59,810 nucleotides of DNA from a virus (Duplodnaviria > Caudoviricetes), in IMG/VR virus record IMGVR_UViG_3300035182_000400, positions 1 through 59,810 of that record. One strand, 5' to 3'. Position 1 is the stretch's first letter; every line of letters starts with the position of its first letter. The notes beneath the pieces were generated by a model. The model had not been told where the DNA came from. It searched no databases and saw only the letters and a list, made by a program, of their open reading frames with translations. The translations under genes and the position numbers were made by a program. Positions 1-59,810 of this stretch are shown here, one piece after another.

Positions 1-852
1 TCGCATATTCAAATCTCCACATTGGTTTTTGTGTTCTTCGATTAGATTCATACACTCTTCTTTAACATCCATTGAAACCATTGTCTTGATTTTTGGAAGT
101 ATGGCTCTCATTCTCTGAATCTTCGTTTCTGTATCCATTGATAAATCAATTGACATACTGCGACTTAGGATAGCTTGGTCAACCTTCCATTGAGGCAGGT
201 TGCTGATAAAGATAATCTGACCCTCAAACTCAAAACTAGATGGCAGGTCATCAGAAAACGAATTAGTTATCCAACTGATAATCCTCTCGTCATAACTATC
301 CAGAGCACCCTTTAAAATATTCTTGGCAACATCATTCTTCAAAACCTCATCGCAATCATCGAATACAATTAACTTATCCGAATTTTCAAACAATGTTCGG
401 TATAATCCCTTTGCAGTAGAGAATCCTTTGATGGTTATATAATCTGAATTCTCTTCTAATTGTCTTTTCTTGATTTCTTGCATCACCGTAAAAGTCTTGC
501 CAAGTCCTCCTTCACCAGTAATTACCATAGAAACAGCAGTTTTCTTAACAACCATACCTACCATATTTTCTAAGAACCTGAACTTGTCGTTGATATCGAA
601 TTGTTTTGGAGGCATCATATGATGAGGTGCATTCGTAACTTGAACAGGACTTGGATGCATATTATTAGAATGAAAATCTACATCCGCATTAATCAATACT
701 TTGATTTTCTCTAGTTTTCTGTCTATTGATTTACCATCTGCTGTTCTAACAGTATGGTATCCATTCTTACCTTCTTTCTCATATTTTCCGAATATGAGCT
801 CACCTGTTCTTAATCTGACCGATACAGATGTTCCTTTCTCTAATTTTTCCAT
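1..852 (-). CDS. AAA+ family ATPase (3'-truncated by window edge; absent from ORF track)
   Basis: Manual translation from ATG at 852: Walker A VITGEGGLGKTF, Walker B IVFDDCD, sensor IIFISN, arginine finger AILSR; frame open to base 1. Confidence 0.85.
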   Translation of the reverse strand, partial: MEKLEKGTSVSVRLRTGELIFGKYEKEGKNGYHTVRTADGKSIDRKLEKIKVLINADVDFHSNNMHPSPVQVTNAPHHMMPPKQFDINDKFRFLENMVGMVVKKTAVSMVITGEGGLGKTFTVMQEIKKRQLEENSDYITIKGFSTAKGLYRTLFENSDKLIVFDDCDEVLKNDVAKNILKGALDSYDERIISWITNSFSDDLPSSFEFEGQIIFISNLPQWKVDQAILSRSMSIDLSMDTETKIQRMRAILPKIKTMVSMDVKEECMNLIEEHKNQCGDLNMR

Positions 853-874
853 TACTAACATTATACAAAACAAA

Positions 875-914
875 AACTGAATGTTATCTATAACTTTGTA
901 AATAACATTCAGTT
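875..914 (-). terminator. Intrinsic terminator
   Basis: 13-bp perfect inverted repeat AACTGAATGTTAT/ATAACATTCAGTT followed by a T-rich tract on the minus strand. Confidence 0.75.
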
Positions 915-939
915 CTATATGAAATATGATTTCTGATTA

Positions 940-1452
940 TCAGAAATTGCGCATTATTGTATCCCATTTATTTGCATCACAATATTCCTTAACCATCTTA
1001 GGTGTAAACTTATGAGCATCTTCGATTTCATGACACCAAGTCGCATATTCACTGCAAACATATTTATCATTCCTTTTGAATTTTGAATTCACATCAGATT
1101 GAAGCCCAACTTTATCTTTCAATATCTCTGACGGCTGTTCCAAGAACAATAATTGCAAGTCGTACTTACTTCCAGATTTAGACATTGCTCTCATTGAAAA
1201 ATATTTCTCTTCCGCAACAAAAGGATTTCTTTGAACCTCAAATTTGTAATCATATTCTGCCATCCAAGTTCCGAATGGTCTTGGCAAAACTCCTTGACGC
1301 TGCGCATCAATTATATATAATTGACCCCAAATTCTTATCGCTACAGCAGTATGAGTTATTTTTGATGCAGTAAAGAATGCGATAAGTTTTGATATTATCC
1401 CATTGCCTTGACAATGCAATAAATCTCCTGTTTTTATATTAGATAAGTCCAT
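940..1452 (-). CDS. Permuted papain-like NlpC/P60 enzyme (YiiX/YaeF-like amidase or acyltransferase)
   Basis: GDLL...ISKLI...THTAV (His) near the N-terminus and YVCSEY (Cys) near the C-terminus, the permuted catalytic order. Confidence 0.8.
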   Translation of the reverse strand: MDLSNIKTGDLLHCQGNGIISKLIAFFTASKITHTAVAIRIWGQLYIIDAQRQGVLPRPFGTWMAEYDYKFEVQRNPFVAEEKYFSMRAMSKSGSKYDLQLLFLEQPSEILKDKVGLQSDVNSKFKRNDKYVCSEYATWCHEIEDAHKFTPKMVKEYCDANKWDTIMRNF

Positions 1453-1463
1453 ATTAAATTAGA

Positions 1464-1781
1464 TTAGTAGTTAGCAGCAATATATTGTGTAATCGTCAAA
1501 TAAATTCTATCCCATAGTTGTTGAGTAACATATCCAGCCACAGGAACTAGCTCACATTTTTCTTTTGCTGTGACCCACCATCCTAATTGAATCGAATTAA
1601 TCACACCTTCAAACGCTGTCTCAATACTTTTATTTACTTCTCTAGGATAATTATTCTGAACAGAATTCAACCTGAGTTCAGCCATTAGAAGATTTAAACT
1701 CTTCATGCCATCAAATTGTCTATTTTCGTAAAGAATGAATTCATCACTAATTACATTCTTATTTTCTAATTGATTTTCCAT
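1464..1781 (-). CDS. Hypothetical protein, possibly fibre-associated chaperone
   Basis: 105-aa ORF directly downstream of the collagen-like fibre gene. Confidence 0.55.
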   Translation of the reverse strand: MENQLENKNVISDEFILYENRQFDGMKSLNLLMAELRLNSVQNNYPREVNKSIETAFEGVINSIQLGWWVTAKEKCELVPVAGYVTQQLWDRIYLTITQYIAANY

Positions 1782-1788
1782 CTTCGTT

Positions 1789-2655
1789 TTAATTATGTAG
1801 ACAATCCATTCTTGAAAATATCAATGACCTTGAACCAGTCACTGTATTCACTATTTGTGCTCCAAAACCTAATTTTGTTGAAGCTGGAACTGTAGCTGTT
1901 ATACTGACTTCAGCAGAACCATTAACAGAAAAATAGTATTTACTCGTATCGTAGTCAACACGTATTTTGAATTTATATATAGTTGAAATTGCTATGACTC
2001 CGAAAGGAATCGTGAATTGTTGAGTAGTTCCGTCATCTACGATTCCAACCCAAGAAACGTCCCCAGCTACACTAGAATATCTGAAAGATATATTTACCCC
2101 TGATTGGTTGTCAGAATTAGTTACTGTTGAACTTATTAGTCCAACCCAGATTCTTTGATTGGTTAGAATAGTTCCAGTCTTCAATACAATTTCAAAATCA
2201 GGATTAGAAGCAACAGGGAAATCAATGAATGAAGATGATTCAATTCCTGCAAATCCTCCTGCTGGACCAGAAGTGTTATACTGTGTCCAATTAGTTACAG
2301 AATCAGCAACATTACTTATCACTCCGAATCCATTAGTGTTGACACCTGATGATAACCTTGTACCACTAGCTGCTCTCACGAAGAAATAAGATTTATCATT
2401 TGCTCTGACTAAACCACCATTAGTCCCATTAGTTCCGTTAGTTCCGTTAGTCCCATTAGTTCCGTTAGTTCCGTTAGTTCCGTTAGTTCCGTTAGTTCCG
2501 TTAGTGCCGTTAGTTCCAGGCTCTCCTTGTTCTCCTTGTTCTCCTTGTTCTCCTTTTGGACCAGGCTCTCCTTGGTCACCCTTTGGACCAGGTGTTCCAG
2601 CACCTGTGTCTTTCTTTCTTAACTTACCTAATATAACGTCAAATGTAATAGCCAT
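1789..2655 (-). CDS. Collagen-like virion fibre or decoration protein
   Basis: Gly-X-Y run (GPK-GDQ-GEP-GPK-GEQ...) continuing as (GTN)11, then a beta-rich globular C-terminal domain. Confidence 0.75.
   Translation of the reverse strand: MAITFDVILGKLRKKDTGAGTPGPKGDQGEPGPKGEQGEQGEQGEPGTNGTNGTNGTNGTNGTNGTNGTNGTNGTNGTNGGLVRANDKSYFFVRAASGTRLSSGVNTNGFGVISNVADSVTNWTQYNTSGPAGGFAGIESSSFIDFPVASNPDFEIVLKTGTILTNQRIWVGLISSTVTNSDNQSGVNISFRYSSVAGDVSWVGIVDDGTTQQFTIPFGVIAISTIYKFKIRVDYDTSKYYFSVNGSAEVSITATVPASTKLGFGAQIVNTVTGSRSLIFSRMDCLHN
2419..2517 (-). repeat. 9-bp tandem repeat x11 encoding (Gly-Thr-Asn)11
   Basis: Eleven units of [AG]TTAGT[TCG]CC on the plus strand, counted directly. Confidence 0.95.
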
Positions 2656-2906
2656 TATCTTGCGTATGATAGTGATGCTCTGTCAGACCACTTGTTTTTA
2701 AACTCCGTAGAACCTGTTGCATATTCTGGAGTAGTCAAACCTCCTGCTTCAGTGATTCGAATAATCAACCATTCAGGCTTATCGAATCCGATGCCCAATC
2801 TTTTACAATATCCGATGTAAGTAACACTACCTACAACTTCTGTCATAGGTAGTGGAACACTTTGGTCGAAATTTAAAAAAGTCGGTGCTAATTTACTTCC
2901 AAACAT
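2655..2906 (-). CDS. Small hypothetical virion-associated protein
   Basis: 83-aa ORF whose stop overlaps the fibre start; WLIIRI...FKNKWSDRASLSY ending. Confidence 0.6.
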   Translation of the reverse strand: MFGSKLAPTFLNFDQSVPLPMTEVVGSVTYIGYCKRLGIGFDKPEWLIIRITEAGGLTTPEYATGSTEFKNKWSDRASLSYAR

Positions 2907-2916
2907 ATCTTTATTT

Positions 2917-3762
2917 TTAGAATTTTAATGCTAACATTTGTCTTGCAGTCAATTCGTATTCTTTCTTATCATCAAGATGATTAGCATACAAATCAATCAT
3001 TTTCAATTCAGCACAAGAGTTAATCCACTTATCTACAAGTTCGTTGTATTTTCTGTTCTCTTCTGCTTCCTCAGGTGTATTGCAAGCACGACAACTTTCT
3101 TCAGACTCAGAAACGTCATGCATAGAATTACCAGTATTATAATAGGTTTGATTCCAATTAAATACTTTATAAGGAACAACTACAGATTCTCTGTTCCCCC
3201 ATAAGTTGGGTTTTTCAGTTGGAGACATAGTAAGATGCTCTAGTGCTTCTTCAATATCTTCTGCTAACTTAGAATTTTCTGATGTTTCTAACACCTTAGC
3301 CAGTGCGAACTGTGCTTTTATATCTTTACCAGATTTCTTAAAAACAATCTTGTCTGACCACTCAAAAGCATCCATATGTGATTTTTCAAGTGCTTCACCA
3401 TCCTCACCTTTTTGCAGTTCTTCAACTTGCTTAGATTTCTCCATAACAAAAACATAACGTTCCATTCCTGGACCATCATTGATGAATACTCTATCAAGTT
3501 TTTGCATGTCACTTTTAGCCTTTTCTAAAATGCTGTTTACTTCTGCAGTATCATTAAATCCTCCCTTGATAATTTCACCACCTGTCGCTTCAGCAACATT
3601 TTTGACGAAATTGTCGATTCCTGCTTTCTCAAGAATAACAAATTTATCTTCTGGGAACGCAGAATTGAACTCCTGAGTTGAGTATGACTTTTCAATATTA
3701 GTAAATCCGCTCATGTTTAATCTATGAGAGAATTTATTTGAATCTAAGAACAAGTTTTCCAT
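2917..3762 (-). CDS. Putative internal head or scaffold-like protein with repeated maturation motifs
   Basis: Acidic 281-aa ORF with IEKS, LEKA, IIKG, LEKA, MEKS, LQKG, LEKS in the N-terminal half. Confidence 0.55.
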   Translation of the reverse strand: MENLFLDSNKFSHRLNMSGFTNIEKSYSTQEFNSAFPEDKFVILEKAGIDNFVKNVAEATGGEIIKGGFNDTAEVNSILEKAKSDMQKLDRVFINDGPGMERYVFVMEKSKQVEELQKGEDGEALEKSHMDAFEWSDKIVFKKSGKDIKAQFALAKVLETSENSKLAEDIEEALEHLTMSPTEKPNLWGNRESVVVPYKVFNWNQTYYNTGNSMHDVSESEESCRACNTPEEAEENRKYNELVDKWINSCAELKMIDLYANHLDDKKEYELTARQMLALKF

Positions 3763-3807
3763 TTTTTATCGTTTTAACCACTTAATATCTGTATGACCAG
3801 ATAACAT

Positions 3808-3838
3808 AAAAATTGACGATATACTTAAACATCGTCAA
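3808..3838 (-). terminator. Intrinsic terminator
   Basis: TTGACGAT/ATCGTCAA stem followed by a T tract on the minus strand. Confidence 0.65.
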
Positions 3839-3866
3839 CTTCTAAGAATTAATCAACCTGTGAAAC

Positions 3867-4646
3867 TTAGCCTATCATCTTTCTTTGAATCGGCTTAGAA
3901 CTTTCAACACCTTTATTTATACCTACATTTTTTCCTGTTTCAACTCCTTGACTATATGCACCACCTGCATAACTACTTTTAGTCGAACTTGAACGACCTG
4001 ATTCACCGTATTTTTTTGATACAAATTGTGTCAATGCTATTTCGTTTCCTCTGACTATTGATAGTGCCGTACAACCCAATTCTGCAACTGCCTCCTCAGT
4101 ACTATTCTCTTTTACGAATTTTTCCATTTCTGCTCTTAATTTTTCGTAAAGTCCATCTGCACAACCTCTTATGAACGTCCTTAGATATGTATCTAATCCG
4201 ACAGGTGTAGTATAAACCATTACAGAAGGCAAATACTCTTCTTTGTATTTCTTCTTTCCTACTCTAAGGAATACTGGAGTAACAACAGAATGAATATATT
4301 TACACATTTCTATGTTTTGAGCAGTTCCAATAATAATCATCTTATTATTTTTACCTTTTCCGATTATGTAAGCCTTACACCAATTTGTTCTAGCAATCGC
4401 ACTATAAATCCAGAAATTTGTTCTACTCCCTACTGAAGGAATCTTCAGAGCAAATTCGGCATCCATAACTTCGTTGTCTTCTTTGTCGACCTGAATCTGA
4501 TTGACCGAAATATTGTATTTGTTCAACAGATTTTGAATCTTAGTCGCAAACGCTTCTGCTTCTGCTATCGAACCCATCTCCAAAGCAGAACTTTGGTGGG
4601 CCATCAATTTCTTGATTTTATCTAGTATGTCTTTATGATTTTCCAT
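3867..4646 (-). CDS. DUF2786-domain protein
   Basis: N-terminal ILDKIKKLMA...AEAEAFATKIQNLLNKYNI pattern; C-terminal AYSQGVETGKNV pattern typical of the family. Confidence 0.75.
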   Translation of the reverse strand: MENHKDILDKIKKLMAHQSSALEMGSIAEAEAFATKIQNLLNKYNISVNQIQVDKEDNEVMDAEFALKIPSVGSRTNFWIYSAIARTNWCKAYIIGKGKNNKMIIIGTAQNIEMCKYIHSVVTPVFLRVGKKKYKEEYLPSVMVYTTPVGLDTYLRTFIRGCADGLYEKLRAEMEKFVKENSTEEAVAELGCTALSIVRGNEIALTQFVSKKYGESGRSSSTKSSYAGGAYSQGVETGKNVGINKGVESSKPIQRKMIG

Positions 4647-4648
4647 GA

Positions 4649-4774
4649 TTAACCTCCTATTAATGTTACTAAATAATACATTCCGAATATCATTGATAGC
4701 ATTGCTACTCCTCCGATAAATTGCAACGGCTCATTCACCGCAACCTTATATAATGTTTTTATCATTGTTTTCAT
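4649..4774 (-). CDS. Small membrane protein (41 aa)
   Basis: Manual translation MKTMIKTLYKVAVNEPLQFIGGVAMLSMIFGMYYLVTLIGG; fills the gap between neighbours. Confidence 0.6.
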   Translation of the reverse strand: MKTMIKTLYKVAVNEPLQFIGGVAMLSMIFGMYYLVTLIGG

Positions 4775-4796
4775 AATATAAATAACTTTGTTAATA

Positions 4797-5054
4797 TTAA
4801 TCTTGTAAGAAATCTCCTATATACAACCCTCCATCCTCAAACTTAGGCTCGTATTCTTTATGGCTGTCAATCATGTCATCCAATTCAAAGAAGTCTGTAG
4901 AAGCAGCCAACTTTAATTCGTGACAAAGCACTATTACAGGATACTCATCACCTCTTAAAGGATGTTCAACAAATATGATTTCTTGACCGATACTGTTTGT
5001 CATTCTGCCATACTCAGTAGGGTTATTCGATACTAATTTTTCGTAATTTAACAT
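4797..5054 (-). CDS. Hypothetical early protein
   Basis: 85-aa acidic ORF directly downstream of repeated promoter copy 1. Confidence 0.7.
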   Translation of the reverse strand: MLNYEKLVSNNPTEYGRMTNSIGQEIIFVEHPLRGDEYPVIVLCHELKLAASTDFFELDDMIDSHKEYEPKFEDGGLYIGDFLQD

Positions 5055-5077
5055 GATATTAAGATTTTACAGTTTAC

Positions 5078-5152
5078 ATTAATTCTTAAACGAAGTTCTA
5101 TATAATTTTTTATATAGCAATGAAAGAATTCAATTATTTTGTAAAATATTTT
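5078..5152 (-). promoter_or_regulatory. Repeated host-type (Bacteroidota sigmaA-like) early promoter, copy 1
   Basis: Minus strand TTG(5120-5118)-N19-GAACTTCG(5098-5091), same spacing as TTG-N19-TAnnTTTG; 47 bp identical to 19608-19654. Confidence 0.8.
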
Positions 5153-5163
5153 TGGTTAAATTG

Positions 5164-5189
5164 AAAAAGCCTAACTTTCGCTAGGCTTT
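5164..5189 (-). terminator. Intrinsic terminator
   Basis: AAAGCCTAGC-GAAA-GTTAGGCTTTTT on the minus strand (GNRA loop plus U tract). Confidence 0.8.
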
Positions 5190-5207
5190 GTATAAGAAAA
5201 TATTTTG

Positions 5208-6386
5208 TTATTTTATCTTGCCTATTCCTTCTGCTATCAAAGAGGCAGCATGTAGCCATTCATATGCTCTAAGTGATTGTTTGAAATCTAATTCTGGCTT
5301 CTCCTTTGACCATTGACTGTCATAATATCCATCCTTTGCTAATTTATGTTTGGATATTAAATCTTTTTGCATTGTTATAGATTTAGAATCTTCTTCTGCA
5401 GTATCATTAAATCCAGTACTGTTGTCTAAGTTAGCTATATTGCTCCCTTGACCTTTATCATTGTATTTTATGACTTCAAGTTCGCTGAATTTGTTGTCTC
5501 TTCTTCTTCCAGATGACATTTTTTCGCCTGTTTTTGCTTCTACTCTGTATTCCACACCATCTACAGAAAAATCTAACCTAGTGAAATTCGGTTGATTATA
5601 ACTACCCCAAGCACCTCCTTGACTAGAGTATTGTTTTAATGATACATCCGTTATCTTCTTATCCTTGAATTTTTCCTGCAAAACATTTGAAATATCTGAA
5701 GTCATAGTCTTTTCAAATTTATCTGTGTATCCATGTTCAGCATTCATACGAGAACCAGATAATTTCAAATCCTTTAAAGTCTTTTTATTTTCATCTGAAT
5801 AATCATCAACTTGTCCGACTTGACCATCTTCGTCAAATGGAATTGAGTAATGCTCCTCATATTTATCCTTATCAGCTTGTGTGAATTTGCCTAAATAATC
5901 TGATTCTTTTTGATATAAAACTTTCAACCTCTTTTCAGAAGCATCTTTCTTTATACCATTAAATGTCGTTCCTTGACTATATTTTTTCAATGTCTTTTCT
6001 TCTTCTTCAATTTTAGCGACATTCTTCAAATAGTTAGAAAATACAGATTTGCCTGAACTATCAATTTTATCAGTGGTTGTACTTGCTGAAGCAGGTGGGG
6101 TTGCGCTTGACGTGGAAGCAGAACCTTGTGTTTGAGCATCACTAGAACTCTTAGGTGTTGATTTTGCGCTTTGTCTACGCCAGTCAAACTTTCCGTTAGG
6201 TAATTGAGTCCAAACACGTGTTATTCCATCCTTACCAACTTTAGTTTCACCAGTATTTCTTGCTTTTTCTAAATCATCAGAAGATTCCTGTTGAGCAAAC
6301 TGTAAAGGGTGTGATGAAACAAAACCCTTCATGATATTATTTTTACGCTCTTCAATTTTATTTTGTATAGACTTTTCGATATCCAT
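5208..6386 (-). CDS. Putative internal head or ejection protein with conserved N-terminal leader
   Basis: Leader MDIEKSIQNKIEERKNNIMKGF...DDLEKA shared with the neighbouring gene; Ser/Thr-rich linker; next to terL. Confidence 0.6.
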   Translation of the reverse strand: MDIEKSIQNKIEERKNNIMKGFVSSHPLQFAQQESSDDLEKARNTGETKVGKDGITRVWTQLPNGKFDWRRQSAKSTPKSSSDAQTQGSASTSSATPPASASTTTDKIDSSGKSVFSNYLKNVAKIEEEEKTLKKYSQGTTFNGIKKDASEKRLKVLYQKESDYLGKFTQADKDKYEEHYSIPFDEDGQVGQVDDYSDENKKTLKDLKLSGSRMNAEHGYTDKFEKTMTSDISNVLQEKFKDKKITDVSLKQYSSQGGAWGSYNQPNFTRLDFSVDGVEYRVEAKTGEKMSSGRRRDNKFSELEVIKYNDKGQGSNIANLDNSTGFNDTAEEDSKSITMQKDLISKHKLAKDGYYDSQWSKEKPELDFKQSLRAYEWLHAASLIAEGIGKIK

Positions 6387-6398
6387 GATTGTTAATTG

Positions 6399-6995
6399 TT
6401 AATTGTTAAGATATTTATGTTTCTTCTTCATAGCGTCAATCTTATCGTCTAACTCGCCCAATTTACCACCGTATTCATTAGCATGAGCGTCAGTCCAAGC
6501 ATCACCTAGTTCTCCAGCTTCCTGATTCATATCAGAATCTAGCTGTCTTTTTTGCTCTAACAGGTCTTTGAACTCTTCTTGCTTTTCTTGTTTTTTGCTT
6601 TCTTTGGAGTTTGGATTCATATACCAAGGCTCTTTAGGTTTTGAAGTTCCTGGCGCTTTTCTAGGCTCTGGGTTGGTGAACTCAATCTTGTTTTCATAAA
6701 GAACTTTACTGTTAAACTTCTTAGTGTTTCCCTTAGAATCAGCAACAGTCATAATTGAGCCATCAATTTCACTTACAGTAAATTCACTTTTACCTACTTT
6801 GAACTTGCTTCCCTTTTTGGGTTTTTTAACTGGCTCCCATTTATCTTTATCTACCTTTTTGTAACTGCCTGATATTGTTCCTATTGGGGCTGATTTTCTT
6901 CCTTTCTCTAAATCATCATATCCTGCAAATCCTTTCATAATATTGTTCTTTCTTTCTTCAATATTATTTTGTATTGATTTTTTGATATCATCCAT
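6399..6995 (-). CDS. Putative internal head or ejection protein with conserved N-terminal leader
   Basis: Leader MDDIKKSIQNNIEERKNNIMKGF...DDLEKG; Lys-rich body. Confidence 0.6.
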   Translation of the reverse strand: MDDIKKSIQNNIEERKNNIMKGFAGYDDLEKGRKSAPIGTISGSYKKVDKDKWEPVKKPKKGSKFKVGKSEFTVSEIDGSIMTVADSKGNTKKFNSKVLYENKIEFTNPEPRKAPGTSKPKEPWYMNPNSKESKKQEKQEEFKDLLEQKRQLDSDMNQEAGELGDAWTDAHANEYGGKLGELDDKIDAMKKKHKYLNN

Positions 6996-7024
6996 GTCTT
7001 CTATTTTTATTTTTATAATAGGTG

Positions 7025-8707
7025 TTACAAGAATCTAAAGTTGAATCCTTCCGTAAGTTTCTTAGCAGCTACAGATGTTAACCAAAGACTCATAGCTTGG
7101 TCATCATGCTCACCAACTCCTTCAAGTCCTTTATCTGTCCAAGTCACTGAAGAAAGTTCTAATGCTAAAGAATCTCCTATGTCCTTTGACTCTTGATTGC
7201 CTCTTGGACATCTTATTTTACCTCGTTCATAAAGTATTGCTAGTCCTGGTAAACCTGCCTTTAAATCGTATTTGTTCTTGCCTGTGGTATGACCCTGAAC
7301 TGGTAGTCCAGCTTTCTCAGATTCTTGAACAAATATTTGCTGAAATACGTTATCCTCCATAACCATTATATCAGGTTGAAAGGATTGATTTATACCCTTT
7401 AGAACTGCTAATTGTTCAGCGAATGTTTTGCCTTTAAATCTGGTAATATTCATAAGCCATATGTTATCATTCTCATCTATACCAGCCGTTATAATTACGG
7501 TATAATCGGCACCAACCGAACTAGATATTGAGAAATCGACACCTACAACTACTCTATCAAAAGTTCTCTTGAAGGCACTTCTGCTTCTAACAAAAGTGTA
7601 GTCTTCCATTCTAACATAAGATAGTTCAATTATGCTTTGAGGGAAAATAGTTGACTCATTGGTAACAGGTCTACATAAATTCTCTCTTGAGAAAATCATG
7701 TTTCCTTGAGTTTCTTTCTTGTCCATTAACCCTTCAAAACCCCAACGCTCACGCCATAAGATTCTACCATCAGGAAATATTGCAGGATACTCTCGGACAT
7801 GCCAATTTTGCTTTGTCTTCAAATCTCCATATAAATCGTTCGAGTGAAAAGGTGTTCCAACTACCCCAACCTGACCGTCAGGAACAATCATGTTCATAAT
7901 TACGGCATGGAAATAATCTATTGATTTCTTTCTTTGTACTGACGAATAAATTACGTTATCCTTCAATCCATCATCAATCATAATGTAACCTGGGTGAGCA
8001 CCACGAACTGACGACCCAAAACCTTTAGTTGTTACCCTAGCTCCATTCTTGGCTACGATGTCTGTTTTAGCCCAACCATCACCACGACCTGGAAATAATT
8101 TATCTCTCAGTTCATCATTTTCTTCGATAGTTGATTTTAGAATATCTAAAAGGTCAACTGCTTGTTGTTGAGAAAACGAAAACAAATAACCTCTCTTTGA
8201 TAACGCTAAATCTTTTCTTGGACGTCCGAAACCAACGACAGGCTGATAACGGTACATCTTCCAAGCAAAATAAGCATTAGCAAAGAAATATGATTTTCCG
8301 TGGTCACGTGCTGCAATTACATTAAACTTATTATGTCTTTGAGCAATGTCTCCCCATTCCAAGTGATGCCAATTTAAGTCGAAATTTGGCATCTTCGACA
8401 GTATGAAGTAAGTTAGATTTTCAATACATAAAGTTTCTTCTATTGTAGAAGTCAAGTGGTCCATGTAACCTAACTTAGCATCAATAGCATTTTTCTTCCC
8501 ATAAAGAACACCGTATGTTTCTTCGATTATGATTTTGTAAATTTCGTCTACATCACTTTCATAACCTCCCATGAGTTCCTTCAATCCTGTGTCATCAAGA
8601 TTTGTTATGACCTCATCGAGAATACGATATGCCTCATCCATCTTTTCAATAGACAAGGCATTGCCAAACTTCCCTAGAATCGAATAATCTTCATCTTCTA
8701 AGAACAT
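7025..8707 (-). CDS. terL: Terminase large subunit
   Basis: Walker A AARDHGKS, VRGAHP, Walker B IMIDD, coupling motif VGTP, nuclease VGVDFS...DYT and HDDQAMS. Confidence 0.95.
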   Translation of the reverse strand: MFLEDEDYSILGKFGNALSIEKMDEAYRILDEVITNLDDTGLKELMGGYESDVDEIYKIIIEETYGVLYGKKNAIDAKLGYMDHLTSTIEETLCIENLTYFILSKMPNFDLNWHHLEWGDIAQRHNKFNVIAARDHGKSYFFANAYFAWKMYRYQPVVGFGRPRKDLALSKRGYLFSFSQQQAVDLLDILKSTIEENDELRDKLFPGRGDGWAKTDIVAKNGARVTTKGFGSSVRGAHPGYIMIDDGLKDNVIYSSVQRKKSIDYFHAVIMNMIVPDGQVGVVGTPFHSNDLYGDLKTKQNWHVREYPAIFPDGRILWRERWGFEGLMDKKETQGNMIFSRENLCRPVTNESTIFPQSIIELSYVRMEDYTFVRSRSAFKRTFDRVVVGVDFSISSSVGADYTVIITAGIDENDNIWLMNITRFKGKTFAEQLAVLKGINQSFQPDIMVMEDNVFQQIFVQESEKAGLPVQGHTTGKNKYDLKAGLPGLAILYERGKIRCPRGNQESKDIGDSLALELSSVTWTDKGLEGVGEHDDQAMSLWLTSVAAKKLTEGFNFRFL

Positions 8708-8711
8708 ATCA

Positions 8712-9329
8712 TCAGAATGTTACTTTCAAACTCTTTTTCAAGGCTTCTATTTTCTTTGAATCAATTGACCCTTTAGAACTAATCTGAAGTGAAATCAATT
8801 GACCTAAGGCAAAATCCAATGTTCTTTGAATCTCTACTTTTCTATTATCAATGATTTTTTGTTTATCAACGATAATTTTTAACGATTCTCTTTTGCCTTC
8901 ATTCCAAGATACAAAACCGAACATATCTAAAGTAGAAATAACTTCATTGAATTTCGTCCAAGATAGGCTTGTAGCTTTCTTCAAAGAAGATAATCTAACA
9001 AATCCTTTGTCAAAACCTTCTCCAAATCTACCCATAAACTCCATAGCTAAAGATTCAGCACGTTGTTTATGTCGGTCATCATCTAGGAATGATTCAACCT
9101 CCTCTTCTCTTTGTCGACCAACTCTACTTCCAACTATCAAATCCATCTCATCTTTCGATAATACAATTAATGTACAATCTTTTTGAGATTTCATATATTT
9201 AGTGATTCGGTCAACCTCTTCTGTTTGTCCTAAGAACAAGAACTTTTGCTTAACCTCTTTTACAATTGGAGTTTTGTCCTCCTGAATCGTTTCCATCGTT
9301 GTCGTTTCTTCGACAGTTGAATCTTCCAT
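8712..9329 (-). CDS. Hypothetical protein, possible winged-helix
   Basis: 205-aa ORF tightly packed between dnaQ and terL. Confidence 0.6.
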   Translation of the reverse strand: MEDSTVEETTTMETIQEDKTPIVKEVKQKFLFLGQTEEVDRITKYMKSQKDCTLIVLSKDEMDLIVGSRVGRQREEEVESFLDDDRHKQRAESLAMEFMGRFGEGFDKGFVRLSSLKKATSLSWTKFNEVISTLDMFGFVSWNEGKRESLKIIVDKQKIIDNRKVEIQRTLDFALGQLISLQISSKGSIDSKKIEALKKSLKVTF

Positions 9330-9333
9330 ACAA

Positions 9334-9960
9334 TTAGAATTGAAATTTTAAACGTGATTTTTTACTTTCGATATTAACTTTGGAGGCACTTCCAGCACTT
9401 CTAAGTCTGTTTGTAAAATACCTGAACAGTTCCGTGGTAGCTAATACGTCATTCATAGCTTTATGTGCATCATTTAATTTGATTCCTGCTTCTTCACAAA
9501 CTTTACCTAGTTTCAAGCTGGGAGCATCTGGATACGCTTGTTTTGCTAAAGCCATTGTACAAATAGTCGTATCGCCAACTGAAGAAAACAAATCCTTCTT
9601 GCAAGACTCAAATAAGTAGAATAAGAATCTCATATCAAATTGAACATTATGTCCTATCATAACAGGTCTATTCTCAGGTCTGTTATTAGGCATAGATTTC
9701 TTTAGATACTTAGACAAAATATCCACAGCTTCTTTTTTGTCTACTCCCTTATTGATATCAGTCATTTTCAAGCCAGTTATATCTAATGCTTCTTTGGTTA
9801 TAACTAAATCGTCATAAGGCTTGATGAAAGTCTCAAATCGGTCTATCTCTTTCAAAGTTGTAGCATCGATAGTCAACAAGGCAATCTGAGTAATCGGATT
9901 TTCTTGTTCATTGAATCCTCCTGTTTCGACATCAAATATGATATAATTAGCTTTCTTCAT
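9334..9960 (-). CDS. dnaQ: DEDDh 3'-5' exonuclease (Pol III epsilon-like)
   Basis: ExoI FDVETGG, ExoII GHNVQFD, ExoIII HKAMND. Confidence 0.92.
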   Translation of the reverse strand: MKKANYIIFDVETGGFNEQENPITQIALLTIDATTLKEIDRFETFIKPYDDLVITKEALDITGLKMTDINKGVDKKEAVDILSKYLKKSMPNNRPENRPVMIGHNVQFDMRFLFYLFESCKKDLFSSVGDTTICTMALAKQAYPDAPSLKLGKVCEEAGIKLNDAHKAMNDVLATTELFRYFTNRLRSAGSASKVNIESKKSRLKFQF

Positions 9961-10199
9961 GCTCTGCCTTTATTCTTAATAAGTTTGATTAACTCAATCT
10001 TATCTTTTGCGGAATACTTCTTAAATGTCGAACGTGAAAATGAACTAATGTTTTTGCCTTCATTGTGATAGACTTTAACATATTTGGTTCCATCGTATTT
10101 TTCGTCTTGTATTTCCATTACGATTTCACCTACCACTAAAGGATTAGGCAGATGATTATTCGGTGTGTCTACGCTAGTTACTTCAAGAAATTTAGCCAT
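9957..10199 (-). CDS. Hypothetical protein
   Basis: 80-aa ORF overlapping the dnaQ start. Confidence 0.6.
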   Translation of the reverse strand: MAKFLEVTSVDTPNNHLPNPLVVGEIVMEIQDEKYDGTKYVKVYHNEGKNISSFSRSTFKKYSAKDKIELIKLIKNKGRA

Positions 10200-10214
10200 T
10201 TTATTTTTAGTTAA

Positions 10215-10724
10215 CTATGCTAACTCCTGCTTTAGCATGATGATATACTTACCTTTGGTAGATATATTAGCTAAACTATCAACCGATTTTCTGTAAGACT
10301 TGTCATTCATCTTCAGAATACCTAACTCATAATGTTGCCATTTATTCTCGGAAATCATATGAACATAAGTATCTGCAAGTTTCTGAGTAGACATTACTTC
10401 ACTTACTACAAATCTCTTATGTACAGAATGACGATAATTAGGCAAATTATCAGGCTTTATTTCGTAGTAAGGATAACCAGAATTTGAGGATATTTCACCG
10501 TCACTCCATTTCTGTTCCATATAATAACGAACCCTTGAACCTATCAAAACTTCTCCATTCTGGTTCATCATATCTTGAGTGCTTCCTGAAAATAGAACCT
10601 GTCTTACTTTTGCCTTATTTATTAAAGTAAGCTGTTGTTGATATTTCTTCTTATCATCAAACAATAATACCGAATAAAGGAATCCATCCCTTTTGTTTGT
10701 CTCAATGTAGTTCAAATTGCTCAT
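10215..10724 (-). CDS. Hypothetical protein
   Basis: 169-aa ORF in a tightly packed operon. Confidence 0.65.
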   Translation of the reverse strand: MSNLNYIETNKRDGFLYSVLLFDDKKKYQQQLTLINKAKVRQVLFSGSTQDMMNQNGEVLIGSRVRYYMEQKWSDGEISSNSGYPYYEIKPDNLPNYRHSVHKRFVVSEVMSTQKLADTYVHMISENKWQHYELGILKMNDKSYRKSVDSLANISTKGKYIIMLKQELA

Positions 10725-10725
10725 A

Positions 10726-10935
10726 CTAATCTATTTTTAAGATACAAGATGGATGTAGAACTAAACAAGTTCCATCCTCTTTTCTTATTAAATAGTTGTC
10801 ATTTGATACAACGTCACCATTATGAACTATGCTAACTAAAATTTTATCTACAACCTCTCCACTTGATTCCTTAGAATTTTCGACATTATCTGTGCCAACT
10901 TCTGTATATCTCACAAATACTTTTCTTCCTATCAT
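10726..10935 (-). CDS. Hypothetical small beta-barrel protein
   Basis: 69-aa ORF in operon. Confidence 0.6.
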   Translation of the reverse strand: MIGRKVFVRYTEVGTDNVENSKESSGEVVDKILVSIVHNGDVVSNDNYLIRKEDGTCLVLHPSCILKID

Positions 10936-10953
10936 AACTCAATTATTTAAAAT

Positions 10954-10982
10954 AAAAAACCCTCTACTTTTTAGCAGAGGGT
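10954..10982 (-). terminator. Intrinsic terminator
   Basis: ACCCTCT/AGAGGGT stem followed by TTTTT on the minus strand. Confidence 0.75.
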
Positions 10983-11004
10983 CATTCTTATGAAAGATTG
11001 AGAA

Positions 11005-11202
11005 TTAATCCCAACCAGTTCCTTTTTTGGCGTCTTTGTTCTTCAACGCTTCTTTTACTTTCACTTCTCCCATTACAGCAGACATTTTAGTTCCGTCAGA
11101 ACCCATTCCACTTGCGAAATAACGATTTCCATTCTTGTTGATAACGACATCTTTCATTACCTCTTTTACTTTCAACTTTACGTTGTAACCTTCGATAGCC
11201 AT
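11005..11202 (-). CDS. Small basic protein, DUF5679-like lacking cysteines; possible DNA-binding protein
   Basis: GYNVKLKVKEVMKD...NGNRYFASG...DGTKM pattern; Lys-rich; followed by its own terminator. Confidence 0.5.
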   Translation of the reverse strand: MAIEGYNVKLKVKEVMKDVVINKNGNRYFASGMGSDGTKMSAVMGEVKVKEALKNKDAKKGTGWD

Positions 11203-11256
11203 AACTATTTGTTTTTATTTGATTACTGATTAATAGACTTTAATAAACTTTGTAAA

Positions 11257-11703
11257 TTAATTTGGAGACATCATCTGTGTAGATGGGCTCTCTAATTCAA
11301 GATTAGAACTCAAGAAATCATACAAGATTGGAGAATTTTTCTTTAATTGAATCATCTCATCCTCAGCAGTTTTCATAGCTTCTTGACGCTTATTATTTAT
11401 CAACTCTTCTTGTTCCTTTTGCGTGTTGATAATTTGAGCCTGAGAAAGAAGTCCTTCTGCGATATCAAGTTTGTAACTCAACGTATTCAAAGTGTCGTGT
11501 TGATGAATATCAATCATTACACTCACTCTTTCATTTACAGATGGGTCAGTCATTCTTACTTGAGCAACTAGAGCATTTTCAATTTCTCCTCTTCCAAAGC
11601 CATAACTTCTTGTTCCTACTTTCTGAACGTTCAATCCGTTAACCTTCAGGTCAGTGATTCTCTTGAGAATACTTTCTTTTGTAATATTGTTTTTCTCTTC
11701 CAT
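11257..11703 (-). CDS. Hypothetical protein
   Basis: 148-aa ORF with a coiled-coil C-terminal half. Confidence 0.65.
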   Translation of the reverse strand: MEEKNNITKESILKRITDLKVNGLNVQKVGTRSYGFGRGEIENALVAQVRMTDPSVNERVSVMIDIHQHDTLNTLSYKLDIAEGLLSQAQIINTQKEQEELINNKRQEAMKTAEDEMIQLKKNSPILYDFLSSNLELESPSTQMMSPN

Positions 11704-11735
11704 TTTTAGAATTTTATAACGATAGTAACTATGTT

Positions 11736-12158
11736 CTATTTACCAGTAGAACCAAAACCACCTTCACCTCTGTCAGATTCATTTAGAACTTCTGATTCAA
11801 TGAAGTCTGGAAGAGCAATAGGCACTATAAGAAGTTGAGCGACTCTTTCACCTACAGAATAATGTTCTTCGTTTTCGTCACGAAACATAAATCTAGCTTT
11901 GATCTCACCACGGTACTCAGAATCAATTACACCTACAGAATTTTTCAACATCATCTGCTTATTCGTTACAGAACTTCTTGGGAATAACAGCCCAACATAT
12001 CCTTTCGGTATTTCAACTGCAATACCTGTTCCATACTCGATGAATAAATCACCTTCGATTCTTTTTGAAGTAGCTACAAGGTCAACCCCAGCATCTGTCT
12101 TGTTTGCTCTCTTAGGCATAACTGCTTCAGGCAGTAACCTTTTAACTATTATTTCCAT
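11736..12158 (-). CDS. dut: Trimeric dUTPase
   Basis: Motifs AGVDL, PRSS, GVIDSEYRGEI, RVAQL, RGEGGFGSTG. Confidence 0.97.
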   Translation of the reverse strand: MEIIVKRLLPEAVMPKRANKTDAGVDLVATSKRIEGDLFIEYGTGIAVEIPKGYVGLLFPRSSVTNKQMMLKNSVGVIDSEYRGEIKARFMFRDENEEHYSVGERVAQLLIVPIALPDFIESEVLNESDRGEGGFGSTGK

Positions 12159-12168
12159 ATTTATTTAT

Positions 12169-12420
12169 TTACAAAAGTGTAATATGTTCGATGTCTTCTA
12201 ATCTGATAAGAAGTTCTTCAAATCTATCATTCCGAAATTGTTCATCGAAATATGTAAATCTGTAAGTCTTCAAATATTGAAGGTCATCAAGATTCTTATT
12301 AAAGTAGATACGATATACTAATTTTTGTAAATCATCATCATACTCATCTAACTTCTCAATATCTCCGATTTTAAATACATCTATGATTTTTCCATCAAAC
12401 TCCAAAAGTGTCTTTGCCAT
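12169..12420 (-). CDS. Hypothetical protein
   Basis: 83-aa acidic ORF. Confidence 0.6.
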   Translation of the reverse strand: MAKTLLEFDGKIIDVFKIGDIEKLDEYDDDLQKLVYRIYFNKNLDDLQYLKTYRFTYFDEQFRNDRFEELLIRLEDIEHITLL

Positions 12421-12667
12421 GATTTCCGTTATGTTTTATTTCTTCGTTTGTATGACCGAATTGATTATCATGATTCTTATTGAACTTGTCATTCTCTTTC
12501 TTCTTTTCCTGATTTTTAATAATCTTGCTTGCGGCTTTTTGTTTTGGCTCTGGTTTCATATTCTTGTTCTGAGTTATCAAATAATTGAATTCAAACTTAG
12601 CTAGTTTTCTTTGTTTAGGATTTAAATATTTCCCACTAATCAATAAATTTAAGTTTTCTACTCCCAT
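12395..12667 (-). CDS. Hypothetical basic protein (start uncertain)
   Basis: 90-aa ORF overlapping both neighbours. Confidence 0.4.
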   Translation of the reverse strand: MGVENLNLLISGKYLNPKQRKLAKFEFNYLITQNKNMKPEPKQKAASKIIKNQEKKKENDKFNKNHDNQFGHTNEEIKHNGNHGKDTFGV

Positions 12668-13305
12668 GCTTTGGAAATTTTAATTATCGATGATTCTTTT
12701 GGTTGACTTTTACTCCACTCTATTTCATACTCAAACTTGTAGCCGCCAGAAGATTTCTTAGAACCGATTAGACATTGTAATATTTCTGTTTGAGAACAAT
12801 CTAAAACTGAAGAAGCAACTTCTAAACATGAAAATGAATATACAAAAAGAGCATCACTTCTCATATTAGGAATCATTGCAATTAATTCTCGGTGACGCTT
12901 TTCTTGTTCAGGTGTTTTCTCTTTGTTTAACGTTAGATTTGTAAGCTGAATTTCTAATCCTTCTAATTCAAAAGTATCTCTGTAAGCTATAATCTCTTCT
13001 TTCTTATTGTAGAAATTTTTGATTATGTTGAAAGTTTGTTTAATGTATTCAAATTCATACAGAACTCCTTGCTGCTTTTGAGATTTGATTTCTAGGAACT
13101 CCTCTGAAGAAATGAATCTAAGCAACTTGAACATATAGATTTCGATGTAACGCATATCAGGCATAGTTCCTTGATTTGTCGCTAGGTCAAGATTTTTAAT
13201 CTCAAGTTCTTGAATTCTATTTTCCAATTGAAAATTCTTATTCTCCAGAAAACCTTTCTCAATCTCTAGTTCTTCAATTTTGAGTTTGTATTTTCCAGCG
13301 AACAT
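12658..13305 (-). CDS. Coiled-coil protein with C-terminal NUMOD1-like HTH
   Basis: YSFSCLEVASSVLDCSQTEILQCLIGSKKSSGGYKFEY matches the NUMOD1 pattern; no HNH or GIY-YIG motif seen. Confidence 0.65.
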   Translation of the reverse strand: MFAGKYKLKIEELEIEKGFLENKNFQLENRIQELEIKNLDLATNQGTMPDMRYIEIYMFKLLRFISSEEFLEIKSQKQQGVLYEFEYIKQTFNIIKNFYNKKEEIIAYRDTFELEGLEIQLTNLTLNKEKTPEQEKRHRELIAMIPNMRSDALFVYSFSCLEVASSVLDCSQTEILQCLIGSKKSSGGYKFEYEIEWSKSQPKESSIIKISKAWE

Positions 13306-13514
13306 TATTCTACGATTAGATTGTATCTAGACATTTCACAAGCTATCTTTAAGTCTTGCAATGTGTCTTCTGATTTTACAGTGAAGCAAAAGAATTTTTC
13401 TCCAACCTTAGTTTTGGATGTTGATATATTCTTTAAATCAAACTTCTTTAGGAAATTCTTATGCTCTGCTGTTTGAGTGAATGAAGTTTCTAACTTCGCT
13501 CTAATCTTGCTCAT
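13305..13514 (-). CDS. Hypothetical protein
   Basis: 69-aa ORF coupled to neighbours. Confidence 0.55.
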   Translation of the reverse strand: MSKIRAKLETSFTQTAEHKNFLKKFDLKNISTSKTKVGEKFFCFTVKSEDTLQDLKIACEMSRYNLIVE

Positions 13515-13962
13515 AAATTACTACGGTTATATATAAGTCGTTAAACTCTGTATTAATCATCTTCTCTACTTCTGACCAATCTCCACCTCCAATTCCGCAT
13601 CCTATTAACGGAATACCAATATGTAAATCTGGAAATTTTTCTCTTATTCTGAATAGAACCGATTCTAAATGTACAAGTTTGAAATCTGGTCCAGGCTTAT
13701 ACTGAGTGTAGGCATTCATAACTTTTAAGTTCGCACCCGACTTTGTCTTAACATCCACTACGGTGTAAGAACCTAATTTATGAACATCCCCTCTTTTTGT
13801 TAGAGCATCGATTTTCTTTGCCTCTGGCCATCTTCGACCAATAGGATAAGCTATTCCAGCAGCCATCGTTGCAAAGCAATTACAACCATGTACTATCATA
13901 TCGAACTCTCCATCGTCTGCTAACTTTATCAAGTCACCTTTTACGTAATCTATACTTTCCAT
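13501..13962 (-). CDS. Macrodomain protein (ADP-ribose binding or hydrolase, T4 tk.4-like)
   Basis: VKGDL, IVHGCNCFATMAAGIA, NAYTQ, IPLIGCGIGGGDW. Confidence 0.9.
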   Translation of the reverse strand: MESIDYVKGDLIKLADDGEFDMIVHGCNCFATMAAGIAYPIGRRWPEAKKIDALTKRGDVHKLGSYTVVDVKTKSGANLKVMNAYTQYKPGPDFKLVHLESVLFRIREKFPDLHIGIPLIGCGIGGGDWSEVEKMINTEFNDLYITVVIYEQD

Positions 13963-13976
13963 AATTCAAATTTTTG

Positions 13977-14050
13977 TACTGTCGACAGGACTCGAACCTG
14001 CGCACATGGATTAGTCTCCACAGCTCTAGCCAACTGAGCTTTACGACAGC
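13977..14050 (-). tRNA. Degenerate tRNA or tRNA-like RNA with non-canonical anticodon loop; isotype undetermined
   Basis: Acceptor GCTGTCG/CGACAGT, D arm GCTC-AGTTGGCTA-GAGC, T arm GCAGG-TTCGAGT-CCTGT; anticodon stem GTGGA/TCCAT closes a 6-nt loop GACTAA; ends CAA, not CCA. Confidence 0.75.
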
Positions 14051-14064
14051 GCCAATCGACCTTT

Positions 14065-14490
14065 CTAGTCGGTTATTCGTTTACCTAACACCATATCATT
14101 GACACAGCCTATGTAGGGAACATCTATTACAAGCGCAATCCAATATCGGTATATTTGTGGTTCGCCATCTCCTGCTAATCCGTATCCTGTTTCATTTAAA
14201 TCTACAACATGATAAGAAATATTATCGACAATTACTTGAGTTCCGATACTGAACGAAGTATTGGTAATACTTACACATTCTACATTACAACAGTTTCCAT
14301 CTCCTTGGTAGAATCCCTCTGTCCACGTAGTGTCTGTTCCTTGGATATCTACAATGATACCTTGTTCCTGAATGACCCAATCACCGTTTAACTCGGTTCC
14401 AGTTTTCTGCGTCTGTGAGACGACTTCTTTTTTACACGATGTTAAGAACAGCAGTCCTATAATCATCAACAATCCTAATACACTTTTCAT
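14065..14490 (-). CDS. Lipoprotein
   Basis: Signal peptide II MKSVLGLLMIIGLLFLTS-C followed by KKE, resembling the Bacteroidota lipoprotein export signal. Confidence 0.8.
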   Translation of the reverse strand: MKSVLGLLMIIGLLFLTSCKKEVVSQTQKTGTELNGDWVIQEQGIIVDIQGTDTTWTEGFYQGDGNCCNVECVSITNTSFSIGTQVIVDNISYHVVDLNETGYGLAGDGEPQIYRYWIALVIDVPYIGCVNDMVLGKRITD

Positions 14491-14521
14491 CTTAATTTGT
14501 TTTTAAAGATTAACTTTGTAA

Positions 14522-14905
14522 TTAATTTACTCTACAGACTTCACCCTCGTAAGTCTTACTATCGACCTTATTAATAATTGTCATACAGCCATCGGTGTAA
14601 TCCCAATATATAACTCCTCTGCTTTTTCCTTTACACCAAACCGAACCGAAATACATACCTTCGCTCATATAGATACCGTAAACATCACATGTTACGTCTC
14701 CAACTATCAGTTGTCCTTGTGCTTCATTATTTGATTCTTTGTACCAGAAACTAATATTTTCTCCTTTGAAATTGTAGATATTAGCATTCATATCTTCTAC
14801 TTTGTATTCTGAAGCAGAGGCAATCATATCCTTTTCGTCTGAATCATATTGTGCAGATACACTTGAAGCTACAAACAAACACACTAAAAACATTAACTTT
14901 TTCAT
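14522..14905 (-). CDS. Secreted or periplasmic protein
   Basis: Signal peptide I MKKLMFLVCLFVASSVSA followed by Gln, typical of Bacteroidota. Confidence 0.75.
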   Translation of the reverse strand: MKKLMFLVCLFVASSVSAQYDSDEKDMIASASEYKVEDMNANIYNFKGENISFWYKESNNEAQGQLIVGDVTCDVYGIYMSEGMYFGSVWCKGKSRGVIYWDYTDGCMTIINKVDSKTYEGEVCRVN

Positions 14906-14928
14906 AATTTTACCATTTAAGTATGATA

Positions 14929-14958
14929 CTAAGTAATAACTAATATTTTGAATAACAA
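14929..14958 (-). promoter_or_regulatory. Weak host-type promoter
   Basis: Minus strand TTG-N19-TTACTTAG, upstream of the secreted protein, lipoprotein and tRNA-like gene. Confidence 0.45.
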
Positions 14959-14964
14959 AATTTG

Positions 14965-15306
14965 TTACAATTTATTTTGTGTTATCTCGAAAGGAACTAT
15001 CTTGATATACTTATATTCCAATAAACTTAGTATTGATTTATGAGTGTAATATTCCTCCATTTTACTGTAAGTAATGACTTGACCTTTGGCAAACCATAGA
15101 CAAGGTCTGAGAATCTCGATACTGTTCTGTTGAGTATATTCAATCTTAGGCTTATTTAAATAAATCTCCATCATAGAATCCAGAAACACTCTTCTAAGTC
15201 TTGGAAAGTCATTTCTGAACCTCGTCAAACTCCATTTAACCATATGTTGTTTAGCATGACGGTCTATAATTTCTTCAAATACTTCGATTTCTTTTTTCAT
15301 AACCAA
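14965..15306 (-). CDS. Hypothetical protein
   Basis: 113-aa ORF. Confidence 0.6.
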   Translation of the reverse strand: MVMKKEIEVFEEIIDRHAKQHMVKWSLTRFRNDFPRLRRVFLDSMMEIYLNKPKIEYTQQNSIEILRPCLWFAKGQVITYSKMEEYYTHKSILSLLEYKYIKIVPFEITQNKL

Positions 15307-15755
15307 TGAGGTTTATTACGTTTTGTCCAATTAGATATAGGCATCTTTTCTCCTAAATAATATGCTCGATAAGATTCTACAGCTGAGTCTGATTTGTATT
15401 GTTCAGGCATAGCAAGCGCAAAATCCGTCATTTCTTTCTTATCAAAATTAGGCATATTCTTTAAACAATACTCGATAACTGCCTTGCTTTTGTGAACCTT
15501 GCCGTATCTGAAAGTGTATTCCTTGCATAAGAATAATCCTAACTTAACAAGCCAAATATAGTTATTTCTGCTTTCTCTTGTCCAAATTGCACTAGGATGA
15601 TTAATATGTGTACATTTATATGGCGCTTCTCCTCCGTTAACTATTACAGAAGTACATAATAATTGAGCAGTTTCAAGAATCATCTTTACAACATGCTTAT
15701 CGTTATGCATTTGTGCAGCAATCTTAGGACTATTATGTAAAACAAATATGTTCAT
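15297..15755 (-). CDS. Pyrimidine-dimer DNA glycosylase / endonuclease V (DenV)-like protein
   Basis: MNIFVL...DKHVVKMILETAQLL...THINHPSAIW...EYTFRYGKVH...AMP...SYRAYY family pattern. Confidence 0.8.
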   Translation of the reverse strand: MNIFVLHNSPKIAAQMHNDKHVVKMILETAQLLCTSVIVNGGEAPYKCTHINHPSAIWTRESRNNYIWLVKLGLFLCKEYTFRYGKVHKSKAVIEYCLKNMPNFDKKEMTDFALAMPEQYKSDSAVESYRAYYLGEKMPISNWTKRNKPHWL

Positions 15756-15771
15756 ACGTTATATAACTTTG

Positions 15772-16032
15772 CTATTTAACTAAATGAGCATATCCCATAC
15801 GCTCGTAAATTTCCATATTAGTATCAAACGAACCCTTACAACGATTGTTAGCTTTTCTATTCTTACCTTCTGTTCCATGACAGATTTGATGAGATTTAAA
15901 CAAATTTCTTGATTGTACTTCTGATGCTAAAGTAGGATTTTGTTGACGTCCGTTCTCGTCAGGCTTGAAAGGACAAGTCTTACAATATCCCTTCATTACT
16001 GGTAACTCGTGAGCAGGAACTTTACTACTCAT
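15772..16032 (-). CDS. Small Cys/His zinc-binding protein
   Basis: CKTCPF...ICHGT...RCKG; start placed at MSSKV, which couples to the J-domain gene stop. Confidence 0.6.
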   Translation of the reverse strand: MSSKVPAHELPVMKGYCKTCPFKPDENGRQQNPTLASEVQSRNLFKSHQICHGTEGKNRKANNRCKGSFDTNMEIYERMGYAHLVK

Positions 16033-16714
16033 CCTCTTTGAGTTGTTTAGCATCGTCTTCAGATATTTCTTGTCCTGGCATGTTGGAAGAATATTTATCC
16101 CCAAATAAAGATTCTAAATCAATAGCAATCCATCCTTTTTGTTTTGATTTTTCAGGAACTTCTGTAAAATCGTAATCATAATCATCAAGTGCTAAAAGAC
16201 ATTTTTCAATGAACGCTTTCTCTTCTTTTACTTGCTCAATTACATTCTTAATGTTATGTAATTTTGATTCAAGAATCTTAGACATGATATTTTCACCTCC
16301 GTTCTTTTTCTTACATCTTACAATCGCAGCTTCTATATGTTTAGATTTCTTTCCTAAGTCTATTATATTGTCTGTTCCAACACGAATTAAATCAGACACG
16401 TGCTTCTTAGCTTTCTTCATTAAGTCAAAGTCAAGATTATCTGCTCTTTCGATTATCGGAACAATCTGACTAGCTACAAATCCAAAGAACTGTTCTTCAA
16501 ATCCTTTATCCTTTTCGATTCTACCAGTTGAGTCATACTTTGCTCTCCTTTTTCCATCCGATAGGACGTCATAAGCAGTCTGTATTCTGTTGAACTCCTT
16601 TTCGCTACCACCTTTATCTGGATGATGAATCTTAGCCAGATTTCGATAAGCAGTTTTGATTTCTTCTGGGGTAGCATCTTTCGATACTCCTAATATGTCG
16701 TACAAATTATTCAT
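16025..16714 (-). CDS. J-domain (DnaJ class C) co-chaperone
   Basis: LYDILGV...AYRNLAKIHHPDKGG...AYDVLSD...RAKYD with intact HPD. Confidence 0.92.
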   Translation of the reverse strand: MNNLYDILGVSKDATPEEIKTAYRNLAKIHHPDKGGSEKEFNRIQTAYDVLSDGKRRAKYDSTGRIEKDKGFEEQFFGFVASQIVPIIERADNLDFDLMKKAKKHVSDLIRVGTDNIIDLGKKSKHIEAAIVRCKKKNGGENIMSKILESKLHNIKNVIEQVKEEKAFIEKCLLALDDYDYDFTEVPEKSKQKGWIAIDLESLFGDKYSSNMPGQEISEDDAKQLKEDE

Positions 16715-16824
16715 TTTCTTTTCTTTATTGCGTCACCTACTTCATCAATAATGATTATCAACATTACAAATACAAAGAATGTAGTCCACGGATAATCATT
16801 TATGGCTTGAAAAACTTCTCTCAT
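16711..16824 (-). CDS. Small membrane protein (37 aa)
   Basis: Manual translation MREVFQAINDYPWTTFFVFVMLIIIIDEVGDAIKKRK; ATGA overlaps on both sides. Confidence 0.6.
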   Translation of the reverse strand: MREVFQAINDYPWTTFFVFVMLIIIIDEVGDAIKKRK

Positions 16825-17240
16825 GACTCTTCTTGTAAAGTTGTTAAATCATTCAACAGACCTTCTGCTGTCTCGACCATTTCTTTCATATCATCAAGCT
16901 GTGGCGAATCTGAAAAATATTCCTCCATATTACCTATTGCTTCGTTTCTTTCAAATATGAACTCCTGCAGTTCATCCTCTAACTCTGAATCGTATTCTTC
17001 ATTCTCAATTGCATCATTTACTCTCTCTTCCAATTGAGTAAAAACCTTATGTAATGCATATGGATACTTATCGACATTCGTTGGGTAGTTTTTACTTACT
17101 ACTTTCAATCCATATCGGAACTTATACCAATAGTATGGTTCACCTTTCTTGATTAGAATCTCATCAGATTGTCCATCTTGACCTTTCATCCAGATGTCCT
17201 TTCTTGCTCTTTTTACGTGATGTATTTTCGTGTAAGTCAT
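16821..17240 (-). CDS. Hypothetical protein
   Basis: 139 aa; basic N-terminus (IKKGEPYYWYKFRYG), acidic helical C-terminus. Confidence 0.65.
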   Translation of the reverse strand: MTYTKIHHVKRARKDIWMKGQDGQSDEILIKKGEPYYWYKFRYGLKVVSKNYPTNVDKYPYALHKVFTQLEERVNDAIENEEYDSELEDELQEFIFERNEAIGNMEEYFSDSPQLDDMKEMVETAEGLLNDLTTLQEES

Positions 17241-17243
17241 AAC

Positions 17244-17414
17244 TCAATTTATTATTCGAACAGCTGGCAACCAAGGCTTAAACATAAGTTCCTTTGTTAC
17301 TGTCTGTATCTTATTCTTTTCTAACTTATTTACAAGTTCTCTTCCGTACGTAATTTTCCTGCCTTGTTTGAAAGCCACTTGTACTTGTTTGAAATTCTTA
17401 GGTATAATTTCCAT
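17244..17414 (-). CDS. Small hypothetical protein (56 aa)
   Basis: Manual translation MEIIPKNFKQ...PAVRIIN fills the gap. Confidence 0.55.
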   Translation of the reverse strand: MEIIPKNFKQVQVAFKQGRKITYGRELVNKLEKNKIQTVTKELMFKPWLPAVRIIN

Positions 17415-17415
17415 G

Positions 17416-17808
17416 CTAAATGTATTGCTTTAAAACTTCTAATGCATCATCTGGAGTATCAAACTGTCCTAGATACATTCTTTTGCCTAACCTTGTAATC
17501 TGAACTCGGAACAATAAACGGTCTTTATCAAAATACACACCCTTCAATCCCTTTGTTATTTGAGAACATTTATCGACATATTGAGGCAAATTTCTATGTC
17601 TCAAATGTTTTATTTTTTGATACGTGCTTTTACGCTCGAACAATCTTTGATAACGCAATGCTGCTTGTAACTTATCAGCATAATACTTTGCTTTCGCTTC
17701 GTAAACTTTATCGCCAGTATCTTTGAAAACTTTTTCGCATAAGTGTTTATCACTCTGAAGAGAATGGATTGTCTCTTCGATGCTTTCTGTAATGATTAGG
17801 AACGCCAT
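17416..17808 (-). CDS. Protein with C-terminal AP2-like DNA-binding domain
   Basis: KGVYFDKDRLLFRVQITRLGKRMYLGQFDTPDDA. Confidence 0.7.
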   Translation of the reverse strand: MAFLIITESIEETIHSLQSDKHLCEKVFKDTGDKVYEAKAKYYADKLQAALRYQRLFERKSTYQKIKHLRHRNLPQYVDKCSQITKGLKGVYFDKDRLLFRVQITRLGKRMYLGQFDTPDDALEVLKQYI

Positions 17809-17810
17809 AA

Positions 17811-17969
17811 CTACTGATTTAAGAAGTCCTTAATTTGTTTTACAGACAGCCCATTGACTTTCTCTTCTAAGGATTCTCTTGAGCCTTTAGATTCCATGTT
17901 GTAGAATTGCAGAATTTCTTCTACTTTCTTTCGGCTTCCTAAATGAGCCTTGATTAGGTTTTGTTTCAT
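17811..17969 (-). CDS. Small hypothetical protein (52 aa)
   Basis: Manual translation MKQNLIKAHLGSRKKVEE...DFLNQ fills the gap. Confidence 0.55.
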   Translation of the reverse strand: MKQNLIKAHLGSRKKVEEILQFYNMESKGSRESLEEKVNGLSVKQIKDFLNQ

Positions 17970-17989
17970 GCTATTATTTGTTTATGGTT

Positions 17990-18274
17990 TTACATATTTT
18001 TAAAATGACTTCCGCAAGGCTCACATTCAGGAAAATCATCGCAACGCTTTATGCATATTCCTTTCTCTACCACTTTAAAGGTCTGTAACGCTTCGTACAG
18101 TTCTCCTTCTAAGGTTTTCTGAACCCATTTAGTCGAACCAGCACTAGAATCTTGGTCTAGCCAGTGCTGAACGAATAAGTCAATCCGTTTCTGTTCTAGT
18201 GCTATTTTGGCTGCCTTAGTCCAAACTCCAAACTTACCTTTCGATATTGCCTTAGTGAATTGTTTCTTAGTCAT
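17990..18274 (-). CDS. Hypothetical protein
   Basis: ORF-track frame; start placed at MTKKQ to avoid overlap; C-terminal Cys cluster. Confidence 0.55.
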   Translation of the reverse strand: MTKKQFTKAISKGKFGVWTKAAKIALEQKRIDLFVQHWLDQDSSAGSTKWVQKTLEGELYEALQTFKVVEKGICIKRCDDFPECEPCGSHFKNM

Positions 18275-18284
18275 CTTGTTAGAT

Positions 18285-19178
18285 TTAACTTTGTAATGAT
18301 AAAGAACCTCTCTTAAAGAATCCAAATGTAGGGTCAGTTGGAGACTTGGTGACAGTACCAGTAAATGATACTCTCATATCTTTAGTGAAATCTTCAAAGA
18401 ATTTTTCTCCTACAGGCATGCTTCCCCAAACTTTTTGTCCATTATCGAACTGTAGCAACAGCTTTGCTCTTAACTCGTTTGAGGTAAAATTATCATTCTT
18501 AATCCATCTGTCGATTTTCAATATTTCAGCATCTAAACCCTTCTTTCTGCCGTCAACGATATGCTCGATGTTTTGTATTCTTATCTGCTTTAACTCTTCA
18601 AACTTTCTAGTAGTTTCTTGAAGCTTGAAAACTAGCTTAACCTGCGCATCAGACAAGCTATGATACTTAACGAAATTTTCTCGAATACTCCTAACAATAT
18701 CGTGGTCTGTTTTCAAAGCATCTTCTAAACCTTCATGCTGAATTAAGAATTGATTTCTTATGTAAAGGTTTGCTGATTTTTTTCTAGCCATCATATTCTT
18801 ATCCTTGGCATTTTTTACAAACGATTCTATTTGGTCTGTTTTCAAACTCAATCCTCTTCCACAGTCAGAACCGAATGAATGCAAAGTCTCATTTACATTA
18901 TCGATGGCAAATACTACATAACTTATATGTCTGTTACAATGATTGCAATTACATTTGCCTCCCAACACTCTGCCCTTTAACTCATCAAAAGCGACAGAGT
19001 ATTTTCCTTTTGAATTGTAATCAAACAACTCTTCATCTCTGATAAAGTCGATTTGCAACTCAAAATCCTTTTCATAACCATCCCCACATTCTTCCAAGTA
19101 AAGCAAACCACATACTGTAAAATCGTCTGGATTAATCTCCGAACCGATGAACTGAATATTTTCGTACTTCTTAATCAT
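18285..19178 (-). CDS. Hypothetical protein with Zn-binding motif and OB-like C-terminus
   Basis: CNHC...GSDC; C-terminal RVSFTGTVTKS...FGFFKR. Confidence 0.65.
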   Translation of the reverse strand: MIKKYENIQFIGSEINPDDFTVCGLLYLEECGDGYEKDFELQIDFIRDEELFDYNSKGKYSVAFDELKGRVLGGKCNCNHCNRHISYVVFAIDNVNETLHSFGSDCGRGLSLKTDQIESFVKNAKDKNMMARKKSANLYIRNQFLIQHEGLEDALKTDHDIVRSIRENFVKYHSLSDAQVKLVFKLQETTRKFEELKQIRIQNIEHIVDGRKKGLDAEILKIDRWIKNDNFTSNELRAKLLLQFDNGQKVWGSMPVGEKFFEDFTKDMRVSFTGTVTKSPTDPTFGFFKRGSLSLQS

Positions 19179-19183
19179 AACTC

Positions 19184-19336
19184 TTAGTTTTCTTCGTTGA
19201 TAACTCGTTTAACTCCTGTCTTCTCAATCACCTCTTTTATGTCGCTAAAAAGACTGATTCCTTGGTCGAAAGTTAGTACTGAAATATCATACCCTAACTT
19301 GTCTAATGCTTCGAAAATTATTATTAAATCTTTCAT
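19184..19336 (-). CDS. Small hypothetical protein
   Basis: ORF-track frame; start placed at MKDLII. Confidence 0.5.
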   Translation of the reverse strand: MKDLIIIFEALDKLGYDISVLTFDQGISLFSDIKEVIEKTGVKRVINEEN

Positions 19337-19347
19337 CTTTGTTGAAT

Positions 19348-19590
19348 TTATAGTGAATAATATGTATCTGAACAACCATTAGCAGCAGAGTTTGTCTTAG
19401 CATTATTAAGATTGCTAATCAAAGACTTTATGCTCTTAGGATTTCGATTGATTTTCTTATTACCCTTTTCGTGTTGCCAAGATTCACCGACCTCTAGTGT
19501 ATAGGAAAAATATTTAACTAACTCTTCGATAGTTCCTGAAGTTTCGCTCACTCGTCCTCTTCTTTCTGATTTAACTGTAAAAGTACCCAT
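19348..19590 (-). CDS. Hypothetical early protein
   Basis: 80-aa ORF immediately downstream of repeated promoter copy 2. Confidence 0.7.
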   Translation of the reverse strand: MGTFTVKSERRGRVSETSGTIEELVKYFSYTLEVGESWQHEKGNKKINRNPKSIKSLISNLNNAKTNSAANGCSDTYYSL

Positions 19591-19607
19591 TATATTTCGT
19601 TTTTAAG

Positions 19608-19682
19608 ATTAATTCTTAAACGAAGTTCTATATAATTTTTTATATAGCAATGAAGAAGTTCAATTATTTTACAAAGTATTTT
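19608..19682 (-). promoter_or_regulatory. Repeated host-type early promoter, copy 2
   Basis: TTG(19650-19648)-N19-GAACTTCG(19628-19621); 47 bp identical to copy 1. Confidence 0.8.
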
Positions 19683-19794
19683 GTATATTGTAGTGTCTAT
19701 AGGAAACGAAGAATGGAGACTTTTACATCTCCATTCGTATATAACAAATACTATCGTATTTCGGTCAGCTTTTCTTATCAGCTTATTCCTTATG

Positions 19795-20058
19795 CTATTC
19801 ACGTTTATATACTTGTCCACGCCTTGGGCTGACCTTCCCATACAGACAGTCGACTTTGGTTCCAACTGGTCGATTGCTGTCATACGCTTCACAGTCATGG
19901 GAGGACTTATGAACATAGTTATCAGCTGGGTTAAAAATATGCTCTTTAGGAATAATGAAATCGTCAATTACATATGTATAATGCTTCATCGAACAAGGTA
20001 TAACTACATACTCTGAACTCTCTAGACAAATCAAATACAATACAATTAATAATTTCAT
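19795..20058 (-). CDS. Hypothetical protein
   Basis: 87-aa ORF with a hydrophobic N-terminus. Confidence 0.5.
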   Translation of the reverse strand: MKLLIVLYLICLESSEYVVIPCSMKHYTYVIDDFIIPKEHIFNPADNYVHKSSHDCEAYDSNRPVGTKVDCLYGKVSPRRGQVYKRE

Positions 20059-20071
20059 TCCTGTTTATTTC

Positions 20072-20725
20072 TTATTCTACAATTACCCAATCCTCAGCTA
20101 AAATGTCTGTCTGAGATGCTAGCCAAGGAACGAATTTATTGTCTGCTGTTTTCATTCCTATCCAAGGCAATAATGTTGAGCCTTCAGATACACGGTCTGC
20201 TTGTTCGTCATGGATAAGCATATCATTGTAGGGTTCAACATGACGGAGCCACATCCCTTTCTCATTCCATCCTCCTCGTGCAACTTTACGTCCTTTCTTC
20301 ATAGCTTCTACTGCTAATCCAAATGTTAATGCATTAGAAGGTCTATTTGTCTCCTCGAATGATTCTTTGTCTTGCCACCACTCTGCTCCGTTATTAGCTA
20401 AACATTTGTAGCCTTCTTTTCCATCCTTCATTTCTGAATGAGCCAATAAGGACTTTGTTCCAATGTAATTTTGATACGGTGAATTGTTCATATTATTTGT
20501 ATTATTTGGTTTAAATTCTATTTTGAATATATTATAACTAAATGGAAGAACAAAACACATTGTTTCATGTATTGGATAAATCAGTCTTTTGAAAAATTGC
20601 CTGCCTGTGACATGAGAAATGAAATTATAACCTCTCTCTGTTACTTTCTCAAAATGATAAGATTTTCCTTGTATCTGATAAACCTCTCCAATTTCCAGAT
20701 TAAATCTTTTTAATCTAACTGTCAT
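20072..20725 (-). CDS. tad2: Tad2 (DUF2829)-like anti-Thoeris/anti-CBASS nucleotide sponge with N-terminal extra domains; probable internal start at 20491
   Basis: C-terminus LTFGLAVEAMKKGRKVARGGWNEKGMWL...IGMKTADNKFVPWLASQTDILAEDW fits the Tad2/DUF2829 signature. Confidence 0.85.
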   Translation of the reverse strand: MTVRLKRFNLEIGEVYQIQGKSYHFEKVTERGYNFISHVTGRQFFKRLIYPIHETMCFVLPFSYNIFKIEFKPNNTNNMNNSPYQNYIGTKSLLAHSEMKDGKEGYKCLANNGAEWWQDKESFEETNRPSNALTFGLAVEAMKKGRKVARGGWNEKGMWLRHVEPYNDMLIHDEQADRVSEGSTLLPWIGMKTADNKFVPWLASQTDILAEDWVIVE

Positions 20726-20726
20726 G

Positions 20727-21185
20727 CTATTTAGATTTTTTAGTTTCTTTGCGTAACTCTGACAATATGTTAGTCAGCATTAGTTTCTCTTCAAACGACA
20801 TCTTATCATATTCCTTCCTAGAATTGATTGCCGTCTCATATACCAAGTTTATATCAATATTTGCGTTTCTATGAGCTTGTCTTATTTCTTTTAATTCTTC
20901 AGAAGACTTACCATCTTTGATAGCCTTCATTATGTCCTTTAATCCTACGCCATAAATCTGACCTAGTGATTTCTCTAACTCAGCTATTAAATCTTTCGTT
21001 AATCTTTTTAGGTATTGCTTAAACAAACCTTCTTGCTCTAAATCTTCTAAATCATCGAACAAGGCTTGAGCATTTATCATCACGTTACATAACGTTGTGA
21101 CTTGGTCTTTGTAAATGAATTTCTTTTTATCTATCATGTAACTCAATAATTTCTTGTAACTCTTTAATTTCTTGCTCGACAGCAT
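20727..21185 (-). CDS. Hypothetical helical protein
   Basis: 152-aa ORF; true start may be MIDKK. Confidence 0.6.
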   Translation of the reverse strand: MLSSKKLKSYKKLLSYMIDKKKFIYKDQVTTLCNVMINAQALFDDLEDLEQEGLFKQYLKRLTKDLIAELEKSLGQIYGVGLKDIMKAIKDGKSSEELKEIRQAHRNANIDINLVYETAINSRKEYDKMSFEEKLMLTNILSELRKETKKSK

Positions 21186-21423
21186 TCATAATTTTTGCCT
21201 TCAAACCTCTCATAGCATAACGATGTTCCATTTTTAATGTAGCAAATCCTTTATTGTCTTCAAAACGTTTATGCTGAAAATTTAAGGACAGTTTTACAAG
21301 TTCACGATGACAGTTTGATTCTAGGTATGCTAGAAATTGCTTTAACTCAGCAATCTCTTCTTTCTTGTAAAGAACTATTTGACTTTCTTCAGACATTGCA
21401 ATCAGTTTTAACAATTTTTTCAA
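21127..21423 (-). CDS. Hypothetical protein
   Basis: 98-aa ORF; true start probably MSEES. Confidence 0.55.
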   Translation of the reverse strand: MKKLLKLIAMSEESQIVLYKKEEIAELKQFLAYLESNCHRELVKLSLNFQHKRFEDNKGFATLKMEHRYAMRGLKAKIMNAVEQEIKELQEIIELHDR

Positions 21424-21637
21424 CAGTTAATATCAACTCAAGTCTTCCATGTACTTCGATCATACTTCCCTCACCTGAATATTCCATTGTGTCTGCTCTT
21501 ATTGTAACGCTTGGTTTCTTGTTAAATGTTAAAAGCCAAGCCCACTTATCCTTGAACCAATGTTTAATTTTAACCCAACGAGATGTTGTTTTTGTAAAAA
21601 GCCAAAATAAGTCGTTATCTTCGTTTGTTTTGTTCAT
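21389..21637 (-). CDS. Hypothetical protein
   Basis: 82-aa Trp-rich ORF. Confidence 0.5.
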   Translation of the reverse strand: MNKTNEDNDLFWLFTKTTSRWVKIKHWFKDKWAWLLTFNKKPSVTIRADTMEYSGEGSMIEVHGRLELILTVEKIVKTDCNV

Positions 21638-21638
21638 A

Positions 21639-21869
21639 CTACTTCTCTAAAAACATGAACCACAATATAATCCTAGCTGCTCCGATTGATGCAAGAAATG
21701 CAATTAAAATAAAATACCAAAGCGCAATGAATCCACCTTCTCTTATGTTAGCTTCCCATCTTGTCTCGTCATGATACTGTCTGCTCGGCTTGAGCTTGTA
21801 CATCAAGAATATCCAAATTAAGAAAGTCAACACCGTAAATAATATGAATGTTATCGTCCAAGTCGTCAT
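21639..21869 (-). CDS. Two-transmembrane-helix membrane protein
   Basis: Two hydrophobic segments in 76 aa. Confidence 0.65.
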   Translation of the reverse strand: MTTWTITFILFTVLTFLIWIFLMYKLKPSRQYHDETRWEANIREGGFIALWYFILIAFLASIGAARIILWFMFLEK

Positions 21870-21871
21870 AC

Positions 21872-22129
21872 TTATTGTATTAAGTGAATAATTGATTCTG
21901 CTACCTGAATTACTGTCATCTTACCCCATTCTTCTGTATGGTCATCATTGATTGCAATATCGTAATGTTTCTCAATCTCCATACATAATTCTAATCGGTC
22001 AAGACTATCCAAACCTAAGTCATCTTGAAGTTTCAGTTTCGTATCTTCTGAAATCTGCTCTGTATCTACAAGAAATTTGTCAACAATTATCGTGTTGATA
22101 TCCTTTACTAATTGTTCTTTTACGTCCAT
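21872..22129 (-). CDS. acpP: Acyl carrier protein
   Basis: Acidic 85 aa with DDLGLDSLDRLELCMEIEKHYDIAI, containing the phosphopantetheine Ser in DSL. Confidence 0.9.
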   Translation of the reverse strand: MDVKEQLVKDINTIIVDKFLVDTEQISEDTKLKLQDDLGLDSLDRLELCMEIEKHYDIAINDDHTEEWGKMTVIQVAESIIHLIQ

Positions 22130-22130
22130 A

Positions 22131-23279
22131 CTACTTCTTTTTGGGGTTGTTTTTACTTATATCCTTAACTTTGTCCTTTTCTTCTACTGCTGTTTTATTG
22201 TTTATATTGGCTTTCATCCCCATAGACTTTTCTTTCTTTCTGGCTATCTTGTCCAACATCTCCTGCTTGATTCTTTCGGCTCTCGACATATCTTTGTCGT
22301 CATTATTCTCTTCAAGAACAATAGCATCTTCAATTTCGTCATCTCGTTTCTGAGCCTCACGCTTGATTCTTTCAAAGTCGTAATTCATCTGACTTGGGTA
22401 AACTAAGTCCGTTGCTAATGCCTCTTCCTCATTAAAAGTTCCTAATACATTGGAAAACTTATTGTAAAATGAGTTATTTAATGAGTAGATAAGTTTTATT
22501 GGACTAATACCCATTCTGGCTGCTACACGACCTAAAATTATTTCTTTTAGATTTAAAGATTTGTAAACCTCTTCACGCAAATGCATATGTACATTCGCTT
22601 CGTAACTTACATCTACTTTGCCGTTGATTGTTAATCTGTCTCCTTCTGCTTCTTTTCTGATGTGGTCAAGCGTTGATAATAATAGCTTGTAATCCTCACG
22701 TGCGTTCGTGTCGATATATTTGTCTTTTTGTCGACTGTAAAGATAAACCAACTCCTCAAGCCTACTGCGTTTTACTCCTAATCGGATATCAGCATATGAA
22801 GCCTTGAAGATGTCGATTCTTTTCTCAATCTCTTCTCTGTTCTCTGTCCTGAATCTCTTTACGGTATCTTTAGAAACAGGTATGCCCCACTCTTTGTTGA
22901 CAACCTTTAATGTCTCTTCTATCGAGAACATGCGTCCGAATAATTCTACAAGTTCCGTACGTCTGTCTGATAACAGTCCACTACTCCCTTTTACGTTCGC
23001 ACCTCCTTGTGGCTTACCAAATGCCTTCCTTTTTACCGCAGTTAGTTTATTCTGAAGCTTGTAATAAATCGACTTTTTTGTCAAAATACTGTTCTGTTCT
23101 TCGACAGGCAGATGCTCGACTAACTTAGTTATTATATGCGGAAATACAGCTAAATTAACTTCTGTTCCATCCGTACAAATTACAATCTTTTTATTATTTA
23201 AAATAGGATTGACAGACAATTTTAGAAACTCTTGATAGGCTTCTTTATCTACTACACCTTCTGGGATATTATTTTCCAT
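22131..23279 (-). CDS. Hypothetical protein, candidate terminase small subunit or DNA-binding protein
   Basis: 382 aa; HTH-like segment then IRLGVKRSRLEEL...LLSTLDHIRKE, reminiscent of DUF2280/TerS; charged tail. Confidence 0.4.
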   Translation of the reverse strand: MENNIPEGVVDKEAYQEFLKLSVNPILNNKKIVICTDGTEVNLAVFPHIITKLVEHLPVEEQNSILTKKSIYYKLQNKLTAVKRKAFGKPQGGANVKGSSGLLSDRRTELVELFGRMFSIEETLKVVNKEWGIPVSKDTVKRFRTENREEIEKRIDIFKASYADIRLGVKRSRLEELVYLYSRQKDKYIDTNAREDYKLLLSTLDHIRKEAEGDRLTINGKVDVSYEANVHMHLREEVYKSLNLKEIILGRVAARMGISPIKLIYSLNNSFYNKFSNVLGTFNEEEALATDLVYPSQMNYDFERIKREAQKRDDEIEDAIVLEENNDDKDMSRAERIKQEMLDKIARKKEKSMGMKANINNKTAVEEKDKVKDISKNNPKKK

Positions 23280-23432
23280 AAATTAATTACTTCACAAACA
23301 TAATGAGACTTGTTGTTAATAATACTTGTTCCTTATGAACTCTTCATAGGCATACTTATGAAATCATTGCTATGTTGCTGCGAGTTTATTCGATAATCTC
23401 GTCATTTTATCTTTTATTAGTAACGTTGTATT

Positions 23433-23464
23433 AAAAAGAAACACCCCTACCAGAGGAGTGTTTC
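23433..23464 (-). terminator. Intrinsic terminator
   Basis: GAAACAC/GTGTTTC stem followed by TTTTT on the minus strand. Confidence 0.65.
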
Positions 23465-23501
23465 AACCACAAACATTAAAGTAATAGAAATAACATATAA
23501 A

Positions 23502-23720
23502 TTAACTTTGTCGAATAAAAAGTTGCTTTTCAAATAACTTCTCTTCTGTTACAGAATCTGTTTTTGCATCACTAAAAGGACTTCCACCGCATTTAGTTAC
23601 CTTAAACTTTTTTCTGTTCGTTATCCTATTTCTTTTGCCCTGAAGAAGATATGAACAGTATCCGTAATTGAATACTAAAATATCCGTGTAAGGTGTCCAA
23701 TTGTTTCTAAATAGCCCCAT
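23502..23720 (-). CDS. Hypothetical protein
   Basis: 72-aa ORF. Confidence 0.55.
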   Translation of the reverse strand: MGLFRNNWTPYTDILVFNYGYCSYLLQGKRNRITNRKKFKVTKCGGSPFSDAKTDSVTEEKLFEKQLFIRQS

Positions 23721-23877
23721 ATTGTTTTGTTTTTATGTATCCTAATTTTCTTGCCTTCTTTTTAGCTTTCTTCAAAGTCCTTGCCCAAACGTAACCTTTA
23801 CCGAATCCGAATGGTTTGAATCCTTGTTCTAATTTTAAACGAATTAGCTCACGAGCCTCAGTTTCACTCCATTCCAT
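23707..23877 (-). CDS. Small basic protein (56 aa)
   Basis: Manual translation MEWSETEARELIRL...WARTLKKAKKKARKLG. Confidence 0.55.
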   Translation of the reverse strand: MEWSETEARELIRLKLEQGFKPFGFGKGYVWARTLKKAKKKARKLGYIKTKQYGAI

Positions 23878-23883
23878 AGCACT

Positions 23884-24747
23884 TTACTTAATTACTTTAA
23901 TAATCTGGTCTAATCTCCTATCGAACAAAGAACCATTCTCTTCTATTGTTACTGTCTTTACAGTACAATACTCTCCTTTGTAAGAGTTACGACCTGGAAT
24001 ATTCATAGCCACAATTACACCTTGAGCTTGTGAACCTAATACATTCCTGAACTTAACTTCGTCACCTACTGTAATTGTAAGTCTTCTGTTTGAATCATTG
24101 GCTTCTACTCGGTAAACAAGAGTACTGTTTGTTTTTGCCCCAGAACGTTTAAGATGCAATTCATTTTTCTTAGGCTCTTTTTTGTCCTTGTTCTCTTTAA
24201 TAGGCTCAGGTGTTTCTAATTCCTTTAATCCATATACAAATCTGCCTCTATCATTTAAGGTCTTAAAGTTATTTGGCGACTTTGTTATATGTCTAAGAAT
24301 GTTATTTATTCGAACAGAAAGATTTGAGTCAGTTCCCTCAAAATTAATTGCTTCTCTAATCTCTTTTGATGATAACGCTTTTCCTGCTTCCTTAATAGCT
24401 TCTATGACTTTCTCTTTAAAGGTCTTTCCTTTAGGTTTGTTTTTCAATTCCTCAAACATCCCTTTAGTTACTTCAACTTCCTTAGATTCTTTGCTATCAC
24501 TTACAAACAATATTTCTTTTGTTTCAGAATCATAAACAGTTACAGAAGTCGAATCAGAACCCTTTGCTTCATCCATGCCTCCGATTAATTCTAATGTCTC
24601 AGGTGCGTTTTCAACCTCAAGAATCATTTTAACTAATTGTGATGTAACTTCTGCCCTTCTGAAATCCACTTCTTTATCAGAATTTTGTACGATTGTTTGC
24701 TGATTTAACAGCTTGTTTATTAAATCGTATTTTACTTGTCTTTTCAT
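23884..24747 (-). CDS. Hypothetical protein with central winged-HTH-like segment
   Basis: TFKEKVIEAIKEAGKALSSKEIREA...GRFVYGL. Confidence 0.6.
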   Translation of the reverse strand: MKRQVKYDLINKLLNQQTIVQNSDKEVDFRRAEVTSQLVKMILEVENAPETLELIGGMDEAKGSDSTSVTVYDSETKEILFVSDSKESKEVEVTKGMFEELKNKPKGKTFKEKVIEAIKEAGKALSSKEIREAINFEGTDSNLSVRINNILRHITKSPNNFKTLNDRGRFVYGLKELETPEPIKENKDKKEPKKNELHLKRSGAKTNSTLVYRVEANDSNRRLTITVGDEVKFRNVLGSQAQGVIVAMNIPGRNSYKGEYCTVKTVTIEENGSLFDRRLDQIIKVIK

Positions 24748-24971
24748 GCTTGAGTGGTAGGTTTGATAATTTCGATTACAGGATATATTTTAAATCGGCA
24801 CTTGTTTATTATAAATGTTGTGTCTAGATTTTCATCCTTTTCCATATCAGCAAATGTCGTTATTAATCGGTATTGTTCTTCGCTGATTATCATAGCCATT
24901 TTAGGCTTCAGAGTGTTTGATTGTAAATCTAACTGTTCTCCTATTTCTAATCTATAAACTTGTGTACTCAT
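24744..24971 (-). CDS. Hypothetical protein
   Basis: 75-aa ORF with ATGA overlap. Confidence 0.6.
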   Translation of the reverse strand: MSTQVYRLEIGEQLDLQSNTLKPKMAMIISEEQYRLITTFADMEKDENLDTTFIINKCRFKIYPVIEIIKPTTQA

Positions 24972-25109
24972 CTGTTTGATTTTTCGATACTAACTTTGCT
25001 CTTAGATGTCAACCCGCAATTAAAACATTTCTTGATTATTATTCCAGCTTCTATTCTGATTCCTGATTTTGCAAAATCATGATACTTAGAACCTTTACAA
25101 GGATTTTCA

Positions 25110-25412
25110 TTAGATTTCTCCTTCATAATCTTCGTATTTGTAAGTTATGATACATTCACATTCGTCTGAAACTCTAACTTCCAATACAATCTTCTTTTCC
25201 TTTTTGTCTATAAATTGAATCAGCTTCTCAGGATGATTTTGGTGCTCTAGCTTATGAACTCTACAAATAGTTAATCCAAATGTAGACATTTGTTCTTTTA
25301 ACATGTTGTAAGTTCTACATCTGACGTCATTAAAGAAATCAACCTCAGAATCCTCAATAGAAATTTTTACACTTCTTGGGAAATTCAAATGTTTAAATAG
25401 CTTATCATTCAT
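25110..25412 (-). CDS. Hypothetical protein
   Basis: 100-aa ORF. Confidence 0.6.
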   Translation of the reverse strand: MNDKLFKHLNFPRSVKISIEDSEVDFFNDVRCRTYNMLKEQMSTFGLTICRVHKLEHQNHPEKLIQFIDKKEKKIVLEVRVSDECECIITYKYEDYEGEI

Positions 25413-25474
25413 TCTATAAATCTATTGTAATTGATTCAACTTCATCTCCAGGGTCACTTACGATGATAATAATT

Positions 25475-26014
25475 TTACTGTTCATTATTGTTGTATTTGT
25501 AATTATTAAAACTTTCACCCAATATATCTCTCAGACTCATATTTACATTGGTTGCTTTCTCACCCCAATCTATATTCAAATCTCTATCATAAGCAAATAT
25601 ACAAAATTGATGTTCTGGTTCATATTGACAATCTACTGCATAATTAACAACAGTATTATCTTCCAAACATAAAAATCCGTGAGCAAAGCCTTTAGGTATA
25701 AGTAATGTTCTTCTTTCAACATCATCTAATTTCACCTTAAAATGATGTCCGAATGTCTCTGAATCTGGTCTCATATCTAAAACTACATCTAATATTGAAC
25801 CCTTTGAACACCAAACTATTTTAGCTTGTTCGAATGGTTTCTCTTGGAAGTGCAAACCTCTTAAAACACCCTTATGAGACACAGATTGATTCAACTGAAC
25901 CATGTCGAAATTAAATTCCTTTTTGTAAAAAATTACGCTAAATAATCCTCTGTCATCCTTAAACAAATCAGGCTTCAAAACAAATAATCCTTCTGCTAAT
26001 TCTATTGATTCCAT
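25475..26014 (-). CDS. rmlC: dTDP-4-dehydrorhamnose 3,5-epimerase
   Basis: DDRGLF, QLNQSVSHKGVLRGLHFQ, QAKIV, DVVLDMRPDSETFG, IPKGFAHGF. Confidence 0.95.
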   Translation of the reverse strand: MESIELAEGLFVLKPDLFKDDRGLFSVIFYKKEFNFDMVQLNQSVSHKGVLRGLHFQEKPFEQAKIVWCSKGSILDVVLDMRPDSETFGHHFKVKLDDVERRTLLIPKGFAHGFLCLEDNTVVNYAVDCQYEPEHQFCIFAYDRDLNIDWGEKATNVNMSLRDILGESFNNYKYNNNEQ

Positions 26015-26016
26015 AA

Positions 26017-26232
26017 TTAATGTTTAAATTTTTTAAAAGCGCAAAACCATCTCACTTTAGGATATTTCTTATTTGCAATCATCTTCCACTTTTTAAATTC
26101 CTTACTCCTGTAAAACTCGTAATCATTTACTAATATTAAATACATGCCATTGTTAATAGTTGTTTCTTCTAAGTCCCAATCATATTGTGGAAACTTATCG
26201 GCAAATGTAAATACTATTTTTTCAATTGACAT
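26017..26232 (-). CDS. Hypothetical protein
   Basis: 71-aa ORF. Confidence 0.55.
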   Translation of the reverse strand: MSIEKIVFTFADKFPQYDWDLEETTINNGMYLILVNDYEFYRSKEFKKWKMIANKKYPKVRWFCAFKKFKH

Positions 26233-26672
26233 ATCAAATATTTTCTTGCCTCTCCAGCGAGGAAATCTACTCTTTCATTACTTTCAATTCCAGCGTGACC
26301 CTTTACTTTGACGAATTTAATTTTAAGTAACTTTGTATAGTGAAGCATCTCTTCCCATTTATCTCTATTCTTGATATCATACCAATCCATCTCAATCCAT
26401 CTTATGTACCACTTTTCAAGAAAGCAATTCACAACATAAGCACTGTCTGAGTGTAGGTCTATCTTATCTGTCAAATGATTCTGGTATGCATATTTTAAGG
26501 ATTGAATTACAGCTTCCATCTCCATCCTTGTAGATGTTGTTTCTTCTGTATAACCTAAATCTTCAAAGATAGTTTCTCCATCTTTTATTACTAAGAACGC
26601 CCACCCACCTATTCCTGAATTTTCGTGCTTCTTATTGTTATTACAAGAACCATCTGTCCAAATATGTATCAT
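26214..26672 (-). CDS. rnhA: Ribonuclease HI
   Basis: WTDGSC, TSTRMEMEA, SDSAY, IKNRDKW, VKGHAG, NERVDFLA. Confidence 0.95.
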   Translation of the reverse strand: MIHIWTDGSCNNNKKHENSGIGGWAFLVIKDGETIFEDLGYTEETTSTRMEMEAVIQSLKYAYQNHLTDKIDLHSDSAYVVNCFLEKWYIRWIEMDWYDIKNRDKWEEMLHYTKLLKIKFVKVKGHAGIESNERVDFLAGEARKYLICQLKK

Positions 26673-26935
26673 TTACCCAATACTTCAACAGATTCATTTT
26701 CTTTTCGATATATTCCTGGACCACCAAACTCTGGGTCTTGAATCACCCTGAGACCTTTGTATTTTTTTAATACAAATCCTGAGTTAGTAACCCAAACTTG
26801 CATTTCTTGACAACTTAATTTTAACGTAGTGTATGACAAATCACCCATCACCAAAACCATAGGTTCAATTCCTTTGCTTCTCAGAGAAAGCAATTGTGTC
26901 TCTATTTCTAAATCAATCTGTTCGAAATTTTTCAT
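26669..26935 (-). CDS. Hypothetical protein
   Basis: 88-aa ORF coupled to neighbours. Confidence 0.6.
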   Translation of the reverse strand: MKNFEQIDLEIETQLLSLRSKGIEPMVLVMGDLSYTTLKLSCQEMQVWVTNSGFVLKKYKGLRVIQDPEFGGPGIYRKENESVEVLGK

Positions 26936-28419
26936 AATTCTTTTCTATTTTGCAACATCTTCTTTTGGTTCTCAATAATTTCTTCGTAGTCTGACAGGAA
27001 TATCAATTTCTTTTTTGCTCTAGTAATTGCTACGTATAGCAAATTATCTTCCTGTTTTAATTGCCAGTCTTGAACTGCGAATCTATTAGGAATTAACTCT
27101 GGACAGAGAATAAATACATTGTCGTTTTCTAATCCTTTAGATTTATGTATTGTAGATAGACATATACCCTCCCCTTGTTCTTTAAATATTTGCTTTATGT
27201 TTTCCTTTAAATTCTTTGTGTAAGACAAGCCTTCTGATAAAACCGATAGTATATCAAACTTTTGATTCATGCCATCTATCTTCTCAGAATTGTCTGGATT
27301 TCTCATTCCTAATTTAATCAACTTCATACGCTCTTTTTGTATGGTCTGCTTATATTTAACTAACATACTTTTAGTTGTTTCGCATCCTATTTTATTTACA
27401 AGTGATATCAGACCGACACCGATGTCTTTACCTTTGACAAAAGATTTTACGCCAATGGATAAAAAATACAAATTAGCAAGTATTAACGGCTTCAAATTCC
27501 TACACAGAACCCAATCTCCACTTCGTATTTCGTCTATGAATCCATCTCTAACAATCCCACTCTTATTTTCTTTGAAAGGCTCAATTTGAGGATTTATTTT
27601 CCTTGCCCTTTCAACTATTCTAGTCCCACATCTGTAATTGACTGACAGAGGCAATTCTATCGTATTATCGAATAAAGTTTTAAGACGTGTGTAACTATCT
27701 ATGTCTGCTCCAGCAAATCCATATATAGCTTGACTTGGGTCTCCAACAGCAATTAGCCTTCCATCTTTCTTTAAAATCTTAGTTATTATGTTTTGTTGGC
27801 ATCTGGAAAGGTCTTGACTCTCATCAACAAAAACGTAATCAAATTTAGCAACCCTTAAATCTTCTGAAACAACACGGTAAATCATGTCGGTGAAATCGAA
27901 TACTTTATCATCCTTATCCATCAACTTGAGAACTTCAACAGCCATATCTGCCTCTTCTTCAGAAATATTTATATCGTGATGAAATGCGAGTTGTATAACC
28001 TCTTCTTTGTCAAATGTAAGGGTCATCCTCATTAAATCTACTATATTAGACAATATATATTGATAATATGCTGTTCTCTTTATATCAACCTTGTTTTTTA
28101 TTAACACTTTCTTTATATGGTCTAAAGATTTGTTGGGCTTCAATTCAGACTTATATCCTTTGCTTTTCATTACAGACCGCCAACAGAATGAATGCATAGT
28201 TGTTACCACTACATCTCTTCTCTTTATCCTAGATTTCAACTCCTCAACGATAGCATTGTTGAAAGCTAAAAATGCAATATCTTTGCCTTTAGGAACTAGA
28301 TTCAGACATCCTATCAGAGTTGTTGTTTTCCCTGACCCAGCGACAGCACCGATGATAATATTTGTATTAGAATCTACAATCTCCTTATAAATCCTTTTTT
28401 GATATTTAGAATCTTCCAT
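26932..28419 (-). CDS. SF1 UvrD/Rep-like DNA helicase
   Basis: AVAGSGKTT, VDESQD, VGDPSQAIYGF, NYRC, TIHKSKGLE, YVAITRAK. Confidence 0.95.
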   Translation of the reverse strand: MEDSKYQKRIYKEIVDSNTNIIIGAVAGSGKTTTLIGCLNLVPKGKDIAFLAFNNAIVEELKSRIKRRDVVVTTMHSFCWRSVMKSKGYKSELKPNKSLDHIKKVLIKNKVDIKRTAYYQYILSNIVDLMRMTLTFDKEEVIQLAFHHDINISEEEADMAVEVLKLMDKDDKVFDFTDMIYRVVSEDLRVAKFDYVFVDESQDLSRCQQNIITKILKKDGRLIAVGDPSQAIYGFAGADIDSYTRLKTLFDNTIELPLSVNYRCGTRIVERARKINPQIEPFKENKSGIVRDGFIDEIRSGDWVLCRNLKPLILANLYFLSIGVKSFVKGKDIGVGLISLVNKIGCETTKSMLVKYKQTIQKERMKLIKLGMRNPDNSEKIDGMNQKFDILSVLSEGLSYTKNLKENIKQIFKEQGEGICLSTIHKSKGLENDNVFILCPELIPNRFAVQDWQLKQEDNLLYVAITRAKKKLIFLSDYEEIIENQKKMLQNRKEL

Positions 28420-28421
28420 GT

Positions 28422-28748
28422 TTAATTAGTATAGAATCTCCAAAGATGTCTCTCACTAAATTTGAATTTCGTCTTAGGCTTTGATGCAAATTTGCCATTA
28501 AAAACAGAATTAAATCCTGCAATATTGCCTTGATTGAAAATAGAACTACAAAGGAAATCATTTATAAGAACTCCCTCAAATTGCAAATAAGGTGCTGTAT
28601 GGACAGTTCCTCCAACAGGTGGCTCGAATGAAGTAACAAGAAAGAAATCGACATTATCTCCTATCTGAACCTCCAGTAAATCGTGTCCTGCATCTGTTAG
28701 TGCAGTAACCTCATTCACAAGTTCTGCATACATTTTATTATTCTTCAT
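28422..28748 (-). CDS. Hypothetical protein
   Basis: 108-aa ORF. Confidence 0.6.
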   Translation of the reverse strand: MKNNKMYAELVNEVTALTDAGHDLLEVQIGDNVDFFLVTSFEPPVGGTVHTAPYLQFEGVLINDFLCSSIFNQGNIAGFNSVFNGKFASKPKTKFKFSERHLWRFYTN

Positions 28749-29355
28749 CTTCGCTGAATATTACAATTTGTTTCTTAATTTTCTTAATAGAATTTTGGTA
28801 TTGTGAAGAAGTCACTCTGCTCTTTCTATTTAAGAATTCATCCTTCTTTTCGTTTAATAACTTTGACTTCAATACTAAGGTATCTACTTTATCTAAATCA
28901 AGAAATGTTATAAGGAAATCAATGTCATATTGGCTAGAGTTTTGAATAGCTGGTCTATGAATCTCATGCTTGTGAAAGTCCTGAAATTTCTCACTAGTTC
29001 TAACCTCTTTCTGAAACATCCTGAACAGGCTTCTAGTTAAAGATTTATTGTAGTAAAAGTAAAAGCAACTCTTAGCATGAACTTTGTAATTTGAAACACA
29101 TTTGTCTAAAACTATATAGCATTCAGTTTCTATCTCATCCTTTTCAAGACACTCGTGATTTACACTAGAATTTCTAAAGAGCATCTGATAGTTAGTTACG
29201 TTCTTAATGACTATTTTCTTCATCATTTTAAACAACTCAAACTTTAAATCTGAGACTAATCTTTCATTACCACTCTTTTGTATTTTAAGGATGTAGCCAT
29301 TAACCCTTTTCCTGTTAAATTCTGGCTCTGCTATTTTGAATAATGTAAAATGCAT
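28738..29355 (-). CDS. Putative divergent sigma-factor-like protein
   Basis: Region-2-like DEIETECYIVLDKCVSNY...FYFYYNKSL; region-4-like helical C-terminus. Confidence 0.45.
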   Translation of the reverse strand: MHFTLFKIAEPEFNRKRVNGYILKIQKSGNERLVSDLKFELFKMMKKIVIKNVTNYQMLFRNSSVNHECLEKDEIETECYIVLDKCVSNYKVHAKSCFYFYYNKSLTRSLFRMFQKEVRTSEKFQDFHKHEIHRPAIQNSSQYDIDFLITFLDLDKVDTLVLKSKLLNEKKDEFLNRKSRVTSSQYQNSIKKIKKQIVIFSEDEE

Positions 29356-29666
29356 CAGCCTTTGAATTTTTTGATTAACTCTTTGTTCTTAACGTATTTT
29401 TGCTCCTTGATATCTTTCTTGTAATGCTCTCTGGAACGCTTCGTTAAAACAGCTTGTTTCTGGTCTGGGGTCATAGAGTTAAACTTATTAATGCCCCAAG
29501 AAGGAGTATAGCCTAAACACTTCAAAATCCTAGATTCATCATTTGGACATTTAACATCGTTTTCCTCCTTTTCTTCTTCAGTCATTTCTATAACGAAGTT
29601 ATTCTTGTTATTACCGCAAGAGCAGTCTAAACAACAGAAATTATATTTTTTCATTGTGCTATCCAT
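29355..29666 (-). CDS. FmdB-like zinc-ribbon protein
   Basis: YNFCCLDC...VKCPN. Confidence 0.5.
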   Translation of the reverse strand: MDSTMKKYNFCCLDCSCGNNKNNFVIEMTEEEKEENDVKCPNDESRILKCLGYTPSWGINKFNSMTPDQKQAVLTKRSREHYKKDIKEQKYVKNKELIKKFKG

Positions 29667-30201
29667 TAATCTTAGATTTTAGTAAGTGTAAAATATGAAT
29701 AGCATCTGCTTCATTATCATCAGAACCTTTATAGCCCCATAATCTTTCAGCAAATTCAATCATTAAAGGTTTGCCAGCATTACCACTTGATGTGGCGAAT
29801 TTTTTAATCTCTGCTGCAGAGAACTCAATGTATTCAACTCCTAGTTCGGTACTCAATTTTTCTATTATACAAATCAATTTACTTGAGTGTATAATAGGAT
29901 TTATGTTCCTACCTGACGGCAATTCATAAGCTACTACATTTATGCCGTTCTTAATAATAAATTCTTTCAATCTGGACTCGAATCTAATCCATTTCATGCC
30001 TTGACTTTCCTTGCTCTTTATAGACAAATCCCACATATCGCATCGGTAATTCTCGCCAACTAATTCCCAAGCTATTCCGCATTTTGTAGCTTGGTCGATA
30101 GCCATAATATTTATATTCGTAGGTTTGCTAGCTGTTTTTATCTTTCTTGCCCTACCGACTTTATCATCGATTAATTTCTGTTTTGATTTTGTCTTAGCCA
30201 T
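29659..30201 (-). CDS. ruvC: RuvC-like Holliday junction resolvase
   Basis: IMAIDQATKCG, VAYE, IKKFATSSGNAGK, DNEADAI. Confidence 0.85.
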   Translation of the reverse strand: MAKTKSKQKLIDDKVGRARKIKTASKPTNINIMAIDQATKCGIAWELVGENYRCDMWDLSIKSKESQGMKWIRFESRLKEFIIKNGINVVAYELPSGRNINPIIHSSKLICIIEKLSTELGVEYIEFSAAEIKKFATSSGNAGKPLMIEFAERLWGYKGSDDNEADAIHILHLLKSKING

Positions 30202-30202
30202 A

Positions 30203-32068
30203 TCAATTTAAAATTCGACTGACTCCGTCAATCTTTTTTATGTATAATTCGTTCTCTGCTCCCACAGGGTCATTTCTATGCGAAACAACCATCGTAGTAA
30301 CCCCAATATGTTCTAAGATATTCACAACATCTCTTTGTCCAGTCGCATCTAATCCATCAAATACTTCATCTAATATCAACAAATTAAGTCCACCTGTTGG
30401 AGCAGACATATTCATTAACTTCTGAAGTCCCACGATATTAGCAAGATTTATACGACCTTTCTCACCTCCAGAATATCTCTTGAAACTGCCTAAATTACTA
30501 CCATTCCTCAAAATAGAAACGTTAATCTTCTCAGACAGTTCACCGTTTTTTAACTCTGTAAATCCATCAATCTGAACTTGCAAATCTGAATTGAACTTCT
30601 TTAAATAACTGTTCGTCATACCTTCGATTATCTTCACACTCTTATTACTTAAATAAGTGCTGAATCCTTTCTTACCAAAGTGGTGAATCCAAAAGTCTAT
30701 ATCAGAAATTTCTCCTTTGAGTAAATCTAGTTCTTCATTCTTAAAACGCTTCTGTTTCTCAGTTTCTGCTAATTTTAGTCTAACTTCCTTAATCTTGCTC
30801 TTATTATCAGAAATCTTAGATAATTTTTCTATTGAGTCTTTTAATTTTTCTCTGTTCCTATTATTTGTATCAATCTCGTCATTTATACCTTTTATCTTAT
30901 TTTCAAGCCTATTAATCTTCAAAACTAATTCTTGCTTTTTTGTAGATTGTTCTTTTATAGTATTAATTTCTTGTTCTTTTAAGACTATTTTCTTTTGTAT
31001 TTTCTTCACGTTTGACTTGGCAATCTGCAACTCTTCTTCAGAGTATTCTATCAATTCATCAATCTCTGAAACATCAATCTCGGATGAAGGATTGAACTCA
31101 TGGTCGCAAGCTGGACAAGATATTGCACCTTCTTTTATAGTTCCTAAATGTTCTATTGTGGATTCTATATTTCTTGTTTTGATTTTAGCTTTCTTTAACT
31201 TGTCTTCTATTAAATCTAAAGACAGCCTTGCCTCTTTTAAAGTGCTCTCGTCAACATTAATAAGGTTGTTCTTGTTCTTCAATTCTTTAACTAGGATTCC
31301 TTGTTCACCTTTAGCCACTATCAACATATCAGTTTCTGATTGTAAGGCAACTATATCCTCTTTGAGATGTCTTATCTCTGTATCATTAGAATCAACTTTA
31401 GAATTTCTCAATTCATCAATGTCTTGTTCGTAAACCTCAATTTTAGAATCTAAGGAATTTATTGAATCTTCTATTTTTCTTAGTTTTGAAGACTCTAATT
31501 CTTTCTTCTGTATTTTCAGATTATCTACAATAGTACTAATTTTATCAGTATTCGATAACCTAGATATTATGTTTTTCTTTTCTGTATCGTTCACAGTCAA
31601 GAATGAAAAATTGGTATCTTGCCCTATAATAAAAAAATGTAATAAATCTTCTCTAGACAAACCAATCAATTCATATATCCTTTGATTAGCTTCATTGACT
31701 GATGTTATCTCCTTGTTGAGTTCATTATTTTCCCAGATTTCAACCCTAGCAGATTTCTTTCTATGAAACCATCTTCTGATTGACAATTCATTTACATCAC
31801 TTAATTGATTATCAAGATTAAATTCGACATAAGTACAATCTTCTCCATCTTGTATAAAATCTTCTTTGTTAACATCTCTACAAGTCAAACCAGTCGTTGC
31901 TAAGGATATTGCTTCAATCAACGTGGATTTACCAGAACCATTACTGTCTGCTCCAGGGTCAGTATCATTAACCCCGAATACCATCGTACATCTATTTCTT
32001 GAGAACTCGTACTCTGTTTCTGAGTGCGTCATCAAGGCTGTCATCTTTATTGACTTTGCTTGCCACAT
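30203..32068 (-). CDS. sbcC: SbcC/Rad50-like ATPase (gp46-like)
   Basis: Walker A NGSGKS, coiled coils, zinc hook CPAC, signature SGGE, Walker B LILDEVFDGLD; start placed at MWQAK. Confidence 0.93.
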   Translation of the reverse strand: MWQAKSIKMTALMTHSETEYEFSRNRCTMVFGVNDTDPGADSNGSGKSTLIEAISLATTGLTCRDVNKEDFIQDGEDCTYVEFNLDNQLSDVNELSIRRWFHRKKSARVEIWENNELNKEITSVNEANQRIYELIGLSREDLLHFFIIGQDTNFSFLTVNDTEKKNIISRLSNTDKISTIVDNLKIQKKELESSKLRKIEDSINSLDSKIEVYEQDIDELRNSKVDSNDTEIRHLKEDIVALQSETDMLIVAKGEQGILVKELKNKNNLINVDESTLKEARLSLDLIEDKLKKAKIKTRNIESTIEHLGTIKEGAISCPACDHEFNPSSEIDVSEIDELIEYSEEELQIAKSNVKKIQKKIVLKEQEINTIKEQSTKKQELVLKINRLENKIKGINDEIDTNNRNREKLKDSIEKLSKISDNKSKIKEVRLKLAETEKQKRFKNEELDLLKGEISDIDFWIHHFGKKGFSTYLSNKSVKIIEGMTNSYLKKFNSDLQVQIDGFTELKNGELSEKINVSILRNGSNLGSFKRYSGGEKGRINLANIVGLQKLMNMSAPTGGLNLLILDEVFDGLDATGQRDVVNILEHIGVTTMVVSHRNDPVGAENELYIKKIDGVSRILN

Positions 32069-32426
32069 ACTTAACTTTATTAGGATTTTGTACAAATTTA
32101 AAATTAGGAGGCAAATAAATTTCCCCAACTCTCTTATGTATTGCTTTGACTATATCTAACTTTGATTTAGATTTCAATATATCATTAGCAGATTTTAAGG
32201 TCTTTGATAATTTAGTGTAATACGGTGTCAATCTTGTGCCTGTTACTGCTTCTGTAACCATCCAAAGAACTAATTTACCCTTTATTTTTTTACTTATGAA
32301 AAAATCAAAATTATCAAATTCTTCAAATTTTATCGGTTTGCCATCTACTTTCTTAAAGCTGTTGCCACATCTGATATAACAACTTTCAGAACACCTCTTA
32401 TATTTTCTTGCTATGACTCTTTTCAT
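31992..32426 (-). CDS. Basic hypothetical protein inserted between sbcD and sbcC
   Basis: 144 aa; ATGA overlap with sbcD and about 77-nt overlap with the sbcC start. Confidence 0.55.
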   Translation of the reverse strand: MKRVIARKYKRCSESCYIRCGNSFKKVDGKPIKFEEFDNFDFFISKKIKGKLVLWMVTEAVTGTRLTPYYTKLSKTLKSANDILKSKSKLDIVKAIHKRVGEIYLPPNFKFVQNPNKVKYVASKVNKDDSLDDALRNRVRVLKK

Positions 32427-33454
32427 AACTTCAAATACTTTAATCCTTGTTTTCGATTATCTGTCGAAATATTCTGAATTCTGCAATAGTCAATAAAATG
32501 CTTAGTTATCTTCTTAGAATCCATTTGTGTGAATTCACCTTCTTCAACTTTCAGAATCTCACCATTTATTTCTTCTGACTCGAATTTACAATCTATTCCT
32601 TCATCTGTAAATTTTGAAAGGTTTATTTTGTCAATATCAGTCTTACTTCCTTGAAATATGAACCTTACATTGTCTTCTGTTTCTCTGTGAAATTCTAATT
32701 CATTTTCTATTGAAGATACATCTGAAGCGTCAAGTTTTACCTTTATATATCTTTTAAATTTAGATTGTACAAATTCAAGACTGCCATCTGATTTTATCAA
32801 TGTGAATCCTTTATCAGAAATATTCTCTCCATAATTAGCTTGATATGCAGAACCTATGTAATGTATAAAATTTCCTATTAAAGAAGCATCATGGTAGTGA
32901 CCAACTAAAACCTTATCCCATTTTTTCATACGCTTAACTGAGATACCATCTTCAACAATACTCCCGTCATTATTGCGAACTCCGTTGAATGATTTATGAG
33001 TTATTAGTATGTTTATCGCTTTGTTTTTTGACTTAGAAACTTTTTCTAAATCTTCTAATCTTTTTGAATAAGAACCAGTAAAATAAGGCAGAAAACCTAT
33101 AAATACATTTCCAATTATTATGTGACCACTATCTCTTATTAAAGTGAAAGATTTGTAGCCATCAAATACATCTAAATAGCTTGATTCACTATCTTGGTCT
33201 GTCTTGTCATGATTGCCCCCAATACCTATAATTTCTAGGCCATATGAATCAACTATATTAAAGATTTTCTTCATCCTTAGTAATGTCTGAAGATTTTGTC
33301 CGATTCTATTGGTGAACCAATCTCCAGCGTGACTTATAGTATTACAACCTTCTGATTTACACAACTCGCAAGCTTGGATGAAAATATCCTCAACTAAGTC
33401 AAGATTGTCTTTTTTCAAATGTGTATCTGTTAATAGTACTGATATAGTCTTCAT
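32423..33454 (-). CDS. sbcD: SbcD/Mre11-like metallophosphoesterase nuclease (gp47-like)
   Basis: TDTH, AGDWF, GNHD, THK, GHYH, YIGS. Confidence 0.93.
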   Translation of the reverse strand: MKTISVLLTDTHLKKDNLDLVEDIFIQACELCKSEGCNTISHAGDWFTNRIGQNLQTLLRMKKIFNIVDSYGLEIIGIGGNHDKTDQDSESSYLDVFDGYKSFTLIRDSGHIIIGNVFIGFLPYFTGSYSKRLEDLEKVSKSKNKAINILITHKSFNGVRNNDGSIVEDGISVKRMKKWDKVLVGHYHDASLIGNFIHYIGSAYQANYGENISDKGFTLIKSDGSLEFVQSKFKRYIKVKLDASDVSSIENELEFHRETEDNVRFIFQGSKTDIDKINLSKFTDEGIDCKFESEEINGEILKVEEGEFTQMDSKKITKHFIDYCRIQNISTDNRKQGLKYLKL

Positions 33455-33484
33455 CCTTATTCGGTATTTTTATAATAAACTATG

Positions 33485-34573
33485 CTAGTGAGATGGATAC
33501 CGTTCTTCAGTCACATCATCGTGTCTAACATCGGTTATTTTCTTAGTCAATATGTCTAACAATTTATTTCTTTCATAATAAAGCTCAAAGAAAGTCCTCT
33601 TGCTCTTCCATTGCATTTTACCCATGAAATCATAAACTGTAGCAGATTTCTTTTTGATTATATTTTTGTCTACAGCATATTGTATATCTTCATCTGAAAG
33701 AATTATACCATATCCTAACAATATTGTTACTTTCGTTTTCTTTCTGCTCCCAAAGTCATTCTTAACAACTTTCATCTCGGTGTATTGTGCAACTTCTATC
33801 TCATCAATTTTCTCATGTCCAACTAAAGTTGTTCTTAATCTAATGGTAGGAAAAAATTGTATCCATTCTCCACCTCCTGATTTCTTCTCCTTTGACATAC
33901 CACCTATTTGGTCGTGTACGTGATTCAAAATTATAAAATGCACAATAGAGTTATACATCTCTCCAGTTAGAAATTTAGCAAACATTTTAGCAGATTTAGC
34001 AAAAGACGCCATTTGAGCATGTTTCAATTCTGATATGTCCTGACCTTTAGCTAGTTTGGATTCCATAGTCTTGGTATTCTCTTCTAAAGTGTCTAATTCA
34101 GCCTTAGACAACGTTGCACCTAAAGAATCCCACATGAAATAAAACTTTGGATTTTCATCCATACCCTCTTCTTTGAAGATTTTTTTAACATCTTCTATTA
34201 ATTTTTTGACCTTCATAAACATCTCCTCAACATACCTTATCTTTATGATAACTACTTTGGAGGGGTCAATACCTATTTTGATAGCATAATCCTTGTTATC
34301 TCTATTCTCTGAAGAAAGTATGACAGCAATCCCATCCTTTTGTTTCTTTAAGAAATGCTTCATTCCTTGTAATGCTAAAGTTGTCTTGCCAGACCTAGAA
34401 AGTCCAGCAATCTCTATCATTCCTGTGGGGAAACCTAGCACTCCTAAGTTGTAATCCAATTCAGGACTTCCTGTTGGAACCCAACTTTTGTTGTCTCTGA
34501 AGTTATCCTTGTCAGAAAATTTAACAACATCTTCACTATTGAATCTCTTAACTAATTTATCAACAACGCTCAT
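33485..34573 (-). CDS. recA: RecA/UvsX-like recombinase
   Basis: PTGSPELD, Walker A GLSRSGKTT, WDSLGA, ILNH, SGGG, KVVKN. Confidence 0.92.
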   Translation of the reverse strand: MSVVDKLVKRFNSEDVVKFSDKDNFRDNKSWVPTGSPELDYNLGVLGFPTGMIEIAGLSRSGKTTLALQGMKHFLKKQKDGIAVILSSENRDNKDYAIKIGIDPSKVVIIKIRYVEEMFMKVKKLIEDVKKIFKEEGMDENPKFYFMWDSLGATLSKAELDTLEENTKTMESKLAKGQDISELKHAQMASFAKSAKMFAKFLTGEMYNSIVHFIILNHVHDQIGGMSKEKKSGGGEWIQFFPTIRLRTTLVGHEKIDEIEVAQYTEMKVVKNDFGSRKKTKVTILLGYGIILSDEDIQYAVDKNIIKKKSATVYDFMGKMQWKSKRTFFELYYERNKLLDILTKKITDVRHDDVTEERYPSH

Positions 34574-34586
34574 AATTTTAATGTTT

Positions 34587-34614
34587 AAAAAAGGGGAGCA
34601 ATTAACTCCCCTTT
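34587..34614 (-). terminator. Intrinsic terminator after ssb
   Basis: AAAGGGGAG/CTCCCCTTT stem plus U tract. Confidence 0.8.
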
Positions 34615-34633
34615 CATATTATAAATTCAAAGA

Positions 34634-35794
34634 TTACTTTTTACCTTTTTTCAGTCTTGCACGAATATCATCCATACTCATCTTTCCTTTGGTCTTAGGC
34701 TTTTCGTCTTCATCCTCATCGTCTTCATCATCATCGTCTTCATCCTCATCGTCTTCATCCTCTTCAACAACTACTTTTTTGACAGGCTTTTTCTTTGGAG
34801 TTGGTTTTTCATCCTCATCTTCATCCTCATCGTCTTCATCTTCATCCTCATCCTCATCCTCATCCTCATCTTCATCGTCTTCAACAACTACTTTCTTAGA
34901 AGTTTTCTTAGGCTCAGGCTTCTTAGAAGTTTTCTTCTTAGGTTTTTCATCTTCGTCATCGTCATCGTCATCAGAATCTCCGTATTGAGACTTAACCTTC
35001 TCAACAATCTCTAACCAATCTTCATCATCAAAGAAATCAATCTCATGCTCAGAATCAAAGAATCTTAAACCTTCTAAAGCAAGTTCAAAATCTTTAGTGC
35101 TATACACGTTCAAATAAAGTTCTTGTAATGACTTAGCCTTATCGAACTTCTCAAGATTTTCATCTGAAATCGGTGTTGCTTTCTTTCCTACAGACACCTC
35201 GTAGTAATCTTCACCTTTTTTCTTATTAGGCTTAGAATTATATTTAATCAACAAAGGCAGACCTTCGTCAATATCAGTGAATGGGTCAACTTCAATCGGT
35301 TCATCATCATCCTCTACAAAAGTGGCTTTATTGATAGCATCACGAACAGTTTTCTTAAAAGAAATCAATCCAAATTCTCTTTGTTCTTTTGAGATTTTTT
35401 CTGAATAAGCAATCCAAGAATGCTCTGCTCCAAGACCACCTTTCCAGTCAGTTACTTTAGAAAGTTTATCCTTATCATCAAGGTGTTTTTTGCAGTAATC
35501 AACATACTCATCAATTACATCTAATTTTGTTCCTCCATGTTGTCTAGAGTTCAATACAGTTCTCTTGACTGGGTCTCCATTCTCACCTTCGATAGTAAGC
35601 CAATGTCTCTTTCTTAATATAAAGAAATCCACACCGTCATGAGCTGGGAATAATCGGAACTTGTTTGTTTTTCCTTCTTCAATTTCCAAGAACTCATTTT
35701 TTGAAAATGCTCCTATGAGCTCATTTTCTTTGTCTACCTTTTGTTTAAGTAAATCAACCTTCGCAGGCTTGTACTTGCTTCTTAAATTTGCCAT
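34634..35794 (-). CDS. gp32-like single-stranded DNA-binding protein with long acidic/basic tail
   Basis: NKFRLFP, DPFTDIDEG, YYEVS core; D/E blocks; located between a UvsY-like gene and recA. Confidence 0.8.
   Translation of the reverse strand: MANLRSKYKPAKVDLLKQKVDKENELIGAFSKNEFLEIEEGKTNKFRLFPAHDGVDFFILRKRHWLTIEGENGDPVKRTVLNSRQHGGTKLDVIDEYVDYCKKHLDDKDKLSKVTDWKGGLGAEHSWIAYSEKISKEQREFGLISFKKTVRDAINKATFVEDDDEPIEVDPFTDIDEGLPLLIKYNSKPNKKKGEDYYEVSVGKKATPISDENLEKFDKAKSLQELYLNVYSTKDFELALEGLRFFDSEHEIDFFDDEDWLEIVEKVKSQYGDSDDDDDDEDEKPKKKTSKKPEPKKTSKKVVVEDDEDEDEDEDEDEDEDDEDEDEDEKPTPKKKPVKKVVVEEDEDDEDEDDDDEDDEDEDEKPKTKGKMSMDDIRARLKKGKK
34706..34975 (-). repeat. Low-complexity GAN codon repeats encoding poly-Asp/Glu blocks
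   Basis: (tcatcc/tcatct/tcgtct)n runs on the plus strand. Confidence 0.85.
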
Positions 35795-35823
35795 TGATTT
35801 ATTTTTATTTTTAATTAACCTTG

Positions 35824-36357
35824 TTACTTGATTTTTCCGTCCTTTATCTTAAAGTAGACATTATTCATCTGTCTTTGAATTATATCTAAATCTACATCTC
35901 CAGGTCTCAGAGTCATACTCAATTTATCCAGCTTAGTTGACTTATCCCTAGCAGCTTGATAAATAGAATACATATACTCTTTTTCTTTCTGTATTCGGTG
36001 CATTTTGACTCTCTTCACCTTCCAAATCTTATCACAAAGTAAAGCACTTTCCACCTCATCCACAGTCGCTCTTTTGACTTTGCCCTTTTCATCTGAAGTC
36101 TCCATTTCATCTCTCAACTGATTTTTTCGCTTCGCTTCGTAAATCGACAAATCCAATTTGGCTTGTTGAAATTCATTATCCATATCCGCAGCAAGTAAAC
36201 CGAATTTATTCACAACAACAGGGAATGTGATTAATTCCGCCATCAGATTTGAATAATCAATTTTCAAAATCATATCTATGTCAATATCATTGAAATCCCC
36301 AACTTCAAATTTGACTACCTTTTCGCCAATATTGAATATTAATTCTTTACTTCTCAT
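35824..36357 (-). CDS. UvsY-like recombination mediator (coiled coil)
   Basis: Helical 177 aa with ATVDEVES-type motif, adjacent to ssb and recA. Confidence 0.55.
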   Translation of the reverse strand: MRSKELIFNIGEKVVKFEVGDFNDIDIDMILKIDYSNLMAELITFPVVVNKFGLLAADMDNEFQQAKLDLSIYEAKRKNQLRDEMETSDEKGKVKRATVDEVESALLCDKIWKVKRVKMHRIQKEKEYMYSIYQAARDKSTKLDKLSMTLRPGDVDLDIIQRQMNNVYFKIKDGKIK

Positions 36358-36358
36358 A

Positions 36359-36625
36359 TTACTCTAATATTTCGTGTTTAATACTGTTTGTGTTTTGATG
36401 CACCTCAATCATCCTTTCAAGATAATCTTTGGCTTTCAATAAGTCTGTTAAATTCCTAGCCTTTGAACTTCCAGGTCTTGTGAACCTATCCAAATAACGC
36501 TTTACATTCTCTGAAGTCCAAACATCTCCATATTCAATTCCTTTTCTGTAATTCAAAGAAATCTGGTCAAACTCTTTGTCACCATATTTGGCCCTGTTTG
36601 ATTTTTCTAATTCAGTTAAATCCAT
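36359..36625 (-). CDS. DUF3310-family protein (T7 gp1.7-like; candidate nucleotide kinase)
   Basis: ENVKRYLDRF...NLTDLLKAKDYLERMI fits the DUF3310 N..KY..R...DL.KA..YL pattern. Confidence 0.65.
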   Translation of the reverse strand: MDLTELEKSNRAKYGDKEFDQISLNYRKGIEYGDVWTSENVKRYLDRFTRPGSSKARNLTDLLKAKDYLERMIEVHQNTNSIKHEILE

Positions 36626-37215
36626 TTTTGTTTGTCTATTATTTCTATTAAAATAGTCGTATTATAGTTTTTAAGATAAGGCATAGCATCAATACAAGAT
36701 TCCTTAACTCTTTGAACACAATATATTTGCTGCTCAACAAGAGCAGTATTGCCAAGGCTTAATTCCTTTTTTAGATAAAATAACATGGACAACCAATCCG
36801 CAACCTTTACTAACTTCTTTATGTGATATGGTATTTCTAAAGACATAATATCAGACATAAGTTTTTCAGAATTTCTGGACGTGTCAAACTTTTCTGCTAC
36901 TTTTTCTTTAACTATCAACTCCAGCAAATACCTTAGTTCTTCACCATGTTTAGTTCCATACTTTACACCGTGAACAATGTCTCCTGTGAACATCTCATCG
37001 AAATCATGGAACATCCCATAAGTAGTTGCAAATAGCTTATTTTGACAATCATTTTTGTCAAAAATTTCTTCAGACAACAACCTAGTAACCATAGCTACAA
37101 AGAATGAATGATGAGCTACTGTTTCATCTTTAATTCTATTTAATCCATTCCAACGAACCATATTGTTTAATTGGTCGAAATCAGGGTCATGGAAGATTTT
37201 ATCAATTATATTCAT
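36616..37215 (-). CDS. HD-domain deoxynucleotide phosphohydrolase (YfbR-like)
   Basis: VRW...ETVAHHSF...HDFDEMFTGDI...VK...VKVAD. Confidence 0.9.
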   Translation of the reverse strand: MNIIDKIFHDPDFDQLNNMVRWNGLNRIKDETVAHHSFFVAMVTRLLSEEIFDKNDCQNKLFATTYGMFHDFDEMFTGDIVHGVKYGTKHGEELRYLLELIVKEKVAEKFDTSRNSEKLMSDIMSLEIPYHIKKLVKVADWLSMLFYLKKELSLGNTALVEQQIYCVQRVKESCIDAMPYLKNYNTTILIEIIDKQKWI

Positions 37216-37531
37216 TTGCTAATATTTCTTGTTCGATAATACTTAACTCTGCTTCATTCGTTTCTTCTATTTGTGCAGATGTTCTTTTTTCAAATCTCCA
37301 AGTAGCAAATGCAGGCTCTTGCATTCTGTTAATCAATTTTATAAATATTGCAGGATTTGAAATCTCTTCTAATAAAATTCCTACCACTATATCATCATTG
37401 AAATAAATCTCTTTGACAGTATATGGTTTTCCTTTCTTGACCCAATTCACATACATATTGATTATCGGAAAAATCATTTCTGACTTTATAGAATCATTAA
37501 TACACAATACTTTATCTCCAACTTCAAACAT
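37202..37531 (-). CDS. Hypothetical SH3-like protein
   Basis: MFEVGDKVLCIND...GKPYTV...FATWRF. Confidence 0.6.
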   Translation of the reverse strand: MFEVGDKVLCINDSIKSEMIFPIINMYVNWVKKGKPYTVKEIYFNDDIVVGILLEEISNPAIFIKLINRMQEPAFATWRFEKRTSAQIEETNEAELSIIEQEILANEYN

Positions 37532-37537
37532 ATTATC

Positions 37538-40500
37538 TTAATTTATTACTAGGAACTCTGTTCTGCGTTCTGTTGAACCTCTCCTTTCGCTTACAGTATT
37601 TATAGATTTACCATATTGCTCTTGATAAGTAATCTTACAATTTATTGCAACCAAAGACTTATTTTTTTCTAATCTGTCTAATTTTTCTATAACTCTCTCA
37701 TAACAATCGTTCCATACAGTCACAATCATAACAACATTGTTAGATTCTACAGAAACTCTAGCATATGGCAATTTTGATTGTTTGTATTTCAGATGTTTAA
37801 TATACATTATCCTTCCTACTATTGTAGCATCTTTAGGAAATTTCAAATCCTTATAAGACTTTTTATCGTACTCTTCAGCAGATACAAAATTCTTAACAAG
37901 ATGCTTCACTTTATTTTTCTTCTCGTATCTTTGAAGAAGAGACAAGAAGTTTATGTCTCCGAATCCTGTTAGTGCTTTCTGTTCTGTAACCCAGTACCAA
38001 TTAGAATTAGAATTAGCGTCAAGTGTCTCAGGATATGGGTCTGATTTTGTTAATTTGGAATGATTTTCTAATAACGTCTTTCTGCTTTTTTCGTCTTCCA
38101 ATGGCAATCCATATTGACCTCCTATATTATCGAATGCTCCTGAAATTATCAAAGCCTTAACAACTCTTTTGTTCACCTTGGCTTTTGGAACTCTATTCAT
38201 AAAATCTTCTAAGTCGCTGAAGTCTCCATTCTCATTGCGTTCATTCAGCATTACATTGGCTGCAACTAATCCCACATTCTTAATCTTAGTTAAAGACCAA
38301 TATATGCTATTATCGTCAGGGAAACCAACGAAAAATAAGTCAGACTTATTGACACATGGTGGCTTTATTTTTATCTCAGAACCTATTTTACGTATCTCTG
38401 AAATCCTATTCGGAACTTCTTCATCATAAGACGCAAAATTTAATGAGGCAGTCCAAAACTCTAAAGGATATTTTACTTTCAAATATTGACACCAATATCC
38501 CATTAAAGCATATGCCGCTGAGTGCGACCTATTGAAACCATAACTAGAGAATGCCATTAGCTTGTCCCAAACGGCTTCTGCGCCATCACAATCTCCGTCA
38601 ATCATTTTAGAATAATTCTCTACAAATCTCGCTCTAAACTTTCCAAGATTTTCTTTATCGAATTTCTTTATATAAGTTCTGCATTCGTCAGCTTCCACAA
38701 GAGACAATCCTCCGACAACCATGGCTTGCATTATCTGTTCTTGATACACATAAAGTCCGTGCGTATTTTCAGTTACTATCTCCATGAATGGGTCAAATAT
38801 AGCTTTCTTCTTTCCGTGTTTTATATCGGCAAAATCTTTATGAGCATTTGAATCCATTGGTCCAGGTCTGAACAAGGCGTTCATAGAAATCAAATCTTCG
38901 ATACCATCTGGTCTAACATTTTTAGAATAAGTCTTCAAACCTGATGTCCCAAATTGAAATACATCTTCGCTCCACCCATATTTAAAAAATTCCATCACAC
39001 TAGGCAAATCTATTTTTATCTTATTTAGATTGACCTTTTTTCCTCTATTTTTCTTTATTAAATCAAGTATATTTCTAAATTTGTCTAACTGAGAAATACC
39101 TAAAATATCAGCCTTCAAAAATCCTGCAGCATCAATAAATTTCCCTTCCCATTCAGATACTAATTGTCCGTCAATCTTTTTTACAGGCATCCAATCATAT
39201 ATAGTCATGGGATTTCCATTCTTATCTTCTTTCGGAACTATAAGAACAGCAGATGCGTGTATTGAAGATGTTTTAGGTTGGTTGATAGATATTCTAACTA
39301 AGTCGCAAACTTCTGTATTATTCTGAACGAATTTCTTCAGTACAGGTTTTTCACAAGCATTTTTGAATATATCACCCCAAAAACTTTTACCAATTACATC
39401 AGGTATCTCCTTTGTTGCAAAATTAGCATCTTGGAATGAAATGCCCGACACTCTGGAGAAATCTTTCAAAGCAGATTTGTTCTTCATTCTGGCATAAGTA
39501 CCTATCGAACAAACGTTATTCTGTGTGTACTTCTCTTCGATATATTTTTTAACATCTTGTCTTCTTATTCCTTCAAAATCTATGTCTATATCAGGCAGAC
39601 TATCAGCAGACTTTGCTCTCTCTCCAGATACACGTGTCTTATTCAAAAAACGCTCAAATAACAAGTTATATTGAATAGGGTCAATTTCTATAATGCCTAA
39701 TAAATAAGCAACCAAAGAACCTCCAGCAGAACCCCTACCAGGTCCAACAAGTATGTTTTGTGTTTTACACCATTCCACAACATCCCAAAGCATTAGAAAA
39801 TAATCAACAAATCCTGCTCCTACAATTACACTATTTTCTTCTTCAAGTCTTTTGTAGTAACTGATTATTTTATCTTCGTCATCATGGAATTTATCTATTA
39901 CTTTCTTTTGAAATCCTTTGTCTAATAATTCGTGATATAATGATTCCGAATCAGGATGTTCAAATTTAGGCAACTTGTGATTTCCAGTATCAATAGAATA
40001 GTCACATGATTCAGCTATGACTACGGTATTTGAAACTGACTCTAATATAACATCGAATTTTTCAGGATTTTTTGAAAAAAGAGGCAAAATTTTATCTAAT
40101 GCCTGGTCTACAGTTTTATAATATTGGTCTTTAGAAGATAGCCTTGTTTTTCTATCGACTTGGTTCAAAATTGATTTTATTTTGTAATCTGTTTTCTCTA
40201 TATAATAAGAATCATTTATCATAACAGGCTTCAAAACGTCACTGAAGTTGTCTATGTAGAATCTCATATTACTCAAATGTTGCATATCTACAGAATCATC
40301 CTCGAACTCTACAGAATCAATTTGATAATACAAATCTTTCTTGAAATACTTTTTGTATTTTTTTAAAATCTTATTGGCTGACTCAGATGTTATGTTATGA
40401 TTAAAATAACTATCTAAAGGAATCACACAAATTATTCCGTCAACAAACTCAAACAACTCGTCTTCTGGAATGAACTTGTCATATTCTACATTTATTGCTT

Positions 40501-41131
40501 TCCCTATTCTTAGAAGATTCCTCCAACCTTGTTCATTTTTTACAAATAACTTCAAATCAAACAACGAATGATGTTCGTCTGAAGAATCGAAATCATATGC
40601 AACCGATACTGTTTGTCCTAGAACTGATTTGATGCCTTTCTTCTTACAAGCTAATTGGAATGGTAGTGTGGCAGCTAATGTATTCTTATCAGACAAACCA
40701 ATGCATTTCTGATTTAAGAAAGATGCCTTAGAAATCCAATATTCTGGTTCTGCTGAGCCGTTTAATAACTCATAACCAGTATGAACTCCTAAATGAACAA
40801 AGTCTATATCCAATTCTGAAACATACACTCCGATGTTTATAAAATCTTTAAATTCAGGAACAAAGATGTCTTCATTATATTCGTCTTTCCTAATCTTCTT
40901 TTCAGAATAGTAAAACTTATCACCCCATTTAAATAGGATATATTTTATATCATCCTCAGATATTCTGTAAAATTCATCTTCAGTTAGGATGAAGGAAAAG
41001 TCACTTGATATCACTTTTCCTTCTTTTTCTTCTATGAAGACTAATTTACCAAAATCTTGTACATCTAACACGTTTTTTTCAATCGTGCACTTAATAGACT
41101 TTTGTTCAATCCAATCCTTCAATTCCTTCAT
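37538..41131 (-). CDS. dnaE: DNA polymerase III alpha subunit (family C)
   Basis: PHP VHLGVHT, GPGRGSAGGSL, FERFLN, PDIDIDF, KADILG, RPGP, YQEQIM, YGFNRSHS, C-terminal OB fold. Confidence 0.97.
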   Translation of the reverse strand: MKELKDWIEQKSIKCTIEKNVLDVQDFGKLVFIEEKEGKVISSDFSFILTEDEFYRISEDDIKYILFKWGDKFYYSEKKIRKDEYNEDIFVPEFKDFINIGVYVSELDIDFVHLGVHTGYELLNGSAEPEYWISKASFLNQKCIGLSDKNTLAATLPFQLACKKKGIKSVLGQTVSVAYDFDSSDEHHSLFDLKLFVKNEQGWRNLLRIGKAINVEYDKFIPEDELFEFVDGIICVIPLDSYFNHNITSESANKILKKYKKYFKKDLYYQIDSVEFEDDSVDMQHLSNMRFYIDNFSDVLKPVMINDSYYIEKTDYKIKSILNQVDRKTRLSSKDQYYKTVDQALDKILPLFSKNPEKFDVILESVSNTVVIAESCDYSIDTGNHKLPKFEHPDSESLYHELLDKGFQKKVIDKFHDDEDKIISYYKRLEEENSVIVGAGFVDYFLMLWDVVEWCKTQNILVGPGRGSAGGSLVAYLLGIIEIDPIQYNLLFERFLNKTRVSGERAKSADSLPDIDIDFEGIRRQDVKKYIEEKYTQNNVCSIGTYARMKNKSALKDFSRVSGISFQDANFATKEIPDVIGKSFWGDIFKNACEKPVLKKFVQNNTEVCDLVRISINQPKTSSIHASAVLIVPKEDKNGNPMTIYDWMPVKKIDGQLVSEWEGKFIDAAGFLKADILGISQLDKFRNILDLIKKNRGKKVNLNKIKIDLPSVMEFFKYGWSEDVFQFGTSGLKTYSKNVRPDGIEDLISMNALFRPGPMDSNAHKDFADIKHGKKKAIFDPFMEIVTENTHGLYVYQEQIMQAMVVGGLSLVEADECRTYIKKFDKENLGKFRARFVENYSKMIDGDCDGAEAVWDKLMAFSSYGFNRSHSAAYALMGYWCQYLKVKYPLEFWTASLNFASYDEEVPNRISEIRKIGSEIKIKPPCVNKSDLFFVGFPDDNSIYWSLTKIKNVGLVAANVMLNERNENGDFSDLEDFMNRVPKAKVNKRVVKALIISGAFDNIGGQYGLPLEDEKSRKTLLENHSKLTKSDPYPETLDANSNSNWYWVTEQKALTGFGDINFLSLLQRYEKKNKVKHLVKNFVSAEEYDKKSYKDLKFPKDATIVGRIMYIKHLKYKQSKLPYARVSVESNNVVMIVTVWNDCYERVIEKLDRLEKNKSLVAINCKITYQEQYGKSINTVSERRGSTERRTEFLVIN

Positions 41132-42321
41132 TACATTTTTCCTATTGGAGAAGTAAGGTTAACAGAAACTATTTCTTTGTCTTTTACTTTAGTCGCAAAG
41201 AAATTAACAGATAATGCTATTATATCTAACGATGGATAAAAGTTGGATAAAATAGTCAATTTGTCTATCGTCTTCCATTTGTCAGTGTCTTTTCGCTCAG
41301 TTCCTTTATAATCAACATATAACATCAATAAGTCGTAAACAAGGTGTAAATATTTAGAAAATTTACATAAAGTTTGTTCTTCTGTTTCGGTTATTCTCTT
41401 ATTGTTCTTTATTGAATCAATAATCATGCTTAGAAAATAATCTACTTCTGAAAGTCTGCCTTCAATTGATTCTGCATCGAAACACATATCCATTTTACCA
41501 GGTACGAATACGCTGTACAAATCCTCAAAATTACCATTAGTTAATTGAATCTCATCGTACATCTTCCAAGCAATCTCATTGTCGTTATAAATATGTAGAC
41601 TTTGAGAATTATGAGTTTGTGTTCCTAACTCTAATCCTAATATGTTAGACATAATCTCAGTTAAGAAACTAAACTGAAAAACGTTGGTTGGAAGTCCCCA
41701 ATGTAAATCATTACTTCTATTAGAAATAGTAGTTCTCAATTTTCCATTTCGGATTTTTATGAATACCATATCATTACAAGGTAAATCTTTTGAAGAAGTT
41801 CCTAAATCCAAGTCTGCATTCCAAATTTGCATTACTGCTCTTCGTGTTTCAGAATCTTTGTGTAAATCTTTTAACGTTTGAAGAATCTGGTCGACTCCAT
41901 TATTAGATTGCTCTACGGCATGGCCATTATTTTCTGGTGAAGTAGGTAAAGTCCTATCAAAAGAAGAAACACCATGATGTCTGAGTCTAAAACCATATGG
42001 AGCATGGAATGTCTTACCATCGTCAGAATAATTCTTCATATTAGAATTAAATATATCTAAAAATTCCACATCCTTTTCTCCTCTGAAAATCCAGATAGCT
42101 TCTGCTAATAAGAAAAATATGTTTATATCTCTGGAATTGTTCCCGACACATCTTTTGTATGGATTAGTAAGCGTAGTTTTGAAATCGATGATTTCTCTTG
42201 TGTCGCCATTTCTACTTTCTACAGAATCTCCGTTCTCTATAACATACTTGTTTATGAACGGATATGTTTCAGAGAAGCAAGATGTTACTACAGAGTCATT
42301 AATAATATTCTTCAAAGTCAT
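41131..42321 (-). CDS. thyA: Thymidylate-synthase-superfamily enzyme, probably dUMP hydroxymethylase
   Basis: SRNG, AEAIW, YSDDG...APYG, TRRA, DLPCN, NRSNDLHWGLPTN, SLHIY; the Asn implies a dUMP substrate. Confidence 0.88.
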   Translation of the reverse strand: MTLKNIINDSVVTSCFSETYPFINKYVIENGDSVESRNGDTREIIDFKTTLTNPYKRCVGNNSRDINIFFLLAEAIWIFRGEKDVEFLDIFNSNMKNYSDDGKTFHAPYGFRLRHHGVSSFDRTLPTSPENNGHAVEQSNNGVDQILQTLKDLHKDSETRRAVMQIWNADLDLGTSSKDLPCNDMVFIKIRNGKLRTTISNRSNDLHWGLPTNVFQFSFLTEIMSNILGLELGTQTHNSQSLHIYNDNEIAWKMYDEIQLTNGNFEDLYSVFVPGKMDMCFDAESIEGRLSEVDYFLSMIIDSIKNNKRITETEEQTLCKFSKYLHLVYDLLMLYVDYKGTERKDTDKWKTIDKLTILSNFYPSLDIIALSVNFFATKVKDKEIVSVNLTSPIGKM

Positions 42322-42353
42322 AATAAAGATTTTTTATTTTTAGTAACTATGCT

Positions 42354-42382
42354 AAAAAAGGCACCCTTTCGAGTGCCTTTTT
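42354..42382 (-). terminator. Intrinsic terminator
   Basis: AAAAAGGCAC...GTGCCTTTTTT with GAAA in the loop. Confidence 0.85.
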
Positions 42383-42404
42383 ATTACATATCAATTAGAT
42401 TTAA

Positions 42405-43445
42405 TTATTTCTTAGATTTTTTCTTGATAGGAGCAACAGGTGCCTCTTCTTTCTTAGATTTAATATTCTCTACTTTTTTCTTGTTTGAAGATTTCAAATC
42501 ATTTTCCATCTTCTCACGATTTTTACCTAACTTCTCATCTTTCTTAGAAAGATTTGAAACAACAGTATCAAATGCATCTTTATTTTCTTCGATACACTCA
42601 ACCAATTCGTCTAGTGAGATACCCATCACAAGCATATTACCTGACCAAGACTTCTTGATTTCAAAATCTTCTCCAAATAATTCACGAAGAACATTTTCAT
42701 CACGAACAGAAGACATATAAACTCGTCCGATAATTTCACCATCTTTAGTAACTTTAGGTGAATCAAATGACATGAATACTTTCTTGTTATTTTTTCCTAA
42801 GAATTTTACAGAAACACCTCCATTTGCAATAAAGTTGTATTCAAAGTCTTTTCCTAATGCTTTCTTTAAAGCATTGAATTTCTTCGCATCATCTTCTGAC
42901 ACCAAAGGATTCAAACGTTTAGAAACTTTCGATTCAGCTGTTTTCTTAACTTTATCTACAGTTTCCTTTTTAGCTTTCTTATCCACTGTCTTCTGAATCT
43001 TGTCATTCTTTTTCTCTACTTCGACAGACTTCTTAGCAGACTTTTTCTTTGGGGCAGGTGCCTCTTCTTCGTCTTCATCTTCATCCTCGTCTTCATCCTC
43101 GTCCTCGTCCTCGTCCTCGTCTTCATCTTCATCCTCATCCTCATCTTCCTCGACAACTTTCTTTGAAGATTTTTTCTTTGGAGCAGGCTTTTCGTCTTCA
43201 TCCTCTTCATCCTCTTCAACTTCGTCAGCTAAATCCTCTTTAGCTTGGTCGCTATCTTCGTACATAGCATCAACCATTTCGTACAAATCTTCGTAAGAGT
43301 CGTCCTCAACATCTTCGATATCATTCTCATTCAAGAATTCAATCATTTTTTCTCTTGCTTCTTCAACAGTCTTTACTCCTGTGATACCTACGTTAGAAAG
43401 TCCTTTCAATTGGTCTTTATCTAACTTTACATCTTTTTTTGCCAT
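42405..43445 (-). CDS. Highly charged protein with long poly-Asp/Glu tract and Lys-rich segments
   Basis: 346 aa, about 30-residue E/D run; flanked by its own promoter and terminator. Confidence 0.8.
   Translation of the reverse strand: MAKKDVKLDKDQLKGLSNVGITGVKTVEEAREKMIEFLNENDIEDVEDDSYEDLYEMVDAMYEDSDQAKEDLADEVEEDEEDEDEKPAPKKKSSKKVVEEDEDEDEDEDEDEDEDEDEDEDEDEDEEEAPAPKKKSAKKSVEVEKKNDKIQKTVDKKAKKETVDKVKKTAESKVSKRLNPLVSEDDAKKFNALKKALGKDFEYNFIANGGVSVKFLGKNNKKVFMSFDSPKVTKDGEIIGRVYMSSVRDENVLRELFGEDFEIKKSWSGNMLVMGISLDELVECIEENKDAFDTVVSNLSKKDEKLGKNREKMENDLKSSNKKKVENIKSKKEEAPVAPIKKKSKK
43062..43225 (-). repeat. Low-complexity 6-bp (Glu-Asp)n repeats
   Basis: (tcgtcc/tcatcc/tcatct)n on the plus strand. 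Confidence 0.85.
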
Positions 43446-43523
43446 AGCATTTACAATTTACAATTAAAATTAAACTTATTCTTTGTTTTGTTCTATTTAA
43501 CTTTGTTAAGAACAATCTTACAG

Positions 43524-43553
43524 CTAAATTAGAAACTATTTTTTATTCTACAA
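43524..43553 (-). promoter_or_regulatory. Host-type Bacteroidota promoter
   Basis: Minus strand TTG-N19-TAATTTAG with an AT-rich upstream element. Confidence 0.7.
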
Positions 43554-43583
43554 AACTTTTTTACAATTATTTTTGAAATATTT

Positions 43584-44168
43584 TCAATCATCGTAATGAC
43601 TTGTCACAAACTCTCTAACTTCTGTATTGTTTCTCGCCAAATAATCCTTTAGGACTTTCAAATTTATTTTATTAGTTGATATTGGGTCTAGTTTACTATT
43701 CTTGAAAATCTTTTCAATCTTTTCTTTATCTATTCCTTTAAGATGAAATTTCATCATCTTCTTTTCCTCACCTTTAAATAAGTCAAGAATATCGAACCCG
43801 TCAATTACAAATTCTCCTTTGCTCGCATCTAAAGATTCTTTTTGGTCCATTCCGTAATCGAAATTTATTGACGACATAGGAATAAATTCAACTCTATTTA
43901 TATGTCTCATAAAATCCTTAGATTTTTGTAGAAGAGTGCTTTTCAAATAAAATTCTATCGGAACTGGTTTGTATCCTTTCCCTTTTCTAAAATCGTTACA
44001 CTTGATTGCATACGCTTTAATAGAAGTAATTAATTTTACCCTAAACTCTTGTGCAAGGTCTTCTTTGTCCATCCCTATATTGCCACTTTTCCAAATTTTA
44101 TCAGCATAGTATTTAGCTAGATGTTCGTACTTGAAAAAATATCTGTCTGTTAAAGTCATCTTATTCAT
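43584..44168 (-). CDS. Putative sigma-factor-like protein
   Basis: KYEHLAKYYA...MDKEDLAQEFRVKLITSIKAY (region-2-like); region-4-like C-terminus. Confidence 0.55.
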   Translation of the reverse strand: MNKMTLTDRYFFKYEHLAKYYADKIWKSGNIGMDKEDLAQEFRVKLITSIKAYAIKCNDFRKGKGYKPVPIEFYLKSTLLQKSKDFMRHINRVEFIPMSSINFDYGMDQKESLDASKGEFVIDGFDILDLFKGEEKKMMKFHLKGIDKEKIEKIFKNSKLDPISTNKINLKVLKDYLARNNTEVREFVTSHYDD

Positions 44169-44425
44169 ACTTCAAATGTTTTAGCATTATCAAATAACTC
44201 AGTCAATAATTCTCTCAAATCATCAATCAACATCCAACCCACTAAATCATTATTAACATAAATATCGCCTGATACAGGACTTGTAGATTCATCACCCCAT
44301 CTATAGAAGTTAACCTTTATTTCATCACCCTCCTTAATTTGAATCGCATTACCATCGATAATGGTTTGGGTGTTTCTTTCTGACCTTCTAGTTCTGACGA
44401 ACTCAGTCGTTCCAACTTTTGACAT
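44165..44425 (-). CDS. Hypothetical early protein
   Basis: 86-aa ORF downstream of repeated promoter copy 3. Confidence 0.65.
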   Translation of the reverse strand: MSKVGTTEFVRTRRSERNTQTIIDGNAIQIKEGDEIKVNFYRWGDESTSPVSGDIYVNNDLVGWMLIDDLRELLTELFDNAKTFEV

Positions 44426-44457
44426 AATTTACAGTTTTAAAAATTTCACAATTACTA

Positions 44458-44520
44458 ATTAATTCTTAAACGAAGTTCTATAATTAATTTTAATCGGCAA
44501 AATTTTTTCCAAAATATTTT
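44458..44520 (-). promoter_or_regulatory. Repeated host-type early promoter, copy 3
   Basis: TTG(44500-44498)-N19-GAACTTCG(44478-44471); 25 bp identical to copies 1 and 2. Confidence 0.75.
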
Positions 44521-44945
44521 TAAAAAATTCTTCTTATCTGTATTAAATCTACAGTAAATTTTTCTGAATTCTTTTCTATAATAGCTGTACTATCATTAAA
44601 ATCATAACTGATTAGCTTACAACCTTGTCTGTTATAAGAGAAATCTGAACCGACAAAATAATAGAAATATTTATCACGCTTATTGAAATCAGACGGCATA
44701 TTTTCGTTTCCAAATAATGCATCTACCATTTCTCTTTTCATGATTTCATCATCGAAAATAGAAACCAACGTGTTCTTTTTAGATATATCGTCAATCTTGT
44801 CTTTTTTGAATTGTAAGACTCTTTTGAATTTTACCTTATCTTCTGCAGCAGGGTAAATCTTTGAACGCAATTCATACAATAGGAACTCCAATTGTAATCT
44901 ATTGAAATATTCAAGAATAGAAATATGTCTATCTTTTGGCTTCAT
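44520..44945 (-). CDS. Hypothetical protein
   Basis: 141-aa ORF coupled to primase. Confidence 0.65.
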   Translation of the reverse strand: MKPKDRHISILEYFNRLQLEFLLYELRSKIYPAAEDKVKFKRVLQFKKDKIDDISKKNTLVSIFDDEIMKREMVDALFGNENMPSDFNKRDKYFYYFVGSDFSYNRQGCKLISYDFNDSTAIIEKNSEKFTVDLIQIRRIF

Positions 44946-45940
44946 AACTTAATCTTTACAGCACTTCTGTTAAATTTTTCCACGGACATTAACCTATTGA
45001 ACATATCAATAACATCATCTTCATCAGAATCATTTATATCCTTGCCTATTGTATATGTCATTTCCACTAGAAAGAAATTTGACAATAAACTACCGTACTT
45101 TTTCATTTCAGGTATTGCGTCATCATCGAAAATCAAAATGACCTTCTTTAAATTCTTACTCAACAATTTTAATATCTGAAATTGACTAATCTTTTTGCCG
45201 AATGTAGCGCAGCATTTAATTTCGTCTTGCTCATCAAGACAAAGTATATTATCTAATGTAATCTTATCAATCAAGCCTTCTACTAATATGACTGTACTAG
45301 TGTTTTCATTGATTTCATCATAACCAAAAAGTAGGTTTGAAAATTTTGCACCCTTATCATTTCTGTATCTAGGTTTTTTTATTCCTGTTTCATTCTCGTA
45401 TCTTTTTATTTTTTCCTTGCTCCAATTTAATCTAGCAACGTAACCTCTAGTCAGATTATCTTCTTTTATTAGGAATATCACATAATCTTTTAAGGATGGT
45501 GTCAAATTAGAGTATCCAATATCAAACTTTTGGAAATTCGATTGTGTTAACTTCCTTTTTTCAAGATATGAGTCTTTAGAAACTCTTTTGAACCCAACAG
45601 GCTTTTTTCGTTCAGATACTGCTGTATCCAAATCTTCATCGAATTGTTTTAAATATTCATTCAGAAGAGTTATTTTTTCTCTGTCGATTGATTTGTATTC
45701 ACCTAAAAGAAATAATTTATTTACAGCAATTAATAGAGAAATTATATTGCCACTTTCTCCACATTTCTTACAATCCCACAATTGGGTGTTTCTTTTTATA
45801 TAGAAGTGTCCTGTTTTTCCGCAAATCGGACAATCTGATATATAATGGTTTTGAGAACCAAGTTTGACTTTCCCTAATACGGATTTTAAATCTTCGTCTG
45901 ATATCTTAGAGTTATTCTCCATCTTCGTCTTCAAAATCAA
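44942..45940 (-). CDS. dnaG: DNA primase (Zn finger plus TOPRIM)
   Basis: CPICG...HFY...CKKCGESGN; VILVEGLID; IFDDDA; KDIND. Confidence 0.9.
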   Translation of the reverse strand: MILKTKMENNSKISDEDLKSVLGKVKLGSQNHYISDCPICGKTGHFYIKRNTQLWDCKKCGESGNIISLLIAVNKLFLLGEYKSIDREKITLLNEYLKQFDEDLDTAVSERKKPVGFKRVSKDSYLEKRKLTQSNFQKFDIGYSNLTPSLKDYVIFLIKEDNLTRGYVARLNWSKEKIKRYENETGIKKPRYRNDKGAKFSNLLFGYDEINENTSTVILVEGLIDKITLDNILCLDEQDEIKCCATFGKKISQFQILKLLSKNLKKVILIFDDDAIPEMKKYGSLLSNFFLVEMTYTIGKDINDSDEDDVIDMFNRLMSVEKFNRSAVKIKL

Positions 45941-47279
45941 TTATGTATTCAATAGTTTTCTTTCTATCATAGAATCTCGACCTTGAATAATTTGTAATCA
46001 ATTTTATTGTTTGACCTGAAGCGTATTCTCTCATCTTGTCTATAAATATTCTAACTCTAGGACAGCTATCACCTTTCCTATCTAAAAATTTCATTTCGTC
46101 ATAAGATTGATTCAAAGTAAAGAAGAAATCAAATGGTCTAATTTTACCTTTGTCTTCTGATAAGAACTCTCTGGTCATTACAAAATTTATATCCTTTTTT
46201 AGTTCTGAAGGTAGATTTGAGGCTTGAGTAACGGTAGCAACAACTACATCGAACTCCATAGCTATTTCCTTTAAATATCTTCCTATCTTCTGTTGTCGGT
46301 GTCGTTCATTTGTTGGGCCATAAATAACTCCATCACCAAGCTCAATTAATTCTAAATAGTCAATACAAACCAAATCTAACTCATCACCATGAATCTTCTT
46401 TAGGTCTTTTACAGACCTTCGTATATCATTGATTGTTGCTCCACCGAATTTTTCATATGCTTCCACAAAAATCTCACCACGCATTTTTTTCAATACACTC
46501 TTAATCTTTTTATATCTTTCATCTTCAATTTCACCTTTCTTAATATCATGATAAAGAGCACCTGTCCAAGAGGCATCTAGCCTATTCATGACTTGAGCTT
46601 TTGTACCCTCTATTTGGAATAAGGCAACCTTAGAACCTCTTCTTGATGTTTGAACAGCATAATGAACAAGGAATTGAGATTTACCCATACCAGACTCTGC
46701 CATCAACAGAACTGATTCACCTGTTTCTGGGCCACCCCTAGAAGCATCATCTAATTGTTCTATACAGAATGGGACTTTTCTTCTTGGAGAATCATCCAAC
46801 ATTCTTTCTATTTGACGACTTTCAAAATCTTCAAAAACTTTGTCAAACAAACGTTCCTTTATACTGAACTTGGCCAAATCTTCTGCTCCTTTAATAAAAG
46901 CAGAATATGCTTTTGATTGTTCGCCACGATTATATAATTCTCCAGAAGATTGAAACAATTCTACAAACTTGCTTTCTTTAATAAAATCTTGAAAGGCTTC
47001 AATTGTAGCATTTTGGTCGACTTCATCTAAAGACTTAACCTCATATATTAAATCTTTTACTTTCTCGTCTTTTCGGAACTCAATTTGTAAAACTCCTATT
47101 GAAGGAATCTTACCATTCAGCGTATAAAGTTGCAGTGCTTTCTTCCATAATTTCTTTTCGTGCTCATGAGTGAGATACGAATATTTAAGATGCTCTGTTA
47201 GAACCTCAAAGAAGTTATTATTTTTAAATGCACAGTTGAATAGCTCAATTACATATTCATCAGTCAGATTATTCTCCAT
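45912..47279 (-). CDS. dnaB: DnaB-like replicative helicase
   Basis: AESGMGKS, FQIEG, VCIDYLELI, TVTQA, DKMR. Confidence 0.9.
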   Translation of the reverse strand: MENNLTDEYVIELFNCAFKNNNFFEVLTEHLKYSYLTHEHEKKLWKKALQLYTLNGKIPSIGVLQIEFRKDEKVKDLIYEVKSLDEVDQNATIEAFQDFIKESKFVELFQSSGELYNRGEQSKAYSAFIKGAEDLAKFSIKERLFDKVFEDFESRQIERMLDDSPRRKVPFCIEQLDDASRGGPETGESVLLMAESGMGKSQFLVHYAVQTSRRGSKVALFQIEGTKAQVMNRLDASWTGALYHDIKKGEIEDERYKKIKSVLKKMRGEIFVEAYEKFGGATINDIRRSVKDLKKIHGDELDLVCIDYLELIELGDGVIYGPTNERHRQQKIGRYLKEIAMEFDVVVATVTQASNLPSELKKDINFVMTREFLSEDKGKIRPFDFFFTLNQSYDEMKFLDRKGDSCPRVRIFIDKMREYASGQTIKLITNYSRSRFYDRKKTIEYIIDFEDEDGE

Positions 47280-47613
47280 GTATTATCTTCTTAATCTCCG
47301 TATAACCTAACGGTGTTACCGTAACTTTTTGAATCAGACCTCTGAAACCTGCCTTATCTAGCATTATGCCTCTCTGTATAAACCATTGCAAGGATTTATA
47401 CTTTTGAAATGGCAAATATCTCCCATCACTAGACATTCCCAAAATTTGTTTTGAAACCAAAATAGATAAAAATTTCTTATAAGAAATTCCACAATACTTT
47501 GCAGTTTGTTGCATAGTGATTTCCTTCAGAACCTTATTATTTATAGGTGTTACGTCTGGAAATGGTAACTCAGGACTTTTCTCCTTATCAAAATCAAATC
47601 TCATTTGTGTCAT
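47269..47613 (-). CDS. Antirepressor KilAC-like domain protein
   Basis: TAKYCGI...KFLSIL...LPFQKY...WF...TVTPLGYTEI. Confidence 0.65.
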   Translation of the reverse strand: MTQMRFDFDKEKSPELPFPDVTPINNKVLKEITMQQTAKYCGISYKKFLSILVSKQILGMSSDGRYLPFQKYKSLQWFIQRGIMLDKAGFRGLIQKVTVTPLGYTEIKKIIHGE

Positions 47614-47616
47614 ATT

Positions 47617-48231
47617 CTAATTTTTATGATATCCTCTAACTTTATAAACCTTATTGAAATTCTCTTCTAAATATTTCTTACATTCAGAAGATTTATTACA
47701 TAAACTACAATACTTGGACTTGTGATTATATAACGATGTACTAATTAAGCAATAGCTGAACCCCTTAGAAGTGTTATAAAACCTAGCCTTTTCATTCTCT
47801 TCTGAATCTCTAACTTTCAGTAAAATTCTTTTATAATCATCTGACGCTGTTTTGTCTACTTCACTAAACTTAACATCTTTCTTTAAATTTTTTCTTATTA
47901 TGAAATCCGTCTTTTTCTTCTGCTTATCTGTTCTTGATTTCCAACGTTCAATAGCCTTAGAACCAATTATCCACTCAATCTGTATAGAAGTTCCCTTCCC
48001 ATATTTAGCGTCATGCTTATACCAATAATTAAACTGATATTCCATAAACTTTCTTAAATTGTCTTCTGCTACGAAATCTGAATTAGTCATACTTTTAAAT
48101 AACTCTATAAAATTCAAAATCATTTGATTTCTAGTTGGAGTCATTTTGAATTTATATGAAGCATTCTTTGTAATTTGTATTATGTGATATTTATATAAAT
48201 CCACTACAAGTCTCAAATCTTTATTCATCAA
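47617..48231 (-). CDS. Hypothetical protein with C-terminal Cys cluster
   Basis: C...CSLC...C; lies in the replication operon. Confidence 0.6.
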   Translation of the reverse strand: MMNKDLRLVVDLYKYHIIQITKNASYKFKMTPTRNQMILNFIELFKSMTNSDFVAEDNLRKFMEYQFNYWYKHDAKYGKGTSIQIEWIIGSKAIERWKSRTDKQKKKTDFIIRKNLKKDVKFSEVDKTASDDYKRILLKVRDSEENEKARFYNTSKGFSYCLISTSLYNHKSKYCSLCNKSSECKKYLEENFNKVYKVRGYHKN

Positions 48232-49702
48232 ACCATTCTTTAATTGATTGCTCTACATCTAGTAAGTCTGTTTCGTCATATACCTCAACTCGGTCAGAAC
48301 CCACACTTTCAGAATATACATCTAATCTATTTAAACTGTGACCTGAAAAATAGTTGTCTTCAATATCCATTATATCTATGGTTACTGCTCTGCTCTTATT
48401 CTCTACAGCACCCAAAACTCTACCTTTCTTTTGCATTATGGAACTCCCTTCTAATCCTCCATCTGCTATTACAAGAATTTCTACTTCTGGCAAGGTAATG
48501 CCTTTCTTATAAATATTACTAGCTAACAATACTTTTCCACGACCTCTTAGAAATTTTTCTTTTTCTTCGTGTCTTTTGTCGGTTTTGTCATCTCCACAAA
48601 TAAACATGCATTCAGATAAATCGCTAATAAGATAACCATGTTGTTTTGAATTGAATATCACAAGAGTCTTCCACTTATTTTTCTTGCACAGTTGAATAAG
48701 CTGAAGCAATATCATATTCCTATCTTTATTCTCATGTATCAACTTCTTTAGATATAATTGATATTTTGAATTTTTGTCTTCTTCAGGAACACGAATCTTC
48801 TTTGTGTGCTGATGAGAAATCAAAACAACTTTATCTGTAGACAACCAACCCTCTTCTTGAAGTCTTTCGATAGGAACTTCATAAACAATTCCTCCAAAAA
48901 ATTCTTTGATTTGTAAATTCCCAACTAGATTTCCTTGTTTAAATGGTGTGGCTGAAAGTCCTAGTAAAAAATTGACATTCTTACATTTCTTCATCAACTT
49001 CATTCTATTTTCAGACATGAATTCTTGAATTTCATCAACAATCAAACAATTCAACTGTTTAAAATATCTATCAAGTATTTTTGCTTCAGGCTTTTTTCTG
49101 CTATATATAGAAGTCACTGTTTGAATCATAGCAACTGTGACTTGTTTTATATTTACTCCGAAAGAATCTATTGTTCCAATAGTTTTTTCTTGAACATTTA
49201 AAAATTTTGCAAGTTCCTCTACTGTCTGATTGAATAGGTCAGTAGTATCCACATAGAAAAGAAAATCAGACTTACTGTTATTTATTTGAATTTGTCTTAT
49301 AATTTCACCTGATACAAATGTCTTTCCACCTCTTGTAGGAATCTTTATAATCCCCATATTTGTAAGAAAAAATGCTGTCACGGATTCATTCTGATGCGGT
49401 CTCAAAGAATCCTTCAAAACAAAATTATCAACAATTTCTTTTCTGAAATCTTGTTCATCAATCTTATAAGCAACTTTTTTCAAATCCAAGTCTGAAGTTA
49501 ACTCATCGAGCAATCCGACTTCAAATTCAAGTTTGGGTGAAAAAAACTTTTTATATCCATCCCACTTTTTATCCTTATACGCTTGTGAATATTGGCAGCC
49601 ATCTATCCATAAACTTAATGCCTTCTTACAAATTGCTAACTCTCTTGGTATGTTGGAATCAAAAGAATATTTCCTAAAATCAACTCTGGTTATTGTTACC
49701 AT
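48221..49702 (-). CDS. SF2 DNA helicase (UvsW-like)
   Basis: LRPHQ, PTRGGKT, IVDEIQ, GLSATP, KGITLP, QKKGR. Confidence 0.9.
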   Translation of the reverse strand: MVTITRVDFRKYSFDSNIPRELAICKKALSLWIDGCQYSQAYKDKKWDGYKKFFSPKLEFEVGLLDELTSDLDLKKVAYKIDEQDFRKEIVDNFVLKDSLRPHQNESVTAFFLTNMGIIKIPTRGGKTFVSGEIIRQIQINNSKSDFLFYVDTTDLFNQTVEELAKFLNVQEKTIGTIDSFGVNIKQVTVAMIQTVTSIYSRKKPEAKILDRYFKQLNCLIVDEIQEFMSENRMKLMKKCKNVNFLLGLSATPFKQGNLVGNLQIKEFFGGIVYEVPIERLQEEGWLSTDKVVLISHQHTKKIRVPEEDKNSKYQLYLKKLIHENKDRNMILLQLIQLCKKNKWKTLVIFNSKQHGYLISDLSECMFICGDDKTDKRHEEKEKFLRGRGKVLLASNIYKKGITLPEVEILVIADGGLEGSSIMQKKGRVLGAVENKSRAVTIDIMDIEDNYFSGHSLNRLDVYSESVGSDRVEVYDETDLLDVEQSIKEWFDE

Positions 49703-49997
49703 GTCTTTCCATTATATAAATTTCTACTCAGAGTAAAAGGTCTCAAAGACAAAACCCCTTACCCCTTTATGAAAATATTACTACTCATCATAATTAGGTT
49801 GACGCAACTGACAAACCCCAAAAAACAATATGCGTCATTTAACTCGATACCAAATAACTCTGGCGTATCGACTTTAATAAATGAAAACTTTAACTTAGAA
49901 AATATTGGTTTTAAGCCACTTTTAATCTCGGTCACAACCGTAGTCCATATTACGATTCTCCAATTTGGTTTCACCAACTAAAATTCTGTTTCCAACT

Positions 49998-50023
49998 AAA
50001 AATGCCCTCGATTGAAGGCATTT
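49998..50023 (-). terminator. Intrinsic terminator ending the tail operon
   Basis: AAATGCCTTC-AATC-GAGGGCATTTTT on the minus strand. Confidence 0.8.
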
Positions 50024-50049
50024 AAAACTGGAGGCTGCTATGGCAAGCC

Positions 50050-50856
50050 TTAATCGTAAGAAAACGTAACCTCCAATATTTCTTTTGTATTATGCACACA
50101 AGATAAGTCTTTACAACCTTCAACCTCACAAGAATCATTTTTCTTAACAACTCTCTTTATCCAAAATGCAATTGCCTTCTTAGATTCCAACTCTTCTATT
50201 ATTAGAGTTGTTCCATCTTCAAAGCCTGACAAATTATTCTCAAATAGTTCTGCCGTTCCTGGGGTTATAAGTTCTACAGCCTCATTAGTATCTTGATTAT
50301 CTTTTCTTTCTATATAGAACGAATTTTCTGACAATTTCTCACATAAAAAATTATCATTGTTTTTGAAATTTTCTATTATATCATCAACTACGCTTTCTAT
50401 CGTAACTCCTGTGAGTTCAAATTCTACATCGAATAGACTAACAGCGTCACCTACCAACCCTGCAAATTTAACTTTACAAGTAGAATTTTCTCTGATGGTA
50501 GATGGTTGAAACCATTCTACATTGAAAGGCTCTTCTTTTCTGCTATTGATTTTTTCTATTTGTATACTTTCTCCACTGCTTGGAGTTACAGCACCCCAAT
50601 AGAAATCACATTCCGAATCGTGAGGCATAAATTGCTCTAATTTGACATTATTCATGCTTTCATTAGAATCATTATACAAAAATATAGCCATACATTCGGT
50701 TGACCCTGTCATCTTGCCATATATAGAAACATCTCCGAATAGGATGTTTATCCTAGAATTAGGAACTGGCGTAGATGACATAAATCCTCCTGTGCTGCTA
50801 ATTGGAGAACGTTGTTCTGACATGAAGAATTTAGCACCTGATAATAATAATTTCAT
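50050..50856 (-). CDS. Putative tail or baseplate structural protein
   Basis: STGGFMSST...LFGDVS...FWIKR pattern; acidic and beta-rich; in the tail operon. Confidence 0.6.
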   Translation of the reverse strand: MKLLLSGAKFFMSEQRSPISSTGGFMSSTPVPNSRINILFGDVSIYGKMTGSTECMAIFLYNDSNESMNNVKLEQFMPHDSECDFYWGAVTPSSGESIQIEKINSRKEEPFNVEWFQPSTIRENSTCKVKFAGLVGDAVSLFDVEFELTGVTIESVVDDIIENFKNNDNFLCEKLSENSFYIERKDNQDTNEAVELITPGTAELFENNLSGFEDGTTLIIEELESKKAIAFWIKRVVKKNDSCEVEGCKDLSCVHNTKEILEVTFSYD

Positions 50857-50858
50857 AT

Positions 50859-51341
50859 TTAGTCGTTTACAGCAATGATTATTACTAATGTAGCCTTTGA
50901 TTCATCAGGAACTGTTATATTTGATATTCTTATATCAGTCGCTAGTTGCTTCACATTAGCAAGAGAAAATTCAGACATCTTACCTAAAGACATTTCAACA
51001 TCTTCTAAATAAACCTCAAATCTTATTGGCGTTCTGAAAGAATTCACGGAATTTGATTCGTAACAGAAAACATGCAAACTAGCTATGTTATCTATTGAAT
51101 CACATCTTATCACATCTTGTTGTAATAAGACATCGAAAGTATTGCCAGGCTTTAATTCATAAACAAACTTATTAGCATTTGTCAACTTGAAATCGTTGGT
51201 CGCTATGCCTTCATCTGAATTATCTTGCACTTCCTCAGAATCTCCAACACAAGTCCAATCAAATGAGCCTATGTTGCCATCTGCTCTCATCCCTGAAGCT
51301 GAGTCCTTGAACTCTATTTTATTTGTTACTTTGATTATCAT
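50859..51341 (-). CDS. Putative virion protein
   Basis: Beta-rich acidic ORF; start placed at MIIKV. Confidence 0.55.
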   Translation of the reverse strand: MIIKVTNKIEFKDSASGMRADGNIGSFDWTCVGDSEEVQDNSDEGIATNDFKLTNANKFVYELKPGNTFDVLLQQDVIRCDSIDNIASLHVFCYESNSVNSFRTPIRFEVYLEDVEMSLGKMSEFSLANVKQLATDIRISNITVPDESKATLVIIIAVND

Positions 51342-51342
51342 C

Positions 51343-53823
51343 TTAAACCATTTTTTGTATGTATAATATTCCTTTATAGCTTGGTCTGTTGTCGATTGCA
51401 TTAGGTGTTGCTACACCACCAGCATTTGAAGTAGTTCCAGAGAAAGTGTGCGTGTGATTGCCGACTGCAGATATGTTTGAGTAAACATACCCTAAACTTG
51501 CATTATTACTTATACCTACTTTTGATCCAGAAGTATCAGTAGTAGAACCTCTTGCTACTTCTGCTGTGTGAGAGTGTGCCCCTCCACCTCCAGAAGTTCC
51601 TGAAAATGTATGATTGTGTTCTGGTATATTAGAAGCAGACAATAAATATGAATTCTGACCTCCTGAAGAACCAGAAGCTGACGGAACAGATACACCCATT
51701 GGAAACGAATTAATCATATCTAAAGAACCGTTCTGTCCATTACAAATTTGCCATCCCCAAACACCTTGCTTTATCCCAGAACCTAATCCATCGAAATATG
51801 AGTTAGCCATTCCGTGTATCATTCTTATTGTTCCTTTAGGTGCTACCTCAGATTCAAATTGTACAATCCAATGATTTAATTCATTAAATGTACATCTTAT
51901 CATTAAACCTCTCTTTTGTGATTGAGTTGCATCATCAATGGTTTGATTTCTTACATACGATGTCTCATTTGAAGTAAGTTCAGATAATAAAGTGAAACTC
52001 GTTGGATTGACATAATCTTCCACAATTCTCAAACGAAATGTATCTAAACCAACCCATTGTTCAAGATGCAATAAGAAATAATTGCCTTCTCTAAAGTAAT
52101 CTCCATTTACATCTGTTCTCTTTAAATGTATGAACAAATCAGCAGAAAGAACCAGAGAACCCTTATAATGTTGATATTGTTTACTAACACCAACTTCTAA
52201 ATCAACAACAGGAATTGAGTTGTCTAGTGCAGTAGTGTTCACTCCAATTAAGTCTCCTGTCTGAACTTGCTCTTGGAAGTTTTGAAAAGAATCAGGTGCT
52301 TCACAAATTTTTATAAAACCAAAGTCAGCATGTCCAGAATATGGAAATTGAACTCGGTCAATCGGATTGGAATTTATATTTCCATATTTGTCAAATGAAG
52401 TTTCATCGAAATAACCTACTGAGTCACTTGGGAACACCAGCCAATCTGTATATCCTGAAAAGGTCTTATACCTAAATACTACATTATATTTATAACATCC
52501 ATCTAATGTTTGTATATTGCATTTAGCGACTTGAGTATTTATATTGAATTCAAATTTCTTTTCTAATATAGGATAAGGGAAAACTTCACTGAAATTGGCA
52601 TTTCCGTCCACGTCAGTCAAATCAATTAACGCTCCATCTCTTTTGAATCTAAGTTCTATCTCTTCAAATGGTGGTGCTATAAATAAATCGTCTGCTAATC
52701 CGTACTCATCCAGATTTAATACATCTAATGTAACTACAATTTGAGTTCCAGATTGTTGTGAATCAATTATGTTTTGAAAATTACCATTCTTAGAATACAA
52801 TCTCCAACCTGTAAAATCTCCAGAACTGAAAAACGAAGTATCTTTATAAACTCCTCCTTGACCTATTAATATAGATATTTTCTTAGAAGATGTGTCAATA
52901 GTGTAACTAGCAAATCTAAATCCCCAAGCAATATTAACTTCATTAGATTCTCTAGTTGAATTAGGGTGAGTGTATTTAACTGATTCTACTCCAATTAAAG
53001 GATTTACATGAGTGCTTCTATCTAAATATGTAACTAAATTTTCTGCTTGTGTTCTCCACCAATCTTCTCGTTTGTCCTCTAATTGAATAGTGATACCAGT
53101 ATTCCTAACTCTTGCTATATAAAACTCCTCGTCAGCTACGGCAAAAGGTCTTGTATTTAAAGTTGTTTCTAAAACAAGTGTTACATCCACAGAGTCATAT
53201 TCAAATATCAATTGGTCTGCAGGTGGGGTTACATAACCTGGTGTAAAAGTTCCTACAATAGAATATTTTAAGTTAGACTCACTTATAAAATCCCCTTGTA
53301 TAATTGCTTGTGTCTGACCTAACACTCGTACAACTTCATAGTCGTTACCATTTCCAGAAGTAGAATTCAAAAATCTAATTTTACTAGGAAAATTAGGCTG
53401 TCCTCTGAGTATATTCTCAAATTCTGTACCTACTCCATTTAGATTCCCAAAAGTATCTATCGAAACAGTTCCTGTTTCTTCATTAGAAAACTCATGTTTA
53501 ATTTTAACCCAATACCAATTTCCGTCATTAGGAATTTGTAAATTTTGAAAGTCTTTATTGATTATGAAATTAGCGTTCAAATCTATTGCTAGTCCTGGAT
53601 AGACTTTAACTTCATCTGTAGGTGTTCCAGCCTTTTCTACATAAAAACAGTCTTCCTTATTTATAACACCTAAGTCTGGAAATGTGCAATCTTTCACTAA
53701 TCCAAATTCTCTGGTATTAGCCAATCTTTGTCTCTTATATCCCCAATCGCCAAGAGTTTGCTTTAGTCTGTTTAACTCAGCAACTTCTAAGAACAAATTT
53801 GAATTTACCTTTACATTACTCAT
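51343..53823 (-). CDS. Baseplate-attached tail fibre with collar and HxH needle tip
   Basis: C-terminal PKGTIRM...WQICNGQNG...HNH...HSH...HTH...DNRPSY..LYIQK. Confidence 0.8.
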   Translation of the reverse strand: MSNVKVNSNLFLEVAELNRLKQTLGDWGYKRQRLANTREFGLVKDCTFPDLGVINKEDCFYVEKAGTPTDEVKVYPGLAIDLNANFIINKDFQNLQIPNDGNWYWVKIKHEFSNEETGTVSIDTFGNLNGVGTEFENILRGQPNFPSKIRFLNSTSGNGNDYEVVRVLGQTQAIIQGDFISESNLKYSIVGTFTPGYVTPPADQLIFEYDSVDVTLVLETTLNTRPFAVADEEFYIARVRNTGITIQLEDKREDWWRTQAENLVTYLDRSTHVNPLIGVESVKYTHPNSTRESNEVNIAWGFRFASYTIDTSSKKISILIGQGGVYKDTSFFSSGDFTGWRLYSKNGNFQNIIDSQQSGTQIVVTLDVLNLDEYGLADDLFIAPPFEEIELRFKRDGALIDLTDVDGNANFSEVFPYPILEKKFEFNINTQVAKCNIQTLDGCYKYNVVFRYKTFSGYTDWLVFPSDSVGYFDETSFDKYGNINSNPIDRVQFPYSGHADFGFIKICEAPDSFQNFQEQVQTGDLIGVNTTALDNSIPVVDLEVGVSKQYQHYKGSLVLSADLFIHLKRTDVNGDYFREGNYFLLHLEQWVGLDTFRLRIVEDYVNPTSFTLLSELTSNETSYVRNQTIDDATQSQKRGLMIRCTFNELNHWIVQFESEVAPKGTIRMIHGMANSYFDGLGSGIKQGVWGWQICNGQNGSLDMINSFPMGVSVPSASGSSGGQNSYLLSASNIPEHNHTFSGTSGGGGAHSHTAEVARGSTTDTSGSKVGISNNASLGYVYSNISAVGNHTHTFSGTTSNAGGVATPNAIDNRPSYKGILYIQKMV

Positions 53824-53834
53824 GATTATTAATC

Positions 53835-55562
53835 TTAATTTATATCTAGTAATACCTGCCTATCATTAATTTTAGGTGTCAAACTGTACTGTGTCAACCT
53901 GTCTTGATATGGTAAAAGGAAATCTTCTATGAAATTTTGAATCTCCCAATCAGCCATTCCATTAGAGTTATTTCTGAACCAATTCAAAACAAAACCACTT
54001 CCTTGTAAAAATTGAGGATTCCTTATACTAGGCTCTAATCCAGTAGTCAAAGGTCTTGAGTTTTTGCCTCTAACTAAAGGTCTCATCTTAAAATCGTGAA
54101 TCTTGTAGACGTCATTGTCATTCACAGAGTCAAGATAAAGAGAAATCTTTATTTTTTCTACATCTTCGTTAGCATTGAATCTCAAGTTTACTCCTTGATT
54201 AACGTTTAACTTGCTTTGCTGACCTATTATACTCTGGCTATGAGCGGCATAAATTATTCCTCTAACAAAATACCATTCATTTTCTAATTTAGTTATAGAT
54301 TGAGTTGAATCTAATAAGAACGTATTTTCAACCAAGAAATTATCTATTCTTTGAAATGATAACGGCTTATAAATATTATTTCGGTTGTATCCTGTAACTC
54401 CAAATCTTATTGTTCCTGATGTTCCTATATTGCGCTTAATAAGGAATGTTATTTCATAATCTACTTCTTTATCAACAATTATAAGCTGTTCTGGCAATGT
54501 AATAGTTTCTGGATTATCCAAATCGAATCCAAATCCTTGTAGTCCTGCTCCTCCAATCATTCCTGCAACAAATTTAGTTCCCTCATTGGTTATGAACACA
54601 TTGTCAGAATTTATCAAATCGTACTTAGATAGGTCTTGAAAATCTTCTGTATTCTCTTCTGTTTTATTTATCTGCTTAGAAAAGTATGTCCCATTATATA
54701 TTGGAGAAGATTGACCAATACACCACCCGTGTTTGTGTTTCTCAACTACATCAACTAGGAATTCATCATAATGGTTTTTGCATATTAGTCTAAGCCATTC
54801 ACCCCTGATAGGATTAACAGAGCCATCTAAAAATTTGGAATTCTTTTCTTTGTAGATTAATTGAGTTCCACGCTTTCTAATTTCGTCATAGAAATTATTG
54901 GAAAGAAATTGCAAATCCATAAAAGGAATTTGTTGTTCACAAAACGCAATATTTCTTTGTTTCAAGTATTCTATCAGATACTCTCTCTTATATAATATAG
55001 TGTCAAATTCATGCATGAATGCAGAAATGTAAGCCAAAAAGAAACATACAGCATTCCATAAGGAAACAAAATCAGTATCATCTACTCCCTCACCCCTTTC
55101 CATGAATTCAGGCAGGATACCTGATTTATATATTTTCTTCAATAGGTTATTTGCAGTCTGAGAAGTCAGAGCGTCATTGCAGATTAAATCATCGAATATG
55201 CTTTCAAGACTTACTGTGCTGCTGCATATTTGTATTATGATATTGCCTATAAGTTGTATTCCTTGAAATTCCAGAATGCCTGTGCCATCAGTCCCAAGTC
55301 TTTGATACTTAAATTCAAAGAATATCAAACCAGGAATATTTCCAGTAACATTGGCTAGGTTGGTATTATCAAGAACCATCCAAGGACTATAATTCACACC
55401 ATCTGTGGAATACTTAAAACTCTTTTGAAAATATCTATTAGGTGTTTCTCCCAAAACAATATCTGTAAAACTAGTCAGAGTTACATCACCTGCTACTGCG
55501 CCTTGAGAATATATGTATAAAACATCTCCTATTTCTGATACTGTATTTCCTACAACTGCCAT
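53835..55562 (-). CDS. Baseplate wedge or tail protein
   Basis: Downstream of baseplate J; wedge-like LPEFM...EYLKQR...IRKRGT segment. Confidence 0.6.
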   Translation of the reverse strand: MAVVGNTVSEIGDVLYIYSQGAVAGDVTLTSFTDIVLGETPNRYFQKSFKYSTDGVNYSPWMVLDNTNLANVTGNIPGLIFFEFKYQRLGTDGTGILEFQGIQLIGNIIIQICSSTVSLESIFDDLICNDALTSQTANNLLKKIYKSGILPEFMERGEGVDDTDFVSLWNAVCFFLAYISAFMHEFDTILYKREYLIEYLKQRNIAFCEQQIPFMDLQFLSNNFYDEIRKRGTQLIYKEKNSKFLDGSVNPIRGEWLRLICKNHYDEFLVDVVEKHKHGWCIGQSSPIYNGTYFSKQINKTEENTEDFQDLSKYDLINSDNVFITNEGTKFVAGMIGGAGLQGFGFDLDNPETITLPEQLIIVDKEVDYEITFLIKRNIGTSGTIRFGVTGYNRNNIYKPLSFQRIDNFLVENTFLLDSTQSITKLENEWYFVRGIIYAAHSQSIIGQQSKLNVNQGVNLRFNANEDVEKIKISLYLDSVNDNDVYKIHDFKMRPLVRGKNSRPLTTGLEPSIRNPQFLQGSGFVLNWFRNNSNGMADWEIQNFIEDFLLPYQDRLTQYSLTPKINDRQVLLDIN

Positions 55563-55906
55563 TACTCGTAATTAAAATTTAATTGAGCAATATCATCTAT
55601 GAAAAACTTTTCTGCTTCTTCATCGCTTATAATAAGTTCTCCTGTGACATCGACTTCTAATATTATTCCTAAATCTTGATTTACAAGAAGTTCATTCTCG
55701 ATACCTTCAGTGCCGTTCTTCAGTTTCCTTCTTTCCAATAGTTCAATTTCTTGAGCTGGTGAGTCAGGGAATGTGACTAATTCAGATTCAACATTAACAA
55801 CCTTGTCATCAAAGTTTACGGACATATTGAAGGAACCAGTATTGCTTGATAAACTGGTAAGATTATCAACTTGACTTTTACTTCTTGTATTTATCGTCTT
55901 TTCCAT
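55562..55906 (-). CDS. Acidic hypothetical virion protein
   Basis: 114-aa ORF in the baseplate operon. Confidence 0.55.
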   Translation of the reverse strand: MEKTINTRSKSQVDNLTSLSSNTGSFNMSVNFDDKVVNVESELVTFPDSPAQEIELLERRKLKNGTEGIENELLVNQDLGIILEVDVTGELIISDEEAEKFFIDDIAQLNFNYE

Positions 55907-55907
55907 A

Positions 55908-57104
55908 TTACAATGACTTTAAAACTGTAATCTGGAATGCGAAGTCAGACTCAGCTGGATAATATACTGGATTCATAGTACCAGAGACGTTTTCCAATAT
56001 ATTCCCATTGATGTTCATCATTAAGAAACCTCTAAATCTAGGCAAATAACCTCTCGGTATTGTGAAATTTGTATTAGGATAAAAGTAATTATCTAAAACT
56101 AAGTTCACACCTGGAACTGACTTAACTGCATTAATTAAATCAATCCATTCAATCACTTCATCCTGCTTCCAGAATCTCCAATCCACTACCTTACTTAATG
56201 CTATCTGACATTGTTTTCTGACTTCATCGATAGAATAAGAATTATCAATATCTACTCTACAACTTATATCAATAGCAAAATAAGGCGTGTTTTTTAATTT
56301 TATACCATAGTTTTGTAATCCATCTGGCTTTAATTCGCAAAGGCTCAAATACTGTTCTGCTTTAACTAATATGTTAGCTAATTCTGAAACAGTGAAATCT
56401 ACTCCATTTACAGATGCTATACCAATACATAAATCTCCAACATTATCTAGTCCTTGATTAAAAACTCTAAGCACATTGCTATTGTATTTTCTAAAGACTT
56501 GTTCAAGATAAGATATTGTTGTTCTTGCTAGAACATTAATCTCATCTTTTATCCTCATTCTGAATAAATCATCATCCTCGAAATTTCGACCGCCAGTCAT
56601 AGAAAATTCATTTATGACATATTCATGACCTGAAGGAACAGGAGTCACAGAATTTACGGTTAAAGCATCCACATTAGTGCTTATCCCAGTATTTTGACTA
56701 GAAACCTTAACATATGTATAACCTTCTGATGGTATCGTAGTTGATTCTACAACATCGAATTTTTGTCCACTTCCTGAAAAGTAGTGAGTTCCAGGCAAAT
56801 AAACTGTTCCTATTGCTCCTACAACTCTTACAAAGCCACTGCTTTTTAGTGCACCTTGTCTTGGAGCAACACCTTTCAATTCTGCTAAGGTGTCCAGATA
56901 TTGACCTACTGCACTATCAGGAAACAAATGTGCTTCTATTACTGCTACATCCTTTAGAGTTTTTTGTGCTAGTTTAGCAACGCCATATGCGATTCCATTA
57001 ACAACCGAACCTGGCGACACCTTAGTTATCTTGTCGGTTTGGTTGAGCAAAGTTTCCGAAAAAATTTGCTTCAATTCTTCTACTGTCGTTATTTTAGTTA
57101 TCAT
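55908..57104 (-). CDS. Baseplate J-like wedge protein
   Basis: GSV...AVGQYLDTLA...GVAPR...GGRNFEDDDLFRMRI...VPGV. Confidence 0.9.
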   Translation of the reverse strand: MITKITTVEELKQIFSETLLNQTDKITKVSPGSVVNGIAYGVAKLAQKTLKDVAVIEAHLFPDSAVGQYLDTLAELKGVAPRQGALKSSGFVRVVGAIGTVYLPGTHYFSGSGQKFDVVESTTIPSEGYTYVKVSSQNTGISTNVDALTVNSVTPVPSGHEYVINEFSMTGGRNFEDDDLFRMRIKDEINVLARTTISYLEQVFRKYNSNVLRVFNQGLDNVGDLCIGIASVNGVDFTVSELANILVKAEQYLSLCELKPDGLQNYGIKLKNTPYFAIDISCRVDIDNSYSIDEVRKQCQIALSKVVDWRFWKQDEVIEWIDLINAVKSVPGVNLVLDNYFYPNTNFTIPRGYLPRFRGFLMMNINGNILENVSGTMNPVYYPAESDFAFQITVLKSL

Positions 57105-58033
57105 ATAACTGCTGTTTTTATAATCAATAAGTTGAATTTAGTATTGACTTCAAAATCTACAAATAAATCTCCATTATCATTAGATAAACCTCTCACCCTA
57201 AAATCCTTAAATAAATCGTCTGAGCTGAATGATTTTGTAATTTCTCTTACAATTGAAGGATAATTCAATTGAGAATAATTTGAACCTTTGTATATTGAGC
57301 CATTTAATCCTAGACTAGGAAATTCTGGAATATCACCCTTTTCTAATTGCGATAATATGTCTACAGATTGATAAACAGTATCTTTGTAATCTAAAACAAC
57401 TAAATCTTCTTCAACTGAATCAAAAGTTAATAATTTATTCAAATCTTTGCCGTAAATTTTTTCACCGATTGTGTTATCAATCATAGATGTTACCAAGTTA
57501 TTCTGAAATGAGTCATTCCTAAGTTCTAAGTCAGTTCCGCCATCTATATCCCAATCCACCTCTCTTAAATCGTTGTCTAATGCTATCTGTTGAGATGAAT
57601 TTTGATAATTCACATCTCTCATAACATTTCTTGCTACATCCTCTAATGTCTCATTAGCAGACATTTGATATTGAAATACAAAACCTCTACTTGTTTTTCC
57701 TTTGACTATACTTGACCTCAAATATTTAGAAAGTTTTTGTGTTCTTTGTAATGACGTCTTTAACACTTCAGCCATATCAAGTAAGTCCCAAAAATCTGCT
57801 GTAACCATCAAATGTTTTTTCTCCTTAAAAATAGAAGTCAATCTGATTGATTCACGTTCTAAATTATCTAATCCAACAAAATATTTCTTATCAATGAATT
57901 TTAAATCTCCATTATAAAATTTTTCTATTTTAGGATAACCTACTTCAAAGAATCTCTTTGTAGCGTAAAAAAAGTTAGTTATATCATAACCACTTAATTT
58001 ATTGAATTTTTCTATTGTTTTTACATCAGCCAT
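57101..58033 (-). CDS. Baseplate protein (LysM-like plus gp25-like)
   Basis: ETLEDVA...IALDNDL; KGDIPEFPSLG...SDDLF. Confidence 0.65.
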   Translation of the reverse strand: MADVKTIEKFNKLSGYDITNFFYATKRFFEVGYPKIEKFYNGDLKFIDKKYFVGLDNLERESIRLTSIFKEKKHLMVTADFWDLLDMAEVLKTSLQRTQKLSKYLRSSIVKGKTSRGFVFQYQMSANETLEDVARNVMRDVNYQNSSQQIALDNDLREVDWDIDGGTDLELRNDSFQNNLVTSMIDNTIGEKIYGKDLNKLLTFDSVEEDLVVLDYKDTVYQSVDILSQLEKGDIPEFPSLGLNGSIYKGSNYSQLNYPSIVREITKSFSSDDLFKDFRVRGLSNDNGDLFVDFEVNTKFNLLIIKTAVI

Positions 58034-58774
58034 TTAGAAAGATATTAAATCATTAACTAATTGTGCTTTAGTCTTAAAGACGCCACCAGCTGTTAGATTA
58101 TTGAATACGGTATTTGCTTGCTTGTTCAGCTTAGCATTAGTGAGAATGTTCTTCAAAGCCTTATCACTATCAAATCCTATTAATTGTCTAACATCACCAA
58201 GAGCACGAATATCAAGATTGTAATTCCACATAGTGTTATTCTCCATGCTCTGAGTGAACTGAAAATTCATAACTTCTATAATGAACTGTTGATTGAAGGT
58301 TAGATTATATAAAATCAAGAATTTATGATTAGTAGAACCTTTAACGTTTGATTCCGCAGTTTCTTGACTTTGTAATATCATATCTTCCAACAACTTTGTC
58401 ACTCCATACCCAGTCTTTACATTTAAATCATAATCTTTCAGTTTTTTATCATCTTCATCCTTATTTATCAATAATCTGAATTTTCTACCAAAAGTTCCTT
58501 GAATTGACATTCCATATGCTTGAAATGCATCTGTATACTGAGTAAAGTATGCATGCCCTGTTTTCTTAATATTCAACGGTGACTGTCTATTTATAGATAT
58601 TGCAGTAGGCATAACTGGAAAATGCATTATCTTCAACGTATTGAATTGGCTATCTACTAATTCTAAAGAAAGAGCATAATATTCAAAATCATTAGGATTT
58701 TTTGCATGTAGTGCTACCCTTCCCTCAGTTACGGCAAGTTCAGTTACTTTCCTTCTTACAGATTCTACAGACAT
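58034..58774 (-). CDS. Tail or baseplate hub (tube-initiator-like) protein
   Basis: FPVMPTAISI...IKKT...IQGTFG...WNYNL. Confidence 0.6.
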   Translation of the reverse strand: MSVESVRRKVTELAVTEGRVALHAKNPNDFEYYALSLELVDSQFNTLKIMHFPVMPTAISINRQSPLNIKKTGHAYFTQYTDAFQAYGMSIQGTFGRKFRLLINKDEDDKKLKDYDLNVKTGYGVTKLLEDMILQSQETAESNVKGSTNHKFLILYNLTFNQQFIIEVMNFQFTQSMENNTMWNYNLDIRALGDVRQLIGFDSDKALKNILTNAKLNKQANTVFNNLTAGGVFKTKAQLVNDLISF

Positions 58775-58775
58775 T

Positions 58776-59234
58776 TTAGTTCCAATTAGTTACTACACCA
58801 GACGAATTATTAATAGCTGTACCTGTCCTGAACCATACATCTATTATATCTGATAATTTACTAGCTACATCCTCACTAGAACCACCACTTAATCCTATCA
58901 TGAAGGCTGGAGTTAGGACTATTGGAATTGGAGGAACAACTCCTGTAAAAGTCGGATTCATTCCTGTTGCAATAACAGACGCATAAGATATTAAGCCATT
59001 TACAAAACCTTGTTCGCCCAAGGCTGGAACTGTATTTAAATGTGCTTGTAAAGATGTTTTGGCTGCTGAAGATGTAGTAGATAATGGTATTAAAGAAGAA
59101 GCATATTGGTTTATAGCGTCAGCCCATCTAAGTGATGCCTCAGAAGAGTTTTCTGGAAACCCTTCATGTATAGGACTGCTAGAATCTATAATCTTCGTTA
59201 TTTGTAATTTTAAATTCTCTTTTATTAATGGCAT
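58776..59234 (-). CDS. Hypothetical baseplate-associated protein
   Basis: 152-aa ORF downstream of the spike gene. Confidence 0.55.
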   Translation of the reverse strand: MPLIKENLKLQITKIIDSSSPIHEGFPENSSEASLRWADAINQYASSLIPLSTTSSAAKTSLQAHLNTVPALGEQGFVNGLISYASVIATGMNPTFTGVVPPIPIVLTPAFMIGLSGGSSEDVASKLSDIIDVWFRTGTAINNSSGVVTNWN

Positions 59235-59235
59235 T

Positions 59236-59808
59236 TTAATCCGTATTTGTTAATTTTGACAAAAAGTCATCGAACTTTCCTCTCACAGCTTCGAATTCAG
59301 CTATATTTATAGGAGTTCCACTTGGACCAAAAGCAGTAGGTACAGTTAATTTACCTAAGGCATCTATTATGGAATCAAGATGACCTTTCAATGTTGAACC
59401 CTTAACTAAAGGCTCTTTGCCTTCTCCAAATTTAATAACGCTAGAATCATCTGCTTTGACTTGTATGAATTCTTTGTTTATTATTACCTTATTATTAAAT
59501 TGGTCTTCGTAAAGTAATCTGTCTATTGTTTCATCACTACTTCCATTCATCACTACTCTGGCAGTTACAGTACCGTCAGTTTTACAAACAGCAGTTTCGA
59601 TTGTTTTATCAGATATTTGAACTATGCGTCCAGTAGCATTAATAAGAATTTCTCCATTTACTTTCAGTTTGAATTTAGAATCATTATTCCTTGAATTCAA
59701 TATGATTTCTATCTCGCCATTTTTATCTACTTCTAGTGCATTTACAGAAATTGTTATTTTGCCTTTCTTGCCATCTAAATCTAAATCAACAACATTTCCG
59801 TTTACTCC
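59236..59808 (-). CDS. Baseplate central spike (gp5/gpV-like), 5'-truncated by window edge
   Basis: Frame stays open to the window end; beta-repeat body and C-terminal EPLVKG...LTVPTAFGPSGTPIN. Confidence 0.7.
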   Translation of the reverse strand, partial: GVNGNVVDLDLDGKKGKITISVNALEVDKNGEIEIILNSRNNDSKFKLKVNGEILINATGRIVQISDKTIETAVCKTDGTVTARVVMNGSSDETIDRLLYEDQFNNKVIINKEFIQVKADDSSVIKFGEGKEPLVKGSTLKGHLDSIIDALGKLTVPTAFGPSGTPINIAEFEAVRGKFDDFLSKLTNTD

Positions 59809-59810
59809 TC

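Follow-up and report, generated by a model that had tools for sequence, protein, structure and literature searches.

A candidate 5-hydroxymethyluracil pathway linked to a phage DnaE polymerase in a Caudoviricetes virus

Enzymes of known 5-hydroxymethyluracil (hmU) pathways are encoded by phages SPO1, SP10, M6, ViI and PhiW-14. SPO1 keeps hmU, and sections of PMC5889632 and PMC8989533 describe pathways in which hmU in DNA is turned into T or into a hypermodified base. The published pathways treated in part of PMC13458397 do not require a phage kinase, and Carin-5 and YerA41 are given as T-modified phages in an excerpt of PMC13697223. For the thymidylate synthase (TS) fold, a portion of PMC6400193 proposes, for the T4 dCMP hydroxymethylase (dCH), a water-activating signature with an Asp at position -3 from the catalytic Cys, and an excerpt of PMC8670742 states that Asn at position 177 selects uracil. 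The DNA analysed here (the window) is the whole 59,810-nt stretch of IMG/VR record IMGVR_UViG_3300035182_000400, an uncultured-phage record that is 60% complete by the CheckV estimate. A preliminary description had proposed an hmU pathway built around a family-C DnaE polymerase in this window. The best overall explanation, given a rough probability of 0.65, is an operon led by a predicted dUMP 5-hydroxymethylase, with a phage DnaE, an HD phosphohydrolase and a DUF3310-related protein, that would serve an hmU pathway.

Layout of the operon and its upstream signals

Five coupled genes were found on the minus strand, encoding a TS homologue (396 aa; 41131-42321), a full-length DnaE family-C replicative polymerase (1197 aa; 37538-41131), a 109-aa ORF (37202-37531), a YfbR-like HD-domain phosphohydrolase with a putative deoxynucleotide substrate (199 aa; 36616-37215) and an 88-aa four-helix protein distantly related to DUF3310 (36359-36625). 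The coordinates and tight coupling given previously were borne out, with a 1-nt overlap between the TS-like and DnaE genes, a 6-nt gap before the 109-aa ORF, and overlaps of 14 nt between this ORF and the HD gene and of 10 nt between the HD and 88-aa genes. After a further 1-nt gap lies the gene for a conserved 177-aa neighbour (35824-36357, minus strand; phrog_20212), which is kept after the small-ORF slot in relatives. The 109-aa ORF, without a Pfam or PHROG match, lies outside the conserved core, being present in the closest relative (L016) alone among 80 loci.

The TS-like gene is preceded on its 5' side by an 83-nt gap, inside which an intrinsic-terminator-like hairpin with a T-run (about 42354-42383, minus strand) ends the upstream gene for an acidic protein. 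The RNA fold of this hairpin has an energy of -20.6 kcal/mol (z = -5.9) and was equalled by 0/200 shuffles; a simple terminator scan did not list a hairpin at this position. Directly after it, and 24-33 nt before the TS-like start, comes the motif TAGCATAGTT (42345-42354, minus strand). Four exact copies were found, every one on the coding strand, as compared to 0.16 expected and 0/100 shuffles with four, and three of the four sites lie 13-25 nt upstream of a start codon. When one mismatch was allowed, the excess was not significant (nine found, 5.1 expected). The terminator and motif previously noted ahead of the operon are thus present, and TAGCATAGTT is a candidate phage promoter or leader element.

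The DnaE domains PF02811, PF07733, PF17657 and PF14579 (i.e. PHP, NTPase/palm, finger and HhH) all scored over their cut-offs and occur in order, and the PHROG match was phrog_405 (5.8e-216). The dnaE gene lies immediately downstream of the hydroxymethylase gene in 74/74 IMG/VR relatives and is divided between two ORFs at 26/75 family loci. By Pfam, DnaE was present in 0/13 other hydroxymethylase-bearing phage records, a sample for which the earlier statement that DnaE is unusual among hmU phages holds. DnaE similarity (30-37% identity to phages of Chryseobacterium, Cellulophaga, Tenacibaculum and Bacteroides) is the one line of evidence that points to a Bacteroidota host.

Assignment of the TS homologue

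The TS homologue matched PF00303 with 88.1 bits over residues 23-248 (cut-off 24.3), a score nearer to the 51-77 bits of known hydroxymethylases than to the 299 bits of canonical ThyA; its PHROG match was phrog_5131 (7e-73). The top cultured-phage matches were dUMP hydroxymethylases of the SPO1 type (SPO1 gp29, 38.5%; SP-10, 39.1%), and BLASTP against SPO1 gp29 gave 38% identity over 239 aa (1e-46). Against reference ORFs, scores of 152 bits for SPO1, 135 for M6 gp58, 102 for PhiW-14 and 93 for ViI were obtained, whereas the canonical ThyA references (MA9V-3 and T4 td exon 1) scored 33-35 bits. T4 gp42 gave no BLASTP match at 1e-3. In a tree of 35 rows, 18 of them from the query family, a branch with supports of 99/96 joins this family to all five enzymes of known hmU pathways (SPO1 gp29, SP10, M6, ViI and PhiW-14) and leaves canonical TS, T4 gp42 and the Carin-5 TS homologue outside, so that the tree called for in the preliminary description groups the protein with the SPO1, ViI and M6 enzymes. 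The query family is sister to the group with validated enzymes rather than nested in it (supports 87/96 and 91/70), which leaves room for a shift in activity along its own branch. Since Carin-5 is given as T-modified in the excerpt cited above whilst its TS homologue falls outside the clade, membership of the clade would not be the sole route to hmU.

The peptide motifs reported earlier (i.e. DLPCN, NRSNDLHWGLPTN and YSDDG...APYG) were all found in the translation. Equivalents of the TS residues R21, E58, Y94, R126/127, C146, R166, D169, N177, H207 and Y209 are retained, with substitutions at W80 (Y), W83 (D), H147 (N) and L143 (D) and replacement of the canonical TS C-terminus. Asp179, in the sequence KDLPCN, stands three residues ahead of the catalytic Cys182, i.e. 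at the signature position of T4 dCH, and xDxPCN occurs in 80/80 family ORFs. Asn213 is the equivalent of residue 177 of E. coli ThyA. The T4 dCH signature has as its other half a Ser at position -2 from the Tyr that acts as catalytic base, and here Ala107 takes its place; the SPO1, SP10, M6, ViI and PhiW-14 enzymes have Ala or Gly at this position, and the Ser half appears to be specific to dCMP enzymes. Together with conserved synteny and recurrence of the module, the similarity ranking, tree and active-site residues support the hydroxymethylase reading of the preliminary description, and the product of 41131-42321 is, with good confidence for a prediction from sequence, a dUMP 5-hydroxymethylase.

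Two other activities of this protein were weighed. An ordinary divergent TS making dTMP, with the HD and small proteins as general nucleotide-pool enzymes, would agree with Pfam and every database name (all thymidylate synthase), with the retention of most catalytic TS residues and with the frequent pairing of dUTPase and TS in phages. This activity is unlikely, given scores of 33-35 bits against canonical ThyA versus 93-152 bits against hydroxymethylases, the 99/96 branch that sets the protein apart from canonical TS, and the replacement of W80, W83, H147 and the C-terminus. Additionally, dihydrofolate reductase (DHFR) was found in 0/10 family records, whereas the canonical phage TS genes of Lw1 and Goe3 adjoin DHFR; absence of DHFR is expected if the reaction yields tetrahydrofolate (THF) rather than dihydrofolate. 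Hydroxymethylation of dCMP or CMP, leading to hmC-type DNA as in T4 or to a nucleoside product as with MilA, appears slightly less probable still. The best sequence match with a solved structure is the CMP hydroxymethylase MilA (1.4e-18), and both the window protein and T4 gp42 have an RSND motif and an Asp ahead of the Cys; however, Asn213 is as in TS and dUMP hydroxymethylases, as compared to Asp in T4 gp42 and MilA, and T4 gp42 lies outside the clade and below BLASTP detection.

Partner proteins and nucleotide-supply genes

The HD protein matched PF12917 with 74.8 bits (cut-off 25.9). Its best solved relative is YfbR (2paq; 4e-7), with which the motifs RW, H, HD..E, GD and D align; these are presumably the metal and substrate residues of YfbR. 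The YfbR-like assignment made earlier is thus upheld. The HD gene was present in 57/57 IMG/VR relatives, and the seven cultured-phage records that match the window protein include YerA41, its relative GN1 and Carin-5. In Rhodoferax phage P26218 and the Manatee Spring podovirus, the hydroxymethylase adjoins an HD gene. The family covers mono-, di- and triphosphate hydrolases of other specificity (e.g. OxsA), and depletion of dT nucleotides (dTMP and/or dTTP) by this enzyme is given an even chance. The PHROG label, 'dATP triphosphohydrolase' (1.4e-18), and the same name on one of the seven phage matches (Burkholderia phage Bm1) would agree with a DatZ-like enzyme that has no connection with the TS homologue and belongs to a 2-aminoadenine (Z-genome) system. 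Such a role is very improbable, as PurZ/adenylosuccinate synthetase (PF00709) was found in 0/2 records (the window and a complete relative) with a control of 14/14, and linkage of the HD gene with that of the hydroxymethylase is seen in all 57 relatives as well as in M6, P26218 and the podovirus from Manatee Spring.

The 88-aa protein had been assigned to DUF3310, a claim that may apply weakly to its family and is not borne out for the window protein itself. No Pfam DUF3310 (PF11753) match was obtained for the latter, either as a protein at E up to 1 or in six frames at E up to 10, whilst the nucleotide-kinase domain of T7 gp1.7 scores 81.5 bits (cut-off 24). Eighteen of 33 family members match PF11753 weakly at E up to 1, only one of them over the cut-off (35.2 bits; 55% identical to the window protein). 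Profile alignment against T7 gp1.7 by hhalign gave a probability of 0.4%, i.e. no match, and the structure model is a four-helix protein (pLDDT 87.9). The slot of this gene is variable, with Nmad1/DUF1599 in 11/43 distinct relatives, which weakens the case for a kinase role; identification of the 88-aa protein as the kinase is doubtful.

The dUTPase gene proposed earlier at 11736-12158 (minus strand) was confirmed (phrog_135; 7.8e-48). No ThyX or dCMP deaminase was found, nor could a P-loop dNMP kinase be recognised. The P-loop 5-hmdU DNA kinase (5-HMUDK, PF18748) and the amino-acid:DNA transferase (AADT, PF18724) were each found in 0/10 family records, as compared to 5/8 reference phages in each control. 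A protein of the aGPT-Pplase1/HMUDK_hel family (PF18723) was present in 9/9 near-complete relatives and in 26/29 large contigs with a TS-like gene. The window itself has none in its 60%-complete record, and in a collinear relative the PF18723 gene lies just past the position that matches the window's left end. Among references, PF18723 occurs in ViI, M6 and PhiW-14, is fused in SP10 gp186 and is absent from SPO1 and T4; it is regarded as a marker of thymidine hypermodification. The gene searches proposed in the preliminary description therefore had a mixed outcome, with aGPT-Pplase1 found in relatives and dCMP deaminase, 5-HMUDK and DHFR not found.

As the relatives encode this protein, the pathway may end with a derivative of hmU and not with hmU itself. 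The hydroxymethylase could be real and hmU an intermediate only, which the PF18723 protein and partners would convert to hypermodified thymine or to thymine in DNA. This alternative overlaps the preferred explanation and differs from it in the end product only; virions would then hold little free hmU. The occurrence of PF18723 in the relatives, in the hypermodifiers ViI, M6 and PhiW-14 and, as a fusion, in SP10, and not in SPO1 or T4, argues for it, as does the precedent for conversion of hmU in DNA in the cited sections of PMC5889632 and PMC8989533. Against it, PF18748 and PF18724, both necessary in known pathways, are missing from all ten family records, and M6 gp55, of the PF18723 family, was dispensable in an in-vitro step according to a section of PMC8989533. 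Such conversion is a tentative alternative, clearly behind the preferred reading. The hmU in DNA probably undergoes further processing or recognition, by a route that does without the known 5-HMUDK and AADT, and hmU or one of its derivatives would probably replace much or all of the T in the virion DNA.

Predicted pathway and comparison with known systems

In the predicted pathway, the phage dUTPase would supply dUMP. The hydroxymethylase would transfer the methylene group of CH2-THF to C5 of dUMP and then add water instead of hydride, an activity suggested by homology, clade and residues, releasing 5-hmdUMP and regenerated THF. Host kinases and/or, tentatively, the 88-aa protein might phosphorylate hmdUMP, the HD enzyme would remove competing thymidine nucleotides and DnaE would place hmdU opposite A. 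The phage DNA would probably be chemically disguised against host defences.

SPO1 gp29 is the closest characterised enzyme, being of the same length class (383 aa as compared to 396 aa) and sharing the PCN, NRSNDLHWG and [FY]SDDG...APYG motifs. SPO1 also resembles the window in the location of the gp29 gene near a polymerase gene and in pre-replicative logic, as outlined in part of PMC8989533. SPO1 differs in having no DnaE by Pfam, no PF18723 and no HD gene annotated beside gp29, and the window enzyme is placed in a distinct subfamily, sister to that of gp29. T4 gp42 is likewise a TS-fold hydroxymethylase with the RSND motif and an Asp at position -3 from the catalytic Cys, but it differs by an Asp at the residue that sets base specificity, by a Trp retained at the site equivalent to W80, by a length of only 246 aa without a C-terminal extension and by its place outside the clade. 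In Salmonella phage ViI and Delftia phage PhiW-14, a hydroxymethylase gene is also the first of a small nucleotide operon that is surrounded by genes for replication and recombination; the genes that accompany it, however, encode a P-loop dNMP kinase and an NTP pyrophosphohydrolase of the dimeric dUTPase_2 type instead of HD and DUF3310-like proteins, and DnaE is lacking.

The nearest cultured DnaE relatives (35-37% identity) are those of Chryseobacterium phage MA9V-3 and Cellulophaga phages phi13:1 and phiST. The Cellulophaga phages share the split of DnaE into two ORFs with part of the window's family (26/75 loci). Unlike the window, the Flavobacteriia DnaE phages carry queuosine/7-deazaguanine genes (queE, folE and queD), and MA9V-3 has a canonical ThyA (299 bits) instead of a hydroxymethylase. 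The same module as in the window is seen in the M6/YuA-like cassette, in which the gp58 hydroxymethylase, gp59 YfbR-like HD protein (35.4 bits), gp60, gp61 DUF3310-like protein (21.9 bits) and gp62 polymerase of Pseudomonas phage M6 are consecutive, and M6 shares the aGPT-Pplase1/PF18723 protein (gp55) with the window's relatives. M6 differs in lacking DnaE and in encoding a P-loop 5-HMUDK (gp54), an AADT (gp51) and PLP and rSAM enzymes, and the HD proteins of M6 and the window are barely alignable pairwise (E 0.12). As compared to these systems, the window would hold a known hmU pathway in a DnaE-linked form, and the presence of PF18723 in its relatives is a new finding.

Operon layout and identity of the thymidylate synthase homologue

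The window comprises an entire IMG/VR virus record of 59,810 bases (G+C 31–37%; completeness 60% by CheckV), and nearly all of its genes are on the minus strand. The preliminary description had recognised five tightly coupled ORFs, and their coordinates proved exact, i.e. a 396-aa thymidylate synthase (TS) homologue (41131–42321), DnaE (37538–41131), a 109-aa ORF (37202–37531), an HD-domain protein (36616–37215) and an 88-aa protein (36359–36625). Coupling is tight, with overlaps of 1, 14 and 10 nt or gaps of 6 and 1 nt between successive genes. The operon is separated by 83 nt from the end of the upstream acidic-protein gene, and the terminator claimed for this gap was recovered as a hairpin of 12 bp with a T-run after it (RNA fold of −20.6 kcal/mol, z = −5.9). 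Immediately after the hairpin and T-run, upstream of the TS homologue gene, lies the 10-mer TAGCATAGTT. Four exact copies (as compared to 0.16 expected) were found on the minus strand at 10213–10222, 10825–10834, 33478–33487 and 42345–42354, all on the coding strand, with the enrichment being lost when one mismatch was allowed. This element behaves like a phage promoter or leader, since in three of its four copies an A/T-rich stretch comes next, with a start codon 13–25 nt on. Two proteins with long Asp/Glu-rich low-complexity tracts (34634–35794 and 42405–43445, minus strand) have weak matches to ssDNA-binding-protein PHROGs and are kept around the operon in relatives.

The TS homologue matched the Pfam thymidylate synthase model at only 88 bits. 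On the same model, the canonical ThyA of Chryseobacterium phage MA9V-3 scored 299 bits and the homologues of the 5-hydroxymethyluracil (hmU) phages M6, ViI, PhiW-14 and SPO1 scored 51–77 bits. No match of >60% identity was found among 50,697 phage records. The best phage matches were in SPO1-like phages (SPO1 gp29, 38.5%; SP-10, 39.1% identity); some matches were annotated as dUMP hydroxymethylase or deoxyuridylate hydroxymethyltransferase, and that in Manatee Spring podovirus as 'pyrimidine hmase'. Pairwise scores were 152 bits for SPO1 gp29 (BLASTP, 1e-46), 135 bits for M6 gp58, 102 bits for the PhiW-14 enzyme and 93 bits for the ViI enzyme, as compared to 33–35 bits for canonical ThyA (i.e. 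MA9V-3 and T4 td exon 1) and no match at 1e-3 for T4 gp42. An identical TS homologue is present on six contigs, the longest of 96,857 bases.

Relationships were examined with a maximum-likelihood tree of 35 rows, comprising 19 labelled sequences and 16 of the 120 metagenomic homologues listed, chosen by number; the intron-split T4 td was omitted and the remaining phage matches also fell outside the sample. The 18 rows of the query family and all five known hmU-pathway enzymes were joined by a branch with 99/96 support, which left outside the canonical TS sequences, T4 gp42 and the TS homologue of phage Carin-5. Within the clade, the query family was sister to the group holding the known enzymes. 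This placement supports homology, and falls short of proof of identical chemistry.

Active-site residues were compared using E. coli ThyA numbering. Positions R21, E58, Y94, R126/R127, C146 (i.e. Cys182), R166, D169, N177 (i.e. Asn213), H207 and Y209 are all kept. Exactly as in SPO1, M6, ViI and PhiW-14, W80 is changed to Tyr, W83 to Asp (YSDDG motif), H147 to Asn (PCN), both Q165 and C168 to Asn (NRSND) and L143 to Asp179. In place of the TS C-terminus there is an extension of ~130 aa. A signature for hydroxymethylation was proposed from the ternary complex of T4 dCMP-hydroxymethylase, in which an Asp three residues before the catalytic Cys activates the substrate water and a Ser-x-Tyr geometry forms the second half; solvent access is limited by Trp83 of the E. 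coli enzyme (PMC6400193). The Asp half was present in 80/80 ORFs of the family; the Ser half is missing in the TS homologue, as it is in every validated dUMP enzyme aligned. The choice between uracil and cytosine is reported to be set by position 177 (PMC8670742), and the Asn claimed for this position was borne out, as compared to Asp in T4 gp42 and MilA.

Conservation of the operon and its partner proteins

Of the 119 IMG/VR stretches detected with a profile of the TS homologue, 80 loci were retained, and many of these lie on contigs of 85–125 kb. DnaE directly followed the enzyme in all 74 loci with enough flank and the HD gene was present in 57/57. The window's DnaE contains all four Pfam domains. 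Its nearest cultured relatives (30–37% identity) are from phages of Chryseobacterium, Cellulophaga, Tenacibaculum and Bacteroides, and this similarity is the only hint of a host; no tRNA genes were found and a search for host-like genes gave nothing, the RmlC-like protein having no relative among genome contigs. In 26 of 75 loci, DnaE was split over two ORFs. A distance of ~0.75–0.9 kb between the halves in some of these (e.g. L063, L067 and L093) may represent an inserted mobile gene.

The description of the HD protein as YfbR-like was upheld by a match to PF12917 (74.8 bits). E. coli YfbR was the best solved relative, with the RW, H, HD..E, GD and D motifs aligning. Just seven cultured-phage records matched this protein, three of them being YerA41, its relative GN1 and Carin-5; heavy modification of T has been reported for YerA41 and Carin-5 (PMC13697223). 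The 109-aa ORF was found only in the closest relative.

The 88-aa protein had been assigned to DUF3310. The protein itself had no Pfam or PHROG match, whilst 18 of 33 homologues scanned matched DUF3310 at E ≤ 1, one of them above the cut-off. It is strongly conserved, with 57 metagenomic homologues. DUF3310 has been tied to nucleotide kinase activity (PMC9339283) and is carried by T7 gp1.7 (81.5 bits), which is annotated as a nucleotide kinase; comparison of the 88-aa family with the single T7 gp1.7 sequence by hhalign gave a probability of 0.4%. An AlphaFold model predicted a confident four-helix fold (pLDDT 87.9). Nothing in the PDB matched this model at E ≤ 0.001 by Foldseek; the best rows, with E values of ~3–4, included a MazG (TM 0.45–0.47), which was discounted.

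A small ORF always occupies this position, i.e. the slot between the HD gene and a conserved 177-aa gene (35824–36357), and the 88-aa-family profile matched it in 39/63 loci. Removal of 17 of the 63 loci by eye as apparent duplicates, and of three more as identical sequences, left 43 distinct slot proteins, of which 11 were Nmad1/DUF1599 proteins and two reached DUF3310. Two slot proteins are of ~205 aa, and that of locus L064 starts with a Walker-A-like motif. The 88-aa and Nmad1-type families gave an hhalign probability of 0.1%, indicating that the slot is filled by unrelated families. Such variability makes it less likely that the 88-aa protein has a fixed role as a kinase; in published pathways the hmdUMP kinase step can fall to host kinases (PMC13458397).

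Gene content beyond the operon

A complete collinear relative (G001; 98,717 bases, rated 100% complete) aligned with the whole window at ~78% nucleotide identity, the rest of its genome being mostly structural genes. G001 also encodes a protein of 338 aa that matched PF18723 (HMUDK_hel, formerly aGPT-Pplase1) at 4e-48. This family, which includes M6 gp55, was present in 9/9 near-complete relatives tested, and its homologue list includes 26 of the 29 enzyme-bearing contigs of ≥85 kb. The window probably just misses the PF18723 gene, since in 76/79 loci a single 13-kb stretch contains both this gene and a homologue of the window's 281-aa gene (2917–3762). Among reference phages, PF18723 is found in ViI, M6 and PhiW-14 and as a fusion in SP10 gp186, and is absent from SPO1 and T4.

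Other enzymes contemplated for the pathway were not recovered. The Pfam models for P-loop 5-HMUDK (PF18748) and amino-acid:DNA transferase (AADT; PF18724), both of which known pathways have been shown to need, each matched 0/10 family records and 5/8 reference phages used as positive controls. Single-protein searches of the window and G001 with M6 gp54 and gp51 detected nothing. Additionally, phmmer searches of all ORFs of the window, G001 and IMG/VR loci L041–L199 detected no homologue of five 5-HMUDK-type kinases, three dNMP kinases, T7 gp1.7, M6 gp51 or P26218 gp14; only SP10 gp186 and M6 gp55 matched, to the PF18723 homologues. DHFR was found in 0/10 family records, consistent with return of THF by the enzyme; the canonical TS genes fetched from phages adjoin DHFR. 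A dCMP deaminase was sought and not found, as were ThyX and PurZ, and a Z-genome was rejected on the absence of PurZ from the window and its complete relative.

Several further minus-strand genes were observed in the window. In the region of 21872–23279 and 25475–26014, an acyl-carrier-protein-like gene (phrog_5934, 5.5e-13) directly adjoins one for a 382-aa protein without a family match, and an RmlC-like dTDP-4-dehydrorhamnose 3,5-epimerase (phrog_8784, 1.9e-41) is encoded ~2 kb away; these genes could be host-surface morons or part of a DNA-modification route. The protein encoded at 20072–20725 carries a Tad2-like domain (PF11195, 9.1e-24) of the Thoeris anti-defence type. The macro-domain-like protein at 13501–13962 matches phrog_335 'phosphatase' (3e-53), with Pfam Macro below the cut-off, and the NUMOD-like domain of I-HmuI, an SPO1 homing endonuclease, was matched weakly and below the cut-off by a 215-aa protein (12658–13305).

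Proposed pathway and comparison with other modified-DNA phages

What goes beyond gene identity we infer from sequence. The gene content most likely reflects a pre-replicative hmdU pathway in which the hydroxymethylase would be firmly linked, at the genetic level, with both a DnaE replicase and a YfbR-like hydrolase, probably followed by a post-replicative step involving the aGPT-Pplase1-family protein. We put at roughly one in four the chance of the fuller proposal, i.e. that a widespread uncultured lineage of ~90–125 kb phages replicates thymine-substituted DNA by DnaE, after which the base is finished by undescribed chemistry using a stand-alone aGPT-Pplase1/HMUDK_hel protein without a known 5-hmdU DNA kinase or amino-acid:DNA transferase. 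Targeted searches gave no account of such a pathway within the literature covered; the supplementary contig lists of PMC8989533 and PMC5889632 could include members of the lineage.

The pairing with DnaE had been considered unusual, and was absent from all 13 other phage records with a hydroxymethylase-clade enzyme. If the pathway were confirmed, pre-replicative thymine replacement would extend to a family-C replicase, and a natural DnaE accepting hmdUTP would bear on polymerase enzymology and on the making of modified DNA. The accounts in PMC8989533 and PMC5889632 left open, respectively, the role of aGPT-Pplase1/HMUDK_hel and how hmU is converted in DNA; a lineage carrying this protein without its usual partners would offer a clean genetic background for probing the role of the family. 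The lineage is common in viral metagenomes, and modified DNA is a possible source of bias in library preparation and in methods that rely on restriction.

Cultured phages provide several points of comparison. In Maribacter phage Molly_4 (MT732454.1; host in Flavobacteriia), the stretch at 2222–6981 has genes annotated as UDP-glucose dehydrogenase, NAD-dependent epimerase and beta-glucosyltransferase, with a hydroxymethylase-clade TS homologue coming directly after them. This set suggests that a hydroxymethyl-pyrimidine is glycosylated; none of five terms sought occurs in the main text of PMC8776804, which describes the Molly phage. The nearest cultured DnaE phages, MA9V-3 and Cellulophaga phage phi13:1, have queE, folE and queD-type 7-deazaguanine genes near DnaE. 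DnaE-type phages of Flavobacteriia-group hosts appear to pair this polymerase with differing base-modification systems.

M6, which was shown to pass through hmdU, has the same module in a row as the window, i.e. gp58 hydroxymethylase, gp59 YfbR-like HD protein (35.4 bits), gp60, gp61 (DUF3310-like at 21.9 bits, just below the cut-off) and gp62 DNA polymerase. Rhodoferax phage P26218 and Manatee Spring podovirus have the order AADT, kinase, hydroxymethylase and HD gene, whereas in ViI, PhiW-14 and Vibrio phage D528 the hydroxymethylase is accompanied by a dNMP kinase and dUTPase_2. A nucleotide hydrolase, and often also a kinase, therefore travels with the hydroxymethylase, in line with the dTTPase, dTMPase and kinase of the classical scheme that PMC8989533 summarises. 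As compared to these systems, the predicted chemistry of the first step is already familiar, whilst novelty would lie in the polymerase family, in the lineage and in a downstream gene set that is reduced and non-canonical.
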